Part shown: piece by piece, positions 1-64,000 of the stretch
Numbering within the stretch: the stretch's first letter is position 1
How the letters are laid out: each line of letters opens with the position of its first letter
Origin: an uncultured Candidatus Saccharibacteria bacterium
GTDB lineage: Bacteria > Patescibacteriota > Minisyncoccia > Phycocordibacterales > UBA9973
Assembly (NCBI GenBank): GCA_964482735.1
Contig: CAYZYV010000003.1
Location: forward strand, 63,097 to 127,096
Reading direction: 5' to 3'
DNA: 64,000 bases
Notes under the pieces: model-generated
Databases searched by the model: none
What the model was told of the DNA's origin: nothing
Seen by the model: the letters and a program-made list of their open reading frames with translations, nothing else
Made by a program: the position numbers and the translations under genes

Positions 1-1676
1 CAGAAGTTCACAAAGAAGGAGGCAAATACATTCAAGAATATTCACAAGGTAAGAAAAAATCTCCAGTTAAAAAAGTTGGTACAACAAAAGAACATGGTAC
101 TATCATTTTATTTAGACCAGACGAGGAAATTTTTAAAGAAGTTAAATTTAATATAGATACAGTAATAAATCACTTAAGACAGCAAGCATATTTGGTTAAA
201 GGATTGAGAATAGATATTATAGATGCTCGAGAATGGGATCCTATAACTGGTGGCAAAGAGAAAAAAGATTTAAATGATACTTTTTGGTTTAAGGATTTAG
301 AGCTAGAAGTTCCTTCCACATCTTTTTATTTTGAAGGTGGGCTAATTTCTCTTGTAAGATTTTACAATAAACTCGAAAAGCCTATTCATCCAAGTATCTT
401 TTATGTAGAAAAAGAATTAGATAACGTAGGGGTAGAAGTGGCTTTACAGTATGTTGATGATGTTAATTTTGATATCATTCCTTTTGCTAATAATGTTTAT
501 AACCCAGAAGGCGGTACTCATGTAACCGGATTTAAAACGGCACTAACTAGAGTTTTAAATAACTATGGTAAGAAAAATAATTTGATAAAAGAAGGCGATG
601 GGGGGTTTACAGGAGAAGATGTCTTAGAGGGTCTTACTGCTGTAATATCAGTTAAGTTAAGAGAAATTCAATTTGAAGGACAGACAAAAGCCAAGCTTGG
701 TTCCACAGAAGCTCAGGGTGCCGTTGCCACAGTATTTGGAGATGCTCTTGCTACATTTCTAGAAGAGAATCCAGATGAAGCTAAATCTATCATTAATAAA
801 TCATTGCTTGCTCTTAGAGCTAGAAAAGCAGCTAAGGCGGCGAAGGATTCAGTTCTTCGAAAAGGTGCACTAGAGGGGATGACCTTGCCAGGTAAGCTAG
901 CAGACTGTCAGGTAAAAGATGCGGAAAATGCAGAATTGTTTATTGTGGAGGGGGATTCAGCTGGAGGTACAGCTAAAATGGGAAGAGATAGGAAAACTCA
1001 GGCGATACTACCGCTTAGGGGAAAAATTTTGAATGTTGAAAGAGCTAGGCTGGATAGGATGCTCGGAAGTGAGCAAATTAAAAATCTAGTTATCGCTATG
1101 GGTACATCTATAGGAGAAACTTTTGATATTACTAAAATGCGATATCATAAAATAATTATTGCAACAGATGCCGATGTGGATGGAGCTCACATTTCAACCC
1201 TTATTCTAACTTTGATGTATCGTTACTTTAGACCAGTGTTGGATGCTGGATATGTTTATATCGCACAACCACCTCTATTTAAGATCAAAAAAGGTAAAGA
1301 AGTATTTTATGCATATTCAGACGAAGAAAGAGATAGGATCTTGGGTAAAGATGCTCCAAAATTAGAAGAATTATTACAGGAAAGTGAGACGGGTGCAGAT
1401 GAGAACGAAGAGAGCGAGAATGAACAAAATGAAACGAAAGAAGGAGACAAGAAACAATCAAAAATCCACGTTCAAAGATATAAAGGTCTCGGAGAAATGA
1501 ACGCTGAAGAATTGTGGGAGACAACAATGGATCCAAACAATCGTGTCTTAAAACAAGTTTCAATTAAAGACATCGAAATTGCAAACCAAGTATTTGATAC
1601 CTTAATGGGTTCAGAAGTTGCCCCAAGAAAGGCCTTTATTCAGTCTAATGCCAAAATGGCAAACCTCGACATATAA
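1..1676 (+). CDS. gyrB: DNA gyrase subunit B, C-terminal ~555 aa (5' end upstream of window)
   Basis: Open frame continuous from base 3 with no stops. TOPRIM motifs EGDSAGG and ATDADVDGAHI are present, with the GyrB tail ...FIQSNAKMANLDI. An acidic low-complexity insert (ENEESENEQNETKE) lies near the C-terminus. Confidence 0.9.
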   Translation, partial: EVHKEGGKYIQEYSQGKKKSPVKKVGTTKEHGTIILFRPDEEIFKEVKFNIDTVINHLRQQAYLVKGLRIDIIDAREWDPITGGKEKKDLNDTFWFKDLELEVPSTSFYFEGGLISLVRFYNKLEKPIHPSIFYVEKELDNVGVEVALQYVDDVNFDIIPFANNVYNPEGGTHVTGFKTALTRVLNNYGKKNNLIKEGDGGFTGEDVLEGLTAVISVKLREIQFEGQTKAKLGSTEAQGAVATVFGDALATFLEENPDEAKSIINKSLLALRARKAAKAAKDSVLRKGALEGMTLPGKLADCQVKDAENAELFIVEGDSAGGTAKMGRDRKTQAILPLRGKILNVERARLDRMLGSEQIKNLVIAMGTSIGETFDITKMRYHKIIIATDADVDGAHISTLILTLMYRYFRPVLDAGYVYIAQPPLFKIKKGKEVFYAYSDEERDRILGKDAPKLEELLQESETGADENEESENEQNETKEGDKKQSKIHVQRYKGLGEMNAEELWETTMDPNNRVLKQVSIKDIEIANQVFDTLMGSEVAPRKAFIQSNAKMANLDI

Positions 1677-1686
1677 AAACAATAAA

Positions 1687-1722
1687 ACACTCCCCGAATC
1701 ATTCGGAGAGTGTTTTATTGTT
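1687..1722. terminator. Bidirectional intrinsic terminator between convergent gyrB and thrS
   Basis: 12/13-bp stem acactccccgaat / attcggagagtgt with a 1-nt loop, followed by tttattgtttt. Confidence 0.6.
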
Positions 1723-3459
1723 TTATCCTAATTTTCTTTCTTTAATATCCGATTTTATCTTTTCGATAAAACTTTCTATTGTAATGTTTTCTAGCTTTTC
1801 ATTTCTCCCCTCAACAGTTATGACTTTTGCATCACGTTCTTTATCTCCAACAACAATCATATACGGAATTTTTTGCATTTTTGCATTTCGAATTCTTTTT
1901 CCTAGAGATTCATTGGTGTCATCTAGTTCTATGCGAATATTTTCTTTGTTAATTTTTTCTAAAATTTCTTTTGCATATTCTTTCTGGTGTTCAGAGACAG
2001 GTAAAATTATTACTTGAACAGGGGCAAGCCAAACAGGAAAAGCCCCAGCAAAATGTTCAATCATAACTCCCATAAACCTTTCAAGTGATCCAGATATTGC
2101 CCTGTGAATAACAACAGGTCTTTCGTCTTCACCTTTTTCATTTTTAAAGGAAAGATTAAATCTTTCTGGAAGATTAAAATCACATTGAATTGTTGCTAAT
2201 TGCCACTCGCGTCCGATTGCGTCTTTAAACATAAAGTCTAATTTTGGTCCATAGAAGGCTGCTTCTCCAACTCCGAGCTTGTAATTTAATTCATTTTCTT
2301 TAGCTGCTGTTTCAAGAGCGTCTTCTGCTTTTTGCCAAACTTCGTCACTGCCGAGATATTTACTCTTGTCTTCACCCCTGGTTGAAAATCTTACCCAGTA
2401 ACCATTCATCATTCCCATTGTGTTGTAGAAATCTTTAATAATTTTTACAATCGTTCCGACCTCTTCTCCGATTTGAGAAACTCGACAGAATAGGTGTCCA
2501 TCATCTTGAGTAATCGATCGAACTCGAGTAAGTCCTGAAAGTTGACCAGCTTTTTCATAACGATACACAGTTGCAGGTTCAAAATATCGAATCGGCATAT
2601 CCCTGTAAGAGAATTGATTGTCGGCAAATATTTGCATGTGATGAGGACAGTTCATTGGCTTCATGAAGAATTCTTCATCTCCGCCCTTAACGCGGAATAA
2701 TTCATCTCCAAATTTTGCAGCATGCCCTGATGTTTGATATAAATCTTGTTTCGCTAGGTGAGGGGACCAAATACGAAGATAGCCTTTGTTTTTATGTAAT
2801 TCCCAAAGATAATCCTCGATCTCTTTTCGGATGGTCATCCCTTTTGGTTGAAGAAGGGGAAGGCCAGCACCGACAAGGTCAGATAGGGTAAAGAGTTTTA
2901 ATTCTTTTCCTAGTTTGCGATGGTCTCTTTTTTTGGCTTCTTCTTGTTGAAAGACATATTGATCCAGCTCTTCTTTTGTTTCGAAAGCTAACCCGTAAAC
3001 TCGCGTGAGCATTTTGTTCAACTCATTCCCTCGCCAATATGCACCAGCAATTTTTTCTAATTTAAACGAACCATCTTTGATGTCTTTTACATTTTCAATA
3101 TGCCCTCCTCGGCAAAGGTCAACAAAGTTTCCTGATTGATAAACTGTGATTTCTTCGTTTTTTCCACTTATTTCATTTATGAGTTCCAGCTTATATTCAT
3201 TATCTTTAAAAATTTCTAAAGCTTCTTCTTTTGTTAAAACTCTTTTTTCAAAAGTTGACCAAGTTTTTATGATTTCTTTCATCTTGTTTTCTATTTCTTC
3301 AAGATTAGCATCGGTTATCTTTCCATTGACATCAACATCATAATAAAAACCATGCTCAATAGCTGGCCCAAGGGTTATTTTTGACCCAGGATATAATTCT
3401 AATATTGAAGCCCCCAGAAGGTGAGCTAGAGAATGTCTTATTTTTTCTATTTTTTCCAT
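1723..3459 (-). CDS. thrS: Threonyl-tRNA synthetase (lacks N-terminal TGS domain; begins at N2-like domain)
   Basis: MEKIEKIRHSLAHLLGASILELYP...GFYYD matches the ThrRS N2/editing region. Class II catalytic core and anticodon-binding C-terminus are present. Start set at the internal Met (MEKIEK) because the upstream Mets lie inside the T-box leader. Confidence 0.88.
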   Translation of the reverse strand: MEKIEKIRHSLAHLLGASILELYPGSKITLGPAIEHGFYYDVDVNGKITDANLEEIENKMKEIIKTWSTFEKRVLTKEEALEIFKDNEYKLELINEISGKNEEITVYQSGNFVDLCRGGHIENVKDIKDGSFKLEKIAGAYWRGNELNKMLTRVYGLAFETKEELDQYVFQQEEAKKRDHRKLGKELKLFTLSDLVGAGLPLLQPKGMTIRKEIEDYLWELHKNKGYLRIWSPHLAKQDLYQTSGHAAKFGDELFRVKGGDEEFFMKPMNCPHHMQIFADNQFSYRDMPIRYFEPATVYRYEKAGQLSGLTRVRSITQDDGHLFCRVSQIGEEVGTIVKIIKDFYNTMGMMNGYWVRFSTRGEDKSKYLGSDEVWQKAEDALETAAKENELNYKLGVGEAAFYGPKLDFMFKDAIGREWQLATIQCDFNLPERFNLSFKNEKGEDERPVVIHRAISGSLERFMGVMIEHFAGAFPVWLAPVQVIILPVSEHQKEYAKEILEKINKENIRIELDDTNESLGKRIRNAKMQKIPYMIVVGDKERDAKVITVEGRNEKLENITIESFIEKIKSDIKERKLG

Positions 3460-3574
3460 AATAAATTTGTATATAAAACGAAGCAAATTATTTTATGAAA
3501 AAATGTCTGGCCCCTCGTCCTCCCTCATCCGAGGACTTTTTTCAAAATATAATTTGCGAAGTTTTATTTTAATT

Positions 3575-3790
3575 AGCTAAAATAAAATCGCCCCGACGAA
3601 ATGTGAAAAATTCACTTTCCGTCGGGGCGAGTCTAATCGCGGTTCCACCCAACATTTATAACTTCATTAACATTATAGATTAGCCCCATGAGGTCCAGAT
3701 TATTACCTAGATTATGGTTGGTAGCCATAACAATCTCTATACATAGAATAATACAATGAATGTTTTTAAAACACAAGCACTTTCTACTTC
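3575..3790 (-). promoter_or_regulatory. T-box riboswitch leader of thrS (Thr specifier ACC)
   Basis: The minus strand reads ...aaatgttGGGTGGAACCGCGattagactCGCCCCGACGgaaagtgaatttttcacatttCGTCGGGGCGattttatttt. This is the T-box consensus (GGGUGGNACCGCG) overlapping the 5' arm of a 10-bp terminator hairpin followed by a U-run. A Stem I-like hairpin ttatgg-CUACCAA-ccataa carries an ACC Thr codon, with an AGAGA motif nearby. Confidence 0.65.
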
Positions 3791-3880
3791 GACCACTTAG
3801 AAGCTCAGCTCCTAAGTGAAAAGGGATAAAAATCTGGACAAATACTGGTTTTCTAAATATAGGAGTGATACAATAAAATC

Positions 3881-4714
3881 ATGTTCAAGAAACATCAAAA
3901 TTCCAAAATTAAAGCTTTCACCCCCACACCTACTTTTAGAAAGCAACATAGTTGCGCGTCTACGACGCATTCTGAAAGTGGGTGTAGGGGGTTTACTCTC
4001 ATCGAACTCCTCGTCGTTGTCGCCATCATCGGCATACTCTCCGGAGTAGTCATTGCATCACTAAACAGTGCACGAGAGAAAGGAAAAATCGCAGCCATCA
4101 AGTCTACTCTCAAGAACATGCAATCTCAAGCCGAAATCACATATACTGATACAGGAAGCTATGCTTCACTATACAACTCTTCCACCTACGATTGTATCGG
4201 TCCATTAGCTAACATGGCTTCTAGCCTCACAGACAAAGGAGTAACAGTTAAATGTTATTCTAGAAACGATTCATCCCGTAATGATGTTTACTTAAGATTC
4301 GGCGCTACTGCTATCATCTACGATGCCAACGATTTCAAAGCATGGTCCACAGACCAAAACGGAGTAGTGACTTGGGATCAGAAAGGAGTAAATACTACTG
4401 GTGCTTATGTAGATACAGATGTATATTCAGGTATGACATATTCTGTTTCAACTACTGCGTGTACTACTGCCGGAGGAAGGTTGCCATCTTTGGAACAACT
4501 ATTTACTTTGGCAAGAGCTTATGGATCAGCTTCACTAGCTGCGACTGGTACCACTACCTACAAGCCTACAAGTGCAGGCTTCGTGGCGCACTACTATTGG
4601 TCTTCTACCATCGTCCCGTCTGATGGTTCGCTGGCTTACAGTGTGAGCTTTAGCAGTGGTAACGCCGTCACGCACTCTACTGCGAGCTCCGACTATGTCC
4701 GTTGTGTCCGGTAG
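3881..4714 (+). CDS. Type IV pilin-like protein (N-terminal GFTLIELLVV prepilin motif) fused to a C-terminal DUF1566/Lcl-like domain
   Basis: G|FTLIELLVVVAIIGILSGVVIAS is a class III signal / N-methylation motif. The C-terminus RLPSLEQLFTL...YWSST...AYSVSFSSG...YVRCVR resembles DUF1566. RBS aggagtg lies 13 nt upstream. Confidence 0.7.
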   Translation: MFKKHQNSKIKAFTPTPTFRKQHSCASTTHSESGCRGFTLIELLVVVAIIGILSGVVIASLNSAREKGKIAAIKSTLKNMQSQAEITYTDTGSYASLYNSSTYDCIGPLANMASSLTDKGVTVKCYSRNDSSRNDVYLRFGATAIIYDANDFKAWSTDQNGVVTWDQKGVNTTGAYVDTDVYSGMTYSVSTTACTTAGGRLPSLEQLFTLARAYGSASLAATGTTTYKPTSAGFVAHYYWSSTIVPSDGSLAYSVSFSSGNAVTHSTASSDYVRCVR

Positions 4715-4744
4715 TTAGTTAATAGATAGGGATTGTTTTTCTGG

Positions 4745-4772
4745 TTGCATTTTGGCTTAAAATCAGTATACT
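4745..4772 (+). promoter_or_regulatory. Sigma70-like promoter (TTGCAT-N16-TATACT) for rpmF; only 7 nt to the ATG (leaderless)
   Basis: Hexamers read directly from sequence. Confidence 0.35.
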
Positions 4773-4779
4773 AGTTATT

Positions 4780-4986
4780 ATGGTAATACGAATGAGACAT
4801 ACCCGTGCACATACGGGAAATAGAAGATCACACCATGCCCTAGAAGCAAAGGTCTTTACTACTTGTACAAACTGTGGGGAAAAGAAAGAAACTCACATTG
4901 TTTGCAAGAAATGCGGATTTTACAGAGGACGCAAGGTAATTGATGTGGTTAAGAAAGTAGAGAAAAAACAAGCAAAAAAGAAATAG
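4780..4986 (+). CDS. rpmF: 50S ribosomal protein L32
   Basis: N-terminal ...GNRRSHHAL motif, CxxC...CxxC zinc ribbon (CTNCGEKK...CKKCGFY), basic tail. Confidence 0.8.
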   Translation: MVIRMRHTRAHTGNRRSHHALEAKVFTTCTNCGEKKETHIVCKKCGFYRGRKVIDVVKKVEKKQAKKK

Positions 4987-5045
4987 TCTAAAAACTATTC
5001 TTTTTGATTTATTAGTTCTTTATTGTTTAAAGCTATTTTTATATT

Positions 5046-5951
5046 ATGGCAAACAGGCACCTTTCAAGATCAATTGTTCTTCAGACACTCTTTGAGTGGG
5101 ATTTCGCGGTTTCTAAAGACAGTGACCCAAAAGAGATGCTCGAAAGGAACATTGAAGAATTTGGTCCAGGATTAGATGACAATCAGTTTATGTCTGAACT
5201 CTTTAACGGTGTCATAAAAAAGAAACAAATTATTGATGAAATTATCGAAAAAGCTGCTCCAGATTGGCCAATAGACAAAATATCTGTAGTTGATAGAAAC
5301 GTCCTAAGAATAGGTCTATATGAATTGATATTTGCTGATAGAGGACAGGTTCCTCCTAAGGTTGCTATCAACGAGGCCATAGAGCTTGCTAAAACTTTTG
5401 GTGGAGAAAATTCTAGTAGATTTGTTAACGGAGTCTTGGGTGGTGTTTACAAAGAAATGGGTGAACCCGGAAAAGATGATGTTCATCCAAAGAAGAAAGC
5501 TTTTGAAACAGACCCAGCAAAGTTTCCTATTGAAAAAAAGGCAGGAGCTGTTGTTTATGCTCATCATGAGGATAAATTGTATTTTGCTTTTGTTCATGAT
5601 GTTTTTGGATACTGGACTCTGTCTAAAGGTAGTATAGAAGAAGGCGAAAACGAAGAAGAAGGAGCTATTCGAGAAATCAAAGAAGAAATGGGCCTAGATA
5701 TAAAAATAAAAGAACTTTTAGGACGTAACGAATATATCGCTACTCATCCAGAAAAGGGAAAGATTAGGAAACAGGTAGTATTTTTCTTGGCGGAATCAGA
5801 TTATAGAGAAATAGTCTTAGAGGAGGGAACTGGAGGTTTAGATGATGCTAGATGGTTTACAATAGACGAAATACCAAATTTAAGAATGTATGATAATATG
5901 ATTCCGCTTCTAACCAAGACGATCGATATTCTTAGTAAAGATAATGGGTAA
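5046..5951 (+). CDS. nusB: NusB antitermination factor fused to a C-terminal Nudix hydrolase domain
   Basis: Residues 1-145 align with NusB (VAINEAIELAKTFGGENSSRFVNGVLGGV). Residues ~165-301 carry a Nudix box (GSIEEGENEEEGAIREIKEEMGL). Single uninterrupted ORF. Confidence 0.8.
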   Translation: MANRHLSRSIVLQTLFEWDFAVSKDSDPKEMLERNIEEFGPGLDDNQFMSELFNGVIKKKQIIDEIIEKAAPDWPIDKISVVDRNVLRIGLYELIFADRGQVPPKVAINEAIELAKTFGGENSSRFVNGVLGGVYKEMGEPGKDDVHPKKKAFETDPAKFPIEKKAGAVVYAHHEDKLYFAFVHDVFGYWTLSKGSIEEGENEEEGAIREIKEEMGLDIKIKELLGRNEYIATHPEKGKIRKQVVFFLAESDYREIVLEEGTGGLDDARWFTIDEIPNLRMYDNMIPLLTKTIDILSKDNG

Positions 5952-5956
5952 AAAAC

Positions 5957-6652
5957 ATGATAGATTTCTCTTTGTTTGAAAAAAAAATAAATATACATTT
6001 TAAAAATAAAAAGCTTCTAGAACAAGCTTTTATTCACCGATCATACATAAACGAAAACGGCGGAACCAAACTAGAACACAACGAAAGACTAGAATTTTTA
6101 GGAGATGCAGTTTTGGAACTTATTGTTACTGATTATTTATATAATAAATACGGAGATAAAGATGAAGGTGAGTTAACCGCTTATAGATCATCCCTTGTTA
6201 ATGCTACTATTTGTGGAGAGATTGCTAGTGAGCTAGGAATGAATGAATATCTACTATTGTCAAAAGGTGAAGCAAAAGATATTGGTAAAGCTCGTGGCTA
6301 TATATTGGCAAACACCTATGAAGCTTTTGTGGGTGCTGTTTACTTGGATCAAGGATACGAAACAGCTAAAGATTTTATTTATAAAACAATCCTAAGCAAA
6401 ATAGATACAATAATAGCTAAAAAACTTTGGAGAGATTCAAAGAGTTTGGTTCAAGAAAAAGCTCAAGAATATGTAAACGTTACTCCGTCATACAAAGTCT
6501 TACACGAATCAGGTCCTGATCATGACAAAAGTTTTACAACAGGTATCTATTTTGGAGACATACTAGTAGCAGAAGGAAAAGGTAAGTCAAAACAGGAATC
6601 AGAACAAGATGCTGCACATAAAGCATTAGAAATTAAAGAGTGGTTGGAGTAA
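5957..6652 (+). CDS. rnc: Ribonuclease III
   Basis: RNase III signature ERLEFLGDAVLELIV plus a C-terminal dsRBD. Starts 6 nt after nusB. Confidence 0.9.
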   Translation: MIDFSLFEKKINIHFKNKKLLEQAFIHRSYINENGGTKLEHNERLEFLGDAVLELIVTDYLYNKYGDKDEGELTAYRSSLVNATICGEIASELGMNEYLLLSKGEAKDIGKARGYILANTYEAFVGAVYLDQGYETAKDFIYKTILSKIDTIIAKKLWRDSKSLVQEKAQEYVNVTPSYKVLHESGPDHDKSFTTGIYFGDILVAEGKGKSKQESEQDAAHKALEIKEWLE

Positions 6653-6658
6653 AAGAAA

Positions 6659-8920
6659 ATGACTCTCAAATCAATAGAGCTTATAGGTTTTAAGTCGTTT
6701 GGCAAAAAAAGTGTTGTTAATTTTACGACGCCTGTTACTTGTATAGTGGGTCCCAACGGCTCTGGTAAATCAAACATAGTTGAAGCAATAAGGTTTGTAT
6801 TGGGGGAGCAGTCAATGAAATCTCTTAGAGGTAAAGGTGGAGTAGATTTGATATTTAAGGGTTCAAAACATTTGTCTTCATCTAATCGCGCTCAAGTAAC
6901 AATAACTTTTGATAATAGCGATAAAGTTTTTTCTTTTACAAATAGCGGCCTAGGTGTCTCTCTCGATTATGATGAGATAACTATTGGAAGAGAAGTTTTT
7001 GCTGATGGCTCAAATAAATATACTATAAACAAAACTGAAGTTCGTCTTAAAGATGTTGTCGATTTACTTGCCTCGGTTAACATAGGAAGTTCTGGACACC
7101 ATATAATTTCGCAAGGAGAAGCTGATCGCGTTTTGAATGCGTCAAACAAAGAAAGAAGAGGAATGATAGAAGATGCGCTAGGTCTTCGAGTCTATCAATA
7201 TAGAATTAAGGAAGCAGAAAAGAAGCTCGAGAAAACAATCGAAAATATCAAAGATGTTCAATCGTTGAGAAGAGAAATAGCTCCTCATTTAGCATTCTTA
7301 AAAAAACAAGTTCAAATAATCGAAAAATCTCGAGAAATGAGAGAAGAGCTTAGAGAAATGTACCGCTCTTACTTGTCTATAGAGAATACTTATATTAAAA
7401 AAGAAGACTCTCGTTTGTCTAATTGGTCTGCCGAATTAAACACCAAAAAGATAGAAGTAGAAAATAAATTACAAGAAATAGAAAAACAAAAAGCAGAAAC
7501 TCAAACCGAAAGTTTGTATAGAAAAGAAATCCTAGACAAGGAAGGAGAAATATCCAAAATACGATCTGATAAAAATGAATTTATTAGAAAATTAGGTAGA
7601 ATAGAAGGAATTATAGAGGGAATCGAATCTCATTTCAATAAAAAAACTGAATCTAATACTAGGGTCATTAGTGAAGACGAATGGAAAACTTTTGTGCTTG
7701 ATATTTCTACAAGGATAGATGAAGCTATTAAAATAGAGGATCTTTCTAATGTGAAAGATGTTCTTGTTTCTATCAAAAATAAAATAAAGGATTTCTATAA
7801 AGAGTCTAGCGAAGAAGAGAATAAGGTTATCACAATAGAAGATAATGCAGAATATCGCGAAATGCAGGTTGCAAAGAATGAAATTTTATCTTCAATTGAA
7901 AGTCTTAATAATCAAGAGAAAGAAGTTTTTGAAAAGATTAACGATCTTCGAAGAAAAGAAAAGGAAGAGGAAGACAAATACAGAGACAGTGAAAAAATCC
8001 TTTATGAACTTGTTCATCAAAAAAATGATATTAATTCAAAAATTCAATCATTAGGATACGAACAAGAAAAACTAGAAATTGTTAAAAATGCCTTTAATAT
8101 GGAATTGACAGAGGCAGGCGTTTTGATTGGTAGAGAAATAATATCATTCGCTGAAACAGTTTTTGAAGGAGAAATAAATCGAGACACTCAAGAAGATATC
8201 AGAAGAAAAATAGAAAGAATAAAAATTAAAATAGAGGATGCTGGAAGTGGAAGTGGTAACGAAGTGATGAAAGAGTACGAAGACACATTAGAGAGGGATA
8301 GTTTTCTAGCAAAAGAAATAGACGATTTGAATAAGAGCATGAAGGATTGTAGTATCTTAATCCAAGACTTAAAAGAAAAATTAGATTCTGAATTTAAGAC
8401 GGGTATAGAGAAAATCAATAAACAATTCCAAGAATTTTTTGCTCTAATGTTTGGAGGGGGAGGAGCATTCCTTTCAATTACTATGGAGAATAAAAAGCCA
8501 AAGAAAAATTCTGACACAGAAGTAATGGAAGAGGAAGAGTCAGAAGAAAGCGAAGTTGGTTTTGAAAGAGGTATAGAGATAAATGTCAGCTTGCCACAAA
8601 AGAAAGTTAAAGATTTACACATGTTGTCAGGAGGGGAAAGGTCTTTGACTTCTATTGCTCTCTTGTTCGCTATATCTCAAGTTAATCCTCCACCATTCTT
8701 GGTTTTGGATGAGACAGATGCTGCCTTAGATGAAGCTAATTCAAAGAAGTATGGAAATATGCTAGAAAACCTTTCCAAATATTCAGAACTTATTGTGGTT
8801 ACCCACAATAGAGAAACAATGTCCAGAGCCCAAGTTCTTTACGGAGTAACTATGAGTGCTGAGGGCGCATCTACTCTGTTATCTATACACTTAGAAGAAG
8901 CTGCAAACTACGCTAAATAG
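6659..8920 (+). CDS. smc: SMC-family chromosome segregation ATPase, short (753 aa) with no recognisable hinge domain
   Basis: N-terminal Walker A IVGPNGSGKSNIVEAIRFVLGEQS. C-terminal signature/Walker B LSGGERSLTSIALLFAI...FLVLDETDAALD. Long coiled-coil middle. Conserved rnc-smc synteny. Confidence 0.75.
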   Translation: MTLKSIELIGFKSFGKKSVVNFTTPVTCIVGPNGSGKSNIVEAIRFVLGEQSMKSLRGKGGVDLIFKGSKHLSSSNRAQVTITFDNSDKVFSFTNSGLGVSLDYDEITIGREVFADGSNKYTINKTEVRLKDVVDLLASVNIGSSGHHIISQGEADRVLNASNKERRGMIEDALGLRVYQYRIKEAEKKLEKTIENIKDVQSLRREIAPHLAFLKKQVQIIEKSREMREELREMYRSYLSIENTYIKKEDSRLSNWSAELNTKKIEVENKLQEIEKQKAETQTESLYRKEILDKEGEISKIRSDKNEFIRKLGRIEGIIEGIESHFNKKTESNTRVISEDEWKTFVLDISTRIDEAIKIEDLSNVKDVLVSIKNKIKDFYKESSEEENKVITIEDNAEYREMQVAKNEILSSIESLNNQEKEVFEKINDLRRKEKEEEDKYRDSEKILYELVHQKNDINSKIQSLGYEQEKLEIVKNAFNMELTEAGVLIGREIISFAETVFEGEINRDTQEDIRRKIERIKIKIEDAGSGSGNEVMKEYEDTLERDSFLAKEIDDLNKSMKDCSILIQDLKEKLDSEFKTGIEKINKQFQEFFALMFGGGGAFLSITMENKKPKKNSDTEVMEEEESEESEVGFERGIEINVSLPQKKVKDLHMLSGGERSLTSIALLFAISQVNPPPFLVLDETDAALDEANSKKYGNMLENLSKYSELIVVTHNRETMSRAQVLYGVTMSAEGASTLLSIHLEEAANYAK

Positions 8921-8924
8921 AACA

Positions 8925-8960
8925 CTTGACTTTTATTTCTAATATGATATAATATATTAA
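8925..8960 (+). promoter_or_regulatory. Orphan consensus promoter (TTGACT-N16-TATAAT), followed by a perfect AAGGAGG and then a terminator with no ORF
   Basis: Hexamers and the SD-like sequence read directly. Only a GTG-TAA dicodon follows. Confidence 0.3.
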
Positions 8961-9025
8961 AATAAGTGATTTAAAAAAGGAGGATATTGTGTAAAACCCC
9001 ATTGGTCGTGTTGACTGATGGGTTT

Positions 9026-10651
9026 TTATTTTAAGTATTCAGTAAGGGTTAATCCTGATTCTTTTATTTTTTTAGCTAAATCTTGTCCTACGTAGCGATA
9101 GTGCCAAGGCTCATATTTATATCCTGTTATACTTTCTTTTTCATAGGGGTAACTTAATATAAAGCCATATCTGTAAGCATTGTCTCTTAGCCACAACTCT
9201 TCTTTTGTGTTATCAAACAATATCGTTGCTGAAGCATAATTGATAGATTCTCCAGAGAGATCAACGGTTGTTCCTAATTGGTGTTCAGAGTACCCAGGTT
9301 TAGCAACTGATATCAGTGGATTTTTTAAATCCGAAAGTGCATTATTAAAGATATTTTTTTGATAAGCATAATCTCGAAAAGCAGAAGTTGCTTTGATTTT
9401 TAGATTTTCACTAGACGCATTGTCAATCATTAGATTTAGATATTTTTTTGCTTCTTGTGTTAGACAGGTATTTTTATTGGTAGATAAAATACCAAGTTCT
9501 ACTAAATCCTTTGGAATATAGCTTTTGTCCGGTAATCCAGTTTCCTGACCAATGTTTAGAAACGACATATCGTTGTATTCTTTGCTAGGTTTAGGACATT
9601 TTGAATTCGAAGCTTCCTCCATCTTTGCAAGCTCGTCTTCTTCAAAGAGTCCTGTTATTTGGTATTTTTTATTCTGAACACTAATTAAGTGTTTAATTTC
9701 TTTTATTTCTTTGCCTTCAAAAGTAGCCATCACGACCATTCCTCTCATTGTTTCTTTTGAAAAATATTGATCAAAAATAAAGTTACCTAAAGAATAAAAT
9801 ATTGGTTTATTTTTATAATACTCTACATCTTCTATCACATGAGGATGATGTCCGATTACCATGTCCGCCCCATAGTCTATGGCAAGATGGGCAACTTTTT
9901 CTTGTCTTTTGTTGTGAATTTTTTCATATTCTTCACCAAAGTGAATTGAAACGATTAAAACGTCAACCGATTCTTTGGCTTTAGCAATGATGCTAGAAAA
10001 ATTAGGATCATCTACTAGAAGTATTCCACTTTTATTTTTGCCCGCTTCCATCCATTTAGGACCCACATCTGAAAATCCAAGAAAACCAAAATTAACCCCA
10101 TTTTTGTTTATGATAACGGGTTTTTCTGCTTCTTCTCTAGTAGATCCGGCTCCTACAAAAGCTAAGTCATTCTCCTTTAGTCTTAGAAGCGTGTCGTTAA
10201 AAGCTTTGACATTCCAATCACCAACGTGGTTATTGGCAAATGATAATACTTTAAAACCAAAGTCTTTGATAGCGGGTAAGACCTCGGGATTCATTCGAAA
10301 AGAATATTTACTGCCAACATTGTTACCAACAGTAGATACTGGGCCTTCTAAATTTCCAAAGAGGATATCTGCTTCTTTTAATTGTGAGGCATTTTTGAAT
10401 AGCTCAGAAAAGTTTCCGTTAAAGTTTTTTTCGACAGAGCTTTGAACACCTCGGGTGAGCATGATATCTCCAACAAAATAAATTTTTGTGTGAGGGATAG
10501 CTTCGGTGATGGGGGTTTTTATATCCAATGACTCTACATTATTTGTATCACCACCTTTATTTTTGATAGGGAATAAGACAACAACTAAAAGAGAAATAAC
10601 CAAGGCTACTAAAGAAAAAATTATTTGAATTTTTGATCCTTTGTTTTCCAT
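9026..10651 (-). CDS. Membrane-anchored fusion of a PGA_cap/CapA-family metallophosphatase-like domain and a VanY/LdcB-type (M15B) D-Ala-D-Ala carboxypeptidase
   Basis: N-terminal TM helix; YFVGDIMLTRGV...GNLEGP...ANNHVGDW (CapA/PGA_cap). C-terminal SEHQLGTTVDL and EPWHYRYVG (VanY zinc ligands). Confidence 0.7.
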   Translation of the reverse strand: MENKGSKIQIIFSLVALVISLLVVVLFPIKNKGGDTNNVESLDIKTPITEAIPHTKIYFVGDIMLTRGVQSSVEKNFNGNFSELFKNASQLKEADILFGNLEGPVSTVGNNVGSKYSFRMNPEVLPAIKDFGFKVLSFANNHVGDWNVKAFNDTLLRLKENDLAFVGAGSTREEAEKPVIINKNGVNFGFLGFSDVGPKWMEAGKNKSGILLVDDPNFSSIIAKAKESVDVLIVSIHFGEEYEKIHNKRQEKVAHLAIDYGADMVIGHHPHVIEDVEYYKNKPIFYSLGNFIFDQYFSKETMRGMVVMATFEGKEIKEIKHLISVQNKKYQITGLFEEDELAKMEEASNSKCPKPSKEYNDMSFLNIGQETGLPDKSYIPKDLVELGILSTNKNTCLTQEAKKYLNLMIDNASSENLKIKATSAFRDYAYQKNIFNNALSDLKNPLISVAKPGYSEHQLGTTVDLSGESINYASATILFDNTKEELWLRDNAYRYGFILSYPYEKESITGYKYEPWHYRYVGQDLAKKIKESGLTLTEYLK

Positions 10652-10652
10652 T

Positions 10653-12611
10653 TTAAACTAACTGATAATCTATAGTTTTTCTGTTTTGATCAGTATTTTT
10701 TACTGAGAATTTAATCTTGTCTCCAAGTGTGTATTTTCTATGAGTTCTTTTGCCTATTATACTCATTCCTTTTTTATCGAACACGAAAAAATCAGCTCCC
10801 AATTCTCGAATAGGAATCATGCCTTCGCATCTCGATTCTTTTTCTTCAACGTACAAACCCCATTCGGTGACTCCAGTAATAGTTCCTTCAAACTTTTGTC
10901 CTATACGGCTAGACATATATTCTACCTGCTTATACTTAATAGAATTTCTTTCAGCTTCTTGGGCTTCTTTTTCACGTGCTGAAGATTGTAAACTAATCTT
11001 TTCATATTCTTGCCACTTTTCTTTTGGAATAGATCTCTTTTCTAAGGCTTCAAGTAACAATCTGTGGACTACGACATCCGGATATCTTCTAATAGGGGAT
11101 GTGAAGTGTGTGTAATGTTTAAAACCGAGACCAAAATGCCCGATGTTTTTTGTAGAGTAAATTGCTTTAGACATCGTACGTATTATGGCCGTGTTGACTG
11201 TATCTTTAATAGGACTATTTTCTAGAAGGCTGGCAAGTCTATTTATTTCTTGGGAAGTAATCAATCCGTCTTTAAGATTTATTTTGTAACCAAGTTTTTT
11301 TAAGAAAGAAACAAGGTCTTGAACTTTTTCTTTATTTGGTAAATCGTGAATTCTGTATAAAAACACGCCTGCCTCTTTTTTCATTTTCTTAGAAATAAAT
11401 TCTGCAACCTCTCGGTTAGCCAAAAGCATTAATTCTTCTATCATCTTATTGGAATCTCCTCTTTCTTTGACGTAGACAGAAATAGGCAAGCCTTTATCAT
11501 CTAAAACGAATCTAACCTCATCTTGTTCTAGCGAAATAGCCCCCTCCTCGAATCTTTTTTTGTGTAATTTCTTAGCAATCTGATTTAAGACAACCAACTC
11601 TTCACTAAATTCTCCATTCTTACTTTTGATTACTTCTTCGGCTTCTTCATACGTAAATCTTTTGTCTGAATGAATAATGGTTTTACCAAACCATCTTTTA
11701 ATTACAATTCCATTTTTATCCATTTCAAATAGGGCAGAGAAGGCCAATCTGTCTTCTCCTGGTTTCAAACTACAAATATCGTTTGATAATTCTTCTGGAA
11801 GCATTGGTATGGTTCTATCTACTAAGTAAACAGAGGTTCCTCTTTCTCTAGCTTCTTTATCAAGTACTCCTCCTTTTGTAACAAAATGAGAAACATCTGC
11901 GATGTGAACTCCAATTTCAAAATGACCATTTGGAAGTTTGCTAAAAGAAATAGCATCATCGAAATCTTTTGCATCTACTGGGTCTATTGTGACGGTTGTA
12001 ACACTTCTTAAATCTTTTCTCTTGCTAAGTTCCTTTTCGTTAATTTCTATTTTTGCGACTTTCTTAGCCTCATTAGAAACTATATCTGGAAAGTTATTAT
12101 CAAAACCTTTTTCTAGTGCAATAGCTTGCATCTCAGCTTCATTTTCAAAAGGTTTACCTAGCACCTTTTTAATTTCCCCAACAGGTGGTCGTTCACTATT
12201 TTTCCAATTAGTAATAACTCCAAACACTTTCTGTCCAACGGTAGCCCCGTTTAGCTTATCCTTAGGAATAACTATGTCGACGTAAGTTTTTGTGTCGCTT
12301 GGATTAAGGTAGAAAATCCCATTTTCTTCTTCGAGTATACCGGCATGACCCTTTTTTGCTCTTGATACAATTTCTATAACTTCACCGCTTTGATTTGATT
12401 CAGGTTTTTTAGGGTGCAACAAAACCATTACAGTATCACCATTTAGGGCTGTTCCTAAAAATTCTCTAGCTATCTCTATAATTTCATCAGATTCAGGTAT
12501 TCTGATTATCCCTTCTTTTTTATGAGTTATTATAATGTTACCAAGAAGGGTATTTTTACTGTCTTTTTTTTCTTGTTTTTTCACTTTATGAGTATAACAT
12601 ACAACTTGCAA
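10653..12611 (-). CDS. rnr: Ribonuclease R / RNase II family exoribonuclease
   Basis: RNB catalytic motif TIDPVDAKDFDDAISF, N-terminal cold-shock-like region, C-terminal S1 domain. Exact start is uncertain; the 5' end abuts the divergent rpsP start. Confidence 0.85.
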   Translation of the reverse strand: MQVVCYTHKVKKQEKKDSKNTLLGNIIITHKKEGIIRIPESDEIIEIAREFLGTALNGDTVMVLLHPKKPESNQSGEVIEIVSRAKKGHAGILEEENGIFYLNPSDTKTYVDIVIPKDKLNGATVGQKVFGVITNWKNSERPPVGEIKKVLGKPFENEAEMQAIALEKGFDNNFPDIVSNEAKKVAKIEINEKELSKRKDLRSVTTVTIDPVDAKDFDDAISFSKLPNGHFEIGVHIADVSHFVTKGGVLDKEARERGTSVYLVDRTIPMLPEELSNDICSLKPGEDRLAFSALFEMDKNGIVIKRWFGKTIIHSDKRFTYEEAEEVIKSKNGEFSEELVVLNQIAKKLHKKRFEEGAISLEQDEVRFVLDDKGLPISVYVKERGDSNKMIEELMLLANREVAEFISKKMKKEAGVFLYRIHDLPNKEKVQDLVSFLKKLGYKINLKDGLITSQEINRLASLLENSPIKDTVNTAIIRTMSKAIYSTKNIGHFGLGFKHYTHFTSPIRRYPDVVVHRLLLEALEKRSIPKEKWQEYEKISLQSSAREKEAQEAERNSIKYKQVEYMSSRIGQKFEGTITGVTEWGLYVEEKESRCEGMIPIRELGADFFVFDKKGMSIIGKRTHRKYTLGDKIKFSVKNTDQNRKTIDYQLV

Positions 12612-12644
12612 TATGTAACTTGGTGTGATAATATGATTTCACAT

Positions 12645-12950
12645 ATGTTAAAGATAAGACTACAAAGAACTGGTCGCAAAAATAATGCCGCTTTTCGGGT
12701 GGTTTTGACTGATTCTAAGAATTCTGCTAAAAGTGGAAAATTTAAAGAGATTTTAGGATCTTATGATTTAAAGAAAGGGGAAGTGATATTTAAACAAGAT
12801 AGAATTTCCTACTGGATGTCAAACGGAGCACAAGTTTCAGATACCGTTCATAATTTCTTGGTTAAAGAAAAGATGATAGAAGGTAAAAAGAAAAACGTTT
12901 TACCTAAGAAAGCTCCAACCAAACCCCGCAAAGAATTGAAAAAGGCTTAA
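12645..12950 (+). CDS. rpsP: 30S ribosomal protein S16
   Basis: MLKIRLQRTGRKNNAAFRVVLTDS... matches S16. Start chosen at MLKIRL (alternative ATG at 12633). A TTGCAA...TGATAAT promoter lies immediately upstream (leaderless). Confidence 0.85.
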   Translation: MLKIRLQRTGRKNNAAFRVVLTDSKNSAKSGKFKEILGSYDLKKGEVIFKQDRISYWMSNGAQVSDTVHNFLVKEKMIEGKKKNVLPKKAPTKPRKELKKA

Positions 12951-12961
12951 TTTTCGAACTT

Positions 12962-12988
12962 AAAAGACCCGTATAGTACGGGTCTTTT
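12962..12988 (+). terminator. Intrinsic terminator after rpsP
   Basis: aaaagacccgtatagtacgggtctttt: 7-bp GC-containing stem plus a T-run. Confidence 0.6.
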
Positions 12989-13085
12989 AAGTTGCAACTG
13001 GTTGTCTTAATATGATATAATATACAATAGAGCAGTTTGTAGTCGTACGCTGCGAAAGATTAAGAATAATACTTATTAAGAATAT

Positions 13086-13412
13086 ATGGCAGACGATAAA
13101 GCATTTTTAGAATACATCGTGAAATCATTGGTTGATAATCCAGAGGATGTAAAAATTGACCGAGTGGTAGACGAAATGGGTGTGCTTATAACTATGACAG
13201 TCAATAAGAACGACATGGGAAAGATTATTGGTCGTCAAGGAAATACAGCAAAAGCTATCAGAACTCTACTTCGAGTTATTGGAATGAAAAACAATGCTCG
13301 CGTAAATCTAAAGATTAACGAACCAGAAGGAAGCGAAAAGGAATCTCCTGTAACTCAGAGCGAATCTTCAAAGTCAGTAGAGGATGCTCTAGAAGACCTA
13401 AAAGGAATCTAA
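13086..13412 (+). CDS. KH-domain RNA-binding protein (YlqC/UPF0109-like)
   Basis: KIIGRQGNTAKAIRTLL KH motif. Conserved rpsP-KH-trmD synteny. A TTGCAA-N18-TATAAT promoter lies upstream at ~12994-13024. Confidence 0.75.
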   Translation: MADDKAFLEYIVKSLVDNPEDVKIDRVVDEMGVLITMTVNKNDMGKIIGRQGNTAKAIRTLLRVIGMKNNARVNLKINEPEGSEKESPVTQSESSKSVEDALEDLKGI

Positions 13413-13477
13413 ATAATAAAAATTAAAAGTCCTCCGTTATGGAGGACTTTTAATTTTGTGATAAAATGAAAGGGTAT

Positions 13478-14182
13478 ATGAAATATCACATAATTACATT
13501 ATTTCCGGAGATGTTTGACTCATATTTAAATGAGTCTATTTTGGGGCGGGCGATTAAAAATAAAAAAATATCTGTTTCGTTTACTAACCCCCGAAAATTT
13601 GTTAGTGGAAAATATAAAAAAGTTTGGCCAGATGGAAATGTTTCTTTGCAAATAGATGAAAGGCCCTACGGTGGTGGTCCAGGAATGGTCATGATGGCTG
13701 AACCAGTTATCAAGGCGGTTTTATCTATTACGAAAAAGATTTCTAAGGATAAAAAAACAAGAAAAGTTTTGATAATTAATTTCATGCCAAACGCAAAAAA
13801 GTTTGATACCAAGAAGGCTAAGGGAATATCCAAAAAATACACAGATATAATAATGATTTGTGGACGGTACGAAGGTATTGATTCTAGAGTTAATAAGGTA
13901 ATCAAAAAAGAAGGTTATAAAATAGAAAACATTTCAGTGGGGGACTATGTTTTGACAGGTGGAGAAATTCCAGCAATGATATTGGTAGATTCTATTTCAA
14001 GGCAGATAGAAGGAGTTCTCGGTAATTTTAATTCACGAGAGGAAGAGAGGGTTTCATCTAGTGAAATATATACACGACCGGAAGTTTTAGCTTTTAATGG
14101 AAAAAAATATAAAGTTCCAAAAGTTTTACTTTCCGGTAATCACAAAAATATAGATAGTTGGAAAAGCAAAAATAAAAAATAG
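13478..14182 (+). CDS. trmD: tRNA (guanine37-N1)-methyltransferase
   Basis: MKYHIITLFPEMFDSYL...GRYEGIDSRV (TrmD/SPOUT). Start at the second Met, preceded by gaaaggg. Confidence 0.85.
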   Translation: MKYHIITLFPEMFDSYLNESILGRAIKNKKISVSFTNPRKFVSGKYKKVWPDGNVSLQIDERPYGGGPGMVMMAEPVIKAVLSITKKISKDKKTRKVLIINFMPNAKKFDTKKAKGISKKYTDIIMICGRYEGIDSRVNKVIKKEGYKIENISVGDYVLTGGEIPAMILVDSISRQIEGVLGNFNSREEERVSSSEIYTRPEVLAFNGKKYKVPKVLLSGNHKNIDSWKSKNKK

Positions 14183-14205
14183 CTAAACCGTGTTAAAATA
14201 AAAAA

Positions 14206-14811
14206 GTGAAAAAAGAATTTCTAAAATCTAATAAAGCATTTACCCAGATAGTAGATTTTGATGAAGTTTCGATTACATCGAAACGTTCTAAAGAACCATC
14301 ATCAAAATTCACTACGGGGTTCACCCTAATTGAACTTCTGGTTGTTATTGCTATTATTGGAATACTTTCTTCGGTAGTTATAGCTTCGTTGGGAAGTGCT
14401 AGAGATAAAGGAAATGACACTAAAAGAAAAGCTGATTTACATCAAATACAAAATGCCCTTGAGTTATATTATAGCGAGTGTGGAACTTTTTTGGTTGCTC
14501 CAAGTTGTAATGGAACACCCTATGGTGGAGATTGGAGTGGAATTTTTGGTGGTTGGTTTAATGTTAATTATGGGACTGGAGCGGTATCTCAAGGATTAAT
14601 CACTTTAGGTTTGGTTGGTGGTGAAATTAAAGAACCATCCAATGTTGCAAATAAAAGATATATGATATCTTTAAATAAGGATCACTATACAATTTGGGCG
14701 ACACTTTCATCCCCGTCTTCACAAGATTTAAGTACTCTTAATAAATGCTACTTCAGTAATTGGGACAATTATGCAGGGGCCAGCTATCAGAATTATTGCC
14801 TTAGTAACTAA
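14206..14811 (+). CDS. Type IV pilin-like protein (prepilin motif G|FTLIELLVVIAIIGIL) with a long N-terminal leader
   Basis: KFTTGFTLIELLVVIAIIGILSSVVIAS. ~38-aa region precedes the cleavage-site Gly. Confidence 0.7.
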   Translation: MKKEFLKSNKAFTQIVDFDEVSITSKRSKEPSSKFTTGFTLIELLVVIAIIGILSSVVIASLGSARDKGNDTKRKADLHQIQNALELYYSECGTFLVAPSCNGTPYGGDWSGIFGGWFNVNYGTGAVSQGLITLGLVGGEIKEPSNVANKRYMISLNKDHYTIWATLSSPSSQDLSTLNKCYFSNWDNYAGASYQNYCLSN

Positions 14812-14916
14812 AGGTTTTTAACAGATTTGCAAACAATATACAGAAGAGATATAATAATTTCGTGGTAGAGTGTAAATAAAACAATAACGCATACTAGGCT
14901 TTTTAGCTGTAAACGC

Positions 14917-14945
14917 TTGACAAGCCATTGTTTTTTGTATATACT
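14917..14945 (+). promoter_or_regulatory. Consensus sigma70 promoter TTGACA-N17-TATACT upstream of rpoB (leader ~150 nt)
   Basis: Hexamers read directly. Confidence 0.4.
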
Positions 14946-15101
14946 CCTTTTTAGATTGAAAAAGATTGAGTTATGGATCAATCCTCATTTATTAGACAAA
15001 ATAGGCTCTTGTGTTAAAAAATAACATTGCCATTAATTATCAATAAGTTAAAGCAATAGGGTTTTGACCGACCTTAGTGTTTTTTTGTTATAAATTTTTA
15101 T

Positions 15102-18100
15102 ATGAAAAAAACTGCGATAAGAGAGAAGAAGTATTTTAGTCGATATAAAAAACCATTGATTCCGTTGCCCAATCTAATAGAAAACCAATTGATGTCTTTT
15201 AATTGGTTAGTTGAACAGGGGCTCAAAGAGGTTTTTAAAGAATTTTCACCTATAAATGATTATTCTGAGAAAAAGTTTCAACTTGATTTTACATCATTTG
15301 TTTTGTCTGAGCCAAAATTTGATGAGGAGTATGCAAAAATAAATAAATTAACTTATGAAGGTAATTTAAAGGCAAGAGTAAAACTTCTTAACAAAACTAT
15401 TGGTACAACAAAAGAGCAAGAAATTTTTATGGCAGACGTTCCAATGATGACTCGTCATGGAACTTTCATAATTAACGGAGTAGAAAGAGTTATCGTTCCA
15501 CAACTAACTCGATCTTTTGGAGTTTTCTTTACAGAATTAGAAATAAAAGCCAAAAGGTTATTTGGAGCAAAAATAATTCCTGCACGAGGAGTTTGGATTG
15601 AAATAGAATCAGATAACGATGGAGCAATCTATGTGAGAGTTGATAAAAAGAGAAAATTCTCAGTCGCTTCTCTTTTGAGAGTTTTGGGACTTGAAAAAGA
15701 CGAAGATATCTTAAAGGCTTTTGAAGGCAATGAAGAGGCAGTTAAGACAATAAAAATTTCTATTGAAAAAGATCCAGCAAAATCAGCGCTCGAATCTTAT
15801 ATTGAAATATATAAGAGACTAAGAGATGGAGATTTAGCTACACCAGAAAATGCTAGAGATTTCATTACATCATTATTCTCACCAGAAAGATACGACATTT
15901 CTCCGGTTGGAAGATTTAGATTTAATAAGCGTTTCGGTATGGGGATGACAGACAAAGAATTGGAATTAAGAACGATAACTAACGCAGACATCGTGGCTAT
16001 GATTAAGAATATAGTTCTATTGAACGGAGATCCAAATGCAAAAGCTGATGATATTGACCACTTGGGACAAAGAAGAGTTCGTTTCGTAGGTGAAATGCTT
16101 CAGCAAAAGTTTAGAGTTGGTATGACTCAAATCAAGAGAAACATTCAAGACAAAATGTCTGTTATAGATGTTGGTACAACAATGCCTATCCAGGTTATCA
16201 ACCAAAGACCATTACAGGCTAGAGTGAAAGAATTTTTTACTGCAAACCAGCTTTCACAATTCATGAACCAAGAAAACGTGGTTGCAGAAGTAGAACACTT
16301 GAGAACTTTATCCGCACTTGGTCCTGGAGGTTTAACAAGAGAAAGAGCTGGCTTGGAAGTTCGAGACGTGCACACTTCTCACTATGGTAGAGTTTGTCCT
16401 ATTCACACACCTGAAGGTCCAAACATTGGATTGATAGTTCACTTGGCTACTTATGCGAGAATCAATGAATTTGGAATAATAGAAACTCCATATGTTAAAG
16501 TAAAGAATGGAAAAATTACAAACGAAGTTGTTTACCTAAATGCTCTAGAAGAAGAAAAGAGTAACATTGCTCATGCCGGAGTAGCTTATGATGACAATGG
16601 AAATATAATCAAAGATAAGGTAGAAGCTAGAATAAAAACAAAACCAGGTATTATTCCTAGAGAAGAAGTTGAATATATAGATGTAGCTACAACTCAAGCT
16701 TTCTCATTGGCGACTTCGATGATTCCTTTCTTGGAACATAACGATGCACACAGAGCACTCATGGGAAGTAACATGCAGAAACAAGCATTACCTTGTGTAA
16801 ACCCAGAAGCCCCATTAGTTGCCACAGGAATAGAAGAAAGAGTCAGTCGTGATTCAGGAAGATTAATAATCTCAGAAGTGAACGGAGAGGTTGTTTTTGT
16901 GGATGCAAAAAAGATAACAGTTAAAGATGATAAAGGAAAAGATCATAATTATCCGTTAGTTATTTTCTCAAGAACAAACAATTTCTCAGTATTTCACCAA
17001 AGACCATCTGTTTCATTGGGGGATAAGGTTAAAAAGGGAGACGTGCTTGCAGATACAAGTACTACTGTTGGAGGGCAAACAGCTTTGGGGCAAAATGTTC
17101 TTGTTGGATTTATGTCTTGGGCAGGTGCTAACTATGAGGACGCCATAATTCTTTCAGAAAGATTGGTTAAAGATAGTAAATTTACAAGTATATATGTCAC
17201 AGAATTCGTATGTAATGTTCGTGATACAAAACTTGGACCAGAAATAACTACTAGAGATATTCCAAACGTTGGAGAAAATAAATTAAAAGATTTGGATGAA
17301 GACGGAATAATTGTTGTCGGAGCAGAAGTTAAAGAAAACGATATCTTGGTTGGTAAGATTACACCAAAAGGGGAAACAGAACTTACTCCAGAAGAAAGAT
17401 TGTTGAGATCTATTTTCACCGAAAAAGCTCGAGACGTTAAAGATACTTCTCTTAGACTAGAACATGGTAAAAGAGGAAGAGTTATAGGAGTAAAGATATT
17501 CTCTAGAGATCAAGGTCACAACCTAGAATCAGGAATAATAAAGAGGATCGTTGTTGAAATTGCTCAATTAAGAAATATCTCAGTTGGAGACAAACTATCA
17601 GGACGCCACGGTAACAAAGGTGTTATCTCTTTGATATTGCCAGAAGAAGATATGCCTTACATGGCAGATGGTACACCACTGGATGTTATCTTGACACCAC
17701 TTGGAGTTCCTTCACGTATGAACCTAGGACAGATTTTGGAAATGCACTTGGGATATGCAGCTAACACTCTAGGATACCAAGCTATCGTTCCTCCATTCAC
17801 TTCCGCAACAGTTCCAGAAATTAAAGAAGAATTAGTAAAAGCAGGATTACCAGAAAGTGGAAAAGTAACATTATTTGATGGAAGAACAGGAGATGCTTTT
17901 GACCAAGACATTGCAATTGGTTATATGTACCTATTGAAACTTCACCACATGGTTGAAGATAAATTACACATGCGTTCTATCGGACCATACTCTTTGATTA
18001 CTCAACAACCACTAGGAGGAAAAGCACAAGGCGGAGGACAGAGATTCGGAGAAATGGAGGTCTGGGCACTCGAAGGACATGGAGCTGCTTATACACTAAG

Positions 18101-18281
18101 AGAAATGTTAACTATTAAGTCTGATGATATTATGGGTCGTTCACAGGCTTTTGACTCAATAATTAAAGGAAATCCTATTGGTGAGCCAAACATCCCAGCA
18201 TCCTTTAATGTTTTGTTAAATTATTTGAGAGGTTTAGCATTAGATGTAGAGCTTAAGAAATCTACGGAAAATAAAGATTAA
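15102..18281 (+). CDS. rpoB: DNA-directed RNA polymerase subunit beta (compact, 1059 aa)
   Basis: Full-length collinear match to the RpoB core, e.g. GRHGNKGV, GGQRFGEMEVWALE, the rifampicin-region motifs. Confidence 0.95.
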   Translation: MKKTAIREKKYFSRYKKPLIPLPNLIENQLMSFNWLVEQGLKEVFKEFSPINDYSEKKFQLDFTSFVLSEPKFDEEYAKINKLTYEGNLKARVKLLNKTIGTTKEQEIFMADVPMMTRHGTFIINGVERVIVPQLTRSFGVFFTELEIKAKRLFGAKIIPARGVWIEIESDNDGAIYVRVDKKRKFSVASLLRVLGLEKDEDILKAFEGNEEAVKTIKISIEKDPAKSALESYIEIYKRLRDGDLATPENARDFITSLFSPERYDISPVGRFRFNKRFGMGMTDKELELRTITNADIVAMIKNIVLLNGDPNAKADDIDHLGQRRVRFVGEMLQQKFRVGMTQIKRNIQDKMSVIDVGTTMPIQVINQRPLQARVKEFFTANQLSQFMNQENVVAEVEHLRTLSALGPGGLTRERAGLEVRDVHTSHYGRVCPIHTPEGPNIGLIVHLATYARINEFGIIETPYVKVKNGKITNEVVYLNALEEEKSNIAHAGVAYDDNGNIIKDKVEARIKTKPGIIPREEVEYIDVATTQAFSLATSMIPFLEHNDAHRALMGSNMQKQALPCVNPEAPLVATGIEERVSRDSGRLIISEVNGEVVFVDAKKITVKDDKGKDHNYPLVIFSRTNNFSVFHQRPSVSLGDKVKKGDVLADTSTTVGGQTALGQNVLVGFMSWAGANYEDAIILSERLVKDSKFTSIYVTEFVCNVRDTKLGPEITTRDIPNVGENKLKDLDEDGIIVVGAEVKENDILVGKITPKGETELTPEERLLRSIFTEKARDVKDTSLRLEHGKRGRVIGVKIFSRDQGHNLESGIIKRIVVEIAQLRNISVGDKLSGRHGNKGVISLILPEEDMPYMADGTPLDVILTPLGVPSRMNLGQILEMHLGYAANTLGYQAIVPPFTSATVPEIKEELVKAGLPESGKVTLFDGRTGDAFDQDIAIGYMYLLKLHHMVEDKLHMRSIGPYSLITQQPLGGKAQGGGQRFGEMEVWALEGHGAAYTLREMLTIKSDDIMGRSQAFDSIIKGNPIGEPNIPASFNVLLNYLRGLALDVELKKSTENKD

Positions 18282-18301
18282 TAATTTATTTATTTAAAAT
18301 T

Positions 18302-21300
18302 ATGAAAACTATTGATACAACAAATTTTGATTCAATCTCTCTTAAGCTAGCATCACCAGAAGCCATTCGTGAATGGTCTTATGGAGAGGTTACAAAACCT
18401 GAAACAATTAACTATCGAACAGGAAGATCCGAAAGAAACGGATTGTTCGACGAGAGAATCTTTGGTCCAGAAAAAGACTATGAATGTTACTGTGGTAAAT
18501 ATCGAAGAATTAGATATAAAGATATCGTTTGTGAAAAATGTGGAGTTGAGGTAACTAAATCAATTGTTAGACGAGAGAGAATGGGCCACATTGAATTATC
18601 TTCACCTGTTGCTCATATCTGGTTTTTGAGAGGAGTTCCTTCCAGGATGTCTATTCTTTTAAACATAACAGTTAGCGACCTAGAAAAAGTAATTTATTTT
18701 GCTGGTTATATAATCACTAATGTATACGAAGAAGAAAAAGAAAGCATAATCAAGAATCTTGAAAGTGAATTTAAATCAAAAATAAAAAGCACTAACTCAG
18801 AAGAAGATAAAGAAAAACTAAAAGAACTTTTGCTTAATGCGAAGAAGGAAATAGGAGAAATAGTACCTGGAAAAGTTCTAAATGAAATTGCATATCACCA
18901 TTTTGGACTAAAATATGGTAGTTGTTTTGAGGCTAATATTGGAGCTGAGGCAATTTACTCTTTGTTCAAAAATATGGATCTTGAAAAGGTTAAAGAAGAA
19001 ACAGAAACTCTGATAAAGAAGGCTTCTAGAATAGACAAGGAAAAACTAGAAAAGAGATTATCTTTAATTCGATCTATGATTAGATCTTCTATTAGGCCTG
19101 AGTGGATGTTCTTAACAGCAATTCCTGTTATACCTCCAGCTCTCCGCCCTATGGTGGCACTTGATGGTGGAAGACACGCCACTTCAGACTTGAATGATCT
19201 TTATCGAAGAGTAATCAACAGAAATAATCGTTTGAGAAAATTAAAAGAGATAGGAGCACCTGATGTTATCTTGAGAAACGAGAAAAGAATTCTTCAAGAA
19301 GCTGTTGATGCTTTAATAGATAACTCAATCGCTAAACAAAATGACTCTCAGGCAATTTCTTCTTCTCAAAAGAGGGCGTTGAAATCATTGTCTGATAACT
19401 TAAAGTCAAAACAAGGTTTGTTCAGACAAAATCTTCTTGGTAAACGTGTAGACTATTCTGGACGTTCTGTAATTGTTGTTGGACCAAAACTAAAATTGGA
19501 TCAATGTGGTTTGCCAAAACACATGGCACTAGAATTGTTTAGACCTTTCATTATTTCAAAACTATTAGAAACAGAGTTAGCCTTTAACATAAGAGGAGCT
19601 AACCGTTTGATAGAAGAAGGAATTCCAGAAGTTTGGGCAATATTGGAAGAAGTAATTAAGGGTAAATATGTTCTTTTGAACAGAGCTCCTACCTTGCACA
19701 GACTAGGTATCCAAGCTTTCAAACCTGTTTTAATTGAAGGAAATGCAATTCAAATACACCCACTTATCTGTAAAGGTTTCAACGCTGACTTCGACGGAGA
19801 CCAAATGGCAGTTTATGTTCCTCTTTCAGAAAAAGCACAATGGGAATCTAAAAACTACATGGCTTCCAATAAAAACCTTCTAAACCCACAAGATGGAGCA
19901 CCGATTGCTGTTCCTCGTTTGGATATTGTTCTAGGTTGTTACTGGATGACAAAAACAATGGAAGGAGAAAAAGGAGAAGGTATGTCATTTTCAAGTCCTA
20001 ACCAGGCCATCACTGCTTATGATTTAGGAGCGATTACCTTTAGAGCAAAAATAAAAGTAATTGGAAGTGAAGACAAAATAAAATATCAAGTTTTTGAAGG
20101 TAAACCTTTTGAAACTACAGTAGGACGATTATTCTTTAACAGTGTTCTTCCTGATGATTTTCCTTATATCAACGAAGAGATAACAGCAAAGAGAATCCAA
20201 AACTTAGTTGATGAAGTTGTTGCTAAATATGGAATAGATCGAACTCCTCAAATTCTAGACAAGATTAAAGACTTCGGATACAAATATCTAACTCTTTCTG
20301 GAATCACATGGGGTATTGATAATGTAAAAATATCAAAAGAAAAACCAGACATAGTAGCAAGATACAAAAAAGAAGAAGAAAACATAAGAGAAAAATATGA
20401 AGAGGGATTATTGTCTGAAAGTGAAAAGAGCCAAAAAATAATTGAAGTTTGGGAACAAGCACAAAAGGAATTAGAAAAACTAGCCCCTAAGAGTTTGGAT
20501 ATTAGAAGTTCCACGTACGATTTGATCATTTCAGGAGCAAGAGGTAATAGTTCTCAACTAGCTCAAATGTGCGGAATGAAAGGTATTATTATTAACACCT
20601 CTGGAGAAAGAATCGACTTTCCAATTATCCCATCTTATATTGAAGGATTATCTCCACTTGAATATTTCATTACCACCCACGGTGCTAGAAAAGGTACAGC
20701 CGACACAGCTTTGAACACAGCTAAAGCGGGTTACTTAACTCGTCGTTTGGTAGACGTTGCTCAAGATGTCGTAGTTACCGACGAAGACTGTGGAACAAAG
20801 AAAGGTAAAAGAATCTATTCAGAAGATGGTAATTTTGCAAAACTTATTAATGGAAGAGTTCTACTAGAGGACATCAAAGGATCGGATGGAAAAGTTTTGT
20901 ACAAAAAAGGAGAAATGATTAATAAGGAAGCTTCAAAAATAATCGAAAAAGAAGGAATAAAAGAAGCTTTTGTTAGAACTCCTTTAACTTGTGAGACAAT
21001 CCACGGTGTATGTCAAAAATGTTATGGTTTGGATATGGGGAGAAATACGATGATTGAAAAAGGCCAAGCTGTCGGTATTATTGCGGCTCAAGCTATCGGA
21101 GAACCTGGAACACAGCTTACACTTAGAACTTTCCACTCAGGAGGAGTTGCTACTGTTGACATCACGACAGGTCTTCCAAGAGTTGAGGAAATTTTTGAAA
21201 GAAGAATTCCTAAAAATCCAGCCGTTGTTGCTATGACAGATGGAGAAGTTATAGACATTAAAAGCGATGGAAAAGAAAAAATAATTAAAGTTTTATCTGA

Positions 21301-21940
21301 TTTAAAGGCAGACAATAAAGCAGGAACAAAAGCAGGAAACGAAGTTGAATATATTGTTCCTCCAAGAAGACAACCACTAGTAAAAATTGGGTCAAAAGTT
21401 CTAAAAGGAGATTTGTTAACAGATGGTTCTGCTGATATAAATGAAATTGTGAAATATGGCGGAGCAGAAAAAGCTGAGGAATACATAATAGATGAGGTTA
21501 ACAAGGTTTATGATCTTCAAGGTGTTTCTATTTGTCAAAAACACTTGGAAATTATTATCAGACAAATGTTTTCTAGAAAGAAAATAAAAGAAGCTGGTGA
21601 TACAACATTCTCTCCTGGAGAAATAGTTGAAAACGTAGAACTTATTGACGAAAATTCTCGAGTAGAAAAAGAAGGTGGTAAAAAAGCAGAAGCTGGAACT
21701 ATCGTTTTGGGTATATCAGAAGTTTCTCTAACAACCAAGAGCTGGTTATCAGCCGCTTCATTCCAAAATACAAACAGAGTCTTGATAAATAACGCTGTAA
21801 GAGGAGGAGTAGACAACCTAAGAGGGTTAAAAGAAAATGTTATTGTTGGAGGATTGATTCCAGCAGGTACTGGTTTTGGAATAAAAAGAATAGTTGAAAA
21901 AGAAGAAGTATATGAAGATGGTGAGTCGTTTGAAGAATAA
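18302..21940 (+). CDS. rpoC: DNA-directed RNA polymerase subunit beta'
   Basis: Zn-finger [23 protein letters not shown], catalytic [11 protein letters not shown], trigger-loop/bridge-helix regions. Confidence 0.95.
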
Positions 21941-21957
21941 TTCAAACAAAAATAAAA

Positions 21958-23721
21958 ATGAACGACCTTGTTCAAAAAATTAAAGAAAGACTATCTATAG
22001 TAGACGTCGCTTCTTCTTACCTAAAACTGGAAAAAGCAGGTAAGAACTATAAAGCCAGGTGTCCTTTTCATAATGAAAAAACACCATCCTTTTTCATCTC
22101 TCCAGAAAGAAACTCGTACTACTGTTTTGGCTGTAATGCAAAAGGGGATATCTTTTCCTTCGTAGAACATTTTGAGGGCACTGATTTTATCGGTGCCCTC
22201 AAAGTGTTGGCCGAAAGAGCAGGTTTGCCGTTTAGCTTAAATAACAGCAACGATGAGACTTCTGTTCTTTACAAAATAATGGATGAGGCTACAAAGTTTT
22301 TTGAAGATAATTTATCAAAAAATAAAGAGGCATTAGATTATTTAATTAAAAGAGGTTTGAAAAAAAATTCAATTTCAAACTTTCGTATAGGTTACGCCAA
22401 AGAAGAGTGGGGAAGTTTGAATGATTATTTGCTGAAAAAAGGTTTTAAAACCAAAGACCTTGAATCGGTTGGTCTAATTAAAAAGAGTCAAAGTGGAAAT
22501 CGATATTATGACAGATTTAGAGGGCGAATTATGTTTCCGATTAGTGATTCGTCTGGCAGAGTCATAGCTTTCTCGGGGAGATTCTTTAAAAAGGTAAATG
22601 AAGGTTCGGAGATAGAAGAAGCAAAGTATATAAATAGCCCAGACACACCTCTTTATAACAAATCGAATGTTCTTTATGGTTTGGATAAAGCCAAGAGTAC
22701 TATCCGTAGTCGAGACTATACTATTGTCGTAGAAGGGCAAATGGATCTTATCTTGTCTCATCAGATAGGTTTTACTAATACTGTAGCAGTTTCCGGTACT
22801 GCTTTTACTGACTCAACAAAAAACAATGAAGATAAAATTAATAATCTTGGACTAGTTAAAAGATTATCTTCCAATGTAATTTTTGCCTACGACGGAGACG
22901 ATGCAGGGATAAGGGCAGCTTATAGATCCAGTATGATTGCTTTATCTTTGGATATGCAAGTCAAAATAGCTTTTACTAGAGATGGTAAGGATCCAGCCGA
23001 TACTATTTTAGAGGGTCAAGAAAAGTGGAAGAATATAATAAAAAATTCTACAGACACTATCCATTTTATTTTGAAAGATATTTGTGAAAAAACAGACAAT
23101 AAAGAAAAAAGACGCAACCAGATAGAAGAGAAAATTTTTCCATTTCTAGTAATGATAACTAGCTCAATCAAAAGGTCTAATTATATAAAAGATATATATG
23201 AAAAAACAGGGATTCAAGAGGAGGCTATAATTAGAGATTTTAGAGATTATGAAAAAAAACAAGGGAATAAGGTTATCTTAGAAAACGGGGTAATACAAGA
23301 AAAAGATAAACCAAATTCTAGACAAGATAGTTTAAGCAAGAGATTATTCGCTATTTTGTTTTGGGAAGGGGAAAGCGAAGTAGATAAAGAGGTAATTAAA
23401 AAAACAAAGAATGATTTTATTAAATCGATTGGACAGGAAGAGTTTGAAAAAATGCAAAATCTTTACGAACCATTTTCAGAAAATTTGATCTATGAAGCTG
23501 AAAAATGGTATGAAAATAAGGACAATTTGCTAGATAAGGATATAGAGGAAATTGTTTTAAATCTTGAAGAAGAAATTTTAAATAATCAGTTGTATCTATT
23601 ATTTATAAATATAAAAGAAAAAGAAAAAAGTGGTAAAAAAGAAGAGTTAGAACAAGAACTTATTAATTATCAAAAAATAGTCGAAAAAATAGAAAGTATT
23701 AAAAACCTTCGTATAAAATAA
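21958..23721 (+). CDS. dnaG: DNA primase
   Basis: CHC2 zinc finger [25 protein letters not shown]; TOPRIM EGQMDLI...DGDDAG. Confidence 0.9.
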
Positions 23722-23725
23722 AAAT

Positions 23726-25069
23726 ATGCCAAACAAAAAAACTCAAACTAAAAAATCGAAATCTAAGACAACAAAAAAAGTTACAAAGACTATAAAAAAG
23801 CCTGTAAAAAAACCAGTTGCTAAGAAAAAAATTGTTAAGGTAAAAAAAGTTAAAAAGGTTACACCTAAAAAGGTTGTATTAAAAAAGGTAAAAAAACCAG
23901 TCCTTAAAACAAAAAAAAGTGTTACAAAACAAAAAGCTAAGCCGGCCGTAATTAAAAAGGCCGTTGAGCCAAAAACCAAAATTTCGGCTGACAAGAAGGC
24001 TTTAGAAATGGAAGCCAAATCAAATCTTATAATTGAAAAAGGTAAAAAGAGAGGTTTTATTACTTATGATGAAATAATAAAAATCTTCCCTGATATTGAA
24101 GATAACGTTTTATTCTTAGATGAACTTTATGAGAAATTAACAGTGGCAGGTATCGATGTCTTGGAAGGAGGAAATTTATTAGATATAGATGAAGATTTAA
24201 ATAAGATAGCTCAGAAATACAGCAAGGACTCTCCTTCTTATGATTCTATTCAGATTTATTTAAAAGAAATAGGGCAATATCCTCTTATTCCTGCTAGCGA
24301 AGAAAGAAGCTTGGCTTATAGAATAGAAAAAGGAGATCAAGAAGCAAAAAATTTATTAGCAAGAGCTAACTTAAGATTGGTAGTTGCAATAGCTAAAAAG
24401 TATGTAGGGAGAAGCTCTGATTTAACACTGCTTGATTTAATTCAAGAGGGGAACTTGGGTTTGTTTAAGGCCGTAGAAAAATTCGATTGGTCCAAAGGAT
24501 TTAAATTTTCTACATATGCGACTTGGTGGATTAGACAATCTATCACTAGAGCATTAGCAGATCAATCTAGAACAATCAGAATTCCTGTTCACATGGTGGA
24601 AACAATTTCCAAATATAAACAGGTAGTTAGAAGACTGTCTCAGGATCTAGGAAGAGAACCATTAATAGAAGAAATAGCTTCTGAGATGAACCTTGATATA
24701 GAGAAAATTCATGTCATAGAACAAATTAATCAAGATACTGTTTCTTTGGAACAACCTATTGGAGATGATGATGAAAAGTCTACTCGTGGAGAATTAATTG
24801 CTGATGATAAAATCTTGAGACCAGATCAAGAAACTTCTAGACGAATTTTGTCAGATCAAATAAAAGAAGTCTTAGACACTCTTAATCCAAAAGAAAGAAA
24901 AATACTCGAATTACGCTATGGTTTAAATGATGGAATTCAACATACCCTTGAAGAAGTTGGCCAAGAGTTTGGGGTGACAAGAGAAAGAATAAGACAAATA
25001 GAAGCAAAGGTGCATGAAAAACTAAGAAATAATGATAAGATAATTAGGCTTAGAAATTATTTTGATTAG
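23726..25069 (+). CDS. rpoD: RNA polymerase sigma-70 factor with a lysine-rich (KKV/KKP repeat) N-terminal extension
   Basis: Regions 2-4 present: [36 protein letters not shown]. Conserved dnaG-rpoD synteny. Confidence 0.9.
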
Positions 25070-25080
25070 CATTAAATTAA

Positions 25081-25104
25081 AAAACCCTCGATTGAGGGTT
25101 TTTT
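25081..25104. terminator. Bidirectional terminator between rpoD and the convergent dsbA-like gene
   Basis: aaaaccctcgattgagggtttttt hairpin with flanking A/T runs. Confidence 0.7.
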
Positions 25105-25116
25105 AATTTAATGTTT

Positions 25117-25815
25117 TTATAAACTTTCAGTAAAGGATTTTTGCTCTGCTGGTTTGTTCGAATCAAAAATTAGTTTAGAGTATTTCCAAAAGGCGTCATT
25201 ACCTTTTATTTTAGCTACACATTCACCAACCATAGCTTTAGTCAAAGAGTCTTGTCCTAGTATAGGCATGTGTCTGAATGTCCATGAGACTTGTCCTTCT
25301 GATTCATTAACCACCTGCTCTAAGATAGAGTGAACTTTATTACAATAGCCACACTGATAGTCTGAGTATTCAATAATTTTAATAGGAGCTTTAGGGTTTC
25401 CATAAACGTGATCTCCTTCTTCATTTAACTCGATACCGCCTTCGTATGGTGTAGCTACACTTCCATTAGACATGTCGCTAATTATTTGTTTGAAATGTTC
25501 ATAAGTTTCAGCTCCTCGTACTTCAGTTTTGAGTCCATTGTCTGAAGCTATAACCATATAAGGAGTACCAAAACCTTCTAGATTGGTTGCTTTTGAGACA
25601 CTTGCAACAAACTTATTAGAAAGTTCCTCAGCGTTTAATCCCGTTAAACACTCAGTAATCTTTTCCTTAGAAATACCTAATTGTTGAGAAAGAGTTTTTT
25701 CTTTTTTCTCCACATTAACACCTCCTGATAATATTATTCCCACCATGACTAAAAACCCTGCAACTATAATAGCCATAGGGGTAGTTATTTTTACTTGTTT
25801 TTCTTCTTTTTGCAT
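25117..25815 (-). CDS. Membrane-anchored DsbA-like thiol:disulfide oxidoreductase (CGYC active site), possibly circularly permuted
   Basis: N-terminal TM; APIKIIEYSDYQCGYCNKVH thioredoxin-fold active site. The GTPYMVIASDNG (cis-Pro strand-like) segment lies N-terminal to the CxxC. Confidence 0.65.
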   Translation of the reverse strand: MQKEEKQVKITTPMAIIVAGFLVMVGIILSGGVNVEKKEKTLSQQLGISKEKITECLTGLNAEELSNKFVASVSKATNLEGFGTPYMVIASDNGLKTEVRGAETYEHFKQIISDMSNGSVATPYEGGIELNEEGDHVYGNPKAPIKIIEYSDYQCGYCNKVHSILEQVVNESEGQVSWTFRHMPILGQDSLTKAMVGECVAKIKGNDAFWKYSKLIFDSNKPAEQKSFTESL

Positions 25816-25862
25816 TCCTTAATTTTAACACATATTAAAAATAAAGCTAATTTGTTAGGGCA

Positions 25863-27176
25863 TTGAAAAATAAGCATAAATATGGTATATTTGAATTCGT
25901 AATGAACGGGGTTTATAGCACAATTTTTTATGTTTTTTCCTTTATAGCTGTATATATACAGATATTTTTTTTAGTGACATTTTTAGAAAAAAGAAAAAAG
26001 ATATATAAAAATCCTCCCGTTTTAGAGCTCAAATCTTACCCAACCGTTACTGTAGTTGTGCCTTGTTATAACGAAGCAGCGACAATCGACAAAACTGTTG
26101 CATCCTTATTAGAAATGGATTATCCAAAAGATAAGCTTAAACTCTTTTTGATTGATGATGGTAGTAAGGATAACACATGGGAAATAATAAAAAAATATGA
26201 CAATGGAGAAAACATTTTTTCATTTACCAAGCAAAACGGTGGTAAACACACTGCTCTAAATTTTGCTTTAGAAAAGCAAAATTCTGAATTTTTTGGTTGT
26301 CTAGATTCTGACTCACTAGTTCATCCTCAAGCTTTAAAAAGAATAATGGGATATTTTGAAAGAGATCCTAGAACTATGGCTGTTTGCCCATCGATAATAG
26401 TTTATAACCCAAAAAACTTTATTCAACATGCTCAAAGTATAGAATATGACATGAGTATTTATACAAAAAAGATGCTCGGTTTTATGGGTGGAATACACGT
26501 TACTCCTGGACCGTTTTCTATTTTTAAAACTAAGGTTTTTGACGAACTAGGTCCATATCGAAAAGCTCACAATACTGAAGATCAAGAGATAGCACTTCGA
26601 ATGCAGGAGCATGGTTACAAGATAGATCATTGTCCAGATGCCTATGTATACACAAGTACCCCAAATACTGTTGTGAAGTTGTACAAGCAAAGATTAAGAT
26701 GGATATACGGTTTTATTAAGAATTTAATAGACTATAGACGTTTATTATTTAAAAAGAAATATGGAACAGTTGCACTCTTTACTCTTCCGTCAGGACTTGT
26801 TGGGGTTATAGGGGTTGTCTTTCTTTTTGTAAATGTTACTTGGAATATAATTAGATTTTTCAGGGAGAAAATTATAGAAATTCAAACTGTAGGGTGGGGT
26901 AATCTCTTTAAGTTTGGTGGCTTTAATTTTGATTGGTTTTTCTTTAATACAAAAGCAGTGTTGTTCTTTTCTCTAACAATGTATATACTAATAGTGATAT
27001 CATTGCTGTTGGGTAGAAAGTTGGCTGAAAACAAAACTGGCTTTCCGGTATCAATATTTTATTATTTTATAATTTATAGTGTTGTCGCTCCTTTTTGGAT
27101 GTTGAGGGCTTTATATAATGCCATCATATCTAAGGAATCAAGCTGGACGCTTGAAAGAAGAGTGAAAACAAAATAG
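25863..27176 (+). CDS. Processive family-2 glycosyltransferase (PgaC/IcaA/NodC-like, QxxRW motif), integral membrane
   Basis: VVVPCYNEA...LIDDGSKDNT, D-x-D LDSDS, QRLRW; TM helices at both ends; 437 aa. Confidence 0.75.
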   Translation: MKNKHKYGIFEFVMNGVYSTIFYVFSFIAVYIQIFFLVTFLEKRKKIYKNPPVLELKSYPTVTVVVPCYNEAATIDKTVASLLEMDYPKDKLKLFLIDDGSKDNTWEIIKKYDNGENIFSFTKQNGGKHTALNFALEKQNSEFFGCLDSDSLVHPQALKRIMGYFERDPRTMAVCPSIIVYNPKNFIQHAQSIEYDMSIYTKKMLGFMGGIHVTPGPFSIFKTKVFDELGPYRKAHNTEDQEIALRMQEHGYKIDHCPDAYVYTSTPNTVVKLYKQRLRWIYGFIKNLIDYRRLLFKKKYGTVALFTLPSGLVGVIGVVFLFVNVTWNIIRFFREKIIEIQTVGWGNLFKFGGFNFDWFFFNTKAVLFFSLTMYILIVISLLLGRKLAENKTGFPVSIFYYFIIYSVVAPFWMLRALYNAIISKESSWTLERRVKTK

Positions 27177-27183
27177 TTTTTAT

Positions 27184-27891
27184 ATGGAAAACACAGAACA
27201 TCATCACGAACCAAATGATTGGAAAAAATATACGATAGTCTTATTTATAACGCTTACGATTTTTATATCTGGACTATGGTTTTCAAATCATTTAAATAGC
27301 AAGAAAATAGCTCAGTTGAAATCTATAGAAAGTACGATATCTTTAGACTTGCTTTCTTCTGAAGTGCAGTATTCGTTGCTTGAGGAACAGTCTTGTAAAG
27401 ATATTTCAAACTCAGTTCTATCCAAAGAGTTGAACTCATTAGCAGATAAAATTTCTTACAGTGAAAGTAATATCGGAGTAGACAACACTGATGTAGTTAG
27501 TCTAAAGAAATACTATTCTCTACTAGAGATTAAAGATTATCTTTTAATGAAAAAGATAACAGAGAGATGTGGAGAGAAATCTATTTTTGTTCTCTATTTC
27601 TATAAAAATGACAACTGTGAAGAATGTACTAAACAAGGATATGTATTAACTACCTTAAGAGAAAAATATCCTAACTTACGCGTATATTCTTTTGACTACA
27701 AACTAGATAATCCTGCAATTAAGGCTATGATTTCTATATATAAAGTTCCAGATAATCTCCCAGCCTTGGTTATTAATGGTAAGGTTCATAGTGGATTTAA
27801 GAGTATAGAAGAAATAGAAAAGACCTTTCCTGAACTTGAAAAAAGCGCCAAAGATACATCTTCTAAGGTGAAGACAACAACTAAAAAATAA
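27184..27891 (+). CDS. Membrane-anchored thioredoxin-like protein with a CEEC motif
   Basis: N-terminal TM. YFYKNDNCEECTKQGY...LPALVINGKVHSGF resembles a Trx/Grx fold with a CxxC. Confidence 0.45.
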   Translation: MENTEHHHEPNDWKKYTIVLFITLTIFISGLWFSNHLNSKKIAQLKSIESTISLDLLSSEVQYSLLEEQSCKDISNSVLSKELNSLADKISYSESNIGVDNTDVVSLKKYYSLLEIKDYLLMKKITERCGEKSIFVLYFYKNDNCEECTKQGYVLTTLREKYPNLRVYSFDYKLDNPAIKAMISIYKVPDNLPALVINGKVHSGFKSIEEIEKTFPELEKSAKDTSSKVKTTTKK

Positions 27892-27898
27892 AAAAATG

Positions 27899-27930
27899 AA
27901 AACCCTCAATACTGAGGGTTTTCATTTTTT
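27899..27930 (+). terminator. Intrinsic terminator
   Basis: aaaaccctcaatactgagggttttcatttttt. Confidence 0.65.
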
Positions 27931-27939
27931 ATGTATAGT

Positions 27940-28163
27940 CGCCTTAGAGACTCGAACGTGAGGAAGCCTCTTCGCTTTAGTTATGCTTTGACATAACCTA
28001 TATGTTTAATAATGAACTGCTTAACAGGCTTAAACAGAGAAGCCCTTCACTTTAGTTATGCTTTGACATAACCTATATACTTGTTATTGAGCCGCTTCAG
28101 AGACTCGAAGGTGAGGAAGCACTTCGCTTTAGTTATGCTTTGACATAACCTATATTTTTTTAC
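27940..28163 (-). repeat. Three tandem ~75-bp direct repeats. Each is a ~37-nt copy of the tRNA-Thr 3' half (T-arm plus acceptor 3' strand) joined to a conserved hairpin gttatg-ctttga-cataac
   Basis: The units begin at 27940, 28013 and 28088. The motif cgctttagttatgctttgacataacctata recurs with period 75/77/72 and continues in register into the intact tRNA. Confidence 0.8.
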
Positions 28164-28238
28164 TGAGCCGCTTCTCAGACTCGAACTGAGGACCTTCGCT
28201 TTACAAAAGCGTTGCTCTACCAACTGAGCTAAAGCGGC
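28164..28238 (-). tRNA. tRNA-Thr (anticodon UGU)
   Basis: Cloverleaf folded by hand: acceptor gccgctt/aagcggc, D-arm agctcagttggtagagc, anticodon loop tt-tgt-aa, T-arm ctcag-ttcgagt-ctgag, discriminator U then CA. Confidence 0.85.
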
Positions 28239-28288
28239 ATAATTTTTAATTCGTTTATATATTAACCGAATTAAAAATTTTTTTCAAG

Positions 28289-28681
28289 TTAATCGTCACT
28301 TACTTCCTTTTCTATTCTTTCTTTTATCCTGCGTATTTTAATTTTGGATTCAAGGATTGCTTTGCCTACAAAAGTTTTCTTTGTGCTCTCTTTCTTCTCA
28401 AAGAATTTGTGTATTCTAGGAGAATTTTTTTGAATCCATTTGTTAGTCTTTGCTTTTATTTTGAACCAACATTTAGCTCCGGATAAGATCAACCATTGAA
28501 CTATATGCTTGGTCAAATATAGCATAATCTTTTCAATATGTCGAAAATATAGTTCAGGTGGTAATTTTCTCTGAGCAGAAAACTTATCCTTTTCAGCTTT
28601 GTCTATTTGCCAAGCTCTATAATATAGCATACCAGCTAGAGCCACGGTAGATAGAATGAAGATTACGATTAAAATAGTCAT
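28289..28681 (-). CDS. Hypothetical small membrane protein
   Basis: N-terminal TM; no recognisable domain. Followed by a 13-bp perfect inverted repeat (28241-28279). Confidence 0.4.
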   Translation of the reverse strand: MTILIVIFILSTVALAGMLYYRAWQIDKAEKDKFSAQRKLPPELYFRHIEKIMLYLTKHIVQWLILSGAKCWFKIKAKTNKWIQKNSPRIHKFFEKKESTKKTFVGKAILESKIKIRRIKERIEKEVSDD

Positions 28682-28686
28682 ATTGC

Positions 28687-29469
28687 TTAGTTTATAGCTT
28701 CAGCTATAAAAGAATTTAGTTTAGCGTTATTTGTTTCTAGGAGCTTTTCTACCGTTATTTCGCTATTCTTTATATATGACTGGCTCATTAATGTGATTTC
28801 AGAGAAATAAGTGTTGATTTTACCGTCTAACATTTTTTTCTTTATCTCTTCTGGTTTGTCTGAAGAAGCAACTTCTTTTTCGTATACTTCTATAACTTTC
28901 TTTTTGTCTTCCTCTGTAATATCTTCTTTTTTAATATAAACAGGTTTCATTGCTGCGATATGCATTGCTATATCTCTAGCTAGTTCTTTGCTTCCTCCAG
29001 TAAGAGATACAACAACTGCGTTTTTTGTACTGTGAGCGTAAACGCCGATAACTTCTCCGGTAATTTCCTCAATTTTTCCGAGTTCAATTTTTTCTCCAAC
29101 TTTTTGTACAACCTCACTAATTATTTCAGGAGATTTTGCTTTCATACTTTCGACTCCTTCTGACATTGCCATATCTGCTAATTTGTTAGCAAGATTAATA
29201 AAATCTTCGTTTTTGGCCACAAAGTCAGTTTCAGTTCTAAGGCTAAACAAAAGGGCTTTTCCGTCTGACTCTTTAACTAAAACCAATCCATCCTTAGCAT
29301 TTCTTTCTTCTTTTTTTAGGGCGATACTGCTAGATTTATTCTTAAGAATAATCAAAGCTTTTTCCATGTCTCCCTCTGCTTCTTCTAAGGCATTTTTACA
29401 TTGCATAACAGAAACTCCTGTTCTGTCTCTTAATTCTTTAACTAATTCTGCGGTTATTTGTATAGTCAT
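28687..29469 (-). CDS. tsf: Elongation factor Ts
   Basis: MTIQITAELVKELRDRTGVSVMQCKNALEEAEGDMEKA: UBA-like N-terminus of EF-Ts. Confidence 0.9.
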   Translation of the reverse strand: MTIQITAELVKELRDRTGVSVMQCKNALEEAEGDMEKALIILKNKSSSIALKKEERNAKDGLVLVKESDGKALLFSLRTETDFVAKNEDFINLANKLADMAMSEGVESMKAKSPEIISEVVQKVGEKIELGKIEEITGEVIGVYAHSTKNAVVVSLTGGSKELARDIAMHIAAMKPVYIKKEDITEEDKKKVIEVYEKEVASSDKPEEIKKKMLDGKINTYFSEITLMSQSYIKNSEITVEKLLETNNAKLNSFIAEAIN

Positions 29470-29494
29470 ATTTTTTAAAAATTAACTAATAATT

Positions 29495-30187
29495 CTATTT
29501 TAAACCTTGAGAACCTTTTGTATAAGCTTCTTTAATTTTATTTAAAAAGAAAGTTATACTTGAAACAGAAGCATCGTTAGCTACGATAGGGTAACCAACT
29601 TCTCTTAAGTTGCAGTCAGTATTTAATATAGCAATTACTGGCAATCCCATTTTTTGAGCCTCAGTAACAGCGATTGCTTCTTTTTTAGGATCTATAACAA
29701 CTACAGCATCAGGGGTTTTGGTAATAGAAGTAAGACCTTGGAAATTCTTTGTCATATCTTCCATTTCTTTTGCGATAAGTAACTTTTCTTTTTTTGTATA
29801 TTTATCTAAATCTCCTTTTTCTTTTTGAGATCTTAAATCTAGCAATTTAGTGATTCTTTTTCTAATTTCTGGATAATTAGTTAAAGTTCCACCAACCCAT
29901 CTTTCAGAGATGTATGGCATGTTAAGAGACAATGCTGTCTCTACTATTTGTTGTCTAGCTTCAGGTTTTGTACCGATAAATAAAATAGTTTTACCAGAAG
30001 AAGCTAGCCCTGATATAAATTCAGTTGCTTTATCAAGTAAGATTTCTGTTTTTTCGATATTTATTATATCTACTCCATTTTTAGTAGTGAAGATATAAGG
30101 TAAAACAGAAGGGTGTCGACGACTTTTGGAGTATCCATAGTGTACTCCTGATTGAAACATTTCTTCTACAATATTTTGTGAACTCAT
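29495..30187 (-). CDS. rpsB: 30S ribosomal protein S2
   Basis: VEEMFQSGVHYGYSKSRRHPS...; conserved rpsB-tsf operon. Confidence 0.9.
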   Translation of the reverse strand: MSSQNIVEEMFQSGVHYGYSKSRRHPSVLPYIFTTKNGVDIINIEKTEILLDKATEFISGLASSGKTILFIGTKPEARQQIVETALSLNMPYISERWVGGTLTNYPEIRKRITKLLDLRSQKEKGDLDKYTKKEKLLIAKEMEDMTKNFQGLTSITKTPDAVVVIDPKKEAIAVTEAQKMGLPVIAILNTDCNLREVGYPIVANDASVSSITFFLNKIKEAYTKGSQGLK

Positions 30188-30385
30188 ATTTTATGATTAA
30201 TTAATTACCCTAGTTAAAGGGGTGTTTATAATAGTCCGTTTTGAAGCATTCCAGCTCGCCCCTTCCTAAAAGGGTCGGTTTTATCTCCAAAAAAGAGGGG
30301 ATAAAACATTTACAGCCCGATAAATCGGACCACGGAACTGAGAAATATAATAACAGAAAAACCATTATTTTGCAACCTTGTATTT

Positions 30386-30414
30386 TTGACTAGTCCTGTT
30401 TTTTAAGGTAAGAT
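30386..30414 (+). promoter_or_regulatory. TTGACT-N17-TAAGAT promoter 7 nt upstream of the proS ATG (leaderless)
   Basis: Hexamers read directly. Confidence 0.35.
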
Positions 30415-30421
30415 AGGTTTT

Positions 30422-31867
30422 ATGGAACAATCTAAGTTTGAGAACAAAAAAATTACAACACGAGCCGAAGATTATAGTCTTTGGTATCAAGATGTTATAG
30501 AAGCTGCTGATTTGGCTGAGAGTGCCCCAGTTAAAGGATGTATGATAATAAAGCCAGGAGGTTATGCTCTTTGGGAGAAAACTCAAAAGATTTTAGATGA
30601 AAAATTTAAATCAACGGGTGTTGAAAATGCTTATTTCCCGATGTTGATACCTGAAAAATTATTAAAAAGAGAGGAAGAGCACGTTGAAGGATTCGCACCT
30701 GAAGTTGCAGTTGTTACTCATGCTGGTGGAAAGAAACTTGAGGAACCTCTAATTCTTAGACCAACATCAGAAACAATAATGTATGAAGTCTTTTCTAAGT
30801 GGGTGCGTTCGCATCGAGACTTGCCTTTGTTAATAAATCAATGGGCTAATGTTATAAGATGGGAAATGAGAACCAGACTTTTCTTGAGGACAACTGAATT
30901 CTTGTGGCAAGAAGGTCACACGGTTCATGCTACATATGAGGAAGCAGAGGCGAGAGTTCTGCAAATGCTAGAAATTTATCGAGACTTTGCAGAAAACTAC
31001 ATGGCCATACCTGTAATCCCAGGAAAGAAATCAGAAGCAGAAAAATTCGCTGGCGCTAGTGGAACTTATACCATTGAAGCAATGATGCAAGACGGAAAGG
31101 CATTACAGTTTGCTACTTCACACAACTTAGGACAAAACTTTTCCAAGGTTTTTGACGTTACTTTTCTAGATGATAAAAGTCAAAAACAATATGCTTGGCA
31201 AACAAGTTGGGGTCTATCTACTCGAGTTATTGGAGGATTGATTATGACTCATAGTGATGATAAAGGTTTGGTACTACCACCTAAGATCGCTCCAATTCAA
31301 GTAGTAATAATACCTATAATTCCAAAAGAATGGGATAAACAACTAGTAGACGAAGAGACAAAGACTATCCACGCTAATTTATTGTCAAAAGGCATAAGTG
31401 TCAAAATAGATGATAGAGATTTGAGACCTGGAGAAAAATTCTATGAATGGGAGAAAAAGGGTATCCCTGTTCGAATAGAAATAGGTCCAAAAGACTTAGC
31501 AAATAACAGTGTAGTTATGGCTAGAAGAGATACAGGGGAAAAGAAGTCTGTAAGTTTGCCAGATTTGTCTGAGACGGTAGAAAGTACTTTGGAAATGATA
31601 CAAAACAGTCTTTATGAAAAAGCCAAAAATAGACTCAATGATAATACTGTAAGAGTGGATTCTTGGGAAGATTTCAAGAAAGCTATAGATGATAATAAGT
31701 TTGTTATGGCACATTGGTCTGGCGATCAAGATGTTGAAATGGCGATCAAGGAAGAAACAGGAGCAACAGTACGTTGTTTTCCAATAGGACAAGAATCAGA
31801 AGAAGGAAAATGTGTTAAGTCGGGTAAAAAATCAATAGGACGAGTTTTGTTCGCAAAATCATATTAA
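30422..31867 (+). CDS. proS: Prolyl-tRNA synthetase (short archaeal/eukaryote-like type, ~480 aa)
   Basis: Class II motifs; YSLWYQDVIEAADLAE...MIIKPGGYALWE; no bacterial-type insertion domain. Confidence 0.9.
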   Translation: MEQSKFENKKITTRAEDYSLWYQDVIEAADLAESAPVKGCMIIKPGGYALWEKTQKILDEKFKSTGVENAYFPMLIPEKLLKREEEHVEGFAPEVAVVTHAGGKKLEEPLILRPTSETIMYEVFSKWVRSHRDLPLLINQWANVIRWEMRTRLFLRTTEFLWQEGHTVHATYEEAEARVLQMLEIYRDFAENYMAIPVIPGKKSEAEKFAGASGTYTIEAMMQDGKALQFATSHNLGQNFSKVFDVTFLDDKSQKQYAWQTSWGLSTRVIGGLIMTHSDDKGLVLPPKIAPIQVVIIPIIPKEWDKQLVDEETKTIHANLLSKGISVKIDDRDLRPGEKFYEWEKKGIPVRIEIGPKDLANNSVVMARRDTGEKKSVSLPDLSETVESTLEMIQNSLYEKAKNRLNDNTVRVDSWEDFKKAIDDNKFVMAHWSGDQDVEMAIKEETGATVRCFPIGQESEEGKCVKSGKKSIGRVLFAKSY

Positions 31868-31870
31868 ATT

Positions 31871-32917
31871 ATGTTAAAAAAATTTTACAGAATGTTTTCT
31901 AATGATATCGGAATTGACCTAGGGACAGCAAATACTCTAGTTTATTTGAGAGGTCATGGAATAGTAATAAGTGAACCTTCTGTAGTGGTAGTAAATCAAA
32001 AAACAGGTCAAATCGTGGCTGTAGGGAATGAAGCAAAACAAATGCTAGGACGTACTCCTGGACATATTAGAGCCGTGAGACCAATTGTAGATGGTGTTAT
32101 TTCGGATTTTGAAGTAACAGAAGAAATGATTACTTATCTAATAAATAAAACAGAAAAAATTTCTAAAAAAATTATTCACCCTCGAGTAGTGGTTGGAGTT
32201 CCTACTGGGATTACCAATGTTGAAATCAGAGCGGTAGAAGATGCGGCTAGATCTGCAGGGGCTAGAGAAGTTTATATAGTAGAGGAACCAATGGCTGCAG
32301 CAATTGGGATAAGATTGCCGGTAAAAGAAGCCGTAGGATCAGTGATAGTTGATATTGGAGGAGGAACGACGGATGTTGCTGTAATATCACTTTCTGGAGT
32401 TGTTTGTTCAAAGAATATAAAAGTAGCGGGGGATCTTTTAAACTCTGACATTGCCAATTACATGAAGGACGAGTTTAAACTTCTTATCGGAGAAAGGACA
32501 GCAGAAAACGTAAAAATTGCGATAGGAACAGTAATAGAAAGTGAACCAATGGAAGCTGAAGTTCGGGGTAGAGATTTGGTTACAGGATTGCCTCGACAAG
32601 TTATTGTCACAGATTCTGATATAAGAGAAGCTATCATGCCTTCAATTATGACACTGCTCGATGGAATAAAAGAAGTTCTTGAAACAACACCACCTGAATT
32701 ATTGTCTGATATTATCAATCGAGGTTTGGTATTGTCTGGTGGGGGAGCACTTATAAGAGGATTTGATGTTTTGTTGAGAAATACACTTAAAATACCTGTT
32801 TATTCAGCAGAAGATCCATTAACAGCCGTAGCGAGAGGTGCTGGAATAATTTTAGATGACTTTGATTCGTATAAGGAAGTATTGTTAAACACAGATGATG
32901 CTCAAGTACCAAGATAA
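31871..32917 (+). CDS. mreB: Rod shape-determining actin homologue MreB
   Basis: GIDLGTANTLVY...DIGGGTTDVAVISL actin-fold motifs. Confidence 0.9.
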   Translation: MLKKFYRMFSNDIGIDLGTANTLVYLRGHGIVISEPSVVVVNQKTGQIVAVGNEAKQMLGRTPGHIRAVRPIVDGVISDFEVTEEMITYLINKTEKISKKIIHPRVVVGVPTGITNVEIRAVEDAARSAGAREVYIVEEPMAAAIGIRLPVKEAVGSVIVDIGGGTTDVAVISLSGVVCSKNIKVAGDLLNSDIANYMKDEFKLLIGERTAENVKIAIGTVIESEPMEAEVRGRDLVTGLPRQVIVTDSDIREAIMPSIMTLLDGIKEVLETTPPELLSDIINRGLVLSGGGALIRGFDVLLRNTLKIPVYSAEDPLTAVARGAGIILDDFDSYKEVLLNTDDAQVPR

Positions 32918-33692
32918 AAATAAAATAAGAAAAAATAAAAAATCTATTACCGGTATAATAGTTTTGGTTTTATTTTTCTTAGTTACAGCTTTGGGTGCAT
33001 GGAGTTTTATCCGTGGCCCTATTAATTTTGTTAGTCGTCCGTTTTTAATGATTGGTGACTGGTTTTCTCGTGGTTTTAATAATATAGAATTTTATTTTGA
33101 TTCAAAAAAAGAATTGTCCAATCAAAATGTTTTACTAAATGAAGAAAACTTATCTCTAAAAGCTAAACTAGAAGATTATTCAATTTTGGAAAATGAAAAT
33201 GAAGAATTAAAAAATATCTTAAATAGAACTAAAAAAATAAATAATTATGTGCTTGCTAATATCTTAACTAAACCAAACCGTTCTTTGTACGATTCAGTAA
33301 TTTTGGATATAGGTAAAAAGGATAGTTTAGAGATAGGGGATATGGCCTATGCTTATGGAGAAATTCCAGTAGGAAAAATATCCGAAGTCTATGAAAATTC
33401 ATCTCTCCTAACCTTTTTCTCAAGTCCTGGATTGAAAACAGAAGGTTTTATTAATGAAGTAAACGCAACCATTGAATTGGTGGGTAGAGGGGGAGGTAAT
33501 TTTGAAGCAATAATTCCTGTAGACTTGAGCCTAGAAAAAGACACCATTATTTATTTTCCAGAATACAATTCTCAGGTTTTAGCTAAAATAGTTGAAACAA
33601 TTTCTAATCCTAGTGACCCATTTAAAAAAGTAATTTTAGTATCTCCTGTAAGTTTAGAAAGTTTAAAATGGGTTCAAGTTAAGACGGAGTAG
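32895..33692 (+). CDS. mreC: Rod shape-determining protein MreC (probable)
   Basis: N-terminal TM, coiled-coil, C-terminal beta-rich domain; overlaps mreB by 23 nt. Confidence 0.6.
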   Translation: MMLKYQDKNKIRKNKKSITGIIVLVLFFLVTALGAWSFIRGPINFVSRPFLMIGDWFSRGFNNIEFYFDSKKELSNQNVLLNEENLSLKAKLEDYSILENENEELKNILNRTKKINNYVLANILTKPNRSLYDSVILDIGKKDSLEIGDMAYAYGEIPVGKISEVYENSSLLTFFSSPGLKTEGFINEVNATIELVGRGGGNFEAIIPVDLSLEKDTIIYFPEYNSQVLAKIVETISNPSDPFKKVILVSPVSLESLKWVQVKTE

Positions 33693-33704
33693 TAGAAATA
33701 TATC

Positions 33705-36700
33705 ATGAATTATATAGAACAAATTCAAAAGTATTATAAAGATGAGAATAGTAGTGAGATGTCATACAGGACACCTTTTCAAAATTTTCTAGAAAGTATT
33801 TTTACGAAAGAGGATAAATATTTTGTTCAACATGACCAAAAAGCGATAGATGGTAATAAGCCAGATTTTATTATTTTGAAAAACAATATTCCTGTTTTAT
33901 ATATAGAAGTTAAAAAAGTAGGAGAAGATTTAGATAAAATAGAGAAGTCAAACCAAGCTGATAGATACTTCGGATATGACAACTTGATAATTAGTGATTA
34001 TATAAATTTTCGATTTTATAGATATGGGAAAAGATATGAAGAGGAAATTTCACTTGGTAAACTAAATAAAAATGAAAAAAGTATAGAAGAAGGGAATAAA
34101 GAAGAAGTACTTATTAAAACTATTCTAGATTTTACCAATTCTCATAAAGAGGAGATTAAATCAGGACGACACTTAGCAGAAATAATGGGTGGTAAAGCTC
34201 TTCGTATAAGGGAGAATATTTTTTACATGCTTTCATCTCAGAGTGATAGATTTGAAGAGTTGAATAAAATTAAAGAAGTTGTTAAGGAAAATCTTATTAG
34301 TAATATTTCTGATGAAGATTTTGCTGATATGTATTCTCAAACCCTCGTTTATGGTCTTTTTGCTTCTAGATATAATGACAAAACTGAAGATACTTTTTCT
34401 AGACATGAAGCGATAGATTTAGCACCAAAGACAAACCCATTTCTTAAAAAGTTTTTTGGACATATTGCAGGCGAATCTTTTCCAGACAGGCTTCGCTTTA
34501 TTGTGGATGAGCTTTGCGAGGTTTTTTCTCATGCGGATGTTCATAAACTTCTTACGGATTTCTATGGAAAAGAGAAGGACAATAAGGATCCAATTATTCA
34601 TTTTTACGAAGATTTCTTGAAAGAATATGACAGTAAAAAGAAAATGGATATGGGCGTTTTCTATACCCCGAAGCCAGTTGTGGATTTTATAATTCGTGGA
34701 GTTGATTATATTTTAAAAAATGATTTTAGCTTATCTGATGGTTTGGTAAGCAAAGAGAAAATAAAATTGGAGAAAAAGATAATAGACGAGAAAACTGGTA
34801 AAGATAAAAAAATTGAAGAAGAATATCACAAAGTCCAAATCTTAGATATAGCCACAGGTACAGGGACTTTCTTAAACGAAACAATTTCTTTTATTTATAA
34901 TTCTTTTAAAGAAAAAGGACAGCTTGGCGGGTGGGATAGTTATGTAAATGAACATTTACTTCCACGACTTCACGGTTTTGAAATAATGATGGCTTCCTAT
35001 ACTATCGCTCACTTGAAGCTTGGAATGACTTTAGAAGATACAGGTATAGATACAGATAAACTAAATAAAAGATTAGGGGTTTATCTTACTAATACCCTTG
35101 AAGAAGCGAAAGATTATTCTAACCAAGGGACACTTTTTGGTTTTATGGACTCTATTGCTGAAGAAGCAAAAAGTGCTTCAAAGATAAAGAAAGAATATCC
35201 AATAATGTGTGTGATAGGCAATCCTCCTTATTCTATTTCTTCACAGAACAAAGGTGAATGGATTTTAAAATTGATAGATGATTATAAAAAAGATTTAAAT
35301 GAAAAGAAAATAAATATAGATGATGATTATATAAAGTTTATTCGTTTTGGACAATATATGGTAGATAAAAATGGAGGAGGAATTCTTGCATATATTTCTA
35401 ATAATTCTTTTATTTCTGGTGTTACTCACAGGAAGATGCGTGAATCTTTATTAAAATCTTTTGATAAAATTTATGTTTTAGATTTACATGGGAATGCTAG
35501 ATTAAAGGAAGTTTGTCCAGATGGAAGCAAAGACCAAAATGTTTTTGATATTATGCAAGGAGTCTCTATAAATATTTTTGTTAAAAGTGAAAATAAAAAA
35601 GAAGGACTTGGAAAAGTTTATCATAGAGATTTATATGGGAATAGAAAAGATAAATTTGAATTTTTATTTAATACAAAATTTGAAGATACAAAATGGAAAG
35701 AATTAGAATACTTTGAGCCTTATTATTTCTTTGTACCCAAAGATTTTGGACTAAAAGATGAATATGATAAAGGATTTAAAATAGATGATTTTTTTATGGA
35801 ATATAATTCTGGAATTCAAACAAAAAGAGATGACTTAGCAATTTCTTTTGAAAAAAAAGAAATGGATATCAAAATTAATGATATTTTAAATTTAAACAGC
35901 CTAGAACTTAAATACAAATACAAATTACCAGAAGATGGGAGAGATTGGAAAATTGATTGGGCAAAAAAGGATTTAAAAATTGACTATCAAATAATAAATA
36001 TTTTATATAGGCCATTTGACATAAGATATGTTGCATACACGAGAAGATCTAAGGGCTTGATTGCATACCCAAGAGAAAAAATAAATCAATATATTGTTAA
36101 TAAAGATAATTTATCATTGTTAACTTGCAGAAATCAAGATTTTAATGATATTTGTTTGATAACAGATAAAATTTCTGATCTTAGGACATATTCTAATCCA
36201 GGGTCGCTTGGAACTGATTATGTTTTTCCTCTTTGTCTTTATAAAAATCAAGAAAAAATTCCAAACTTAAATAAAGAAATTTGGGGGAAAATAAATGAGG
36301 AAGTTGGGGAAACCACACCAGAAAACATTTTGGATTATATTTATGCTGTTTTACATAGCCCCAAATACAGAGAAAAATACAAAGAATTTTTGAAAATTGA
36401 TTTTCCGCGAGTTCCTTATCCAGAAGGCAAAGAAAAATTTTGGAATTTGGTAAAAATTGGCGAGAAATTACGAGGCTTACATTTGATGATAGATAAATCT
36501 ATTAGTGATTTTATCACTACTTATGCTGTGTTGGGTAACAACTTGGTAGATAAAATTTCTTATAAAGATGGAAATGTTTATATAAACAAAGATCAGTATT
36601 TTGGAAATGTTCCCGAAATTGCTTGGAATTTCTACATAGGTGGTTATCAGCCAGCTCAAAAATATCTTAAAGATAGAAAAGGTAGAATTCTCACAAGTGA

Positions 36701-36782
36701 CGAAATAGAACACTATCAGAAAATCATAAAAGTTCTCGTTGAGACGGATAAAATAATGAGGGGAATAGATAAAATAAGATAA
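33705..36782 (+). CDS. MmeI-family Type IIL (IIG) restriction-modification enzyme: PD-ExK endonuclease, gamma-class N6-adenine methyltransferase and target-recognition domain in one polypeptide
   Basis: The N-terminus KPDFIILKNNIPVLYIEVKKVGEDLDKIEKSNQADRYF parallels the MmeI D...EXK nuclease and DLDKA...DYF region. Methyltransferase motif I ILDIATGTGTFL and motif IV VIGNPPYS. 1025 aa. Confidence 0.8.
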   Translation: MNYIEQIQKYYKDENSSEMSYRTPFQNFLESIFTKEDKYFVQHDQKAIDGNKPDFIILKNNIPVLYIEVKKVGEDLDKIEKSNQADRYFGYDNLIISDYINFRFYRYGKRYEEEISLGKLNKNEKSIEEGNKEEVLIKTILDFTNSHKEEIKSGRHLAEIMGGKALRIRENIFYMLSSQSDRFEELNKIKEVVKENLISNISDEDFADMYSQTLVYGLFASRYNDKTEDTFSRHEAIDLAPKTNPFLKKFFGHIAGESFPDRLRFIVDELCEVFSHADVHKLLTDFYGKEKDNKDPIIHFYEDFLKEYDSKKKMDMGVFYTPKPVVDFIIRGVDYILKNDFSLSDGLVSKEKIKLEKKIIDEKTGKDKKIEEEYHKVQILDIATGTGTFLNETISFIYNSFKEKGQLGGWDSYVNEHLLPRLHGFEIMMASYTIAHLKLGMTLEDTGIDTDKLNKRLGVYLTNTLEEAKDYSNQGTLFGFMDSIAEEAKSASKIKKEYPIMCVIGNPPYSISSQNKGEWILKLIDDYKKDLNEKKINIDDDYIKFIRFGQYMVDKNGGGILAYISNNSFISGVTHRKMRESLLKSFDKIYVLDLHGNARLKEVCPDGSKDQNVFDIMQGVSINIFVKSENKKEGLGKVYHRDLYGNRKDKFEFLFNTKFEDTKWKELEYFEPYYFFVPKDFGLKDEYDKGFKIDDFFMEYNSGIQTKRDDLAISFEKKEMDIKINDILNLNSLELKYKYKLPEDGRDWKIDWAKKDLKIDYQIINILYRPFDIRYVAYTRRSKGLIAYPREKINQYIVNKDNLSLLTCRNQDFNDICLITDKISDLRTYSNPGSLGTDYVFPLCLYKNQEKIPNLNKEIWGKINEEVGETTPENILDYIYAVLHSPKYREKYKEFLKIDFPRVPYPEGKEKFWNLVKIGEKLRGLHLMIDKSISDFITTYAVLGNNLVDKISYKDGNVYINKDQYFGNVPEIAWNFYIGGYQPAQKYLKDRKGRILTSDEIEHYQKIIKVLVETDKIMRGIDKIR

Positions 36783-36785
36783 TTT

Positions 36786-37358
36786 ATGGAAGAAAATAAA
36801 CAAAAAATTGTATATGTGTTTATTGATGCTTCAAACCTTTGGCAAGCACAAAAAGTAAAAGGTAGATTATTTGATTTTGAAAAACTTAAATTTTATTTAA
36901 AGAAAAATTTTAATGCATTAGAATTTCAAGTATTTTATTACACAGCTTATCCCAAAGAAGGAACTAGGGAAAACAGTCAAGATGGAAAACATAAATTTTT
37001 TACTTATCTAAAAAAGGGTTTAGGTTTTATTGTTAGAAAAAAAGAATTAAAGAGAATTGTAGAACATAACGAGCAGGGAGACATAATACAAGAAAAAGGA
37101 AATATGGATGTTGAGATGACAATAGATGCAATCCATTTTTGTAAAAAATACGATATTGCTGTTTTGTTTACGGGAGATTCTGACTTTTTAGCATTGGTGA
37201 ATTATATAAGAAATGGAAGTAAGAAAGTTTTTATATTTTCGTCTAAAAACAATGTATCTCAAGAGCTGAGGACTGGAGGAGATGGATATTTTGATGTATT
37301 AGATATAAAAGAAGATATATGGGGGAGAGAACTAAAACATAGAGATGATAAATCTTAA
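36786..37358 (+). CDS. NYN-domain (LabA-like, PIN-fold) nuclease
   Basis: VYVFIDASNLW...AVLFTGDSDFLALVNYIR...KVFIFS matches the NYN/PF01936 pattern. Starts 4 nt after the RM gene stop. Confidence 0.75.
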   Translation: MEENKQKIVYVFIDASNLWQAQKVKGRLFDFEKLKFYLKKNFNALEFQVFYYTAYPKEGTRENSQDGKHKFFTYLKKGLGFIVRKKELKRIVEHNEQGDIIQEKGNMDVEMTIDAIHFCKKYDIAVLFTGDSDFLALVNYIRNGSKKVFIFSSKNNVSQELRTGGDGYFDVLDIKEDIWGRELKHRDDKS

Positions 37359-37493
37359 ATAAAAGTAGCCCTCCTTGCGGAGGGCTACCCTTGGATGTAA
37401 TACCCTTAAAGTTTTATGACTAAAACCCTAAGACAAGTTAAATATAGCATATTTGTAATTTGTGTGCAATACTTATCGTTATGTGTAAAAAAT

Positions 37494-38759
37494 ATGGAAA
37501 AAATTTTTAATTTTAAAATAGAAAAAAAAATAGAAGGGGCTTTAGGGCGGGCTGGTGTTTTATCTACACCGCACGGAGATATACTGACGCCTTCTTTTGT
37601 GGTTGTTGGAACGAAGGCAACCGTTAAGAGTGTTTTGCCTGAAAAATTAATAGAAAATAAAATCCAAGTAGTTCTCGCAAATACTTACCATCTTTATCTT
37701 CAACCTGGAGATGAATTAATAAAAAAAGCTGGTGGGTTACATCAGTTTATGAATTGGCATGGCCCTATGATGACAGATTCTGGAGGGTTTCAAGTTTTTT
37801 CTTTAGGAGTAGCTTATGGTAAAGAATTATCCAAAGTTGTTTCTATTAGTGATCCAAGCTTGCTTATTACAGAGAGATCTTCGGCGGATGACGGAGTTCC
37901 TAAGCTAGCTACAGTTGGTAATGACGGAGTTTCTTTTAGATCTCACATAGATGGTTCTTTGCACTATATTACCCCTGAAAAATCAATAGAAATACAACAT
38001 AATTTAGGGGCCGATATAATGTTTGCTTTTGATGAATGTACTTCACCTGTAGAAAACAATAGGTATCAAGAAGAGGCTTTGTTTCGCACTCATGCATGGG
38101 CAAAGAGGAGCCTAAAAAAGCATTTAGAATTGGAAAATGAAAAGATTTTACAGAGAGAAGGTAATGATATTTCTATGACAAAACAACAAGCCCTTTTTGG
38201 TATTGTTCAAGGTGGAAGGAATGAGGAACTTCGTAAAAAGTCAGCAAAAGAGATATCTGAAATGCAAATAGACGGGAAGGGGTTTGATGGTTTTGGAATA
38301 GGAGGAAGTTTTGCTAAAGAAGATATGTCGACAGCATGTAAATGGGTTAATGAAATTTTACCAGAAGATAAACCAAGGCATTTGCTTGGTATAGGGGAGC
38401 CAGAAGATTTATTTATGGGAGTAGAAAATGGAGTAGATCTTTTTGACTGTGTGGGTCCAACAAGAATAGCTAGAAATGGAAGTTTATTTACACGATTCGG
38501 GAAAATAAATTTGCTAAATGAAAAATATAAAAATGATTTTTCTCCTATTGAAGAGGGTTGTAAATGCAGTACTTGTAAAAATTATACAAAAGCATATTTG
38601 TCACACTTATTTAGATCTAAAGAAATGTTAGGAGCGACGTTAGCTACTATTCATAATGTTTATTTTATAAACAAGCTCGTTCAAGATATGCGAACGTCCA
38701 TATTAGAAAATAGATTTACTGAGTTTAAAAATAGTTTTTTAAAAGATTATCAGAAATAA
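37494..38759 (+). CDS. tgt: Queuine tRNA-ribosyltransferase
   Basis: GDILTPSFVVVGTKA, MTDSGGFQVFSLG, zinc site CKCSTCKNYTKAYLSHL. Start at MEKIFNF (alternative upstream ATG at 37416). Confidence 0.85.
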   Translation: MEKIFNFKIEKKIEGALGRAGVLSTPHGDILTPSFVVVGTKATVKSVLPEKLIENKIQVVLANTYHLYLQPGDELIKKAGGLHQFMNWHGPMMTDSGGFQVFSLGVAYGKELSKVVSISDPSLLITERSSADDGVPKLATVGNDGVSFRSHIDGSLHYITPEKSIEIQHNLGADIMFAFDECTSPVENNRYQEEALFRTHAWAKRSLKKHLELENEKILQREGNDISMTKQQALFGIVQGGRNEELRKKSAKEISEMQIDGKGFDGFGIGGSFAKEDMSTACKWVNEILPEDKPRHLLGIGEPEDLFMGVENGVDLFDCVGPTRIARNGSLFTRFGKINLLNEKYKNDFSPIEEGCKCSTCKNYTKAYLSHLFRSKEMLGATLATIHNVYFINKLVQDMRTSILENRFTEFKNSFLKDYQK

Positions 38760-39023
38760 AAAAAGATCGTACACACAGCACGAGGCGTACGATCCTGGGG
38801 AACTTGGGTGGGCCTGCGCTTATAACTGGCCCTATTTTGTAAAACATACAGTAGTTTTGTAAAAAGGAAAACCTCAAGGAAATAAAGAACATTCAGCACC
38901 TATAACTACTTAAGAACAAATTCAAAACTACTGTAGTTTGTTGATATAATTATAGCAAATTAAGTTTAAAAAGTCAAATAGAAAATGAAAGCAAAAATTA
39001 CCCTTATATGCTAAGATATTATT

Positions 39024-39080
39024 AGTTTTATGTCCAAAAACATTTTCAAACTTAAGAGTTCATACTCTCCGGCTGGAGAC
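39024..39080 (+). repeat. Duplicated copy of the uvrB 5' end (RBS region plus the first 17 codons)
   Basis: tagttttATGTCCAAAAACATTTTCAAACTTAAGAGTTCATACTCTCCGGCTGGAGAC differs from 39150-39207 by two substitutions, tat/tac and gat/gac, both synonymous. Confidence 0.85.
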
Positions 39081-39156
39081 CCCAGAAGTAAAACAAAAAA
39101 TCGGATGCATTTTTTGTTTACTACGGGGCGGGAAGTGGTAGTATAGTTTTATCTTT
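39081..39156 (+). mobile_element. Miniature imperfect-palindrome element (copy 1), immediately upstream of the uvrB ATG
   Basis: CCCCAGAAGTAAAACAAAAAAT-cggatgc-ATTTTTTGTTTACTACGGGG (20-bp stem) followed by the tail cgggaagtggtagtatagttttatcttt. Confidence 0.6.
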
Positions 39157-41316
39157 ATGTCCAAAAACATTTTCAAACTTAAGAGTTCATATTCTCCGGC
39201 TGGAGATCAGCCGAAAGCTATTTCAGAGTTACTCAGTGGTCTAAATAGGGGGATGGAAAAGCAAACTTTATTAGGGGCAACAGGAACAGGTAAGACTTTT
39301 ACCGTAGCAAATGTAATAGAAAAATGGAATAAACCAGTTTTGGTCATTGCACACAACAAAACTCTTGCAGCCCAACTCGCTCAAGAATTTAAAGAATTTT
39401 TTCCAGATGCAGCAGTTCACTATTTCGTTTCCTATTATGATTATTATCAACCGGAGGCGTATATGCCAATATCAGATACATATATAGAGAAAGATGCCCA
39501 GATTAATAAAGAGATAGATCGTTTAAGACATGCCACAACCCAATCTCTCTTAACAAGAAAAGATGTGATTATTGTGGCTTCTGTGTCTTGTATTTACGGG
39601 CTTGGTTCTCCTTCGGAATATGAGAAGGTAAATTTAAGATTAGAAAAAGGAATGACTTTGGATCGATTAGGATTAATGCGAAAGCTTATTGAGATTCATT
39701 TTGAAAGAACTAATGCAGATTTAAATCCAGGTTCTTTTAGATCTATTGGTTCAAAAGTAGAGATAATGCCTGTTTCAGATAATTTTATTTTTCAAGTTGA
39801 ATTTTCTGGTAATAAAATTTCAAAAATATCAAAAGTGGACCCTGTTTCTTCAAAAGTTTTGGATGAACCAGAAAACATTTTTGTCTTTCCAGCAAAGCAT
39901 TTTATAACAGAGAAAAAACAAGTTGAGATTGCTATTAAAGACATTAAAAAAGAGTTAAATGATCAGGTTAAAAAATTTGAAAAAAAAGGAAAACTTTTAG
40001 AGGCTGAAAGAATAAAAAGGCGTACTAACTACGACTTGGCAATGATTAGAGAAGTAGGTTATTGTAATGGAATTGAAAACTATTCTCGGCATTTGTCTGG
40101 CAAGAAAGAAGGAGAACCTCCTGAGACACTCCTTTCCTATTTCAAAGAAGATTTTTTAACTGTAATAGATGAATCACATGTTAGTTTACCTCAGCTTCAA
40201 GGTATGTATAGGGGTGACGCTTCGAGAAAAAATACCTTGGTGGAATATGGTTTTAGGTTACCATCTGCTAAAGATAATCGGCCTCTAAAATATCCTGAAT
40301 TTGAAGAAAGGGTTGGCCAGGTAATATATGTATCTGCTACTCCAAGCGACGAAGAAAAGAAATCGAGTGGTCAAATAGTAGAGCAAATCATTCGCCCAAC
40401 AGGCCTTGTGGATCCAGAGGTTATCGTAAGACCTGTGAGTGCAGGTAAAGATTTTTCAGCCAAATCATCAGTAGATGATCGCTCGACTCATTTGAGTACA
40501 AATGAGTCGAGGGGACAAATACAAGATTTTATCTTAGAGGCAGAAGAAACAATTAAAAAAGGTTATCGTGTTTTAGCAACTACTCTTACTAAAAAAATGG
40601 CAGAAGACCTGTCTAACTATTTAAAAGAAAAAGGATTAAAAGCCGAATATCTACACAGTGAGATTAAAACAATAGAGAGGATTCAAGTCTTAACCTCATT
40701 TAGAAAAGGTGATATAGACATTTTGGTTGGAGTAAACCTGCTTAGAGAAGGTTTGGATTTGCCAGAAGTGGCATTGATAGGGATATTAGATGCAGATAAA
40801 GAAGGTTTTTTAAGATCGGAAACTTCTTTAATTCAAACCATAGGACGAGCAGCAAGAAATGCCGAGGGGCGAGTGATTCTGTATGCTGATGAAATGACGA
40901 AGTCGCTTAGTAAGGCAATAGAAGAAACAAATCGTCGTAGATCTATCCAGTTGGACTATAATAAGAAAAATAACATTACCCCAAAAACTATAATTAAAAA
41001 TATAAAAGATATCACAGACGATCTCGAAAATAAACACGAAAAAGTTGTAAACGCAGAACTTGGTTTTGATTTAGAGTTATTTAAAAAAGCTTTTGATAAA
41101 AGCAAGTCAAACCTAGATAAAACTGAAACTGAAAGCTTGAGAAATTTAAAAATTTCTGACGAAGAAAGAAGTCTAAAAGTCTTTGAGAAGATTATTAAGA
41201 TAAAAGAGAAGGAAATGAATCGAGCTGTAAAAAATTTAGATTTTGAAACAGCAGCTATTTTGAGAGATGAAATAATCAGTCTAAGGGGTTTATTAGGAGA
41301 AAAAAACAATAAATGA
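39157..41316 (+). CDS. uvrB: Excinuclease ABC subunit B
   Basis: LLGATGTGKTFTVANVIE helicase motif I, beta-hairpin region, C-terminal UVR domain. Confidence 0.9.
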   Translation: MSKNIFKLKSSYSPAGDQPKAISELLSGLNRGMEKQTLLGATGTGKTFTVANVIEKWNKPVLVIAHNKTLAAQLAQEFKEFFPDAAVHYFVSYYDYYQPEAYMPISDTYIEKDAQINKEIDRLRHATTQSLLTRKDVIIVASVSCIYGLGSPSEYEKVNLRLEKGMTLDRLGLMRKLIEIHFERTNADLNPGSFRSIGSKVEIMPVSDNFIFQVEFSGNKISKISKVDPVSSKVLDEPENIFVFPAKHFITEKKQVEIAIKDIKKELNDQVKKFEKKGKLLEAERIKRRTNYDLAMIREVGYCNGIENYSRHLSGKKEGEPPETLLSYFKEDFLTVIDESHVSLPQLQGMYRGDASRKNTLVEYGFRLPSAKDNRPLKYPEFEERVGQVIYVSATPSDEEKKSSGQIVEQIIRPTGLVDPEVIVRPVSAGKDFSAKSSVDDRSTHLSTNESRGQIQDFILEAEETIKKGYRVLATTLTKKMAEDLSNYLKEKGLKAEYLHSEIKTIERIQVLTSFRKGDIDILVGVNLLREGLDLPEVALIGILDADKEGFLRSETSLIQTIGRAARNAEGRVILYADEMTKSLSKAIEETNRRRSIQLDYNKKNNITPKTIIKNIKDITDDLENKHEKVVNAELGFDLELFKKAFDKSKSNLDKTETESLRNLKISDEERSLKVFEKIIKIKEKEMNRAVKNLDFETAAILRDEIISLRGLLGEKNNK

Positions 41317-41328
41317 TATAATAATTTT

Positions 41329-42180
41329 ATGGATAAGGACTATTTTGAAACAACAAAAAAGAGTTTATTTGTAACTCTTTCTTTGGTGGTTTTAGTTGTT
41401 TTGATCGCTTTAATTTTTAGTGGACAAAAAGAAGCAAGAATTCCAAAAGTGATTACCAACAAACCACTTATCTCAGAAGAAGAAAATGTAGTACTAGGGA
41501 CGTTTGAGACCAGATCAATAAAAAAAACCGATAGATATGTTAATTTCGATATAAAATATCCTTATTTCTTTTATGCTAGCCCAGAATTTAATACAGAAAT
41601 TAAAGATTTCTTAGAAACCCAAGCAGATGCTCATAGTGTAAATAGTAAAGAGGCGTGGCTAGCGAGATATAATACAAGAACAGAAGGTGAAAATATATCT
41701 GAATACCCAACAGGCGAGGAAGACAAGTTTTACTTTTTCTCTGATTTTGAGATTGTTCAAAGCAACTCATCTTACATAAGTGTAATTGTTCACTATGGAG
41801 GTTTCAGTGGAGGAGCTCATGGTTATGAGAATAAAGTTTCTTATGCTTACAACCTAATAGATAAAAAAGAAATACAGCTAACTGATTTGTTTATGGGTGA
41901 TCCGGACTATTTGGTTAAAATTTCTGATTATTCTAAGGAGTATTTTAAAACAATACTAGAGAAAAAAGTTAAAGAAAATTTTACCGAAGAAGACGATCCT
42001 CAAGCTGTACAAGATTATGTAAGCAATTCAATGATGATGATAGAAAATGGTACCAAACCATTAGCTGATAATTTTTCTGTCTTTTCATTTACTAAAGACA
42101 AAATAACTGTTTATTTTGGACAATATCAAGTAGGGCCTTATTCAGACGGAATGCAACAAGTCGAAATTTCTAGACAATAA
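41329..42180 (+). CDS. Membrane-anchored DUF3298/DUF4163-family protein (RsiV/PdaC-C-terminal-like)
   Basis: N-terminal TM; YGGFSGGAHGYENKVSYAYNLIDKKEIQLTDLF matches the GGAHP/G hallmark of DUF3298. Confidence 0.5.
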   Translation: MDKDYFETTKKSLFVTLSLVVLVVLIALIFSGQKEARIPKVITNKPLISEEENVVLGTFETRSIKKTDRYVNFDIKYPYFFYASPEFNTEIKDFLETQADAHSVNSKEAWLARYNTRTEGENISEYPTGEEDKFYFFSDFEIVQSNSSYISVIVHYGGFSGGAHGYENKVSYAYNLIDKKEIQLTDLFMGDPDYLVKISDYSKEYFKTILEKKVKENFTEEDDPQAVQDYVSNSMMMIENGTKPLADNFSVFSFTKDKITVYFGQYQVGPYSDGMQQVEISRQ

Positions 42181-42282
42181 TTTTTTACATTGCTAAATAA
42201 TTTTAGTGTGTTATTATTGCTTTACATCTAAATAACTTTATACCCCCAGAGTGTGTCAAAATAAGGGGGATTTTGAATTGAT

Positions 42283-45021
42283 ATGAAAAAAAATGAAGCT
42301 GATAAAATAATAGTAAAAGGAGCTAGAACTCACAATCTAAAAAATATAGATGTGGAAATGCCAAGAAATAAGATGGTGGTTATTACTGGTATGTCTGGTA
42401 GTGGAAAGTCTTCTTTGGCTTTCGATACTATTTTTGCTGAGGGGCAGAGGAGGTATGTTGAATCTTTATCTTCTTATGCTCGTCAGTTTTTAAACCAAAT
42501 GCCTAAACCTGACGTGGATGAGATCTCAGGGCTTTCACCAGCTATTTCTATAGACCAAAAGTCTCGTTCAAACAATCCTCGCTCCACTGTTGCTACGATA
42601 ACAGAAATATATGATTACTTGAGAGTCTTGTATTCTAGAATTGGACATCCTCATTGTCCTATTTGTGGAAATGAAATTAAAAAACTTTCTAATGAAGAGA
42701 TAATTAATTTTATTTTGTCCAAGATAAAAACTTTTGAAAAAAATCCCAATAAGAGAAAAATAGTAGGAGTAGAGTGGGACGAGACGCCTGTGACTATACT
42801 TTCTCCTGTAATAAAAGGAAGAAAAGGCGAATATTATCAATTACTTTATGATTTGTTAAATAAAGGTTTTACTGAAATAAGACTAGATGGAGAAACAAAA
42901 AACTTAAGAGAAAGGATAGAAATGTCAAAAACCAAAGTTCACGATATTGATTTAGTGGTTGATAGATTTCAAGTTCATGAGTTTAAAGATAATCCTGGAG
43001 ATGCTAGAATGAGAATATCAGAAGCTGTAGAGAGGGCCTTAATAGAATCAGAGGGGTTGGTTATTGTTGCTTTTGGAAACATTAATTTAGATAAAAAAAC
43101 AAAAAGGGGTTCAAGATATACATCAGAAAATCTATATGAATTTGACGCTTCTTCTGTTGGAGCACCTTTTTCGAATGAAGAATATTTACTGTCTTCAAAA
43201 TTTTCTTGTCCAAGAGATGGTTTTGCTTTCCCTGAAATAGAACCAAGGTTATTTTCTTTTAATTCACCATATGGAGCTTGCCCGAGCTGTAATGGTCTAG
43301 GAACAAAATATTTTGGAGGAACAGAGGCGTGTGATGACTGTCATGGAAAAAGATTACGTCCCGAGGCTCTAAATGTTTTTATCGGAGAAAAGATAGACAA
43401 TAAAAATCTAGGAGCTAAAAAAATAAAAGAAGAAACATTAGGTTTCAAGTCTATGAATATAGTTGATTTGACAGCTCTCACAATTGATCAAGTTGCTGAC
43501 TTTTTTGTTTCATTAGAGCTAACAGATCAAGAAAAAGAAATATCAAGAGTGGTTATTAAAGAAATAGAATCAAGATTACAATTTTTATTAAACGTAGGTT
43601 TAGATTATTTATCATTAGATCGTCGAGCAGGAACTTTGTCCGGTGGGGAATCTCAAAGAATCCGCCTTGCTAGTCAATTGGGATCTAGACTTGTAGGTTC
43701 TCTATATGTTCTAGACGAACCAACAATAGGATTACACCAAAGGGATAATGATAAACTAATAAAAACTTTAAAGTCTCTAAGAGATTTGGGTAATTCAATA
43801 ATTATAGTTGAGCATGATGAAGATACAATTTATGCTTCTGATTATATCGTGGATATAGGTCCAAAAGCGGGTGTCCATGGTGGGGAAGTCATAGTTGCTG
43901 ATTATTTGGAAAAACTATTGGATGCTCCGAAGAATAACTCAATGTCTCGAACGTTGTCTTATTTGAGAGGAGAAGAAAAAATTCCTATACCAGAGAAGAG
44001 AAGAACTGCAGAAAAGGGTTCTATAAAAATAGTTGGAGGAAAAGTTTTTAATATTAAAAACATGAATGTTGAAATACCTTTGGGCAAAATGGTCTGTGTG
44101 ACAGGAGTATCTGGATCAGGAAAGAGTTCTCTTGTCTATGAAATTCTCCATAGGAATTTACAAGCAAGGTATGAGAGAAAACACCGAAGTGCACAAGTCT
44201 TTAATTGTGCCTCATTTTCTGGTACAGAGTATCTTTCTAGAGAAATACTCATAGATCAGTCTCCTATAGGTAGAACTCCGAGGTCTAACATTGCTACTTA
44301 TACAGGAGCTTTCACTTTTATTCGAGATTTATTTTCTAGTACAAATGAAGCTAAATTAAGAGGGTGGGGAGCAAATCGTTTTTCTTTTAATGTAAAAGGA
44401 GGAAGATGTGAGGCTTGTGAAGGTAATGGAGAAGTCGCTGTAGAAATGCACTTCCTTCCAACGGTTTATGTTAAATGTGACGTTTGCGGTGGAAAAAGAT
44501 TTGATAAAGAGACTTTAACTGTAAAGTATAAAAAGAAAAATATACATGATGTTTTAAATATGACCATAGAAGAAGGGTGTAAGTTTTTTGAGGATATTCC
44601 TAGCGTTCACGATAGGCTAAAAACCTTAATGGATGTGGGTTTGGGTTATGTTAAATTAGGTCAATCAGCCACTACTTTGTCTGGAGGAGAAGCTCAGCGA
44701 GTAAAAATTGCATCTGAACTTTATCGTCCTAACTTAGAAAAAACAATATATCTATTGGACGAACCAACTGTTGGATTACATTATGATGATGTGGCCAAGC
44801 TTCTGGAGGTCCTTAACAAATTGGTAGATAAGGGGAATACAGTTCTTCTGATAGAACACAATATGGATATTATAAAGAGTGCTGACTATCTGATAGACAT
44901 TGGCCCAGAAGGTGGTTTTGGAGGTGGAGAAATAGTTGCCAAAGGTACTCCAGAAGAGGTAGCTAATAATAAAAATTCTTACACTGGAAAATATTTATAC
45001 AAGGTTTTAAGACGAAAATAA
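42283..45021 (+). CDS. uvrA: Excinuclease ABC subunit A
   Basis: Two ABC modules (GMSGSGKSSL, GVSGSGKSSL) and zinc fingers (CPICGNE..., CEACEGNG...CDVCGG). Confidence 0.95.
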   Translation: MKKNEADKIIVKGARTHNLKNIDVEMPRNKMVVITGMSGSGKSSLAFDTIFAEGQRRYVESLSSYARQFLNQMPKPDVDEISGLSPAISIDQKSRSNNPRSTVATITEIYDYLRVLYSRIGHPHCPICGNEIKKLSNEEIINFILSKIKTFEKNPNKRKIVGVEWDETPVTILSPVIKGRKGEYYQLLYDLLNKGFTEIRLDGETKNLRERIEMSKTKVHDIDLVVDRFQVHEFKDNPGDARMRISEAVERALIESEGLVIVAFGNINLDKKTKRGSRYTSENLYEFDASSVGAPFSNEEYLLSSKFSCPRDGFAFPEIEPRLFSFNSPYGACPSCNGLGTKYFGGTEACDDCHGKRLRPEALNVFIGEKIDNKNLGAKKIKEETLGFKSMNIVDLTALTIDQVADFFVSLELTDQEKEISRVVIKEIESRLQFLLNVGLDYLSLDRRAGTLSGGESQRIRLASQLGSRLVGSLYVLDEPTIGLHQRDNDKLIKTLKSLRDLGNSIIIVEHDEDTIYASDYIVDIGPKAGVHGGEVIVADYLEKLLDAPKNNSMSRTLSYLRGEEKIPIPEKRRTAEKGSIKIVGGKVFNIKNMNVEIPLGKMVCVTGVSGSGKSSLVYEILHRNLQARYERKHRSAQVFNCASFSGTEYLSREILIDQSPIGRTPRSNIATYTGAFTFIRDLFSSTNEAKLRGWGANRFSFNVKGGRCEACEGNGEVAVEMHFLPTVYVKCDVCGGKRFDKETLTVKYKKKNIHDVLNMTIEEGCKFFEDIPSVHDRLKTLMDVGLGYVKLGQSATTLSGGEAQRVKIASELYRPNLEKTIYLLDEPTVGLHYDDVAKLLEVLNKLVDKGNTVLLIEHNMDIIKSADYLIDIGPEGGFGGGEIVAKGTPEEVANNKNSYTGKYLYKVLRRK

Positions 45022-45024
45022 AAT

Positions 45025-46305
45025 ATGAAAAAGTCAGATTTAAAAAAGTTTAAATTACCTCAAAAACCAGGTGTTTACTTTTTTACAAAAAGTAACTCTT
45101 CTATGAGTAAATCTTCTATGAAAAAGGAAGATGTTTTGTATATTGGCAAGGCGACTAATTTGTCTGATAGAGTCAAAAGTTATTTCTCAAGTGATTTAAT
45201 CAATACTAGAGGCCCTATGATATTAGACATGGTCACACAGTCCAAGTTCATTAAATATCAAGAAACAGATAGTGTTTTAGAGGCTTTGATATTGGAGGCT
45301 AGCTTAATCAAAAAATATCAACCAAAATACAATACAAAAGAGAAAGACAATAAAAGCTTTAACTATGTTTGTATTACCAATGAAGACATACCAAAAGTTT
45401 TGATTAAAAGGGGAAGAAATTTAAAGATGATCCAAGAAAAAGAGTTGCCTGTTTGTAATAATTTTCCTCACTCTATATACCAAAAAACTTTTGGTCCGTT
45501 TCCGAGTGGAACGCAACTAAAAGAGGCGATGAAAATTATTCGTCGTATTTTTCCATATGTAGATGAACAGTCTATTAAGAAAAATAATTCAGAGTTTTAT
45601 TTACAATTAGGTTTATCTCCTAATATAAAAAACAGAGAAATTGATAAGATTAGTTATCACAAGAATATAAAAAATTTAATCCTGTTTTTTCAAGGTAAGA
45701 AAAAAGATATTATAAAAAATCTTAAAAAAGAGATGATGGTTTTTGCAAAAAATAGAGAATTTGAAAGGGCTAATGAAATAAAAAAGAAGATTTTTGCACT
45801 TAACCACATAAACGATATTGCTTTAATTAAAAGTGATACAGCTGACGAGCATTCATCAAATTACAGGATAGAAGCTTATGATGTGGCACACATGTCCGGT
45901 AAAAATATGGTCGGGGTTATGGTTGTGATAGAGAACCAAGAATTGAACAAAAAAGAATATAAGAAATTTATAATCAAAACAGTAGATACTGTAAATGATC
46001 CTAAGGCTCTAGCTGAAATTTTGGGCAGAAGATTTTCTCATAATGAATGGAGGAAACCAGACTTAATCGTTGTAGACGGTGGAGTGATTCAAGTGAATGC
46101 CGCAAAAAATGTCTTATCAAAATTAAAAATTAAAATACCAGTTGTTTCAGTATTAAAAGATGAAAGACACAAAGCAAAGGCTATTTTAGGAGATAATAAA
46201 ATTATTGAAAAAAATAAGAAAAATATCCTTTTAGCCAATGCTGAATCTCATCGTTTTGCTATAGCTTTTCATAAGAAAAAAAGGGAACAGAAATTCTTGA
46301 TCTAA
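45025..46305 (+). CDS. uvrC: Excinuclease ABC subunit C, short form (426 aa) lacking the C-terminal (HhH)2 domain
   Basis: GIY-YIG (PGVYFF...YIGKATNLSDRVKSYF), UVR-like helix (REFERANEIKKKIFAL), RNase H-like endonuclease region (EAYDVAHMSGK). The protein ends before any HhH motif. Confidence 0.8.
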   Translation: MKKSDLKKFKLPQKPGVYFFTKSNSSMSKSSMKKEDVLYIGKATNLSDRVKSYFSSDLINTRGPMILDMVTQSKFIKYQETDSVLEALILEASLIKKYQPKYNTKEKDNKSFNYVCITNEDIPKVLIKRGRNLKMIQEKELPVCNNFPHSIYQKTFGPFPSGTQLKEAMKIIRRIFPYVDEQSIKKNNSEFYLQLGLSPNIKNREIDKISYHKNIKNLILFFQGKKKDIIKNLKKEMMVFAKNREFERANEIKKKIFALNHINDIALIKSDTADEHSSNYRIEAYDVAHMSGKNMVGVMVVIENQELNKKEYKKFIIKTVDTVNDPKALAEILGRRFSHNEWRKPDLIVVDGGVIQVNAAKNVLSKLKIKIPVVSVLKDERHKAKAILGDNKIIEKNKKNILLANAESHRFAIAFHKKKREQKFLI

Positions 46306-46340
46306 TCCCTTCCTTTAAATAATTATGTTATAATACAGTT

Positions 46341-47336
46341 ATGTTAAGAATTGGCGTATTAAGAGGTGGAGCAGATGAGAGATACAAAGCTTCCATTGAT
46401 AATGGAGCCAATATTTTGGGGTGTTTAAGGGGGGAAACATTGTCTCAAAAATATAAAGCGGTAGATATTTTTATAGACGAGGACGGAATCTGGCATATCA
46501 ACGGTATCCCCGTCACTATGGCTACAGTTAAAGAAAAAGTGGATTTAGTTATAAATGCTTTGCTTGGTAAGTATGCAGAAAACGGAAAAATACAAGAGAG
46601 GTTAGAAGAATATAATATCCCTTACACTAGCTCCGATTCAAAATCTTCATTTGTTTGTCACAATAAAGTATTAACAAAAGAAGAGTTTAAGAAATTAGGA
46701 ATCAAGACCCCAAACTTTATTTATTTTAAGTCATACAAAGAAGGGGAGATAGATAAAAATAGATATGCTACGAACAGAGCTCGATCTGTTTGGGAAAAAA
46801 TGTCTCCACCTTGGATAATAAAGCCGGTCACTAATGGTTCTTCTGTTGGTGTTGTTTTATGTAAAACTTTTAATGACCTCACAGAAGCGATCAAAAAAAT
46901 AGCTGACACGGAAGATGAAGTTCTTGTTGAAGAATACATTCGAGGTAAAGAAGCTACGGTTGGCGTAATAAATAACTTTAGGAGAAAAGAAATATACACA
47001 TTACCACCGGTAGAAATAAGATTAAATCCTGGAGAAAGTATTTTTGGCTATAAAGAAAAAAGAGACAATCTTGCACAAATAATATGCCCGGGTACTTTTT
47101 CGTCTAAAGAAAAAGAAGAGATGGAGAGAATTGCCGCTCTCGTGCACAAATCTTTTGGTCTAACGTTTTATTCAAAAATAGACTTTATTGTTCACCCACA
47201 AAAAGGAATATATGCATTAGAAGTAAATTCACAATCTGAATTTATGGAAAAATCTCAAATACCTGTTGCTCTTGAAGCTGTCGGCTCTAGTTTAGAAGAA
47301 TTTATAGATCATTTAATAAAGGAAGCTATAAAATAA
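46341..47336 (+). CDS. ddl: D-alanine--D-alanine ligase
   Basis: ATP-grasp: MLRIGVLRGG..., IKPVTNGSSVGV, LVEEYIRGKEATVGVI. Confidence 0.85.
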   Translation: MLRIGVLRGGADERYKASIDNGANILGCLRGETLSQKYKAVDIFIDEDGIWHINGIPVTMATVKEKVDLVINALLGKYAENGKIQERLEEYNIPYTSSDSKSSFVCHNKVLTKEEFKKLGIKTPNFIYFKSYKEGEIDKNRYATNRARSVWEKMSPPWIIKPVTNGSSVGVVLCKTFNDLTEAIKKIADTEDEVLVEEYIRGKEATVGVINNFRRKEIYTLPPVEIRLNPGESIFGYKEKRDNLAQIICPGTFSSKEKEEMERIAALVHKSFGLTFYSKIDFIVHPQKGIYALEVNSQSEFMEKSQIPVALEAVGSSLEEFIDHLIKEAIK

Positions 47337-47366
47337 AAAATCCCGCAATTCGCGGGATTTTTTATT
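47334..47366. terminator. Bidirectional terminator between ddl and the convergent channel gene
   Basis: aaaaaatcccgcaattcgcgggatttttt. Confidence 0.7.
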
Positions 47367-47993
47367 TTACTTTTTTCTAAACAAATCAACCACATAGAAC
47401 ATATATTTTGTTCCATTTTTTGAAAGGTTAAATAGAATTGCAACAGTGTAGAAGAATATAGCTATCTTTGTGCTATAGAAAGAAACAGCAATTGCTATAA
47501 GCGCAGAAATAACAGGTACGAGTATGTGAGCCATTGCATGTTCGTTTTCTATTTTTGTGTAGGGCATATTTTCTATTGTATTTGATTTGATCGCATATCT
47601 TCTCATTTTATACAAAGATAAACCTATCATTATAATGTTTAAGGCGAAAAATATCACTGCTGTTTTTGAGTACATGTATTTACCGAGAAGGTGAGAAGAA
47701 AACGGAACTAGCGCAACAAAAAAGAAAAAGAATCCGTTAATGTTTGAGAATGGTATATCTATATTTTTTGCAAAAACTGAGGCGGTTAAGTGGTGGGATC
47801 TCCAGTATGTGAATAATAAAGAAAAACTCAATATATAACTTATAAGAATAGGGTACATCCCCATTAAATAATTTATTAGAGTGTGCTCGTTTATAATGCC
47901 GACATATTCAGGAACTCTAATTTCAAAAATTAAAACGGTCATCACGATTGCGAAGATGCCGTCTGAAAGCTGGTCTAATCTTTGTTGTTTCAT
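47367..47993 (-). CDS. TMEM175/DUF1211-family membrane protein (putative K+ channel)
   Basis: RLDQLSDGIFAIVMTVLIFEI matches the DUF1211 signature (RxxxFSDGVFAIAxTLLVLE). About six TM segments. Start set at MKQQRL (the ORF extends to 48083). Confidence 0.6.
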   Translation of the reverse strand: MKQQRLDQLSDGIFAIVMTVLIFEIRVPEYVGIINEHTLINYLMGMYPILISYILSFSLLFTYWRSHHLTASVFAKNIDIPFSNINGFFFFFVALVPFSSHLLGKYMYSKTAVIFFALNIIMIGLSLYKMRRYAIKSNTIENMPYTKIENEHAMAHILVPVISALIAIAVSFYSTKIAIFFYTVAILFNLSKNGTKYMFYVVDLFRKK

Positions 47994-48134
47994 TTCTATA
48001 TTATAACAATTAAACCACAGAATATCCAAACTTGACAATGTACTAAAACTTGTGTTTTGGTGTTTTTTATGATATAATTGCATAGAAATAGTTAATTCAA
48101 ATTAAATAAACAAACAAAACAAACAAAAACAGAA

Positions 48135-48911
48135 ATGGAAAACAAAGAGAAAGATCTAGAAAAGATCATGGCTGAGAATCAGCAATTAAGAGTGGAAAAT
48201 GTACAGAGTGCCTTTATGCTAAAAAAATTTAAGTCTCTAGCTAGAGTGTTGGGGCACGATCTTAGATCTCCTATCGCGAGTTCTATTACCTGCCTTGAAC
48301 TTTGCCTAGAAATGTTGCGTGAAGAAAATCTAGCAAATAAGGACGTGATGATGTTCTTAACCATGGCAGCAGAGCAAAATCGTAATCTGCTAGGTTTAGT
48401 TGATAACCTTTTAGTTTGGTCAAGAATGCAGATAGACGGAGTTAAGATAAACCAGGAAAAAATAAACTTGAAAAGCACCTTGGCGGATACAATTTCACCA
48501 TATATGTTTTCTTGTTTGTCAAAAGGTATAAATGTCAGATTTAACGTGGATGATGTTTCTATCATAACAGATAAAAGTATTTTTCAGTTTATCGTTAGAA
48601 ATATTTTCACTAACGCGATGAAATTTACCCCTAAAAATGGCGATATTACTATCGTTGCCAAGAAATACAATGATTGTATTAGCGTGGTAATTAAGGACAA
48701 TGGTATAGGTATGTCGCCGGAAAAAATTAGGAAAATTTTTGAAAGCGTCGGGGAAAGCTCTTCTGGCACAGAAGGAGAAAAAGGAACAGGTCTAGGGTTA
48801 TCTATGTGTCAAGAACTAGCCGAAAAATCAGGCTTTTTGATTTCTGTAGAAAGTGAAGGTGAGGGAAAAGGATCGTCTTTTACGATTTCTCTTCCTAAGC
48901 ATAAAAAATAA
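48135..48911 (+). CDS. Cytoplasmic histidine kinase (HisKA + HATPase_c) with no TM/sensor domain and no adjacent response regulator
   Basis: H-box LGHDLRSPIASS; N, G1 and G2 boxes (NAMKFTPKNG, DNGIGM, GTGLGLSM). Confidence 0.7.
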   Translation: MENKEKDLEKIMAENQQLRVENVQSAFMLKKFKSLARVLGHDLRSPIASSITCLELCLEMLREENLANKDVMMFLTMAAEQNRNLLGLVDNLLVWSRMQIDGVKINQEKINLKSTLADTISPYMFSCLSKGINVRFNVDDVSIITDKSIFQFIVRNIFTNAMKFTPKNGDITIVAKKYNDCISVVIKDNGIGMSPEKIRKIFESVGESSSGTEGEKGTGLGLSMCQELAEKSGFLISVESEGEGKGSSFTISLPKHKK

Positions 48912-48931
48912 ACATAATAAAAAATAGAAAG

Positions 48932-48961
48932 AGCCGGCAATTAGCCGGCTTTATTATTTTT
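48932..48961 (+). terminator. Intrinsic terminator
   Basis: agccggcaattagccggct followed by ttattattttt. Confidence 0.65.
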
Positions 48962-48984
48962 GTAGTCAGGGATATTTTGCTCGT

Positions 48985-49125
48985 CGCCACTCGCAAAATT
49001 CCACGACCCTGGCTCGTGATTTTGCTTGCTAGCAAAATTATCACTCCGCCTTCCACAGCTAAAAAACAGCATGCAGATGCTGTTTTTCTTAACGCTTGTG
49101 GACCCTACAGGAGTCTCTCCTTCGA
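48985..49125 (-). repeat. Partial direct copy (unit 1) of the tRNA-Ala 3' end, its trailer, a terminator hairpin and ~100 nt of flank
   Basis: tttcttaacgcttgtggaccctacagga is identical at 49095-49122 and 49353-49380. The flanks ccttccacagctaaaa / ctttccacaagctaaaa are similar. The hairpin sequence differs but stays self-complementary. Confidence 0.75.
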
Positions 49126-49366
49126 CTAAAACCTTTTCGTCAAAAAGTTTTGTCTAGGCACCAGCTCGTCTGTTTTTTGAGACAGTTATGGAATGCTTTG
49201 CATGCTAAAACCATGTGTGTCACAAGTCACTAAATATTTTGCTCCAGGTATTCGCAAAATATGTAAGTGCTCGCGACCCCAGCTCGGCAATTTTTCTGCT
49301 GAAAAATTATGCCTGTGCTTTCCACAAGCTAAAAGCCTCCAGCAGTGGAGGCTTTCTTAACGCTTG

Positions 49367-49439
49367 TGGACCCTACAGGACTCGAACCTGCCACCCCCTC
49401 ATTGCAAATGAGGTGCTCTACCAGATGAGCTAAGGGCCC
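49367..49439 (-). tRNA. tRNA-Ala (anticodon UGC) with G3:U70
   Basis: gggccct/agggtcc acceptor with the G3-U70 identity pair, anticodon stem cctca/tgagg, loop tt-tgc-aa, T-loop ttcgagt. Confidence 0.85.
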
Positions 49440-49610
49440 ATATTCTTTTTTAATCTACTTTGCCTTTAGTTTATACTGTTGCTTCCATGAAGCGCTACAG
49501 ATGAGCTAAGGGCCTATAAAACATAATCTTGAAACACTATTATATTAACTTATTTTAAAAAAATTGCAAGTAAAATTAACTATTTTCCTTTAAAATGATA
49601 CAATGTTGCT

Positions 49611-50978
49611 ATGCCATTAAACAAAGGAAATAAAATACAAACCGTTAAGTATTCTCCTCCTCCTCCAAATCTTCCAATGCTTGGGAAGGTAGATCCTAGC
49701 CAAGCTGTTTTTATTGGAAGAACAAATTATGTAGCAGCCTTGGAAGAAAAGAGGTTTGTTTTTGGTATTAATCAAAACGATAGAAGACGTCATGTTTATA
49801 TTGTAGGTAAATCTGGGGTAGGTAAATCAAAATTAGAAGAAGTAATGATTCGTCAGGATATTGCTTATGGCAGAGGTGTATGTGTTATCGATCCGTACGG
49901 AGAATTAGTAGAAGAGATATTAAATTTTATTCCTAAAAATAGAGTAAATGATGTTTGTATCTTTAATCCTGAAGATGTTAATTTTCCTGCATCCTTTAAT
50001 CCATTTTCAAGGGTAGAACCGACATTCAGACACCAATTTACTCAAAGTATCGTAGAAATTTTACAGAAACAATTTGGAAATGATTGGAGTCCTAGAATAG
50101 AGCATGTGATTCGTTTTTCAGTATTAGCTTTGCTTGATTGTGAAAATTCAAACATGCGAGGGATGATTCGTATTTTGATTGATAAAAAATATCGAGAAAA
50201 GGTTATAGATAATATAAAAGACGACATGGTTCGTCATTTCTGGAAAGAAGAGTTTGAAGAGTGGTCTAAGAAGTTTGATTCTGAAGTAATAATTCCTATC
50301 GTGAACAAGTTGTGGCAATTTCTTTCTAACCCGATGCTTACCAACATATTTGGTCAAAAGGAAAACAAAATAGATTTTGAAAAAATAATGAATAATAAAA
50401 AAATTATTCTTGTTAACTTAGCTAAGGATAAAATCGGAGATGAAAATGCTTCATTCTTGGGTGCCTTGTTTATGACAAAAATTAGACAAGCAGGTATGTC
50501 TCGAGCAAAGTTGAATCCTTCAGAAAAGAATGATTTTTATCTTTATATTGATGAATTTAATAATATAATAACTGATGGTTTTGAAAACATTTTATCTGAG
50601 TCTAGAAAATATGGAATTAATTTAACTATTGCCCATCAATATATCGGTCAATTGTCTCAAAAAATAGAACAAGCAGTTTTAGGTAATATAGGAACTATAA
50701 TTTTGTTTAGGGTTGGGGGAGACGATGCTACCAAGTTGCGATCTGAATTCGCTCCTATTTTTGATGTTAAAGATATGATTAATTTAGGAACAGGAGAGTT
50801 TTACATTAAGATGATAATAAATGGTGAAAGTTATGACCCATTTTCATCAGAAACCTTAGAAGTTTTACCGACACCACACACATCTTTTAGAGAAGAAGTT
50901 TTAGGTTCTTCTAGAAGATTCTATGCTACCACAGAAGAAAACGCTTCTAAAATTATGGCTGAAGATGAATCTTCTTAA
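49611..50978 (+). CDS. Soluble FtsK/HerA-superfamily P-loop ATPase resembling T4SS coupling-protein (VirD4/TraG/TrwB) DNA-binding ATPase domains; paralogue 1
   Basis: Walker A VYIVGKSGVGKS, Walker B LYIDEFNNI, arginine finger and sensor SESRKYGINLTIAHQY. No TM segments. Confidence 0.55.
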   Translation: MPLNKGNKIQTVKYSPPPPNLPMLGKVDPSQAVFIGRTNYVAALEEKRFVFGINQNDRRRHVYIVGKSGVGKSKLEEVMIRQDIAYGRGVCVIDPYGELVEEILNFIPKNRVNDVCIFNPEDVNFPASFNPFSRVEPTFRHQFTQSIVEILQKQFGNDWSPRIEHVIRFSVLALLDCENSNMRGMIRILIDKKYREKVIDNIKDDMVRHFWKEEFEEWSKKFDSEVIIPIVNKLWQFLSNPMLTNIFGQKENKIDFEKIMNNKKIILVNLAKDKIGDENASFLGALFMTKIRQAGMSRAKLNPSEKNDFYLYIDEFNNIITDGFENILSESRKYGINLTIAHQYIGQLSQKIEQAVLGNIGTIILFRVGGDDATKLRSEFAPIFDVKDMINLGTGEFYIKMIINGESYDPFSSETLEVLPTPHTSFREEVLGSSRRFYATTEENASKIMAEDESS

Positions 50979-51026
50979 AATAAAGCTTTTTAGTTTGTTT
51001 TAAATAAGGTATAATAAAAGTAATTT

Positions 51027-53111
51027 ATGGATAACGAAATTCCTAATAATAAAGATATCACTTATTTTGCGAAGACTAATTTTCGTAATACAAATACTGT
51101 TTTTGGAATAAAAAGAAAAGATCGTCGTCAGCACATGTATGTCCTCGGTAAATCTGGTACCGGTAAATCTGTTTTGTTGCATAATTTAATAACTCAAAAC
51201 ATTAAAAATGGAGAGGGCGTTTGTGTAATAGATCCTCACGGAGAACTTGCTGAAGAAATACTAGAATTGATACCAGAAAATCGCATAAAAGATGTTATTT
51301 ATTTTAACCCGGCAGATCCTGATTTTCATATAGGTTTTAACGTTCTACAGATTGATGACCCTAAGCTTAAGCACTTAGTTGCTTCTGGTATTATGGGTAT
51401 TTTTACTAAAATTTGGGCAAATGCTTGGAGCTCTCGTATGGAGTACATTTTAAACAATGCTATTTTGGCCCTCTTAGATACGCCAGGAACTACACTTTTG
51501 GGGATACCTCGTCTTTTAGTCGATAAAGAGTATCGTCAAATGATTATAGGCAATCTAAAAGATCCAATTGTTAAATCTTTTTGGTTGCACGAATACGAGG
51601 AATGGAGAGACCAATTTAGAAATGAAGCGATTGCCCCTATTCAAAATAAAGTTGGACAATTTTTGTCTACTTCTATCATTAGAAATGTGGTTGGTCAATC
51701 AAAATCAACAATTGATATCTTCAAAATAATGAACGAAGGTAAAATCTTTATTGTTAATGTTTCAAAAGGAAGAATAGGGGAAGATAACTCAGCTTTGCTT
51801 GGAGGTATGATTATTACCAAGCTTCAATTGGCAGCTATGGAGAGAGTTCGTATTCCTGAAAACGAGAGAAGAGATTTCTATCTTTATGTTGATGAATTTC
51901 AGAACTTTGCTACTGAATCTTTTGCCAACATTCTTTCTGAAGCGAGAAAGTATCGTTTAAATTTAATTATTGCTCACCAATATATAGCTCAAATAGCAAA
52001 CTCTGAAGGTTCCAAAGTTTCTGATGCAGTTTTTGGTAACGTTGGAACAATGATTATTTTTAGAGTAGGAGCAGAAGATGCCCAGTTTTTGGAAAAAGAA
52101 TTTGAACCAGAATTTACAGCTCAAGACTTGGTTAGCTTACCAAATTACAATATCTATTTGAAATTAATGGTAGATGGTGTAACTAGTCGTCCTTTTTCAG
52201 CAATAACTTTACCACCAATGGTTTCTGTTGATCCTGACAATGATACTAAAGAAAGAATCATAGAGTCCTCAAGGGTCTTGTATGCACGATCACGAACCGA
52301 AGTAGAATCAGAGATAACCAAATGGAGTACCACTCTTCAGACAAACGAAGGTGAAGCTAAATATAAAGTAGAGTGTACAAACTGTAAAAAGCAAACTACT
52401 GTTCCTTTTGAACCAAAGGAAGGAAAACCCGTTTACTGCAAGGAGTGTTTAATAAAAATAAAAAGCGGGGAGTTAAAACCAGAAAAAGGATTTTTTGTAC
52501 CAAAGACCAACAATCAAGAAAATAAAGAAGCTGTAGCTTCTCTCGCTTCTTTAGGTATAGAATTCAAATCAGATATTAATCATAATAACAGAGATAATTT
52601 TTCTAGAAGACAAGAACAAAAAACAAACCCAGATCACAATCAACCAAAAAATAGTCATTCTTTTAATCCAAAAGAAAATCCAAGAAATAATAATGATTTT
52701 GAAAGAAGAAAAAGTTCTGGGCCATCACCACTTCTTCGTGGTTTGTTGGAAAAAATAAAATCAGGACAAGTTTCAGAGATAAAAGAAGAAAAAATAGATC
52801 TAGTAGAAGAGAAAGTAAAAACACCTGAACCTGTTTCTTTAGCTACTCTTAAATCAGATAATCCTAGCGATAAAAACACAATGATTTCAACTAAAGAAAT
52901 TTCAGATGCTCATTTATCGACCTTGAAAGACGCTTTAAGTAAAATCACAGACAAGCAAAACTCATTTGATAACTCAAAAAAAGAGCCAATTCAAAATAAT
53001 ACTGAAGTAAAGGCCGAAGATAATCAAAACGACACCTCTGCCCCTTCGTGGCAAAACAAAAAAACTGTCAAAGAAGTCCCCGAAGAAGTATTGAGAAAAG
53101 TTCTAGAATAA
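51027..53111 (+). CDS. Paralogue 2 of the same ATPase family, with a C-terminal CxxC...CxxC zinc ribbon and a ~230-aa low-complexity (N/K/E-rich) tail
   Basis: MYVLGKSGTGKS, LYVDEFQNF, SEARKYRLNLIIAHQY; ECTNCKKQ...CKEC. Confidence 0.55.
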   Translation: MDNEIPNNKDITYFAKTNFRNTNTVFGIKRKDRRQHMYVLGKSGTGKSVLLHNLITQNIKNGEGVCVIDPHGELAEEILELIPENRIKDVIYFNPADPDFHIGFNVLQIDDPKLKHLVASGIMGIFTKIWANAWSSRMEYILNNAILALLDTPGTTLLGIPRLLVDKEYRQMIIGNLKDPIVKSFWLHEYEEWRDQFRNEAIAPIQNKVGQFLSTSIIRNVVGQSKSTIDIFKIMNEGKIFIVNVSKGRIGEDNSALLGGMIITKLQLAAMERVRIPENERRDFYLYVDEFQNFATESFANILSEARKYRLNLIIAHQYIAQIANSEGSKVSDAVFGNVGTMIIFRVGAEDAQFLEKEFEPEFTAQDLVSLPNYNIYLKLMVDGVTSRPFSAITLPPMVSVDPDNDTKERIIESSRVLYARSRTEVESEITKWSTTLQTNEGEAKYKVECTNCKKQTTVPFEPKEGKPVYCKECLIKIKSGELKPEKGFFVPKTNNQENKEAVASLASLGIEFKSDINHNNRDNFSRRQEQKTNPDHNQPKNSHSFNPKENPRNNNDFERRKSSGPSPLLRGLLEKIKSGQVSEIKEEKIDLVEEKVKTPEPVSLATLKSDNPSDKNTMISTKEISDAHLSTLKDALSKITDKQNSFDNSKKEPIQNNTEVKAEDNQNDTSAPSWQNKKTVKEVPEEVLRKVLE

Positions 53112-53114
53112 TAT

Positions 53115-54545
53115 ATGGGCAAGATTATCAAAAAAACACTTTTTATTCTCCCAATAATAGTGTTTTTTGTTTTTGGAGTAAAAGAAGCTTTTGCTAAGAT
53201 AGTTATAAATGAAATACAAATAGCGCCTACCGTAGATCGTTTTGTTGAGTTATACAATGATTCTGGATCAGAAGTAGATTTGACCGGACACTATCTCCAA
53301 AGGAAGACAAATACAAGCGAAAAATATACTTCTTTTGTTACAAGTACAAAATTGGCTGGTAAGAAAATATCTGCCAATGGATTATTCTTGATATCTAAAG
53401 AATCTCTTGGGTTAGAATCTTTAACTATAACAGAAAATAATTCTATTCAACTAAAAAACAGTAAACAGGAAATTGTTTATAAAATCGGATTAGGGGATTC
53501 TGATGATTGTGGAAATATCTGCATTTCTAATCCCGAAGACGGTAAAAGTGTTCAAAGGGTGAATGATAATGAATGGATAATGGGCAGCCCGACACCGGGA
53601 GACGATAATATAAGAGAAGAGCAGGAAAATAATGGAGAAAGTGAAGAAGAAAGTTCTTCTAGTTATTCAGGAAAAAGTGAAAAAGAAAAAATAGTTTTGA
53701 ACCCTTCAATAGCTACCAAAATAATTTCCCCTAAGGTTGTAGTTGCAGGTGTCCCGTTCGTTATCAATCACAATACTATAGGTTATAAAAACGAGAAGAT
53801 TATACACGATCGTTTTGTTTGGAATTTTGGAGATGGTAATTTTAAAGAAATGGATCCATGTTTACCTTTTAGTTATACTTATCAATATCCTGGAGATTAT
53901 GTCTTAAGCCTGTCTTACTATGAGACAACTTTTAGTGAAATACCTGAGGCGACAGATAGGCTAAATATAAAAGTTATCCCTTCTGGTATAAAAATTTCTT
54001 CGATTGGAGGCATTGAAGATCCTTATGTCGAATTAGAAAACAGTTCCAGTCATGAAATGGTTTTAAACAAATGGTCCATAGTAGGAGATGGACATATATT
54101 TACAATACCTGACGGAACCACTATTTTACCAAATAAAAAAATAAAATTTTCATCAAAAACGACCGGTTTTAAATTAGAAAATTTAATGCATCTAAAAATA
54201 ATTGATACTGAGGGTACTCTATTTGCAACATACCCTAAATTTGAAAATTTTAAAATAAATAAAAATGTTTCTAATTCTAAAAATACTCAATCTCAAGAAA
54301 AAGTCATTGAAAATAAGCAGGGTGTAACTTTTGATAAAGAAGAAAAAGTCGTTAACCTCAACTCTCTTTCTTCTTCTGCTTATAACTCAAATAGACGAGA
54401 CGACAAAATAATCTTTTATTTTGGGCTATTTTTGGTGGTAGCTTTGGGTGTAATGGCTATTATAACTATCAAAAAATCGGATAATGGTAAAAACAGAGAA
54501 CTAGAAGAAGAATTAAGTGCCAAAGATTTCAAAATCACAGAATAA
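53115..54545 (+). CDS. Secreted, C-terminally membrane-anchored surface protein with two lamin-tail (LTD) domains flanking a PKD-like domain
   Basis: Signal peptide. LTD: VINEIQIAPTVDRFVELYNDSGSEVDLTGHYL and a second PYVELENSSSHEMVLNKWSI. PKD: WNFGDGNF...YTYQYPGDYVLSL. C-terminal TM: LFLVVALGVMAIITI. Confidence 0.65.
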   Translation: MGKIIKKTLFILPIIVFFVFGVKEAFAKIVINEIQIAPTVDRFVELYNDSGSEVDLTGHYLQRKTNTSEKYTSFVTSTKLAGKKISANGLFLISKESLGLESLTITENNSIQLKNSKQEIVYKIGLGDSDDCGNICISNPEDGKSVQRVNDNEWIMGSPTPGDDNIREEQENNGESEEESSSSYSGKSEKEKIVLNPSIATKIISPKVVVAGVPFVINHNTIGYKNEKIIHDRFVWNFGDGNFKEMDPCLPFSYTYQYPGDYVLSLSYYETTFSEIPEATDRLNIKVIPSGIKISSIGGIEDPYVELENSSSHEMVLNKWSIVGDGHIFTIPDGTTILPNKKIKFSSKTTGFKLENLMHLKIIDTEGTLFATYPKFENFKINKNVSNSKNTQSQEKVIENKQGVTFDKEEKVVNLNSLSSSAYNSNRRDDKIIFYFGLFLVVALGVMAIITIKKSDNGKNRELEEELSAKDFKITE

Positions 54546-54721
54546 TTTGACTATTAATCGTTTTTGATATATAATATAGGTAAGTTAGATTAATTTAATT
54601 TTGTTGTTATAGAATCTTTTGATTCTATAACATACAATAATATAAATTTTTTAACTTTTAAGAGCACTCTTCGGAGAGCTCGCCCAATAAACGGGGGTCT
54701 GCTTTTGCAGATAGCCGTTTT

Positions 54722-55309
54722 TTATTTATGCTCAATTTTTTCTAAGGCCACTTTTATTTTCTTAAAATCTTTAATCAATGTTTCTCTCATCCCGCCATTG
54801 TATAAAGCGGCTGCTGGATGGTATAAAGGCATGAAAGCTTGTTTACCAAATTCATCTGTGTTTTTTATCAAAAGCTTTCCGTGTATTTCAGATATTTTTT
54901 CAGTAGGGAAGAAACGTGTCATAGAATGTCTTCCTAAAAACACTATTAATTTTGGAGAAATAATTTTAATTTCATTAATTAGCCACTCGTTGCACAATTC
55001 CTTTTCTTCAGGTAGTGGATCGCGGTTATTAGGCGGTCTGTATTTAACTATGTTTGTGATATAAATATCTTCTCTTTTTAATCCTATACTATTAAGCATT
55101 TCAGCTAGGAATTTACCAGCTGCTCCAACAAATGGGACACCTTGTTCATCTTCACTTTTTCCAGGTGCTTCTCCTATAAAGATAATCTGACTATCTGGAT
55201 TTCCTTTGCCAAAAACAGCCCTTGTTGCAGTTTTTCTAAGCTCACATTTACAATTCTCTTGCCAGTACTTATTTAATTCATCCAGTCTCTCTTTTTTTGA
55301 CATAACCAC
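54722..55309 (-). CDS. Uracil-DNA glycosylase, family 4
   Basis: IFIGEAPGKSEDEQGVPFVGAAGKFL motif and an N-terminal Cys cluster. Confidence 0.8.
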   Translation of the reverse strand: MVMSKKERLDELNKYWQENCKCELRKTATRAVFGKGNPDSQIIFIGEAPGKSEDEQGVPFVGAAGKFLAEMLNSIGLKREDIYITNIVKYRPPNNRDPLPEEKELCNEWLINEIKIISPKLIVFLGRHSMTRFFPTEKISEIHGKLLIKNTDEFGKQAFMPLYHPAAALYNGGMRETLIKDFKKIKVALEKIEHK

Positions 55310-55332
55310 ATTGTAACAAAAAATTAAGAATA

Positions 55333-55590
55333 TTGTATAATACCAATATGAAGAAAAACAAAATTATCGAATTAGTGGGGTGGTATGGTGTTGTTGCCAT
55401 CTTGGCAGCCTATATGCTATTGAGTTTTGGATTTATTGCTTCTAACAGTTTAATATACCAAATTTTAAATGGAACAGGAGCTTTGGGAATTGTTTTTGAT
55501 GCCCTAAAAGACAAAAATTATCAGCCTGCTGTGTTGAATACAATCTGGGCACTAGTTGCTATTTTTGCCTTATTTAAAATTTTAATCTAA
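55333..55590 (+). CDS. Hypothetical small two-TM membrane protein
   Basis: Two hydrophobic helices; no recognisable domain. Confidence 0.4.
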   Translation: MYNTNMKKNKIIELVGWYGVVAILAAYMLLSFGFIASNSLIYQILNGTGALGIVFDALKDKNYQPAVLNTIWALVAIFALFKILI

Positions 55591-55620
55591 AAAATAAACA
55601 GTCTAAACTGTTTGTTAATG

Positions 55621-55702
55621 TGCCGGAGAGAGGACTTGAACCTCCATCCCTTTCGAGACGCGATTTTGAGTCGCGCGCGTATACCAATTCCGCCACTCCG
55701 GC
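55621..55702 (-). tRNA. tRNA-Leu (anticodon CAA), type II with a long variable arm
   Basis: Acceptor gccggag/ctccggc, anticodon stem cgcga/tcgcg, loop ct-caa-aa, variable arm tctcgaaagggatg, T-loop ttcaagt. A terminator hairpin lies immediately 3' of it (55575-55620, minus strand). Confidence 0.85.
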
Positions 55703-55784
55703 ATGAGTAAGACTAGTATACCAAATTATCATAAAAAATCCAGGATATTGCATTTTTAACCATTTTATAGTAGTATAACCGTAT

Positions 55785-55943
55785 ATGTCACAAGATAGAC
55801 TTTTCAAATTAGCCTGTACTGAGTGCAAACGCATTAATTACTGGTCAAGCAAGAACAAAAAACTCGTCACTAAAAAGATTGAGCTTAATAAGTATTGCAA
55901 GTGGTGTAAGAAAAATACAAAACATAAAGAAGCTAAAAAATAA
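55785..55943 (+). CDS. rpmG: 50S ribosomal protein L33 (52 aa; below the ORF-track cutoff)
   Basis: Hand translation: [52 protein letters not shown]. CxxC...CxxC zinc ribbon typical of L33. Confidence 0.8.
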
Positions 55944-55970
55944 AACCCCAAATTGGGGTTTTATTTTTTT
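55942..55970 (+). terminator. Intrinsic terminator after rpmG
   Basis: aaaaccccaaattggggttttattttttt. Confidence 0.75.
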
Positions 55971-55981
55971 AGCTATTTTAC

Positions 55982-55998
55982 CTGCGGGCGATGGAGGA
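55982..55998 (-). repeat. 17-bp direct repeat of the tRNA-Trp 3' end (attR-like)
   Basis: ctgcgggcgatggagga is identical at 55982-55998 and 56768-56784. Confidence 0.8.
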
Positions 55999-56246
55999 CC
56001 GTGATTACACTTATCGCCTATTACATAGGCAGGTACTTTTCCACCTCTCTTCACTCGTACGGAAAAGTCTTTCGATTCCTCCACGCACATGAAGCAATTC
56101 ATGTGCTATCGCCCAATATTAAAAACAGCTTACGCTGTTTTTAATCTGCGGAGACACTCGTGTTAGAACCTTTCACTGACAAGCCCTGTAACGTTATTTC
56201 TAATAATTTTATTATATCAAATTGACGTACCTTGTGCGATCTTATT

Positions 56247-56735
56247 TTATTCAATAAAATTTAATATTTTTTCTGGAGACGAAACATTATTATCTACAAA
56301 ATCGTTAATTTTTTGCCAATCCTTAAACAAAAATTTGTTAGGATTTTGAGTTTCGATTTTTAGTGGAATTTCAATATAAGAATCTGCTTGTATTTCTCTA
56401 GGGACTATATAGTTACCTTTTTCTATATCCATATCTTTAGTATTTTCTAAAATTGAAGCATCATAATTTTTCAAATCAGCTAATGGTATTCTAATTGTAA
56501 TTATTGAACCATTTGTTGATCTTGTTTTAATGTAATTCTTTAAATCTTGTATATTATCAGTAAACCAATTTCCTATAATTTCTTTTTTTGAGACTACATT
56601 TTCACGTTTTTCATCATATTCAGTATTCGGGGTATCATAACGATATAAAGAAGTATACTCATTATTATGATAGAGTTGTTTTAATTTTTCTTTTCTTTCA
56701 AATTTATTATTTAACTGTAGGTTTTCTAATGACAT
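56247..56735 (-). CDS. Hypothetical protein (162 aa), the only ORF between tRNA-Trp and its downstream direct repeat
   Basis: No recognisable motifs; not hydrophobic. Confidence 0.4.
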   Translation of the reverse strand: MSLENLQLNNKFERKEKLKQLYHNNEYTSLYRYDTPNTEYDEKRENVVSKKEIIGNWFTDNIQDLKNYIKTRSTNGSIITIRIPLADLKNYDASILENTKDMDIEKGNYIVPREIQADSYIEIPLKIETQNPNKFLFKDWQKINDFVDNNVSSPEKILNFIE

Positions 56736-56768
56736 ATTAATTATCTAATATCTTGTGCTATCACGACT

Positions 56769-56841
56769 CTGCGGGCGATGGAGGAATCGAACCCCCGCCA
56801 AAAGTTTTGGAGACTTTTGTTCTACCACTAAACTAATCGCC
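56769..56841 (-). tRNA. tRNA-Trp (anticodon CCA)
   Basis: Acceptor gggcgat/atcgccc, anticodon stem aaagt/acttt, loop ct-cca-aa, T-loop ttcgatt, discriminator G then CA. Confidence 0.85.
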
Positions 56842-56867
56842 CTTGAATTGCAGTATACTATAAAAAT

Positions 56868-57779
56868 CTATTTTTTCAAAAAGGTTACAATTTCTTTCTC
56901 AGCTCTCTTCAAGTCTGTCTTTTTGGTGGGATTTATCCAGATAGTGTCTTTATCTCTCTTAAACCAAGTATTTTGTCTTTTTGCGAAATGCCATATTTGA
57001 GAAAACAGTTTTTCTACCATTTCTTCTTTACTGATTTTTCCTTGTAAATAAAAAGCTGAATATCTGTATTCGAGTCCAAAGGATTCCATTTTTTTCCAAG
57101 AAACCCCTTCTTTGTGTAGTCTTTCCATTTCTTTTAACATACCCATTTTAATCCTTCTAATGAGCCTTATATAAATTCTTTCTTTTAATTTTTCACTAGG
57201 GAAGCCCAGTCCAATTTTTATTATGTTAAAAGAACTTTCGCTGATACATGGTTTAGGAACTTTCCCAAGTATTTTTGCGATTTCAATAGCTCTAATGACT
57301 CTCACTCTGTTGTTCTTGTCGATGTTATGAGCTCTCTCCTTGTCGAGTTTTAATAGATATTTAAATAAATAATCCGTTGTCTTTGAATTAAGTTGTTCTC
57401 TTAGTTTTTTGTTAGGGGGAACTTCAGGGAATGACGTCCCGTTAATTATAGAGTCTATGTAATATCCTGTACCCCCACAAATTATTGGAATTTTTCCATT
57501 GCTTAAAATATCTTTTATTTTTTTACTAGCCAACTTTTGATAGTCACTAACAGAAAAAGTTTTATTTTTTGGCGAAATTATATCAAGTATATAGTGGGGA
57601 ATACCTCGCATTTCTTTTTTTGTTATTTTCCCAGTGCCTAAATCCATTCCTTTGTACACTTGCCTAGAATCCGCAGAGATAATCTCTCCATTAAACTTCT
57701 TAGCTACATCCACGGCAAAATCACTTTTGCCAGTGGCTGTTTGTCCAAGTATTATGATGATTTTTGGTTTCTTTTCCAT
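56868..57779 (-). CDS. miaA: tRNA dimethylallyltransferase
   Basis: P-loop GQTATGKSDFAVDVAKKFNGEIISADSRQVYKGMDLGTGK. Start set at MEKKPKIIII. Confidence 0.85.
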   Translation of the reverse strand: MEKKPKIIIILGQTATGKSDFAVDVAKKFNGEIISADSRQVYKGMDLGTGKITKKEMRGIPHYILDIISPKNKTFSVSDYQKLASKKIKDILSNGKIPIICGGTGYYIDSIINGTSFPEVPPNKKLREQLNSKTTDYLFKYLLKLDKERAHNIDKNNRVRVIRAIEIAKILGKVPKPCISESSFNIIKIGLGFPSEKLKERIYIRLIRRIKMGMLKEMERLHKEGVSWKKMESFGLEYRYSAFYLQGKISKEEMVEKLFSQIWHFAKRQNTWFKRDKDTIWINPTKKTDLKRAEKEIVTFLKK

Positions 57780-57811
57780 GTCATTATATATTCGCATAAA
57801 AAAGACTTTTT

Positions 57812-57820
57812 TGCTATAAT
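57812..57820 (+). promoter_or_regulatory. Extended -10 (TGcTATAAT) 6 nt upstream of the ATG (leaderless)
   Basis: ttgctataatacaaacATG; the same tgctataataca box precedes leuS at 63619-63627. Confidence 0.35.
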
Positions 57821-57826
57821 ACAAAC

Positions 57827-58519
57827 ATGAAAACACCATTCGTTTTCTTGTCTGGTTTAGTAGTCTTATTGGCAATTATTATTATATACGATAACCCAAT
57901 AACGGGTAGAGAAAAGGGGCAAATTAAACCTTTTATAGATAAAGAGACAACTATTATAGGGGATTTTGTTGAATTAGATTTTTCACAATCTGATTTTGTG
58001 GTTCGCACCGAGAACGGAAAACTTTATCAAATAACAGGAGATAAATTACAAGAAATTATAACCCTTAATAATGTTCAGAGTATTAACAAGATAGAAGTTA
58101 CAGGAAAGTTATTTAGTCGGAAGGTGACAACCTTTGGTGCTAGAGACTCTGCTGAATTTATGATAGATGCAACCTCATACAAAATTCTTGGTTATAAAAA
58201 CAATAAAATCGAAGAACCGTTTGTGCCCAAAATAGTTACAGTACAGGGTTCCCTTATTAGATTACAGCACCCTTTTTGTTGTTTTTCTATTAGACTTGAA
58301 GACGATGGAGATTATGAGATGGAGGAGTATTTATTAGAGGGTGATAAGATACAAGGAATTCTTCTCTCCCTTGATTCTTTTGATAGTATAGATGAAATAA
58401 AAGTTACAGGGTTGTTATCTGAAGAAAAAAGAAGAATTCCTGAGGCTGGTGGTTTTGCTGATTGGAAAACAAAAGTAATTAACGTAACTTCTTTTGAAAT
58501 TATCAGTTATAAAGAATAA
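57827..58519 (+). CDS. Hypothetical membrane-anchored (N-terminal TM) protein
   Basis: N-terminal TM; beta-rich remainder; no motif recognised. Confidence 0.4.
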   Translation: MKTPFVFLSGLVVLLAIIIIYDNPITGREKGQIKPFIDKETTIIGDFVELDFSQSDFVVRTENGKLYQITGDKLQEIITLNNVQSINKIEVTGKLFSRKVTTFGARDSAEFMIDATSYKILGYKNNKIEEPFVPKIVTVQGSLIRLQHPFCCFSIRLEDDGDYEMEEYLLEGDKIQGILLSLDSFDSIDEIKVTGLLSEEKRRIPEAGGFADWKTKVINVTSFEIISYKE

Positions 58520-58587
58520 AGTTGGTTTTAGTTTTACAAAATAACAACATTCTTATACAAAAAATACTATAAGAATTTTTATACATT

Positions 58588-58890
58588 ATGTCATTCAAAT
58601 CATTTATTACGAAAAAAGCACTTCAGATGAAAGGTGTGTCTGCTGATCAAGCTGAAGAAATTGCAAAAAAATTAGAAGAAAATCCAGAAATGGTTGCGAG
58701 TATGAAGTCATTAGAAGACAATAAAGAAGTAAAAGCCTTGTTTGATAAAATTACAAAAGAAATTGAAGAAAAGAAAAAAGGCGGACTTGCAGAACAGTAC
58801 GCAGCGGTTTTAGTTATGGGGAAGTATAAGAATGAAATAATGAAATACAGAGAAGAACTTGAGCCTCTTCTTCGTTTAATGCAGAAATAA
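58588..58890 (+). CDS. Hypothetical small helical protein
   Basis: Charged and helical; no motif recognised. Confidence 0.35.
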   Translation: MSFKSFITKKALQMKGVSADQAEEIAKKLEENPEMVASMKSLEDNKEVKALFDKITKEIEEKKKGGLAEQYAAVLVMGKYKNEIMKYREELEPLLRLMQK

Positions 58891-58898
58891 TTTATCTT

Positions 58899-59426
58899 TT
58901 GTTTATGAAAAATAATTTTAAAAAGAAAATTATAATCGTAAACGACTTGATGCAAAAGAATTATCGGTACGAATTATCTGAACCAGAAGGCAGGAATTTT
59001 GACAAGGATTTCAAACCCGATCTAACTCCTAAACAAATGTTAGCGCTGGGTGTTTTTGGTGGAAAGTATATGACAGATTGTAAAAAAGAATTTCCTAAAG
59101 AATGGTGGGTAAAAACTAAACTTTGTCATGACTTTCATGACCCAAAACTTAATTATTTTGGAGTGAATGCAAGCCAACCACTTAGCGTATGGAGAAAGAA
59201 GGGATGGATTTACAAAGATGATCCAAGGGGTTGGTTCCAGTGGTATTGTAGATATTATATGGGGCGAAGACTAGGCGAAGAAGATAAGAGACAGATAAAA
59301 AGATGGAAAGCCATGAGTAGACACGTTGCTCAAGTTGTCAAAAACTGCCAAGTGGGTGATATTTATTGTCGCAGGGTTCAACGTCAGGCTTTGTTACATT
59401 GGGCGTATGACAGTAGAAAATTTTAA
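58899..59426 (+). CDS. Hypothetical conserved-looking protein (Trp/Cys-rich motifs GWFQWYCRYYMGRR)
   Basis: No family recognised from sequence alone. Confidence 0.35.
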   Translation: MFMKNNFKKKIIIVNDLMQKNYRYELSEPEGRNFDKDFKPDLTPKQMLALGVFGGKYMTDCKKEFPKEWWVKTKLCHDFHDPKLNYFGVNASQPLSVWRKKGWIYKDDPRGWFQWYCRYYMGRRLGEEDKRQIKRWKAMSRHVAQVVKNCQVGDIYCRRVQRQALLHWAYDSRKF

Positions 59427-59464
59427 AAATGATATAATAATTATATTGAAGTGATCGGTTTTGT

Positions 59465-59935
59465 TTGGTTTTTAAGGTTTATTATAAAAATAATTTATTT
59501 AAAAATATGAAAAATTTAAAAAGTTTTAAAGTGTTCTTTATGATAATGTCGTCGGCAGGAGTTTTGTTTTCGGGATATATGAGCGGAGTTAAATTGTTTT
59601 CTGATACTTGTGCTTTTGGTGAGACCTGCCCGTTATTTTTGGGTATGCCAGCGTGTTATATTGGGTTTATTTTATTCCTATCACTCTTCTTGATTTCTTT
59701 AGCTTTTATATTAAACAAAAAAGATGCAAAAACAATTTCCAAAAAGCTACTCCTTATTTCATTACTAGGGGTTATTTATTCTCTAAATTTTGCTATTCCA
59801 GAATTGCCATCGCTTTTCAAAAATGGATTTAGCGCTTATTTACTAGGTTTGCCTACCTGTGTAATGGGAAGCTTATTCTTCATAGCAATCTTTATTGGAG
59901 CAATAATTTTTTACAAGAAAGTTAAAATGCAATAA
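59465..59935 (+). CDS. Small polytopic membrane protein with a loop Cys pair (CAFGETC); possible VKOR/DsbB-like thiol-redox protein
   Basis: 4 TM segments; Cys pair in the first loop; weak inference. Confidence 0.35.
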   Translation: MVFKVYYKNNLFKNMKNLKSFKVFFMIMSSAGVLFSGYMSGVKLFSDTCAFGETCPLFLGMPACYIGFILFLSLFLISLAFILNKKDAKTISKKLLLISLLGVIYSLNFAIPELPSLFKNGFSAYLLGLPTCVMGSLFFIAIFIGAIIFYKKVKMQ

Positions 59936-59960
59936 TGTCTTTCTCAAAATAAAAACCCAC

Positions 59961-60581
59961 TTAGTGGGTTTTTATTTTCTTTGATTTATATATTTTTACA
60001 AAACAATAAGCTATACCAACCAAGGATAATATTATTAAAATTTCTTTATAGTATTTTGTAAATAATTCTTGATTCATGCCAATAAAATATCCCAGACCAG
60101 CTAATATGGTAACCCAAATAAACGAACCCAATGTTGTATATACCAAAAAAGAAGTAAAATTCATTTTACAAAAACCAGCAGGAATTGAAATTAATTGTCT
60201 AATAACCGGGACTAGTCTACCAATAAAAGTAGCTGATTTAGAATTTTTTAGAAAATATTTTTCTGCTCTCTCCATTTTTTCTCTGTTTATAAAAATAAAT
60301 TTAGCATACTTATGTTCTGAAAGTTTATAGACAATGGGTCTACCCAAGTAGTAACCAATTACATAGTTAAAGATTGCTCCAATTAAACTTCCTAACGTTC
60401 CAACTATGATAATAATAAAAATATTCATTTTCCCTAGGCTGGCTAAATAAGCAGCGGGAGGCACTATTATTTCAGAAGGCATAGGAATAAAAGAGCTCTC
60501 TATGGTCATTAGAATCATAACGCCTGTGTACCCAAGGCCTTCGGTGATAGATATAAAAAAGTTAAAAAGACTGGTTAACAT
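59961..60581 (-). CDS. dedA: DedA/SNARE-associated (TVP38/TMEM64) family membrane protein
   Basis: GYTGVMILMTIESSFIPMPSEIIVPPAAYLASLG...GRLVPVIRQLISIPAG. Confidence 0.75.
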   Translation of the reverse strand: MLTSLFNFFISITEGLGYTGVMILMTIESSFIPMPSEIIVPPAAYLASLGKMNIFIIIIVGTLGSLIGAIFNYVIGYYLGRPIVYKLSEHKYAKFIFINREKMERAEKYFLKNSKSATFIGRLVPVIRQLISIPAGFCKMNFTSFLVYTTLGSFIWVTILAGLGYFIGMNQELFTKYYKEILIILSLVGIAYCFVKIYKSKKIKTH

Positions 60582-60682
60582 GATATTAATACTATCTTAA
60601 CTTATACTTTTAATCAAATAATAATATTGGTGCATTTTTAAACAAATTCTGATAATATAACGATTATGAGTTTATTAATCGG

Positions 60683-60791
60683 CCCCAGAAGTAAAAATTT
60701 AAATCGTTTGCACTTAAATTTTACTACGGGGTAAAAGGTGATATTTATTAAGTTTTTTATCAAATTAGATATTTAGTAGACAATTAATGTT
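60683..60791 (+). mobile_element. Miniature palindrome element (copy 2) immediately upstream of the ychF ATG, preceded by a 19-nt duplicate of the ychF start (60664-60682)
   Basis: CCCCAGAAGTAAAAATTTAA-atcgtttgcac-TTAAATTTTACTACGGGG, then the tail taaaaggtgatatttattaagttttttat... The upstream ttATGAGTTTATtAATCGG matches ttATGAGTTTATcAATCGG at 60790-60808. Confidence 0.6.
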
Positions 60792-61904
60792 ATGAGTTTA
60801 TCAATCGGCATTGTAGGGCTTCCAAATGTTGGGAAAAGCACATTATTTAATGCTTTAACAAAAAAGGGGGTTCCTTCAGAAAATTATCCATTTTGTACAA
60901 TTGACCCATCCGTAGGGATTGTGGCTGTTCCTGATGATCGTCTTTGGAAATTGTCTGATTTTTCCAAGTCTGCAAAAACTATCCCAGCGGCAATAGAATT
61001 CGTAGACATTGCCGGTCTAGTTAAAGGTGCTTCAAAAGGGGAAGGGTTGGGAAATAAGTTTCTCGCAAACATCCGTGAAGTTGATGCTATATTGGAGATG
61101 GTAAGAATATTCCCAGTAAAGACAGAGAGGACAAATGAAATAATTCACGTTTATGGAAACGTGGATCCACTTCGAGATATTGAAGTTATAAACTTAGAAC
61201 TAATTCTTGCTGACTTAGAAACGGTGGTAAAAAGAAGAACTAATTTATCTCATGACTTAAAAAGAGGAGTGAAAGATGCCGTGATAGAGGATAAAGCTCT
61301 TGTAAAATTAGAAATTGCTTTTGAAAAAGCTCAAATGGCAAATACTGTTTCTTTTGATGAAAAAGAGATAGAGAAAATAAAAATGTTGAATCTTTTAACA
61401 ATGAAGCCATTTATCTATGGATTGAATAAAAGAGGTGAAGGTGGAAATTTAGATGAAACTGATCCAGAGACTTTCAAAATGGTGACTGACTATATTAAAA
61501 GTACTGGGTCTACTTATGTAATTGTTGATGCAAAAATTGAAGATGAATTAAAAGATTTTGAAGGAGAGGAAAAAGAAATACTTCGAAAAGAAATGGGGGG
61601 AGATGATGATGGTATTAATAGCCTTATTAAAGAAGGGTACAATCTCCTTGGACTAGAGACTTATTTTACGACAGGAGAAGATGAGACACGTGCTTGGACT
61701 ATCAAGAAGGGAAGCACAGCTCCTGTGGCAGGAATGGCTATACATACAGATTTTAGAGATAAATTTATAAGGGCTGAAGTAGTTAATTGGCAAGAATTAT
61801 TAAACGCTGGAAGCTATGCCGAAGCTCGGGCCAAAGGAAAAATCAGAACAGAAGGTAAAGAATATATCGTTAAGGATGGGGATGTAATAGAATTTAAAAT
61901 ATAA
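60792..61904 (+). CDS. ychF: Ribosome-binding ATPase YchF (Obg family, TGS domain)
   Basis: GIVGLPNVGKSTLFNALT, NYPFCTIDP; C-terminal TGS ...YIVKDGDVIEFKI. Confidence 0.9.
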   Translation: MSLSIGIVGLPNVGKSTLFNALTKKGVPSENYPFCTIDPSVGIVAVPDDRLWKLSDFSKSAKTIPAAIEFVDIAGLVKGASKGEGLGNKFLANIREVDAILEMVRIFPVKTERTNEIIHVYGNVDPLRDIEVINLELILADLETVVKRRTNLSHDLKRGVKDAVIEDKALVKLEIAFEKAQMANTVSFDEKEIEKIKMLNLLTMKPFIYGLNKRGEGGNLDETDPETFKMVTDYIKSTGSTYVIVDAKIEDELKDFEGEEKEILRKEMGGDDDGINSLIKEGYNLLGLETYFTTGEDETRAWTIKKGSTAPVAGMAIHTDFRDKFIRAEVVNWQELLNAGSYAEARAKGKIRTEGKEYIVKDGDVIEFKI

Positions 61905-61992
61905 CTTTATTTAGTCGTAATAAAATAAACAATCACTTCTCGTTCCGTAGTAAACTTTAAAAGTATTTTGTTTTTTAAAGTTTTACTACTGG
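61905..61992 (-). mobile_element. Miniature palindrome element (copy 3, inverted orientation) just after the ychF stop. A diverged duplicate of the last 12 ychF codons follows at 61994-62032
   Basis: Minus strand: CCAGTAGTAAAACTTTAAAA-aacaaaatac-TTTTAAAGTTTACTACGG, then the tail aacgagaagtgattgtttattttat. The duplicate gttaaagatggagacgtaatagaattcaaaatctaa differs from the real end gttaaggatggggatgtaatagaatttaaaatataa at 5 positions, all synonymous. Confidence 0.6.
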
Positions 61993-62033
61993 GATTGTTA
62001 AAGATGGAGACGTAATAGAATTCAAAATCTAAT

Positions 62034-62438
62034 ATGAGCAAAGGAGAAGAAGGGGTAATATTTGTATTATTCAAAGACAACAAAATATTACTGCAACAAA
62101 GAGATAAAAATTGTAAAAAATTTCCATTCAAATGGTGTATTCCTGGTGGAGGAAGAGAAGAAAATGAAAGTTATGAAAAAACTCTTTTGAGAGAAATTAA
62201 AGAAGAGTTTGATATGGATTTGAATGTAGAACAATGTGAATATATAACAGATTATCCAAATAATGAAATTAGAGTGTATTTGTGTAAAATAAACCCAGAC
62301 CAAATACCAACTTTGAATGAGGGAATGGCAATGAAATGGGGGTCCATTCAAGAAATAAAAAATATGGAATTAGGATTTAATCAAGATAAACTAATTTTAT
62401 TATTAGAAAGTTATTTAGAAAAAACCAATGATTACTAA
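62034..62438 (+). CDS. Nudix hydrolase
   Basis: Nudix box GGGREENESYEKTLLREIKEEFDMD. Confidence 0.7.
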   Translation: MSKGEEGVIFVLFKDNKILLQQRDKNCKKFPFKWCIPGGGREENESYEKTLLREIKEEFDMDLNVEQCEYITDYPNNEIRVYLCKINPDQIPTLNEGMAMKWGSIQEIKNMELGFNQDKLILLLESYLEKTNDY

Positions 62439-63030
62439 TTTACAGAAAGTCTATCCGAATCCTTGGATACGGGCAGAAGAAATATTAAAAAAAGATGGGG
62501 TAGTAGTTTTACCCACAGATACACTGTATGGCATTATTGGTAGTGCTTTATCTAAGAAGGCGGTTGAAATGATATATGAAATAAAAGGACGAGATGAAAA
62601 TAAACCTTTTATTGTTTTAATAAATTCGTTTGAACAGTTGAAAATTTTTGGAATTAAGATAACAAAAGAGCAGACCAAAACTTTTCAGAAGTTTTGGCCT
62701 GGTAAGGTAAGTGTTGTTTTGCCGACTCCCTCAAAAAAGTGGGACTATCTTCATCGGGGAGAAAACACTGTCGCTTTTAGAATGGTGGGACAAAAGAATA
62801 AAAATCTTTTTGATTTAATAAATAAAATTGGCCCCGTCGTAGCCCCTAGCGTAAATAAGCAAGGAGAAAAACCAGCAGAAACGATAAAAGAAGCAAAAAA
62901 TTATTTTGAGAACAATGTTGATTTATATATAAATACGGGGGTAAGAAAATCATTGCCTTCGACAATTGTAAAGTTTGAAAATGATAAAATTATAATTTTA
63001 AGGCAAGGACAAACAAAAATAAAAATCTGA
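62428..63030 (+). CDS. tsaC: L-threonylcarbamoyladenylate synthase (YrdC/TsaC family)
   Basis: VVVLPTDTLYGIIGSA YrdC motif; ~200 aa, YrdC-only form. Confidence 0.75.
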   Translation: MITNLQKVYPNPWIRAEEILKKDGVVVLPTDTLYGIIGSALSKKAVEMIYEIKGRDENKPFIVLINSFEQLKIFGIKITKEQTKTFQKFWPGKVSVVLPTPSKKWDYLHRGENTVAFRMVGQKNKNLFDLINKIGPVVAPSVNKQGEKPAETIKEAKNYFENNVDLYINTGVRKSLPSTIVKFENDKIIILRQGQTKIKI

Positions 63031-63042
63031 TTAATCAGATTT

Positions 63043-63591
63043 TTATTTTTGTTTACTATCTTTAGTTTTTTTGAGATGATTTAAGTGCTGTTGTTTTAAA
63101 TCGATTACTTCTTCTATTAGTTTGCCGAGGGTGTCTTCTATTCTAGCTAGCATTAGGTCATCTTTTTTCTCATCCTCATCTTCTTCTTGGATGTCTTCAA
63201 CATCCTCCTGGATATCATCAACGTCTTTTTGAATATCATCAACATCTTTTTGAATCTCATCGACATCACCCTGAATCTCATCAACGTCTTTTTGAATCTC
63301 ATCAACGTCCTCTTGAATTTCTCCAACATCTTTTGCAACCAAATGAAGTTTTCTTGCCTGACGATTAACACTCATTTGTATAAAAATAGATAGGTAAATG
63401 GCCTCGAGGGAAACTATAGTGGTAAGTACCAAAAGAATATCATCGAGGTCTATCCCGTAAAAATACAAAGCAAAAGCAAATATAAAAAGTGCTGTATGTA
63501 CTAAAAGCGAGTTGGTAGATCCAACCCATCTTGTTGCCTTCGTTGATATTTTTTCTATGGTGTCCCCAGATTTTCTTCTTAATTCCTCCAT
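63043..63591 (-). CDS. DUF1003-like two-TM membrane protein with a C-terminal acidic heptad-repeat region (DVDEIQK x7)
   Basis: LVHTALFIFAFALYFYGIDLDDILLVLTTIVSLEAIYLSIFIQMSVNRQARK (DUF1003-like), then 7 x DVDEIQK-type heptads. Confidence 0.5.
   Translation of the reverse strand: MEELRRKSGDTIEKISTKATRWVGSTNSLLVHTALFIFAFALYFYGIDLDDILLVLTTIVSLEAIYLSIFIQMSVNRQARKLHLVAKDVGEIQEDVDEIQKDVDEIQGDVDEIQKDVDDIQKDVDDIQEDVEDIQEEDEDEKKDDLMLARIEDTLGKLIEEVIDLKQQHLNHLKKTKDSKQK
63190..63336. repeat. Seven tandem 21-bp repeats (coding heptads of the 63043..63591 gene)
   Basis: gatatcatcaacgtctttttg / aatatcatcaacatctttttg / aatctcatcgacatcaccctg ... with period 21. Confidence 0.85.
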
Positions 63592-63678
63592 AACTTATTT
63601 TATTATATACCATATTTCTGCTATAATACAAGAATTCAAGGTTAATTATTTTATTAGAGGTAAAATTACTTATAAAAC

Positions 63679-64000
63679 ATGAAGGAATATAATCATTTAG
63701 AAATTGAAAAGAAGTGGCAGAAGAATTGGGAGAAAAAAGATGTCTATAAGACATTGAATAATACGAATGACAAAAAGATGTATGTTCTGGACATGTTTCC
63801 ATATCCGTCAGGTGCAGGTCTTCATGTGGGCCACCCAAGAGGGTATATAGGGAGTGATGTTTATGCCAGGATGAAAAGGATGGAAGGATTTAATGTGCTT
63901 CATCCTATGGGTTATGATGCTTTCGGTTTGCCAGCAGAGCAATATGCCCTTGAACATAAAATCCACCCCAGGAAGGCTGTAGAAGAAAATGTAAAAACAT
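63679..64000 (+). CDS. leuS: Leucyl-tRNA synthetase, N-terminal 107 codons (continues beyond the window)
   Basis: Hand translation: [17 protein letters not shown]...[18 protein letters not shown]...[11 protein letters not shown] (HIGH-region class I LeuRS). An extended -10 TGCTATAAT lies at 63619-63627. Confidence 0.85.

Follow-up and report, generated by a model that had tools for sequence, protein, structure and literature searches.

Among described restriction-modification (RM) enzymes, DrdV is the one that most concerns the locus analysed here. It is a chain of ~1025 aa in which an N-terminal PD-ExK nuclease, a helical linker, a gamma-class N6-adenine methylase and a target-recognition domain (TRD) of the Type_ISP_C type are combined. 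Its cleavage needs several unmethylated sites plus oligomerisation, and the enzyme manages the distinction between self and non-self without a partner (10.1101/2021.01.06.425610). Two further groups share features with the enzyme described below: the Type ISP enzymes, which carry an ATPase/translocase, and the MmeI family, which resembles it in overall domain order and presumably in the modification of one strand only.

[quoted passage not shown] In the Enterococcus par locus (Fst RNA I/RNA II) and in the 3′-overlapping type I TA systems of Bacillus, the two RNAs are convergent and have a common terminator region; the toxins are small membrane peptides, and the 5′ repeats of par pair with the translation start. 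SymE/SymR, an RNase-like toxin with a cis-encoded small RNA, is controlled by LexA and associated with RM loci (PMC1891008). Coupling of PIN-like toxins to type I RM operons is also documented (PMC5499597), and RNase genes nested in or beside RM or defence operons include PrrC/EcoprrI and HEC-09. According to the excerpted text of the report on HEC-09 (10.1101/2024.01.29.577857), this protein has an N-terminal IF2B/5-like HTH and a C-terminal NYN domain, is embedded in Hma and gave no defence against the phages tested; an sRNA partner is not described in that excerpt.

The window, a stretch of 64,000 nucleotides from an uncultured Candidatus Saccharibacteria bacterium, contains an RM gene followed by a NYN-domain gene in a run of housekeeping genes, preceded by proS, mreB and mreC and followed by tgt, uvrB, a DUF3298/PdaC gene and uvrA (Table 1). 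The gene order proposed in a first-pass annotation of this DNA, RM then NYN with mreC and tgt on either side, was borne out; the gap between RM and NYN measures 3 nt, and the mreC stop and the RM start are separated by 12 nt. Synteny with mreC is kept in loci L014, L015, L017, L022, L026, L093, L178 and L180, and TAATTTATG stands 5′ of the NYN gene also in relatives that lack the RM gene. The tgt ORF as called begins at 37416, within the small RNA (sRNA) gene described below; the stretch of L014 equivalent to the upstream part of this ORF holds a stop codon, and Met27 is probably the true start.

Table 1. Features of the mreC–tgt region (window coordinates)
Feature	Position	Strand	Remarks
mreC	32895..33692	+	Weak, mutually consistent matches to Pfam MreC and NCBIfam mreC; upstream housekeeping flank
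RM enzyme ORF	33705..36782	+	1025 aa
TTT spacer, 3 nt	36783..36785		Between RM stop TAA and NYN ATG; junction TAA-TTT-ATG
NYN ORF	36786..37358	+	190 aa
sRNA gene, about 75-77 nt	37357..37434	-	Convergent with NYN; 3′ of NYN in 80/80 species loci
sRNA promoter, sigma-70-type (predicted)	37441..37469	-	-35 TTGCAC (37469-37464), 17-nt spacer, extended -10 TGnTATATT (-10 at 37446-37441)
sRNA P1 hairpin (5′)	37432-37405	-	Covarying
sRNA invariant single-stranded stretch GGUAUUACAUCCAAGG	37404-37389	-	16-18 nt across loci
sRNA terminator hairpin	37388-37365	-	10-12 bp
sRNA U-tract	37364-37357	-	Overlaps NYN stop codon
tgt (tRNA-guanine transglycosylase)	37494..38759	+	Start corrected to Met27 (probable)

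The RM enzyme is a fusion of nuclease, helical linker, methylase and TRD in a single chain (PADLOC REase_MTase_IIG, 2.6e-275), in which Pfam detects Type_ISP_C (8e-77, 259 bits, aa 695-1019), Eco57I, N6_Mtase and, weakly, HSDR_N (aa 47-108). The N-terminal PD-ExK nuclease comprises D54, E68 and K70 (encoded at about 33864-33914), and the gamma-class N6-adenine methylase extends over aa ~290-600, where DxATGTGTF (381-389) represents motif I and NPPY (506-509) motif IV. Both these methylase motifs and the nuclease residues P53-D54...E68-V-K70 are invariant in 29 homologues. The TRD, corresponding to the Type_ISP_C match, can be aligned with those of DrdV and LlaBIII, and a profile of the 29 homologues retrieved DrdV (1e-69), LlaBIII and LlaGI from the PDB, the alignment of the last two being limited to their methylase-TRD parts. 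Sequence searches detect similarity to DrdV only from about residue 180 with the single sequence, or 278 with the profile, and do not align the nuclease domain.

Pfam found no ATPase, translocase or helicase domain in the 1025 aa; because the ATPase is absent, the enzyme is not a Type ISP enzyme, the name under which NCBI lists its homologues. Membership of the MmeI family was also rejected on sequence grounds: MmeI is absent from the PDB matches of the profile at E<=1, the Pfam model MmeI_Mtase scores 20.6 bits, under its cutoff of 27, and MmeI_N, MmeI_hel, MmeI_TRD and MmeI_C have no Pfam match. Of the initial description as an MmeI-family Type IIL enzyme, the single-polypeptide Type IIL part is retained, with DrdV as the model, and the family is not. 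Within the DrdV-like Type IIL group the enzyme counts, judged by its domains, as a new but ordinary member, with methylase and specificity domains related to those of Type ISP enzymes. By analogy with DrdV, its target would be an asymmetric site; it would methylate a single strand, and cleavage, nearby and at a fixed distance, would follow once several unmethylated sites meet. The annotation had reasoned that Type IIL enzymes may require some means of dealing with sites left unmodified after replication; for this, DrdV also provides an answer intrinsic to the enzyme (10.1101/2021.01.06.425610).

The assignment of the second gene to the NYN/LabA-like PIN-fold nucleases was confirmed by Pfam (PF01936, E=4.6e-21, 76.3 bits vs a cutoff of 24.2) and by an AF2 model (pLDDT 82) that matches 2qip (1e-10), which is also the PDB match of the sequence, and the NYN domain of MARF1 (1.6e-4). 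Of the conserved active-site residues, acidic (metal-binding) or polar, D14, N17, N106, D131 and D133 never vary across 24 homologues, and D108 is conserved in >=90% of them. These features suggest a LabA-like (COG1432-type) metal-dependent RNase. Homologues 66-86% identical occur in many Patescibacteria, a conservation comparable to that of MreB. PADLOC returns its 'NYN' model (1.6e-13) and HEC-09 (4e-7); identity with HEC-09 was rejected, as this second match is weak and the window protein consists of a 190-aa NYN domain alone, outside any Hma context.

We identified a putative sRNA gene convergent with the NYN gene, its terminator lying directly against the NYN stop codon. RNAalifold predicts 24 pairs, and 11 of these show compensatory changes. 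Read on the minus strand, 97.7% of the positions concerned are paired, vs 82.6% in the plus-strand reading, and 145 double-change cells are counted vs 48±5 in shuffled alignments (0/500 reach 145). Structure and strand are thus fixed by covariation and G-U asymmetry; a plus-strand 3′ UTR or an attC-like element is ruled out by this asymmetry, the minus-strand promoter and the U-tract. The promoter consensus over the loci is TTGACT-N17-TATACT, with -10 columns >=90% conserved and a conserved -35. In the window, the promoter scan gave the promoter as TGCACA/16/TATATT; the terminator hairpin is absent from the promoter/terminator scan output and was described from sequence and covariation. Rfam 15 contains no match at the gathering threshold or at E<=10 other than minus-strand matches driven by the terminator, and the literature searched yielded no description of the sRNA.

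This sRNA is the constant partner of the NYN gene, downstream of which it lies as a single copy on the opposite strand; the co-occurrence is strict in the 80 species examined. A covariance model (R1), with scores of 64-99 bits, places it beside the NYN gene in the window, L009, L093 and L173-L175 and recovers it in 6 species loci missed by a sequence-pattern scan, which found it in the remaining NYN loci. Neither the pattern scan nor R1 detected it in RM loci without an orthologous NYN gene. Its single-stranded stretch is invariant across phyla, which points to sequence-specific recognition, since a pure cis-antisense RNA would not need such invariance. No further target of the invariant 16-mer exists within the window at <=3 mismatches. 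Nor is there support for pairing at the start of NYN translation in the manner of par: by duplex energy, the 5′ part of the sRNA is predicted to bind the NYN start region no more strongly than it binds other genes of the same loci (p=0.76). Overlap between the sRNA and the NYN mRNA would depend on read-through.

The arrangement recalls several known systems and coincides with none. With SymE/SymR it shares an opposite-strand small RNA, a linkage to LexA and an association with RM loci and mobile islands, but SymR covers the beginning of symE, translation start included, whereas the sRNA and the NYN gene converge at the 3′ end of the latter, SymE has an AbrB fold instead of a NYN fold, and the invariant single-stranded stretch of the sRNA suggests recognition by a protein. 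With par and the Bacillus systems the module has convergent transcription and the terminator region in common, but not the nature of the toxin. The predicted role of the NYN protein would match that of a type III endoribonuclease; the sRNA, in contrast with type III antitoxins, is single-copy, convergent and, by prediction, independently transcribed. PrrC/EcoprrI and HEC-09 are nested in or next to the operons that accompany them, whereas the NYN gene of the window is not embedded and is ancestral at its site.

The first-pass annotation had proposed that the NYN nuclease could be an accessory of the RM enzyme, and had named as refuting evidence a NYN gene next to mreC or tgt in relatives without the RM gene. 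Such an order, mreC, NYN, tgt, is found in L014, L022 and L026, and no RM gene is present in the relatives whose ProRS and MreB are the most similar. In the opposite direction, L180 has the order mreC-RM-LPD3-tgt, the NYN gene having been lost from the syntenic slot. The RM gene is without the NYN gene in 69/70 metagenome loci, these being the RM-homologue loci with enough downstream sequence, and in L176 (another context), L178 and L180; an orthologous NYN gene is present in 1/70, which corresponds to at most 1-2% of the RM family. The RM of L178 is 74% identical to that of the window despite an MreB identity of just 71%, and the identity matrices of RM and NYN show no congruence and no co-phylogeny. 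Cargo at this place differs among relatives, the slot between mreC and tgt of L017 containing an EcoRI-type methylase and a GmrSD/HNH protein, which there adjoin the NYN-sRNA module.

These neighbourhoods, in both directions, refute an obligate RM-NYN system. That the two genes would make up a dedicated, previously undescribed two-gene defence system, the primary proposal of the annotation, is accordingly very improbable, even though they share a strand and a 3-nt junction in the window and a junction of the same type (stop-NNN-ATG) recurs in L015 and L009. The adjacency is not pure chance either. In L009, the same RM family abuts the NYN gene in an unrelated context (PIF1, isochorismatase, DUF1801), and modules occur in or beside RM operons of several types above the local background. 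In addition, an RM-family gene lies 2-3 kb from the NYN gene in L085 and L173, and other NYN subfamilies (28-37% identical) directly adjoin RM homologues in L133, L154 and L170.

The module formed by the NYN gene and the sRNA is present in 276 of 185,579 GTDB species loci, a patchy distribution that covers a small share of the phylum, and it is found across many candidate-phyla-radiation (CPR) bacteria in contexts that shift by lineage. One MAG carries two copies (L088, L090), and another copy is present in a Niastella vici isolate (Bacteroidota), inside a stretch of lower GC. The module was not found in IMG/VR viral contigs or GenBank phage records, and PLSDB plasmids yielded only NYN relatives ~30% identical. 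Housekeeping genes predominate among the neighbours (tgt, enolase, SerRS, Mur ligase, rpoBC, CTP synthase), and LexA-like repressors lie upstream in 11 loci. By its few loci, varied contexts, duplicate copies and occurrence in Niastella vici, the module behaves as accessory rather than core.

About 1 in 5 modules adjoin RM genes of several types, and ~80% have no RM gene nearby. In 10/79 loci the module sits between RM subunits: a cassette with a nuclease-fused HsdM-like gene (HSDR_N_2 + N6_Mtase), NYN, a small ORF and HsdS recurs in 7 loci from several CPR phyla, L043 and L067 have the type III order mod-NYN-res, and L052 has hsdS-NYN-hsdR. Single-chain RM enzymes stand directly beside the module in the window, L015, L009 and L082. 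With a curated list, RM components account for 16/155 immediate neighbours vs 5/509 genes >=5 positions off (p=3e-7). In an unbiased Pfam control, which lowered the enrichment, DNA methylases at -1 number 10/74 vs about 4/150 random distant ORFs, and when the 7-locus cassette is taken as one event (about 4/68 vs about 3%) the unbiased enrichment loses significance. A test with HMM seeds drawn from NYN neighbours was dropped, its HsdR model having drifted into UvrB and other helicases. The excess of RM neighbours over background is therefore modest.

We consider it rather probable that the RM gene of the window was inserted beside an autonomous, probably TA-like NYN-sRNA module, and that it has there neither a dedicated accessory nor an obligate partner. 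The RM enzyme, in a variable slot after mreC, and the NYN protein would be two separable units, probably co-transcribed, and the sRNA would restrain its highly conserved NYN partner. The likelier route is direct, sequence-specific binding of the NYN protein by the sRNA, as an inhibitor or decoy substrate in the manner of type III TA; antisense action on the 3′ end of a read-through NYN mRNA, comparable to type I TA (SymE/SymR, par), appears less likely. After a drop in the RNA or perturbed transcription, the NYN protein might cut cellular or invader RNA. The independent toxin-like module that had been suggested as the other option in the annotation fits better than the accessory, in having an obligate RNA partner and its own boundaries; its toxin function is a prediction. 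Against insertion beside a TA-like module count the very strong conservation of the module, unusual for toxin or defence genes, the L009 junction, the proximity in L085 and L173, the RM neighbours of distant NYN genes, the modules embedded in RM operons, the absence from viral and phage collections with only distant NYN relatives on plasmids, and the failure of the NYN candidate HEC-09 to protect in tests.

Several of these points would be accommodated by a module that is a general partner of RM systems, either as a PrrC-like RNase, latent until the RM enzyme is inhibited or DNA is damaged, or as a regulator that acts post-transcriptionally on RM expression during establishment; the window operon would be one instance. 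The three arrangements between RM subunits, the single-chain RM neighbours, L017, the two neighbour counts, the LexA-like repressors and the distant NYN genes beside RM homologues all agree with this possible but unlikely alternative; most modules, however, lie among housekeeping genes with no RM gene nearby, syntenic relatives retain the NYN gene without any RM, the RM family rarely has an orthologous NYN gene, and the enrichment is non-significant once the cassette is counted as one event, chance adjacency being not rare because the host genomes are RM-rich. Quite unlikely, in our view, is a housekeeping ribonucleoprotein or RNA-processing pair, for example an enzyme with its substrate or cofactor RNA, found next to RM genes by coincidence in small RM-dense genomes. 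The MreB-like conservation across CPR phyla, the housekeeping neighbours, the lack of phage and viral copies with only distant plasmid relatives, and earlier work that connects NYN genes of bacteria with neighbourhoods for tRNA/rRNA maturation (PMC5499597) are consistent with such a pair, but patchiness, lineage-dependent context, the loss in L180, the double copy, the Bacteroidota copy and the embedding in RM operons argue against it. It is likewise unlikely, yet worth stating, that the NYN gene and the sRNA form a new kind of RNA-controlled, perhaps even RNA-guided, nuclease module, widespread in CPR, serving with several RM types as a second-line defence or addiction device; this would explain the nesting between RM subunits and the position downstream of LexA-like repressors.

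The RM and NYN genes together are not a system and should not be catalogued as such. Of interest is the RNA partner of the NYN gene, which strictly co-occurs with it, is strongly supported by covariation and has no counterpart in Rfam 15, the pair being present in at least 276 species. To our knowledge, little is established about what LabA-like NYN proteins do, and we know of almost nothing on RNA-based regulation and TA biology in the phylum of this module. With a defined RNA partner, LabA-like NYN proteins become directly accessible to experiment, and the module, found repeatedly inside RM operons of the Type I-like, Type III and single-chain kinds, provides a concrete, testable case for the idea of embedded defence genes.

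The restriction-modification (RM) enzyme gene and the NYN gene adjoin each other as the first-pass annotation had described, with a TAA-TTT-ATG junction (a 3-nt TTT spacer), mreC upstream and tgt downstream. The order upstream of the RM gene is rpsB and tsf (both on the minus strand), proS, mreB and mreC, and NYN is followed by tgt, uvrB, a gene for a DUF3298/PdaC protein and uvrA. GC content is ~30% across the window, with no clear compositional break. An identical contig and the homologues of the window's genes assign the genome to Patescibacteria (CPR), within a Paceibacteria/Nomurabacteria-like group.

Features of the window and of related database loci (L numbers); R1 is the covariance model of the small RNA
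Feature	Locus	Position	Strand	Remark
RM ORF	window	33705-36782	+	1025 aa
NYN ORF	window	36786-37358	+	190 aa
Small RNA gene with promoter and terminator	window	37357-37469	minus	~75-nt RNA, convergent to NYN
Small RNA promoter, TTGCAC-17-TGnTATATT	window	37469-37441	minus	listed by promoter scan
tgt start, ORF finder	window	37416	+	falls within small RNA gene
tgt start, likely true	window	37494		Met27
Weak R1 match	window	27887-28006	minus	20.7 bits, E ~0.03
NYN with small RNA, Niastella vici DJ57	L031	7998-8647
Type III mod / NYN-small RNA / res	L043	3386-8734
Type III mod / NYN-small RNA / res	L067	232-5611
Distant NYN gene beside RM homologue	L133	1474-2315
Distant NYN gene beside RM homologue	L154	9138-10065
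Distant NYN gene beside RM homologue	L170	5211-5924

The RM protein contains a Type_ISP_C domain (aa 695-1019, 8e-77) and also matches Eco57I, N6_Mtase and, weakly, HSDR_N (aa 47-108) in Pfam, and PADLOC classifies it as REase_MTase_IIG (2.6e-275). The nearest solved structures in a single-sequence search are LlaBIII, DrdV and LlaGI, and a profile of 29 RM sequences places DrdV at the top (1e-69). The Type IIL assignment of the first-pass annotation is thus borne out, but in a DrdV-like form; its MmeI-family label was rejected, since MmeI_Mtase scores below threshold (20.6 bits against 27) and MmeI was not detected by the profile search of structures at E<=1. A Type ISP assignment was also rejected, as Pfam finds no ATPase/helicase domain in the protein. 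The enzyme is best described as DrdV-like Type IIL, with a methylase-TRD module common to Type ISP enzymes. It looks active from its sequence: 29 homologues invariably keep the nuclease triad PD...ExK (D54, E68, K70) and, in the methylase, motif I and NPPY. In DrdV-type enzymes, methylation takes one site and cleavage takes several unmethylated sites and oligomerisation (10.1101/2021.01.06.425610). Outside help in dealing with unmodified sites after replication had been proposed for Type IIL enzymes; the same study gives an accessory-free answer, newly replicated host DNA being spared without any additional protein (10.1101/2021.01.06.425610).

A scan for NYN homologues with one genome per GTDB species yielded 276 loci, of which the best 80 were examined. 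Only one of these has the RM family immediately 5' of NYN (L015), and in another the two lie 2 kb apart (L085). Three loci (L014, L022 and L026) share the synteny of the window but have mreC, NYN and tgt in succession without the RM gene (gaps of 69, 15 and 73 nt), the very finding by which the first-pass annotation had said its proposal would fall. In L017, genes for an EcoRI-type methylase and a GmrSD/HNH protein separate mreC from NYN. A converse sample of 80 metagenome RM loci (46-72% identical) included 70 with at least 400 nt of downstream sequence; an orthologous NYN is present in a single one of the 70 (L093), once more at the mreC...tgt position, where an unannotated ORF of 204 aa intervenes. 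Elsewhere, we found the orders mreC-RM-LPD3-tgt, without NYN (L180), and mreC-RM-DUF2188-DUF3800 (L178), or the RM gene in another genomic context (L176). The conserved RM-NYN pair put forward in the first-pass annotation is therefore not supported, although the adjacency in the window is real.

The content of the mreC-tgt interval varies among these loci (L014, L015, L017, L022, L026, L093, L178 and L180): nothing extra, a Type IIL RM gene, the EcoRI-type methylase with GmrSD/HNH, DUF2188 with DUF3800, an LPD3-like gene or the 204-aa ORF. The closest relatives of the window by ProRS (80-84%) and MreB (82-87%) are devoid of the RM gene, which is present in more distant genomes, so that the gene appears to be exchangeable cargo and its slot variable. 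The RM protein of L178 is 74% identical to that of the window, against only 71% for MreB. A counter-observation comes from a Paceibacteria MAG (L009), in which RM and NYN share the same type of junction among PIF1, isochorismatase and DUF1801 genes. In L173, 3 kb separate NYN from a small upstream island that carries the RM gene, and its counterpart L174 lacks this island.

The partner that NYN does keep is a small RNA. In each of the loci examined (best 80 of 276), the NYN stop codon is immediately followed by a conserved non-coding element, and the co-occurrence of the two is strict in all of them. The promoter consensus, on the strand opposite NYN, consists of a -35 box TTGACT, 17 nt, a -10 box TATACT and ~7 nt to the RNA, which is composed of a 10-bp hairpin, the invariant stretch GGGUAUUACAUCCAAGGG, a 12-bp GC-rich hairpin and a U-run. 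Of the 24 pairs in the RNAalifold prediction, 11 show compensatory changes. Pairing holds in 97.7% of the cells of both helices, and two-sided changes affect 145 cells, against 48+-5 after shuffling (0/500 shuffles reach 145); slid registers pair at just 39-67%. Were the RNA on the NYN strand, pairing would be only 82.6%, because 248 cells are G-U pairs; transcription of the RNA hence runs towards NYN. The RNA has no match among the families of Rfam 15. The covariance model R1 detects it beside NYN in the window, L009, L093 and L173-L175 (64-99 bits), as well as in six species loci missed by a simple pattern scan, and in none of the RM loci without an orthologous NYN. The weak match elsewhere in the window is probably a mere terminator hairpin, and the invariant 16-mer has no second match in the window. 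The tgt start proposed by the ORF finder is also the one chosen by the public gene call (L001). We found no description of the NYN-small-RNA pair in the literature on NYN with RNA antitoxins, antisense RNA or CPR.

The 190-aa protein is a genuine NYN protein, as annotated (Pfam NYN, 4.6e-21), with PADLOC matches to 'NYN' (1.6e-13) and HEC-09 (4e-7). It matches PDB 2qip; its AF2 model (pLDDT 82.4) also recovers this structure (1e-10), along with the MARF1 RNase domain (1.6e-4). The acidic residues expected to bind metal are invariant in its homologues. Identity is 72-86% among the best 120 database matches listed and 66-85% across 80 species representatives from many CPR lineages, about that of MreB in the same loci, an unusual degree of conservation.

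Several observations concern the distribution of the module. One MAG (JAUYAT01) harbours two copies, each on a contig of its own within the bin (L088 and L090), with near-identical small RNAs, corresponding either to a true multi-copy state or to a binning artefact. A 78%-identical NYN with its small RNA is present on a 404,760-bp contig of the cultured Bacteroidota isolate Niastella vici DJ57; the lower GC content of this stretch (33%, against 36-44%) points to a horizontal transfer from CPR. Identical contigs (L045 and L046) were deposited as Azambacteria and as Flavobacteriaceae, and several further NYN loci bear implausible labels (Gammaproteobacteria, Bdellovibrionales), making record titles unreliable for taxonomy.

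No Shine-Dalgarno-like sequence is present at NYN, and a conserved TAATTTATG precedes the gene at the nine relatives' junctions examined, regardless of the upstream gene. Translation of NYN probably depends on coupling or on read-through transcripts, which would also account for the 3-nt junction with the RM gene. The small RNA could pair in cis-antisense with read-through NYN mRNA, or it could bind the NYN protein directly; a test for a further, par-like contact of the RNA with the start region of NYN gave no support (p=0.76). Since cis-antisense action needs no invariant single-stranded stretch, we favour recognition of the small RNA by the NYN protein, for which it may be an inhibitor or a decoy substrate. 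Genes for LexA-like S24 peptidases, one of them fused to a Schlafen-type helicase, lie immediately 5' of NYN in four loci without RM (L027, L050, L051 and L019), which hints at DNA-damage control.

RM genes of other types recur near the module. Seven loci from several CPR phyla (L039, L041, L057, L058, L059, L070 and L075) share, at ~5.3-10.7 kb of each locus, a five-part cassette with differing outer flanks: a LexA-like S24 repressor, an HsdM-like protein with an N-terminal HSDR_N_2 nuclease (and N6_Mtase), NYN-small RNA, a ~110-aa ORF and HsdS; none contains HsdR. The module also separates mod and res in two Type III loci (L043 and L067), whose operons the convergent promoter and terminator would break up, and is flanked by hsdS and hsdR in L052. 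Type I genes are nearby in L055 and L078, a single-chain RM gene is immediately downstream in L082, and an Eco57I-type RM gene is two genes upstream of NYN in L045. Overall, the module lies between RM subunits in 10/79 distinct loci and has RM genes within five genes in 18/79. With a curated list, biased because its models were seeded from NYN neighbours, RM components make up 16/155 immediate neighbours against 5/509 genes that lie five positions or further from NYN (p=3e-7), or 10/143 against 5/455 when the cassette is collapsed to one event (p=5e-4). An unbiased Pfam control on 150 random distant ORFs gave ~3% DNA methylases (two C5, two N6/N4), compared with 10/74 at position -1 of NYN, an excess that loses significance if the cassette is counted once. 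The association thus appears real and modest, and hinges on the independence of the cassette copies. Other NYN subfamilies (28-37% identical) directly adjoin RM homologues in three loci, with consensus sigma-70 promoters convergent on the NYN 3' end in L133 and L154 and a weak R1 match there in L170. Housekeeping genes nonetheless surround most modules in the 80 annotated loci. We consider a general functional link with RM systems unlikely.

PrrC/EcoprrI is the classic latent RNase embedded in an RM system. Type I RM operons with a coupled PIN-like nuclease are on record, a coupling described as not kept between close relatives and as unseen with type II (PMC5499597). The NYN protein HEC-09, nested in Hma, is a 'guilt by embedding' defence candidate that failed to protect against the tested phages (10.1101/2024.01.29.577857). 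By analogy, the closest functional counterpart of the module would be SymE/SymR, which combines an RNase-associated toxin, a cis-encoded small RNA, LexA control and a tie to RM loci (PMC1891008).

The reading that best fits this locus is that a DrdV-like Type IIL enzyme gene was inserted 5' of a NYN-small-RNA module, itself autonomous. This module is the new item at the locus, and its function may be toxin-antitoxin-like and possibly defence-linked.

Follow-up and report, generated by a model that had tools for sequence, protein, structure and literature searches.

Short hairpin-forming repeats of ~50–150 bp, such as REP/REPIN, the Correia elements of Neisseria, RUP/BOX, and ERIC, are dispersed mostly beside genes. 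The element described here resembles them in being a short hairpin-forming repeat that mostly adjoins genes. To our knowledge, none of them is characterized by duplication of the terminal coding segment of the adjacent gene. By contrast, the repeat that accompanies the present element is 11–73 nt long, ends at an ORF boundary, and acts like a second allele of the gene end. Correia elements have outward promoter boxes, 26-bp terminal repeats, and a fixed TA duplication; assignment to this group was rejected, as the present sequence has neither 26-bp terminal inverted repeats nor a TA target duplication. REPs possess a GTAG head next to the stem and are tied to a RAYT gene. The minus strand of the present element reads CCCC-GTAG-TAAA (CCCCGTAGTAAA followed by the stem), a likeness to REPs that is suggestive only. 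No RAYT gene is present among the 49 ORFs of the window, by which we mean the whole 64-kb stretch of DNA that was analyzed. A PATE derived from IS200/IS605, which would have two subterminal hairpins, a fixed target of 4–5 nt, and no duplication, was likewise rejected; the present element has a single hairpin and flanking duplications, and its targets share only A or AC.

Several other systems place palindromes inside genes or duplicate gene ends. Rickettsia palindromic elements (RPEs) are in-frame insertions that become part of the translated host protein. In both cases, palindromic repeats sit within protein-coding genes of a reduced genome, and the genes survive. However, the gene is here kept intact by a duplicated end, the ORF that enters the element at uvrB dead-ends after 38 codons, and the frame differs among copies. 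In E. coli, e14 or phage 21 targets the end of icd and carries a replacement end, while free-standing homing-endonuclease insertions in organelle genes, for example in atp6 of Allomyces, have a duplicated C-terminus. There, as here, the gene end is found twice, with one copy restoring the gene and the other displaced; because each copy stems from a different lineage, the changes between them are mainly synonymous. Those insertions are kilobases long, encode an integrase or endonuclease, and have one specific target, whereas the present element is ~60–110 bp in length, is non-coding, and occurs at 20 or more different gene ends.

The G+C-rich palindromic clusters of yeast mitochondrial DNA spread by gene conversion, sometimes in tandem arrays, and have no enzyme of their own. 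Like the present element, these palindromes are short and optional and have G+C-rich feet within a genome rich in A+T, but their target repeats are very short, and they show no tie to gene termini or promoter-like tails. Diversity-generating retroelements are common in CPR bacteria, and their targets (variable repeat, hairpin, template repeat) recall a gene-end repeat beside a hairpin. This candidate was rejected, as the differences between the present repeats are mixed and mostly synonymous rather than adenine-specific, most cases involve 5′ ends, and no reverse transcriptase is encoded nearby. A full-text literature search yielded nothing relevant on such a repeat in Parcubacteria, Patescibacteria, or CPR. 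What is new here is an undescribed family of hairpin repeats with an unusual signature, the duplication of gene ends.

Duplication of the uvrB start

The window has a G+C content of 33% and contains housekeeping genes of the Paceibacterota/Parcubacteria type (gyrB, rpoB, rpoC, rpoD, dnaG, mreB, tgt, and uvrABC). Intact uvrB occupies positions 39157–41316 of the plus strand in the ORF list and encodes a protein of 719 amino acids that has homologs with up to 98% identity and carries UvrB Pfam domains; an exact look-up of this protein retrieved no record. A second ATG (39030) lies 127 nt upstream of the uvrB ATG (39157). A repeat search of the window aligned positions 39009–39079 with 39136–39206 (71 nt, 89% identity without gaps, spacing 127), and BLAST of the uvrB start region against the window returned 53 nt at 98% identity (E = 9e-22). 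The original prediction that the uvrB start is duplicated 127 nt upstream is therefore correct. Over the 50–51 coding bases compared (39030–39079 versus 39157–39206), the two copies show a single difference, TAC/TAT at 39065/39192. Two third-position substitutions had been proposed; tac/tat is confirmed, whereas gac/gat (39080/39207) is ambiguous because C39080 is the first of the four Cs that begin the element in nearly every member of the family. The coordinates given for the duplicate were also off by one base, as tagtttt begins at 39023 rather than 39024, and the rest of that description holds. Two of the 7 nt that precede the two ATGs are unlike (tagtttt and tatcttt); when a gap of 6 nt is allowed, the likeness of the two starts extends ~9–12 nt 5′ of the ATG.

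The displaced start, designated X′ (39021–39079, plus strand), comprises a leader of ~9 nt, ATG 39030, and 16.7 codons, with A39079 as its last base. It is continuous with the native upstream region and is identical in strain L114. ATG 39030 opens an ORF (39030–39146) that crosses the intervening element and stops after 38 codons, 10 nt before the real ATG. Thus, the upstream copy is, as originally proposed, a truncated pseudo-start that is separated from the real gene by an inserted element. The functional start, designated X (39145–39206, plus strand; delineated by the repeat search and BLAST), is continuous with the gene. The element lies after codon 17 of uvrB, and the old start is left as a dead end behind the native promoter. 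Repetition of the start after the element allows uvrB to stay whole.

Copy 1 of the element begins with a 49-nt hairpin, CCCCAGAAGTAAAA...TTTACTACGGGG (39080–39128, plus strand), that scores 85 bits against the covariance model of the family. Its outer stem is conserved, its inner 8 bp are variable, and its loop is related to the loop usual in the family, TCGAATGCA. Besides its 4 + 14 pairs, the hairpin has a single bulged A and an AGA/AC internal loop; folded as DNA, it has a free energy of -12.2 kcal/mol (z = -2.7). A tail of 28 nt connects the end of the hairpin to the uvrB ATG. The first part of this tail is a conserved core, CGGGAAGTGGTAGTAT (39129–39144, plus strand; columns 51–66 of the family alignment), which contains an extended -10-like box, TGGTAGTAT (39136–39144). 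The entire stretch between hairpin and ATG had been assigned to the element. This assignment is supported in part: the conserved core extends to about ...GAAGTGGTA (~39141–39144), and the last 9–12 nt (TAGTTTTAT...) look like part of the duplicated gene segment. No Rfam family was found over positions 39080–39156, either with gathering thresholds on the window or with E-values up to 10 on positions 38700–39400. These searches showed only a sub-threshold SraC/RyeA-like match upstream.

Comparison with the uvrB upstream regions of relatives supports the association of hairpin and duplication. The start is duplicated in four of four element-bearing uvrB lineages, and no duplicated start without the hairpin was found. 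Seven lineages (L118, L119, and L131–L135; 82–88% protein identity) have the same gene order, a single start, and no element. A strain that is 98% identical and is represented by independent assemblies (L114–L116) has the same uvrB architecture as the window. In two more distant uvrB genes (L078 and L111; 77–82% identity), the element is located at exactly the same codon and the start is duplicated. These comparisons bear on the idea that a regulatory leader, composed of an upstream ORF and an attenuator hairpin, evolved locally at uvrB without any insertion. Such a leader would explain why the upstream ORF passes through a stable hairpin and ends 10 nt before the real ATG. Nevertheless, it is absent from the seven related uvrB loci, the same element is found at unrelated genes as well as in reverse orientation at 3′ ends, and both the frame of the upstream ORF and the position of its stop vary across copies. 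We regard a leader of this kind as very improbable, its attenuator and upstream-ORF interpretation being largely refuted by the distribution of the element.

Promoter-like sites at uvrB

The native promoter-like site (38921–38950, plus strand) consists of TTCAAA, 18 nt, and TATAAT, with TG before the -10 hexamer, and was identified by the promoter scan with 10 of 12 matches. The block TATAATTATAGCAAATTAAGTTTAAAAAGTCA at this site is conserved in the element-free relatives L118 and L131. Genes in the window usually start with the arrangement TGnTAnAAT, 6–7 nt, ATG and have no Shine-Dalgarno sequence. The short distance between TGnTAnAAT and the ATG implies leaderless mRNAs; from their start regions, the genes in the window look leaderless. 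The tail of copy 1 completes a second promoter-like site, in which TTTACT (39117–39122) is followed by 16 nt, TGGTAGTAT (39136–39144), and 12 nt before the ATG. The hexamers of this site (TTTACT/TG-G-TAGTAT) match at 8 of 12 positions plus TG, which is below the threshold of the promoter scan, and the site was not called. A full extended -10 box in this register is present in 12 of 40 family members, compared with 0.8 expected in shuffled tails.

The original prediction held that the element supplies the ribosome-binding region and presumably the promoter of uvrB. Both parts are partly supported. There is no Shine-Dalgarno sequence and hence no classical ribosome-binding site. A promoter is plausible in view of the extended -10-like box in the tail; however, the tail site reaches only 8 of 12 matches and is uncalled, while the stronger native promoter-like site survives upstream. 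The element promoter is therefore putative. Both strands of the hairpin lack a T-run, and the scan for intrinsic terminators makes no call, so that read-through is possible. Intact uvrB may well be expressed from the promoter-like tail as a near-leaderless mRNA, with read-through from the native promoter as a possible second route.

A repeat family at gene ends

The element motif (CCAGWAGTAAA, a gap of 8–38 nt, and TTTACTACGG) occurs three times in the window, against 0.00 occurrences expected from shuffles. A covariance-model search of the whole window with filters off revealed no copies beyond these three. All of them are located at gene ends with duplications—the uvrB start, the ychF start, and the ychF stop—and their variable parts are unlike one another throughout. 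Copy 2 (60683–60789, plus strand; 76 bits) consists of a hairpin (60683–60731) and a 58-nt tail directly 5′ of the real start of ychF (60792–61904). It is preceded by the displaced ychF start ttATGAGTTTATTAATCGG (60664–60682, plus strand; 19 nt), which reads TTA where the real start reads TCA; strain L120 has TCA in both copies. Copy 3 (61905–61993, minus strand; 61 bits) has a tail (61905–61944) that faces the ychF stop codon and a hairpin at 61945–61993. Sequence comparison identifies the real ychF 3′ end, IVKDGDVIEFKI followed by the stop (61866–61904, plus strand), as the functional member of the copy-3 duplication. The displaced ychF 3′ end (61994–62032, plus strand; 39 nt) retains its stop codon and ends 1 nt before the ATG of the next gene. 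It differs from the real end at six positions (T>C, A>G, A>G, C>T, C>T, and C>A), all of which are synonymous.

Both elements are present in ychF relatives with 99% identity, and neither is present in those with 87%; relatives with 91% identity carry the 3′ element only, whose version at this site has a short hairpin. Insertion at the two ends of ychF was thus independent, and the pair does not constitute one cassette. Accordingly, the proposal that ychF and the inverted copies 2 and 3 were inserted as one unit was rejected, because lineages L122–L124 have the 3′ element without the 5′ one and lineages L125–L127 have neither; copy 2 is absent in all of L122–L127. The displaced ychF ends of the window and L122 are distinguished by seven synonymous changes and one conservative change.

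Could metagenome assembly have joined strain variants? The close ychF relatives (91–99%) are mostly found on contigs of 1.7–2.7 kb that break near elements, with one lineage on 11 kb, and assembly L117, which carries uvrB, could be a mis-join. Even so, an artifact is scarcely credible: the uvrB architecture is identical in the independent assemblies L114, L115, and L116, which derive from different samples and pipelines, the same architecture recurs across projects at numerous genes, with the 693-kb RAAC4_OD1_1 assembly among the examples, and the junctions are exact across the family.

Pattern scans detected 30 loci in a genome collection and 83 loci in a metagenome collection. By our own estimate, ~34 chance matches are expected in the 596 Gb of the genome collection (596e9 x 2 strands x 31 gap lengths / 4^20), which indicates that many of the 30 genome loci are noise. 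True members were selected by stem complementarity, CC...GG flanks, and the conserved tail. Three matches in viral contigs are all attributable to chance and have no hairpin. The family comprises ~70 distinct copies, nearly all in MAGs of Paceibacterota/Parcubacteria, with the 693-kb RAAC4_OD1_1 assembly included. The conserved foot of the hairpin is built from CCCC, the AGA/AC internal loop, and a pairing of AGTAAA with TTTACT. In the inner stem, sequence is free to vary while pairing is kept, and TCGAATGCA is the usual loop. The 3′ tail is conserved as GGGGC-R-N-GAAGTG and often completes an extended -10 box. The base 5′ of CCCC is A in ~64 of 73 copies. In 40 copies of a 45-nt subfamily, 97.5% of stem cells are paired and 73 cells have changed on both sides; 0 of 500 shuffles reach the observed level, and 31–58% of cells are paired in slid controls. 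Covariation thus supports the stem. Copy 1 very probably belongs to this undescribed family of small palindromic repeats, which lie inside the ends of housekeeping genes in Paceibacterota/Parcubacteria, a group of ultra-small (CPR) bacteria, and have the terminal coding segment on both sides.

Direct repeats (minimum length 11 nt) that stop 0–2 nt short of CCAG accompany 38 of the 73 distinct copies, the remainder being situated in intergenic DNA with no detectable repeat. Repeat length ranges from 11 to 67 nt, or up to 73 nt with gaps, and 17 of the 38 repeat pairs have no mismatch. The outer boundary of the repeat is a start codon (0–7 nt upstream of it) or a stop codon, while the inner boundary is A, AC, or ACC. 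In 40 copies a gene begins no more than 200 nt past the tail, and in 14 the tail points at the stop codon of a gene that converges on it. The tail side carries the intact gene in 26 copies at starts and ~7 at stops; no clear case was found on the hairpin side. The hairpin-side copy X′ is the cut-off original gene end, and the tail-side copy X is joined without a break to the intact gene. At 3′ ends, orientation should be neutral to selection, which suggests that this strict asymmetry is probably mechanistic in origin.

Codon differences between X and X′ include 49 that are synonymous and 19 that are non-synonymous. The base differences are distributed over the three codon positions as 13, 11, and 53 (53 of 77 at the third position) and include the two-step synonymous pair CGG/AGA, both encoding arginine. 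Non-coding sequence adjoining the repeats shows no clear similarity. On this evidence, the two copies of a duplicated end differ like alleles. A few displaced copies do decay, as indicated by the TTA in the ychF pseudo-start of the window (TCA in L120) and by the uvrB pseudo-start of L117, which is frameshifted and has no ATG. A decaying target-site duplication was rejected as a full account because of the codon-position bias of the differences.

Several of these features are reminiscent of a MITE, for which a transposase acting in trans would make staggered cuts and gap repair would produce the flanking duplication. The palindromic body resembles terminal inverted repeats, direct repeats flank most copies, targets tend to be A or AC, many repeat pairs contain no mismatch (17 of 38), and relatives have empty sites. 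A MITE is nonetheless unlikely. The repeats vary from 11 to 73 nt rather than having a fixed length, and one boundary is always at an ORF end. Orientation is strictly asymmetric even at 3′ ends (7 to 0), where selection should not care. The differences between repeats are allele-like, copies within a genome are diverged while same-site copies of different genomes are related, and no transposase domain is present among the 49 window ORFs.

Site lineages, breakpoints, and spread of the element

Individual sites are occupied in two to four genomes each; these include uvrB after SPAGD, uvrA after GARTH, the ychF 3′ end, and ClpP. Other recurring sites are in genes whose products start with MPPFN, MPI, MHHIYH, or MA(G/S)TKE and in a gene whose product ends with VATxIIEKRK. 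Distal tails are 72% identical between same-site copies and 59% identical between different-site copies (p = 2e-11); the corresponding values for the inner stem are 75% and 64%. Copies within one genome are diverged from each other. With each site having its own element lineage, this pattern favors a small number of founding events, after which copies were inherited or exchanged at homologous sites, and speaks against ongoing transposition within genomes. Same-site recurrence could also reflect vertical inheritance with repeated loss, which would count against horizontal spread.

The window and L114 form a mosaic in which blocks of 100% identity alternate with blocks of ~90%. Identity is 96–99% up to the end of the uvrB pseudo-start and 87–94% over the next 800 nt past the hairpin. 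Within the hairpin itself, 14 of 49 positions have changed, and the changes compensate one another. From the first C of the element rightwards, L117 matches L114 at 100% over >6 kb; the left flank of L117 differs and contains a tRNA-Ser region and the decayed uvrB pseudo-start. The window and L120 are ~97% identical across ychF, and the 27-nt spacer from the stop codon to the core of element 3 shows no clear similarity. The 40-nt tail of copy 3 is 55% identical, compared with 92–98% for every other segment compared. These alignments place recombination breakpoints at the hairpin foot and indicate that strains with 97% identity have had the spacer that separates ychF from element 3 replaced.

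The best reading, toward which we lean tentatively, is that of a new palindromic repeat family in which a unit of element plus gene end is gained and exchanged by homologous recombination of the host. According to this model, new junctions would be rare events that need no dedicated transposase. The strand of a gene, either broken or invading, would copy from an element-bearing template, comprising element, spacer, and gene end, in a one-ended, homology-primed reaction. Repair synthesis would stop at the hairpin foot, and the end would be sealed to the resident gene through a microhomology of 1–3 nt (A, AC, or ACC before CCCC), leaving the resident gene end behind as X′. The X′-element-X unit, having conserved coding sequence on both sides, could then be moved to the same gene of other, even diverged, genomes through ordinary homologous recombination or gene conversion, and recombination between the repeats would permit its clean loss. 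The conserved core of the element may double as a crossover point, with the tail-side gene end being replaced repeatedly by other alleles; such replacement would cause X and X′ to differ like alleles.

We infer this mechanism from end products, and recombination in the specific form outlined above is possible rather than probable. Variable repeat length, boundaries at ORF ends, asymmetry, allele-like repeats, site lineages, and breakpoints at the hairpin foot fit a transposase with a fixed stagger poorly, which favors recombination. A Pfam domain scan of the 49 ORFs in the 64-kb window detected no transposase, integrase, reverse transcriptase, or HUH-family nickase domain; HUH nickases are the enzyme class of rolling-circle replication, relaxases, and IS200/IS605-type transposases. 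Homologous recombination over arms of 11–60 nt is inefficient in model bacteria, which counts against the recombination mechanism.

A site-specific nickase encoded elsewhere is a serious rival, although we consider it improbable. If transfer were one-ended, as in rolling-circle, relaxase, or IS91 systems, an enzyme of the HUH type would nick A|CCCC beside the hairpin, and the strand that runs from the nick through the tail into the neighboring gene would be displaced or transferred. The far end of this strand would integrate by homology, and its 5′ end would be joined by the enzyme to an A|C site of the resident gene that resembles the nick. The A before the element and the exact 5′ boundary, which speak against recombination to this extent, would also fit a sequence-specific nickase whose gene lies elsewhere in the genome. 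The same is true of the variable extent on the tail side, the A, AC, or ACC at the joint, the tail that always faces the intact gene, and exchanged segments that begin at the hairpin foot. Tandem X-element-X-element-X arrays, which are found in L111 and L074, are likewise consistent with such a transfer. On the other hand, no HUH, Rep, or relaxase domain is encoded in the window, target sites have only A or AC in common, and the nick would fall 5′ of the hairpin foot, unlike the situation at well-studied oriT sites. The window does encode two VirD4/TraG-like ATPases, which are common in CPR genomes.

Simple homology fails to explain why the similarity of identical repeat pairs breaks off sharply at the start codon, where transcription is also predicted to begin. 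This boundary counts against recombination and could point to an RNA intermediate. In an RNA-mediated event, a nick in the template strand would prime reverse transcription on a leaderless mRNA up to its 5′ end, followed by a jump to element RNA. The product would be native flank, X′, element, X, and gene, with X beginning exactly at the transcription start. The left repeat boundary of identical pairs indeed lies 0–7 nt before the ATG, and it is the coincidence of repeat boundaries with predicted leaderless transcription starts (TGnTAnAAT, 6–7 nt, ATG) that suggests this route. Moreover, joints with microhomologies of 1–3 nt are typical of template jumps or target priming. However, the RNA route leaves unexplained the 3′-end copies, whose boundary is at the stop codon, no reverse transcriptase is encoded in the window, and allele-like differences together with spacer replacement require DNA exchange anyway. 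It is a serious rival to recombination, yet one to which we assign only a slight probability.

Returning to recombination by the host, one could speculate further, though doubtfully, that the element is transposase-free selfish DNA that carries its own homology arms and acts as a natural knock-in cassette. With the same gene-end sequence on both sides, host recombination would be able to knock the element into that gene in any genome that has it, whatever the neighbors. Element-level selection would keep the dead copy coding-like, which would explain why displaced copies change almost only at synonymous sites, and the hairpin foot would act as a stop or joining point for repair synthesis.

CPR/Patescibacteria have tiny genomes and are not known to carry many insertion sequences. 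A widespread repeat that lies inside essential genes (uvrA, uvrB, ychF, clpP, gatB, tsaD, and others) without inactivating them is unexpected in this group. The element affects annotation and assembly in that it creates short false ORFs at gene starts and contigs break at its copies. It would serve as a marker of recombination, with displaced copies representing dated fossils of earlier alleles and the hairpin foot representing an exchange breakpoint. The family also bears on gene expression in CPR through leaderless promoters and portable promoter-like tails. If its spread is driven by homologous recombination, the family would exemplify mobility that operates without an enzyme encoded by the element.

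Variant, tandem and rearranged copies of the element

In the collection locus L008 (positions 5900–7400), the element, a hairpin-plus-tail repeat of approximately 60–110 bp, occurs as a variant whose shared tail is extended (…GGAACATTTGAACCCTTCGGCA… and TCTCTAATTCGCGCG…AATAGGCGAATAGT). Two copies of this variant flank a P-loop kinase-like gene in direct orientation, and both lack a flanking repeat. A minimal version of the element, CCCCAGTAGTAAAGCAAAGCTTACTACGGGG, is located immediately 3′ of ychF in the relatives L122–L124 (approximately 3485–3600 in L122), where it occupies the same ychF 3′ site. The minimal version contains neither the inner stem nor the conserved loop; both features are therefore dispensable for persistence at this site.

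Tandem arrays in which gene ends alternate with elements (gene end-element-gene end-element-gene end) were found in L111 (5150–5460) and L074 (1–260), with a repeating unit of approximately 126 nt. The array in L111 lies at uvrB, and that in L074 lies at the 3′ end of a different gene. A further arrangement occurs in L117 (1–470). This locus shares its element and uvrB with L114, with 100% identity extending over more than 6 kb. The left flank of L117, which meets the element at its first base, differs from that of L114 and consists of a tRNA-Ser followed by a uvrB pseudo-start, the displaced and cut-off copy of the uvrB start. This pseudo-start is decayed, frameshifted, and devoid of an ATG. 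The junction in L117 reflects either a rearrangement between copies of the element or an assembly join.

The closest relatives at ychF (L120, L121, and protein matches P0121–P0127) are represented mostly by contigs of 1.7–2.7 kb, although one lineage extends to 11 kb. The short contigs terminate in or near elements, and short-read assemblies seem to be broken by these repeats.

A foot-like hairpin in rRNA operons

A hairpin that carries the foot sequence of the element is present in rRNA operons of Parcubacteria and Moranbacteria (L013, L014, L027, L028, L047, and L079). Its sequence on the rRNA-complementary strand is CCAGTAGTAAAAGC…GCTTTACTACGG, and it lacks a flanking repeat. The hairpin is positioned approximately 20 nt past the apparent 3′ end of 16S rRNA at three loci (L027, L079, and one copy in L047). 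It may be a chance pattern match, or it may hint at how the element originated or at the protein that binds the element.

Non-coding DNA upstream of uvrB and other genes in the window

Directly past the tgt terminator lies a conserved, G+C-rich non-coding block (…GGGCCTGCGCTTATAACTGGCC…; window 38760–38900), the core of which (GCCTGCGCTTATAAC) is also found in L118, L131, and L134, relatives that lack the element at uvrB. The block yielded a SraC/RyeA-like Rfam match that fell below threshold (27.9 bits versus a gathering score of 37) and could represent a small RNA or regulatory site. Two arms separated by 63 nt (TACAGTAGTTTTG at 38847–38859 and CAAAACTACTGTA at 38923–38935) form a perfect 13-nt inverted repeat; the second arm partly coincides with the -35-like portion of the native promoter-like site of uvrB.

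Between mreC and tgt (33705–37358) are a Type ISP/Eco57I-like restriction-modification gene (1025 amino acids) and an NYN-domain gene. Both are missing in the otherwise syntenic relatives L114–L119 and therefore constitute a strain-specific insertion. Two adjacent genes for VirD4/TraG/TrwB-like coupling-protein ATPases, followed by a lamin-tail domain gene, occupy 49611–53111; no relaxase was seen in the 64-kb window that holds them.

Gene starts

Across all gene starts in the window, an extended -10 box (TGnTAnAAT) precedes the ATG by 6–7 nt in many genes, and these genes lack a Shine-Dalgarno sequence, as exemplified by the starts at 3881, 41329, 46341, 49611, and 57827. Leaderless mRNAs, as predicted from these motifs, appear to be typical of this genome.

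Follow-up and report, generated by a model that had tools for sequence, protein, structure and literature searches.

The tRNA-Ala locus and its partial copies

In the window, i.e. the whole 64,000-nucleotide stretch of DNA that we analysed, ARAGORN recognised just four tRNAs, among them an intact tRNA-Ala(TGC) gene in which CCA is not encoded and G3:U70 is present. The preliminary description of this DNA had the gene bracketed by partial copies of itself, which is borne out by exact repeats on either side (Table 1). On the 3' side, a 28-nt core (TCCTGTAGGGTCCACAAGCGTTAAGAAA, minus strand) occurs exactly twice in the window and in none of 100 shuffles. The tRNA part of core copy A comprises the 3' strand of the T-stem, the 3' strand of the acceptor stem and the discriminator, and core copy B is an exact 28-nt match 268 nt downstream of the copy in tRNA-Ala (start to start; the spacing was originally given as 258). 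On the 5' side, GGCCCTTAGCTCATCTG is found at 49422-49438, within tRNA-Ala, and again at 49498-49514, with 0 matches in 100 shuffles. This 5' copy, put at 20 nt in the preliminary description, is real and longer, comprising tRNA positions 1-25 with one deletion (49492-49515).

The sequences around the two core copies are also similar, as had been described: 48972-49126 and 49234-49394 are 70% identical over 165 aligned columns (blastn E = 1e-16). A duplication of the 3' end is therefore present, but just ~160 nt of the 268-nt period are recognisable, rather than the ~260 bp first claimed. The hairpins at the two core copies (49335-49352 and 49066-49083) differ in sequence while each is self-complementary, in agreement with the earlier observation of a swapped hairpin. 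Because the independent Logan assemblies of SRR10083292, SRR10083294 and SRR10083296 match the locus base for base wherever they overlap it, the arrangement is not an assembly artefact of a single data set. Upstream of the gene lies a promoter-like sequence, and a CTTGCAA(A/T)-rich motif is likewise found upstream of tRNA-Ala at the related loci L008, L012, L016, L022, L023, L047 and L048.

Table 1. Features at the tRNA-Ala and tRNA-Trp genes, in window coordinates
Feature	Positions	Strand	Remarks
Promoter-like CTTGCAA, 16-19 nt, TAATAT/TATAAT	49540-49571	minus	by eye; not listed by promoter scan
5' pseudo-copy of tRNA-Ala, positions 1-25 (AGGCCCTTAGCTCATCTG-TAGCGC), and small hairpin	49481-49515	minus	
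~40 nt between the pseudo-5' copy and tRNA-Ala	49440-49480	minus	
Intact tRNA-Ala(TGC)	49366-49439	minus	ARAGORN; Rfam RF00005, 63.9 bits
Core copy A: last 14 nt of tRNA-Ala and 14 nt of trailer (CAAGCGTTAAGAAA)	49353-49380	minus	
Hairpin hp1, GCCTCCA-CTGC-TGGAGGC then TTTT	49335-49352	minus	opens X-A; sequence
IR of X-A, GCTTGTGGAAAGCACAGG	49312-49329	minus	complementary to tRNA 3' end and trailer, hence to DR
X-A, complete type-1 cassette (IR, folded body, DR)	49094-49329	minus	fold and alignment
Core copy B: DR (3' terminal segment of X-A) and second 14-nt trailer copy	49085-49112	minus	
Hairpin hp2, ACAGCAT-CTGC-ATGCTGT then TTTTTT	49066-49083	minus	opens X-B; sequence and alignment
X-B, diverged type-1 cassette, 3'-truncated	48962-49062	minus	alignment; fold z = -3.2
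X-Trp, type-2 cassette, IR and DR matching tRNA-Trp, not tRNA-Ala	55980-56118	minus	covariance model
tRNA-Trp	56771-56842		

Architecture and structure of cassette X

What had been taken for the flank of tRNA-Ala is part of a conserved structured non-coding cassette, which we refer to as X. In order, an X unit comprises the trailer, a terminator-like hairpin, the IR (which is complementary to the 3' end of the tRNA), a folded body and the DR (which repeats that 3' end directly). By pairing with each other, IR and DR form a helix that closes the fold and resembles the stacked acceptor and T-stems of the adjacent tRNA. The window contains two diverged units at tRNA-Ala, X-A (complete) and X-B (truncated), and one unit matched to tRNA-Trp; a self-blast placed type 1 in the window at the tRNA-Ala locus alone, and the covariance model found a single type-2 copy in the 64 kb. 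We note that the IR, as the complement of the repeat, was missed in the preliminary description.

Judged by its sequence, hp1 looks like a terminator for tRNA-Ala, and its stem is kept through compensatory changes in L008, L016, L022 and hp2. The IR of X-A (inverted repeats I2 and I3; 18 nt, 78% complementary) forms the closing stem of the minimum-energy fold, is conserved in L016 and L022, and pairs with core copy B, i.e. with the "3' partial copy" of the preliminary description. The X-A RNA folds at -82.3 kcal/mol (z = -5.3), the plus strand being less stable. X-B has a degenerate IR (49042-49059), is without a DR and abuts the terminator of a histidine-kinase gene; strains L002-L004 are without X-B yet encode an identical histidine kinase. 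The X-Trp unit scored 140 bits (E = 1e-40) against covariance model R1 and has a fold z of -5.2. Its 17-nt DR is 100% identical, and its 13-nt IR 100% complementary, to the 3' end of tRNA-Trp, and this DR is perfect whereas an intervening 3'-end copy has decayed.

Covariation supports the conserved structure of X. For type 2, compensatory changes affect 17 of the 39 pairs, compared with 1-5 in slid controls, and 96.7% of the alignment cells are paired compared with 38-47% in the controls; covariation in type 1 is weaker (6-7 of 22 pairs). The fold z-scores of X units range from -4.2 to -7.4, with X-B at -3.2. We assigned X to the minus strand, that of the tRNA, because several helices use G-U pairs and because of the fold energies, and X is probably transcribed on that strand. 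A sigma-70 promoter of its own was considered and rejected: a -10-like NATAAT follows the type-1 IR, with a poor -35, and nothing comparable is conserved in type 2. Searches of the window, L008, L012, L016, L022, L023 and L047 against Rfam 15, with curated as well as permissive thresholds, returned tRNA alone above threshold, and the sub-threshold matches were driven by terminator hairpins. X is not a tmRNA or permuted tmRNA, since ARAGORN found none and X also occurs with Trp-matched ends; further, position 3:70 of the Ala-matched units is A-U, a Watson-Crick pair, or unpaired and they have no T-loop, whereas a tmRNA or true tRNA would have G3:U70 and a T-loop.

Occupancy and scaffold types in relatives

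We compared about ten loci, all within one clade, and found 0, 1 or 2 X units of two scaffold types, in a pattern at odds with the host phylogeny. L008 and L048 are empty sites, with tRNA-Ala, trailer and terminator only. The order tRNA, hairpin, IR, body, DR is seen at tRNA-Ala in L012, L016, L022, L023 and L047 and at tRNA-Trp in the window, L050/L052 and L053, and X units occupy 6 of the 8 tRNA-Ala loci and each of the 3 tRNA-Trp haplotypes. The 3' end of the tRNA is repeated over 15-29 nt in L012, L047, L050, L053 and at tRNA-Trp in the window, and the DR spacing across loci is 132, 164, 194, 208, 268 or 787 nt. The preliminary description had held that the same structure with conserved spacing in relatives would suggest a structural or regulatory duplication rather than the scar of a mobile element; the relatives do not have such a structure, because some sites are empty, spacing (132-787 nt) and content vary, and strains of the same species differ.

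The IR and DR sequences track the cognate tRNA, as seen for the window tRNA-Ala compared with the Ala variant of L023 and L047 and also for tRNA-Trp, and both scaffold types occur with Ala ends and with Trp ends. The sisters L022 and L023 (82% gene identity) have different scaffold types, and beside an identical L33 protein the same site is occupied by type 2 in the window and in L053 but by type 1 in L050. In L016, a type-2 unit comes after a type-1 unit. L016 and L022 have a degenerate type-1 DR, indicating that the closing helix is not always kept. Over its proximal 76 columns, X-A shares 89% identity with L016 and 85% with L022, and its identity with X-B is only 61%; the adjoining VirD4-like gene, itself conserved, is 72-76% identical at the nucleotide level between the window, L016 and L022 genomes. 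The native trailer of L048 (CAAACTATAAAA) resembles the post-DR trailers of L012 (CAACTAAAATA) and L047 (CTAACTACAATA), all of these being short AT-rich strings. The 3' side of the tRNA varies among relatives, with a histidine kinase, TMEM175, Nramp or an IS30-like gene; a scan of the genome collection with the kinase protein returned unrelated kinases alone and no close species representative. As a side observation, an SRP-like GGAA motif is present in L016 and L022, is absent from the window unit and was not scored by Rfam.

Origin of the partial copies and of X

The 3' side consists of tRNA-Ala followed by two tandem diverged X units, in which 49085-49112 is the DR of the tRNA-proximal X-A, with X-B as an older, diverged and truncated unit further out. 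How units are gained we infer from what was observed directly, namely the distribution of identity, polymorphism, empty sites and the swapping of scaffolds against the host phylogeny. Units would be gained or exchanged by recombination within the shared tRNA-3'-end core, each new unit pushing older ones outward, and the agent could be a trans-acting recombinase or else homologous recombination with incoming DNA via the 17-29-nt identical core. Given that its closing helix is tRNA-like, X may also be cut by RNase P and RNase Z, the enzymes that process tRNA ends. We consider the chances evenly balanced that the partial copies delimit small inserts at a hot spot of recombination centred on the tRNA. 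The integration footprint of the preliminary description survives to the extent that the repeats mark the ends of inserts; it is only partly supported because there is no integrase or ORF between the repeats and no Rfam or phage match. Against our explanation, an insert of 190-270 bp is very small for excision and integration of the integrase type, there is no recombinase among the window ORFs scanned and no X in the viral collections searched, the closing helix is not kept at every locus, and the conservation of X (see below) has the look of selection on an RNA.

Among the 36 window ORFs scanned, most of them housekeeping, there was no recombinase, and between the repeats there was no ORF of at least 60 aa with any family match and no integrase or transposase. 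The 28-mer core had no match in the IMG/VR viral contigs, where three X motifs gave chance matches within coding sequence with no tRNA ends nearby. By blastn, GenBank phages returned tRNA-to-tRNA matches alone for the Ala region and nothing for X-Trp. We know of no autonomous parent element for X.

The second suggestion of the preliminary description was tandem duplication followed by decay. A 268-bp segment with its start in the tRNA would then have been copied in situ, through slippage or unequal crossing-over, with neutral decay of the distal copy, and we regard this as improbable. The arrangement is indeed head to tail with its first period starting inside the tRNA, and tRNA-Thr in the window has a true 75-nt tandem array that starts in its 3' half. 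Copies made in place should, however, be mutually closest and diverge about uniformly, whereas X-A and X-B are 61% identical to each other compared with 85-89% to units of other genomes, and the core is identical at 28 of 28 positions compared with 61-70% in the adjoining unit sequence (the chance of 28 consecutive matches at 70% per-base identity is about 5e-5). A four-sequence comparison also points to A and B not being sisters, and the IR/DR architecture is that of a single unit in relatives and at tRNA-Trp. Because X-A is nearer to a distant relative than to X-B while the core is fully identical, we conclude that the pattern argues against duplication in place and for stacking through recombination within the core. 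There is likewise only a slim chance that the locus is the scar of an integrase-bearing prophage or genomic island at the tRNA-Ala T-loop, of which the attachment-site arms alone are left. Direct repeats of the tRNA 3' end, empty sites in relatives and variable gene content 3' of the tRNA would all be expected of such a scar, but no integrase remnant is present, the viral collections gave no match, and attachment-site arms are not known to have an IR that complements their repeat. Further, nearly the same inter-repeat sequence and fold recur across genomes whose proteins are 71-81% identical, which is unlike independent deletion scars.

A rather doubtful but better-supported possibility is that X is a resident gene for a functional small RNA, punctuated by tRNA-like ends, with the second unit a decaying gene duplicate and no mobility involved; tRNA and X would then be transcribed together, and the IR/DR helix would allow the X RNA to be cut free by RNase P and RNase Z. 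The strong structure with covariation, the greater stability of the minus-strand fold together with the G-U pairs in several helices, the frequency of X at tRNA-Ala and tRNA-Trp loci and the failure to find a recombinase all fit such a gene. X is also more conserved than the neighbouring coding gene, which, together with the perfect DR of X-Trp, looks more like a functional RNA under selection than like a scar. A resident gene nevertheless leaves unexplained why the identity with the tRNA reaches 3-14 nt into the trailer, why scaffolds are swapped at one locus between strains with identical flanking proteins, why the sister genomes L022 and L023 have differing types, and why X-B is an outgroup to X-A, L016 and L022 despite its perfect core; moreover, no promoter of its own is recognisable for a type-2 unit, and a terminator-like hairpin comes before it.

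Returning to exchange within the core, we tentatively suggest that X could be an undescribed element of Patescibacteria, namely a small structured RNA/DNA cassette with two interchangeable scaffolds, programmed at both termini to match the adjacent tRNA, whose 3' end it complements at the 5' terminus and copies at the 3' terminus, and which would spread or be exchanged between tRNA loci without encoding a protein. It is conceivable that X is a tRNA-punctuated functional RNA riding on recombination at tRNA 3' ends, and also conceivable that it is a non-autonomous element whose own RNA or single-stranded fold specifies the tRNA target.

Several known systems were compared with X. Tycheposon islands are tRNA-targeting integrative elements with arrays of partial tRNAs (bioRxiv 10.1101/2020.12.28.424599). 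As in tRNA-integrating elements, direct repeats of the 3' part of the tRNA flank the insert while the tRNA is reconstituted or intact, empty sites exist in relatives (L008 and L048), and older inserts are displaced outward by later ones, with remnants left behind. The repeats start in the T-loop region for Ala and Trp and in the anticodon stem for the Thr array; Williams, in 2002, reportedly divided tRNA attachment sites into sublocation classes of this kind (T-loop, anticodon loop). Unlike these elements, X has no integrase or ORF, its inserts are about 130-270 nt, the insert is conserved and structured with a 5' end that complements the repeat, and the identity of the repeat extends beyond the tRNA into the trailer. 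The cis-mobilizable elements of Streptococcus are non-autonomous, flanked by attachment sites and stacked by accretion. X shares with them the absence of recombination genes, the bounding by attachment-site repeats, tandem stacking and, presumably, mobilisation in trans, but they reach kilobases in length, and the conjugative elements from which they derive are known, as is the integrase; for X, neither a parent element nor a recombinase is known.

Modules that resemble tRNA in processing or recognition include the tRNA-like domain of tmRNA, the bacterial Y-RNA-like YrlA and the RNase P/Z punctuation of the mascRNA type. The ends of X pair in a similar manner, as an acceptor-like stem on a T-stem-like helix followed by discriminator and trailer, but the sequence copied by X is exactly that of the adjacent tRNA gene and its trailer, and X has no T-loop or D-loop and is recognised by neither ARAGORN nor Rfam. 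X is like MITEs in being small, lacking an ORF, folding strongly and having terminal inverted complementarity (IR with DR). We rejected a MITE or IS derivative, as the ends of X vary with the neighbouring tRNA and are not common to the family, family-wide terminal inverted repeats are missing, the copies in the window are not dispersed but lie at cognate tRNAs alone, and there is no short target-site duplication outside the inverted ends.

Other candidates were also set aside. The template and variable repeats of a diversity-generating retroelement do not apply, the mismatches between A and B not being adenine-specific. A primer-binding site of the retroviral type, in which the IR would pair with the mature CCA end, fits L012 alone; elsewhere, the partner of the IR is the trailer encoded by the gene. 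A bridge RNA, a TnpB/IscB guide RNA, a casposon and an IS200/IS605 derivative lack both a matching protein and matching terminal features, and the two guide-like segments of X address the same positions and pair with each other. TIGR arrays consist of 36-nt box C/D units beside a Nop-domain protein (PMC12045711), an architecture that differs from that of X.

The flanks of tRNA genes vary between strains with identical neighbouring proteins, and the variable part is a protein-free structured cassette matched to the tRNA end. Patescibacteria (the Candidate Phyla Radiation) have tiny genomes with few recognised mobile elements, and the exchange and diversification of their genomes are poorly understood. 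If X is a functional RNA, it would represent a new tRNA-linked RNA family with ends that resemble targets of tRNA-processing enzymes; if it is mobile, it would be an unusually small tRNA-targeting element without a known enzyme. Either way, the X scaffolds are concrete, searchable models for a genome-wide survey, and for annotation we caution that "tRNA fragments" close to tRNA genes need not be products of decay in these genomes and can belong to structured elements.

Finally, the 5' and 3' fragments look like the products of separate events. The 5' fragment would be the displaced original start of the gene, left by a separate insert, which in L047 would still carry the gene of a GIY-YIG nuclease. 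L047 has an identical 26-nt 5' repeat, then the GIY-YIG ORF, then the full tRNA-Ala, with the GIY-YIG gene directly upstream of tRNA-Ala and extending into its first bases; no GIY-YIG gene turned up in the window when it was searched by tblastn with the L047 protein. Free-standing GIY-YIG homing endonucleases occur in tRNA gene regions, e.g. SegB of phage T4, and L047 is similar in having a small GIY-YIG gene inside the tRNA-Ala locus. Unlike homing of the SegB type, the L047 insert is flanked by a 26-nt duplication of the 5' part of the tRNA and, to our knowledge, homing by double-strand-break repair does not yield such a duplication. The window has its pseudo-fragment 76 nt upstream, where the distance to the promoter is the native one, and the small hairpin (49481-49493) occupies the place of the anticodon arm. 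Its upstream context (GTTTTAT, then the fragment) matches the start of the tRNA in L022 and L023. By analogy with L047, the ~40 nt between the pseudo-copy and tRNA-Ala are likely the residue of an insert that displaced the original 5' end, and they can be partly aligned to the long leader of L016.

The tRNA-Ala locus in the window and in relatives

The 28-mer TCCTGTAGGGTCCACAAGCGTTAAGAAA (minus strand), made up of tRNA-Ala positions 60-73 and 14 nt of trailer, occurs exactly twice in the 64 kb, 268 nt apart from start to start, and this core gave no match in 100 shuffles. Approximately 130 nt are similar downstream of both copies (48972-49126 versus 49234-49394; 70% identical, E = 1e-16), and the hairpin behind the core is self-complementary in both instances but differs in sequence, as a preliminary description made from the sequence alone had stated. 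Further, GGCCCTTAGCTCATCTG is present inside tRNA-Ala and again upstream, in a pseudo-copy that spans tRNA positions 1-25 and then has a short hairpin in place of the anticodon arm. The locus is also reproduced in Logan assemblies of three further sequencing runs. The claim that tRNA-Ala lies between a 3' and a 5' partial copy of itself is borne out, with the exception of the 258-bp spacing and the 20-nt length given for the 5' copy.

Features of the tRNA loci and neighboring genes (window positions unless a relative's or strain's locus, denoted by an L-number, is named)
Locus	Feature	Position	Strand	Remark
Window	tRNA-Ala(TGC)	49366-49439	minus	ARAGORN and Rfam
Window	28-nt core	49353-49380; 49085-49112	minus	
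Window	Upstream GGCCCTTAGCTCATCTG	49498-49514		
Window	IR of X-A	49312-49329		
Window	X-Trp	55980-56118		
Window	tRNA-Trp	56771-56842		
Window	162-aa ORF	56247-56735	minus	
Window	Decayed tRNA-Trp 3' end	~56130-56160		
Window	tRNA-Thr	28165-28238	minus	
Window	tRNA-Thr tandem array	27948-28203		
Window	VirD4/TraD-like pair, lamin-tail gene	49611-53111		
Window	UvrC	45025-46305		
Window	21-nt tandem repeat	63182-63334		
L012	Copy of tRNA-Ala 3' end			15 nt exact; spacing 194
L047	Copy of tRNA-Ala 3' end			16 nt exact; spacing 208
L016, L022, L023	Copies of tRNA-Ala 3' end			degenerate
L047	Copy of tRNA-Ala 5' part	1131-1156		
L047	GIY-YIG ORF	831-1094	minus	
L050	L33 genes	98-256; 571-729	minus; plus	
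L049	rve-family transposase gene	5-943	minus	

We compared this locus in genomes in which the VirD4-like protein shares 66-88% identity with that of the window. Two sites are empty (L008 and L048), consisting of the tRNA, a short trailer and a single terminator hairpin before the next gene, and five relatives (L012, L016, L022, L023, and L047) contain a non-coding block of 130-300 nt, the cassette X, which ends in a direct copy (DR) of the tRNA 3' end. Spacing and content 3' of the tRNA vary among these loci; the same structure with conserved spacing, which the preliminary description would have taken to suggest a structural or regulatory duplication, was not seen. We note that L008 (5030-5139) and the window (49330-49439) are 99% identical over 110 nt comprising tRNA, 14-nt trailer and terminator hairpin; the flanking proteins of the two genomes are 66% and 34% identical, and the leader 5' of the tRNA is not alignable. 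The genes 3' of tRNA-Ala also vary between these relatives (from Ddl to the VirD4-like gene; window 47367-49610) and include a TMEM175-like channel, Nramp, GPDH, a soluble histidine kinase lacking a partner regulator in its vicinity and, in L023, an IS30-like transposase. This turnover looks like island-type behavior around one tRNA.

The 5' pseudo-copy occupies the position at which the tRNA starts in relatives, with a shared upstream context (GTTTTAT then AGGCCC in the window; TTGTTTTTAT then GGGCC in L022 and L023). L047 contains an identical 26-nt copy of its tRNA 5' part, which continues with changes to approximately position 49 and has a tight 8-bp hairpin in place of the anticodon arm. 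Between this duplicate and the complete tRNA-Ala lies an ORF for an 87-aa GIY-YIG nuclease, which overlaps the opening bases of that gene and has its stop codon inside it. A counterpart of this ORF was not found in the window, where only ~40 nt are left between the 5' fragment and tRNA-Ala. Judging from these sequences, we read the 5' fragment as the probable displaced original 5' end of the gene, stemming from an insert like that of L047 that was later reduced. Alternatively, tRNA plus X may have been inserted as a single piece into an older tRNA gene, the halves of which would be the present 5' fragment and DR. Because L012, L022, and L023 contain X without the 5' fragment, the 5' and 3' sides look like separate events.

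Scaffolds and ends of the cassette

The same plan is found in every occupied locus: trailer, terminator-like hairpin, a segment (IR) reverse-complementary to the tRNA 3' end (in some units with the trailer or T-loop included), a folded body and DR, with which IR pairs. In X-A, the complete unit next to tRNA-Ala in the window, IR (GCTTGTGGAAAGCACAGG) is 78% complementary to both cores and is the closing stem in the minimum-energy fold of 49085-49335 (-82.3 kcal/mol, z = -5.3; opposite strand, -71 kcal/mol). Two scaffolds were distinguished. In type 1 (X-A, L016, L022, and X-B, the truncated and diverged unit behind X-A), the conserved stretch reads ...ATAATTTTTCAGCAGAAAAATT.CCGAGC.GGGGTCGCGAG(variable hairpin)CT.GTGA.... 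In type 2 (L012, L023, L047, and the distal part of L016), helix P1 is acceptor-like, and the 65/66 junction carries an inserted 9-bp hairpin, P2; a T-stem-like helix, three more hairpins and the conserved joining strands AAGAC, GAAAAGUACC, and GAGAAGUGUACUCAUG come next. The type-2 consensus fold (four sequences) contains 39 pairs, with 96.7% of cells paired and compensatory changes in 17 pairs, compared with only 1-5 pairs in the control, in which the 3' partners were slid by 1-3 columns. Individual units fold with z-scores of -4.2 to -7.4, and X was matched by no family in an Rfam search of the X-bearing loci.

The ends of the units follow the adjacent tRNA. In L023 and L047, the tRNA-Ala T-arm differs (CCGAGTCCGCTAAGGTCCA), and IR (GGGTGGACCTTAGCG...GTAGCGGACTCGG) and DR track that T-arm. 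A type-2 covariance model recovered a single unit from the window (X-Trp, 140 bits), whose IR (GGGCGAT-(hairpin)-GTGGAGGAATCGA) and DR (TCCTCCATCGCCCGCAG, 17/17) fit tRNA-Trp and not tRNA-Ala. We compared this site among contigs encoding an identical ribosomal protein L33, the gene for which flanks X-Trp. In L053, tRNA-Trp is followed by 29 nt (hairpin) and the same type-2 unit, and L050 and L052 have at that place a type-1-like unit with Trp-matched ends (DR of 29 nt, 93% identity; IR of 15 nt, 93% complementarity). Types 1 and 2 thus occur at both Ala and Trp loci, which indicates that either scaffold is found with either tRNA's ends and that one locus swaps scaffold among very close strains. 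The window additionally contains a 162-aa ORF, with no Pfam matches, between tRNA-Trp and the hairpin-plus-X-Trp block; the insert lies between the tRNA-Trp 3' end and a decayed duplicate of that end, and the ORF is absent in L053, where X comes directly after tRNA-Trp.

In the window, the trailer of tRNA-Trp (GTCGTGATAGCACAAG) is similar to the 3' motif seen in type-1 units (ACTCGTGATACACAAG). One strain (L050) has two L33 genes, either side of tRNA-Leu, and another (L049) has a transposase gene directly 5' of the identical L33 gene, which is more rearrangement around this tRNA cluster. A tandem array with a 75-nt period starts inside tRNA-Thr (3.4 copies, 79% matches), each unit comprising a decayed tRNA 3' half (from the 3' strand of the anticodon stem to the acceptor end), trailer and the conserved hairpin GGTTATG-TCAAAG-CATAACT. 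Downstream copies of their own 3' end were present at three of the four window tRNAs, the exception being tRNA-Leu.

Origin and nature of the cassette

In the 76 columns beside the hairpin that align best, X-A shares 89% identity with the unit of L016 and 85% with that of L022 but only 61% with X-B; the L016 and L022 units are 91% identical. The nucleotide identity of the VirD4-like gene in the same genomes is 70-76%, indicating that X either has moved horizontally or is constrained more strongly than a conserved coding gene. Relative to X-A and the other genomes' units, X-B is thus an outgroup, but the core preceding it is still 28/28 identical to the tRNA-Ala copy. A local duplication that decayed uniformly cannot give this pattern, which contradicts a simple form of the tandem duplication followed by decay that the preliminary description had offered. 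A crossover within the shared core, putting two diverged alleles in tandem, can give it. X-B is polymorphic within the species: contigs from three other runs (L002-L004) encode an identical histidine kinase, yet window 48966-49185 is absent, and the kinase terminator is joined straight to an X-A-like unit. We note that Logan contigs L001, L005-L007, and L002-L004 end at window positions 49286, 49366, 49411, and ~49019-49186, within or at the edges of X units and tRNA-Ala, which fits co-existing variants in the samples.

Insert boundaries at the tRNA are marked by repeats of its 3' end, some sites are empty, and units are stacked in the window, in L016 and where the ORF was inserted ahead of X-Trp. 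Scaffolds are exchanged in conflict with the host phylogeny, strains are polymorphic, and the ends of the conserved fold pair. Units may have been gained or swapped by recombination inside the shared core, through a trans-acting recombinase or by imported DNA recombining homologously over 17-29 identical bases. X is probably an RNA on the tRNA strand, and its discriminator, its trailer and a closing helix that resembles an acceptor/T-stem stack would allow RNase P and RNase Z to excise it from a read-through transcript. We give the view of X as stacked cassettes roughly even chances; a purely resident RNA gene is less likely. X may above all be a selfish cassette, or it may be a useful RNA whose place at a hot spot is incidental.

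In our comparison, the closest frame for the X loci is the attachment-site footprint of tRNA-targeting integrative elements, which include tycheposons, islands built up by one integration after another, with partial tRNAs left behind in arrays (bioRxiv 10.1101/2020.12.28.424599). The integration footprint proposed in the preliminary description holds in so far as repeats, empty sites and stacking are shared with these elements; however, the X inserts are tiny, lack an integrase, have a conserved fold, carry the repeat's complement at their other end and have an identity that reaches into the trailer. The tRNA-Ala finding is real and more than a scar. X is similar to tRNA-like processing modules but copies the exact sequence of the adjacent gene and is without T- and D-loops. 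X did not pass the defining tests for a MITE, a tmRNA or any Rfam family. Footprints left at a tRNA by integration or accretion are known already, and X is taken as a variant thereof; that it represents a new class of element or RNA is rather doubtful. Overall, we conclude that the window locus is one instance of a recurrent, apparently undescribed, structured cassette with tRNA-matched ends in Paceibacteria.

Gene content of the window

The window has a G+C content of ~33%, with no compositional break, and contains housekeeping genes (UvrA, UvrC, Ddl, NusB, RNase III, TrmD, sigma-70, ProRS, MreB, S2, EF-Ts, Tgt, and MiaA); no recombinase was found among the 36 window ORFs scanned. The gene adjoining tRNA-Ala encodes a VirD4/TraD-like ATPase with >4000 close homologues, from sources named Paceibacteria, Parcubacteria or Patescibacteria, and is thus a core gene of the clade and no conjugative element. 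Two such genes are adjacent (455 and 694 aa, the second with a CxxC-x17-CxxC zinc finger), followed by one for a lamin-tail-domain protein; because this order is kept in all relatives examined and homologues number in the thousands, the trio is a core system of the clade and not a plasmid remnant. UvrC is only 426 aa long and, below curated cut-offs, aligns with family models in their N-terminal GIY-YIG and RNase H-like parts; that of relatives is equally short (407-430 aa). A tandem repeat of 21 nt (also 42 and 63 nt; ~7 copies) sits within a minus-strand ORF of 182 aa, the matches of which are weak and of the coiled-coil type.
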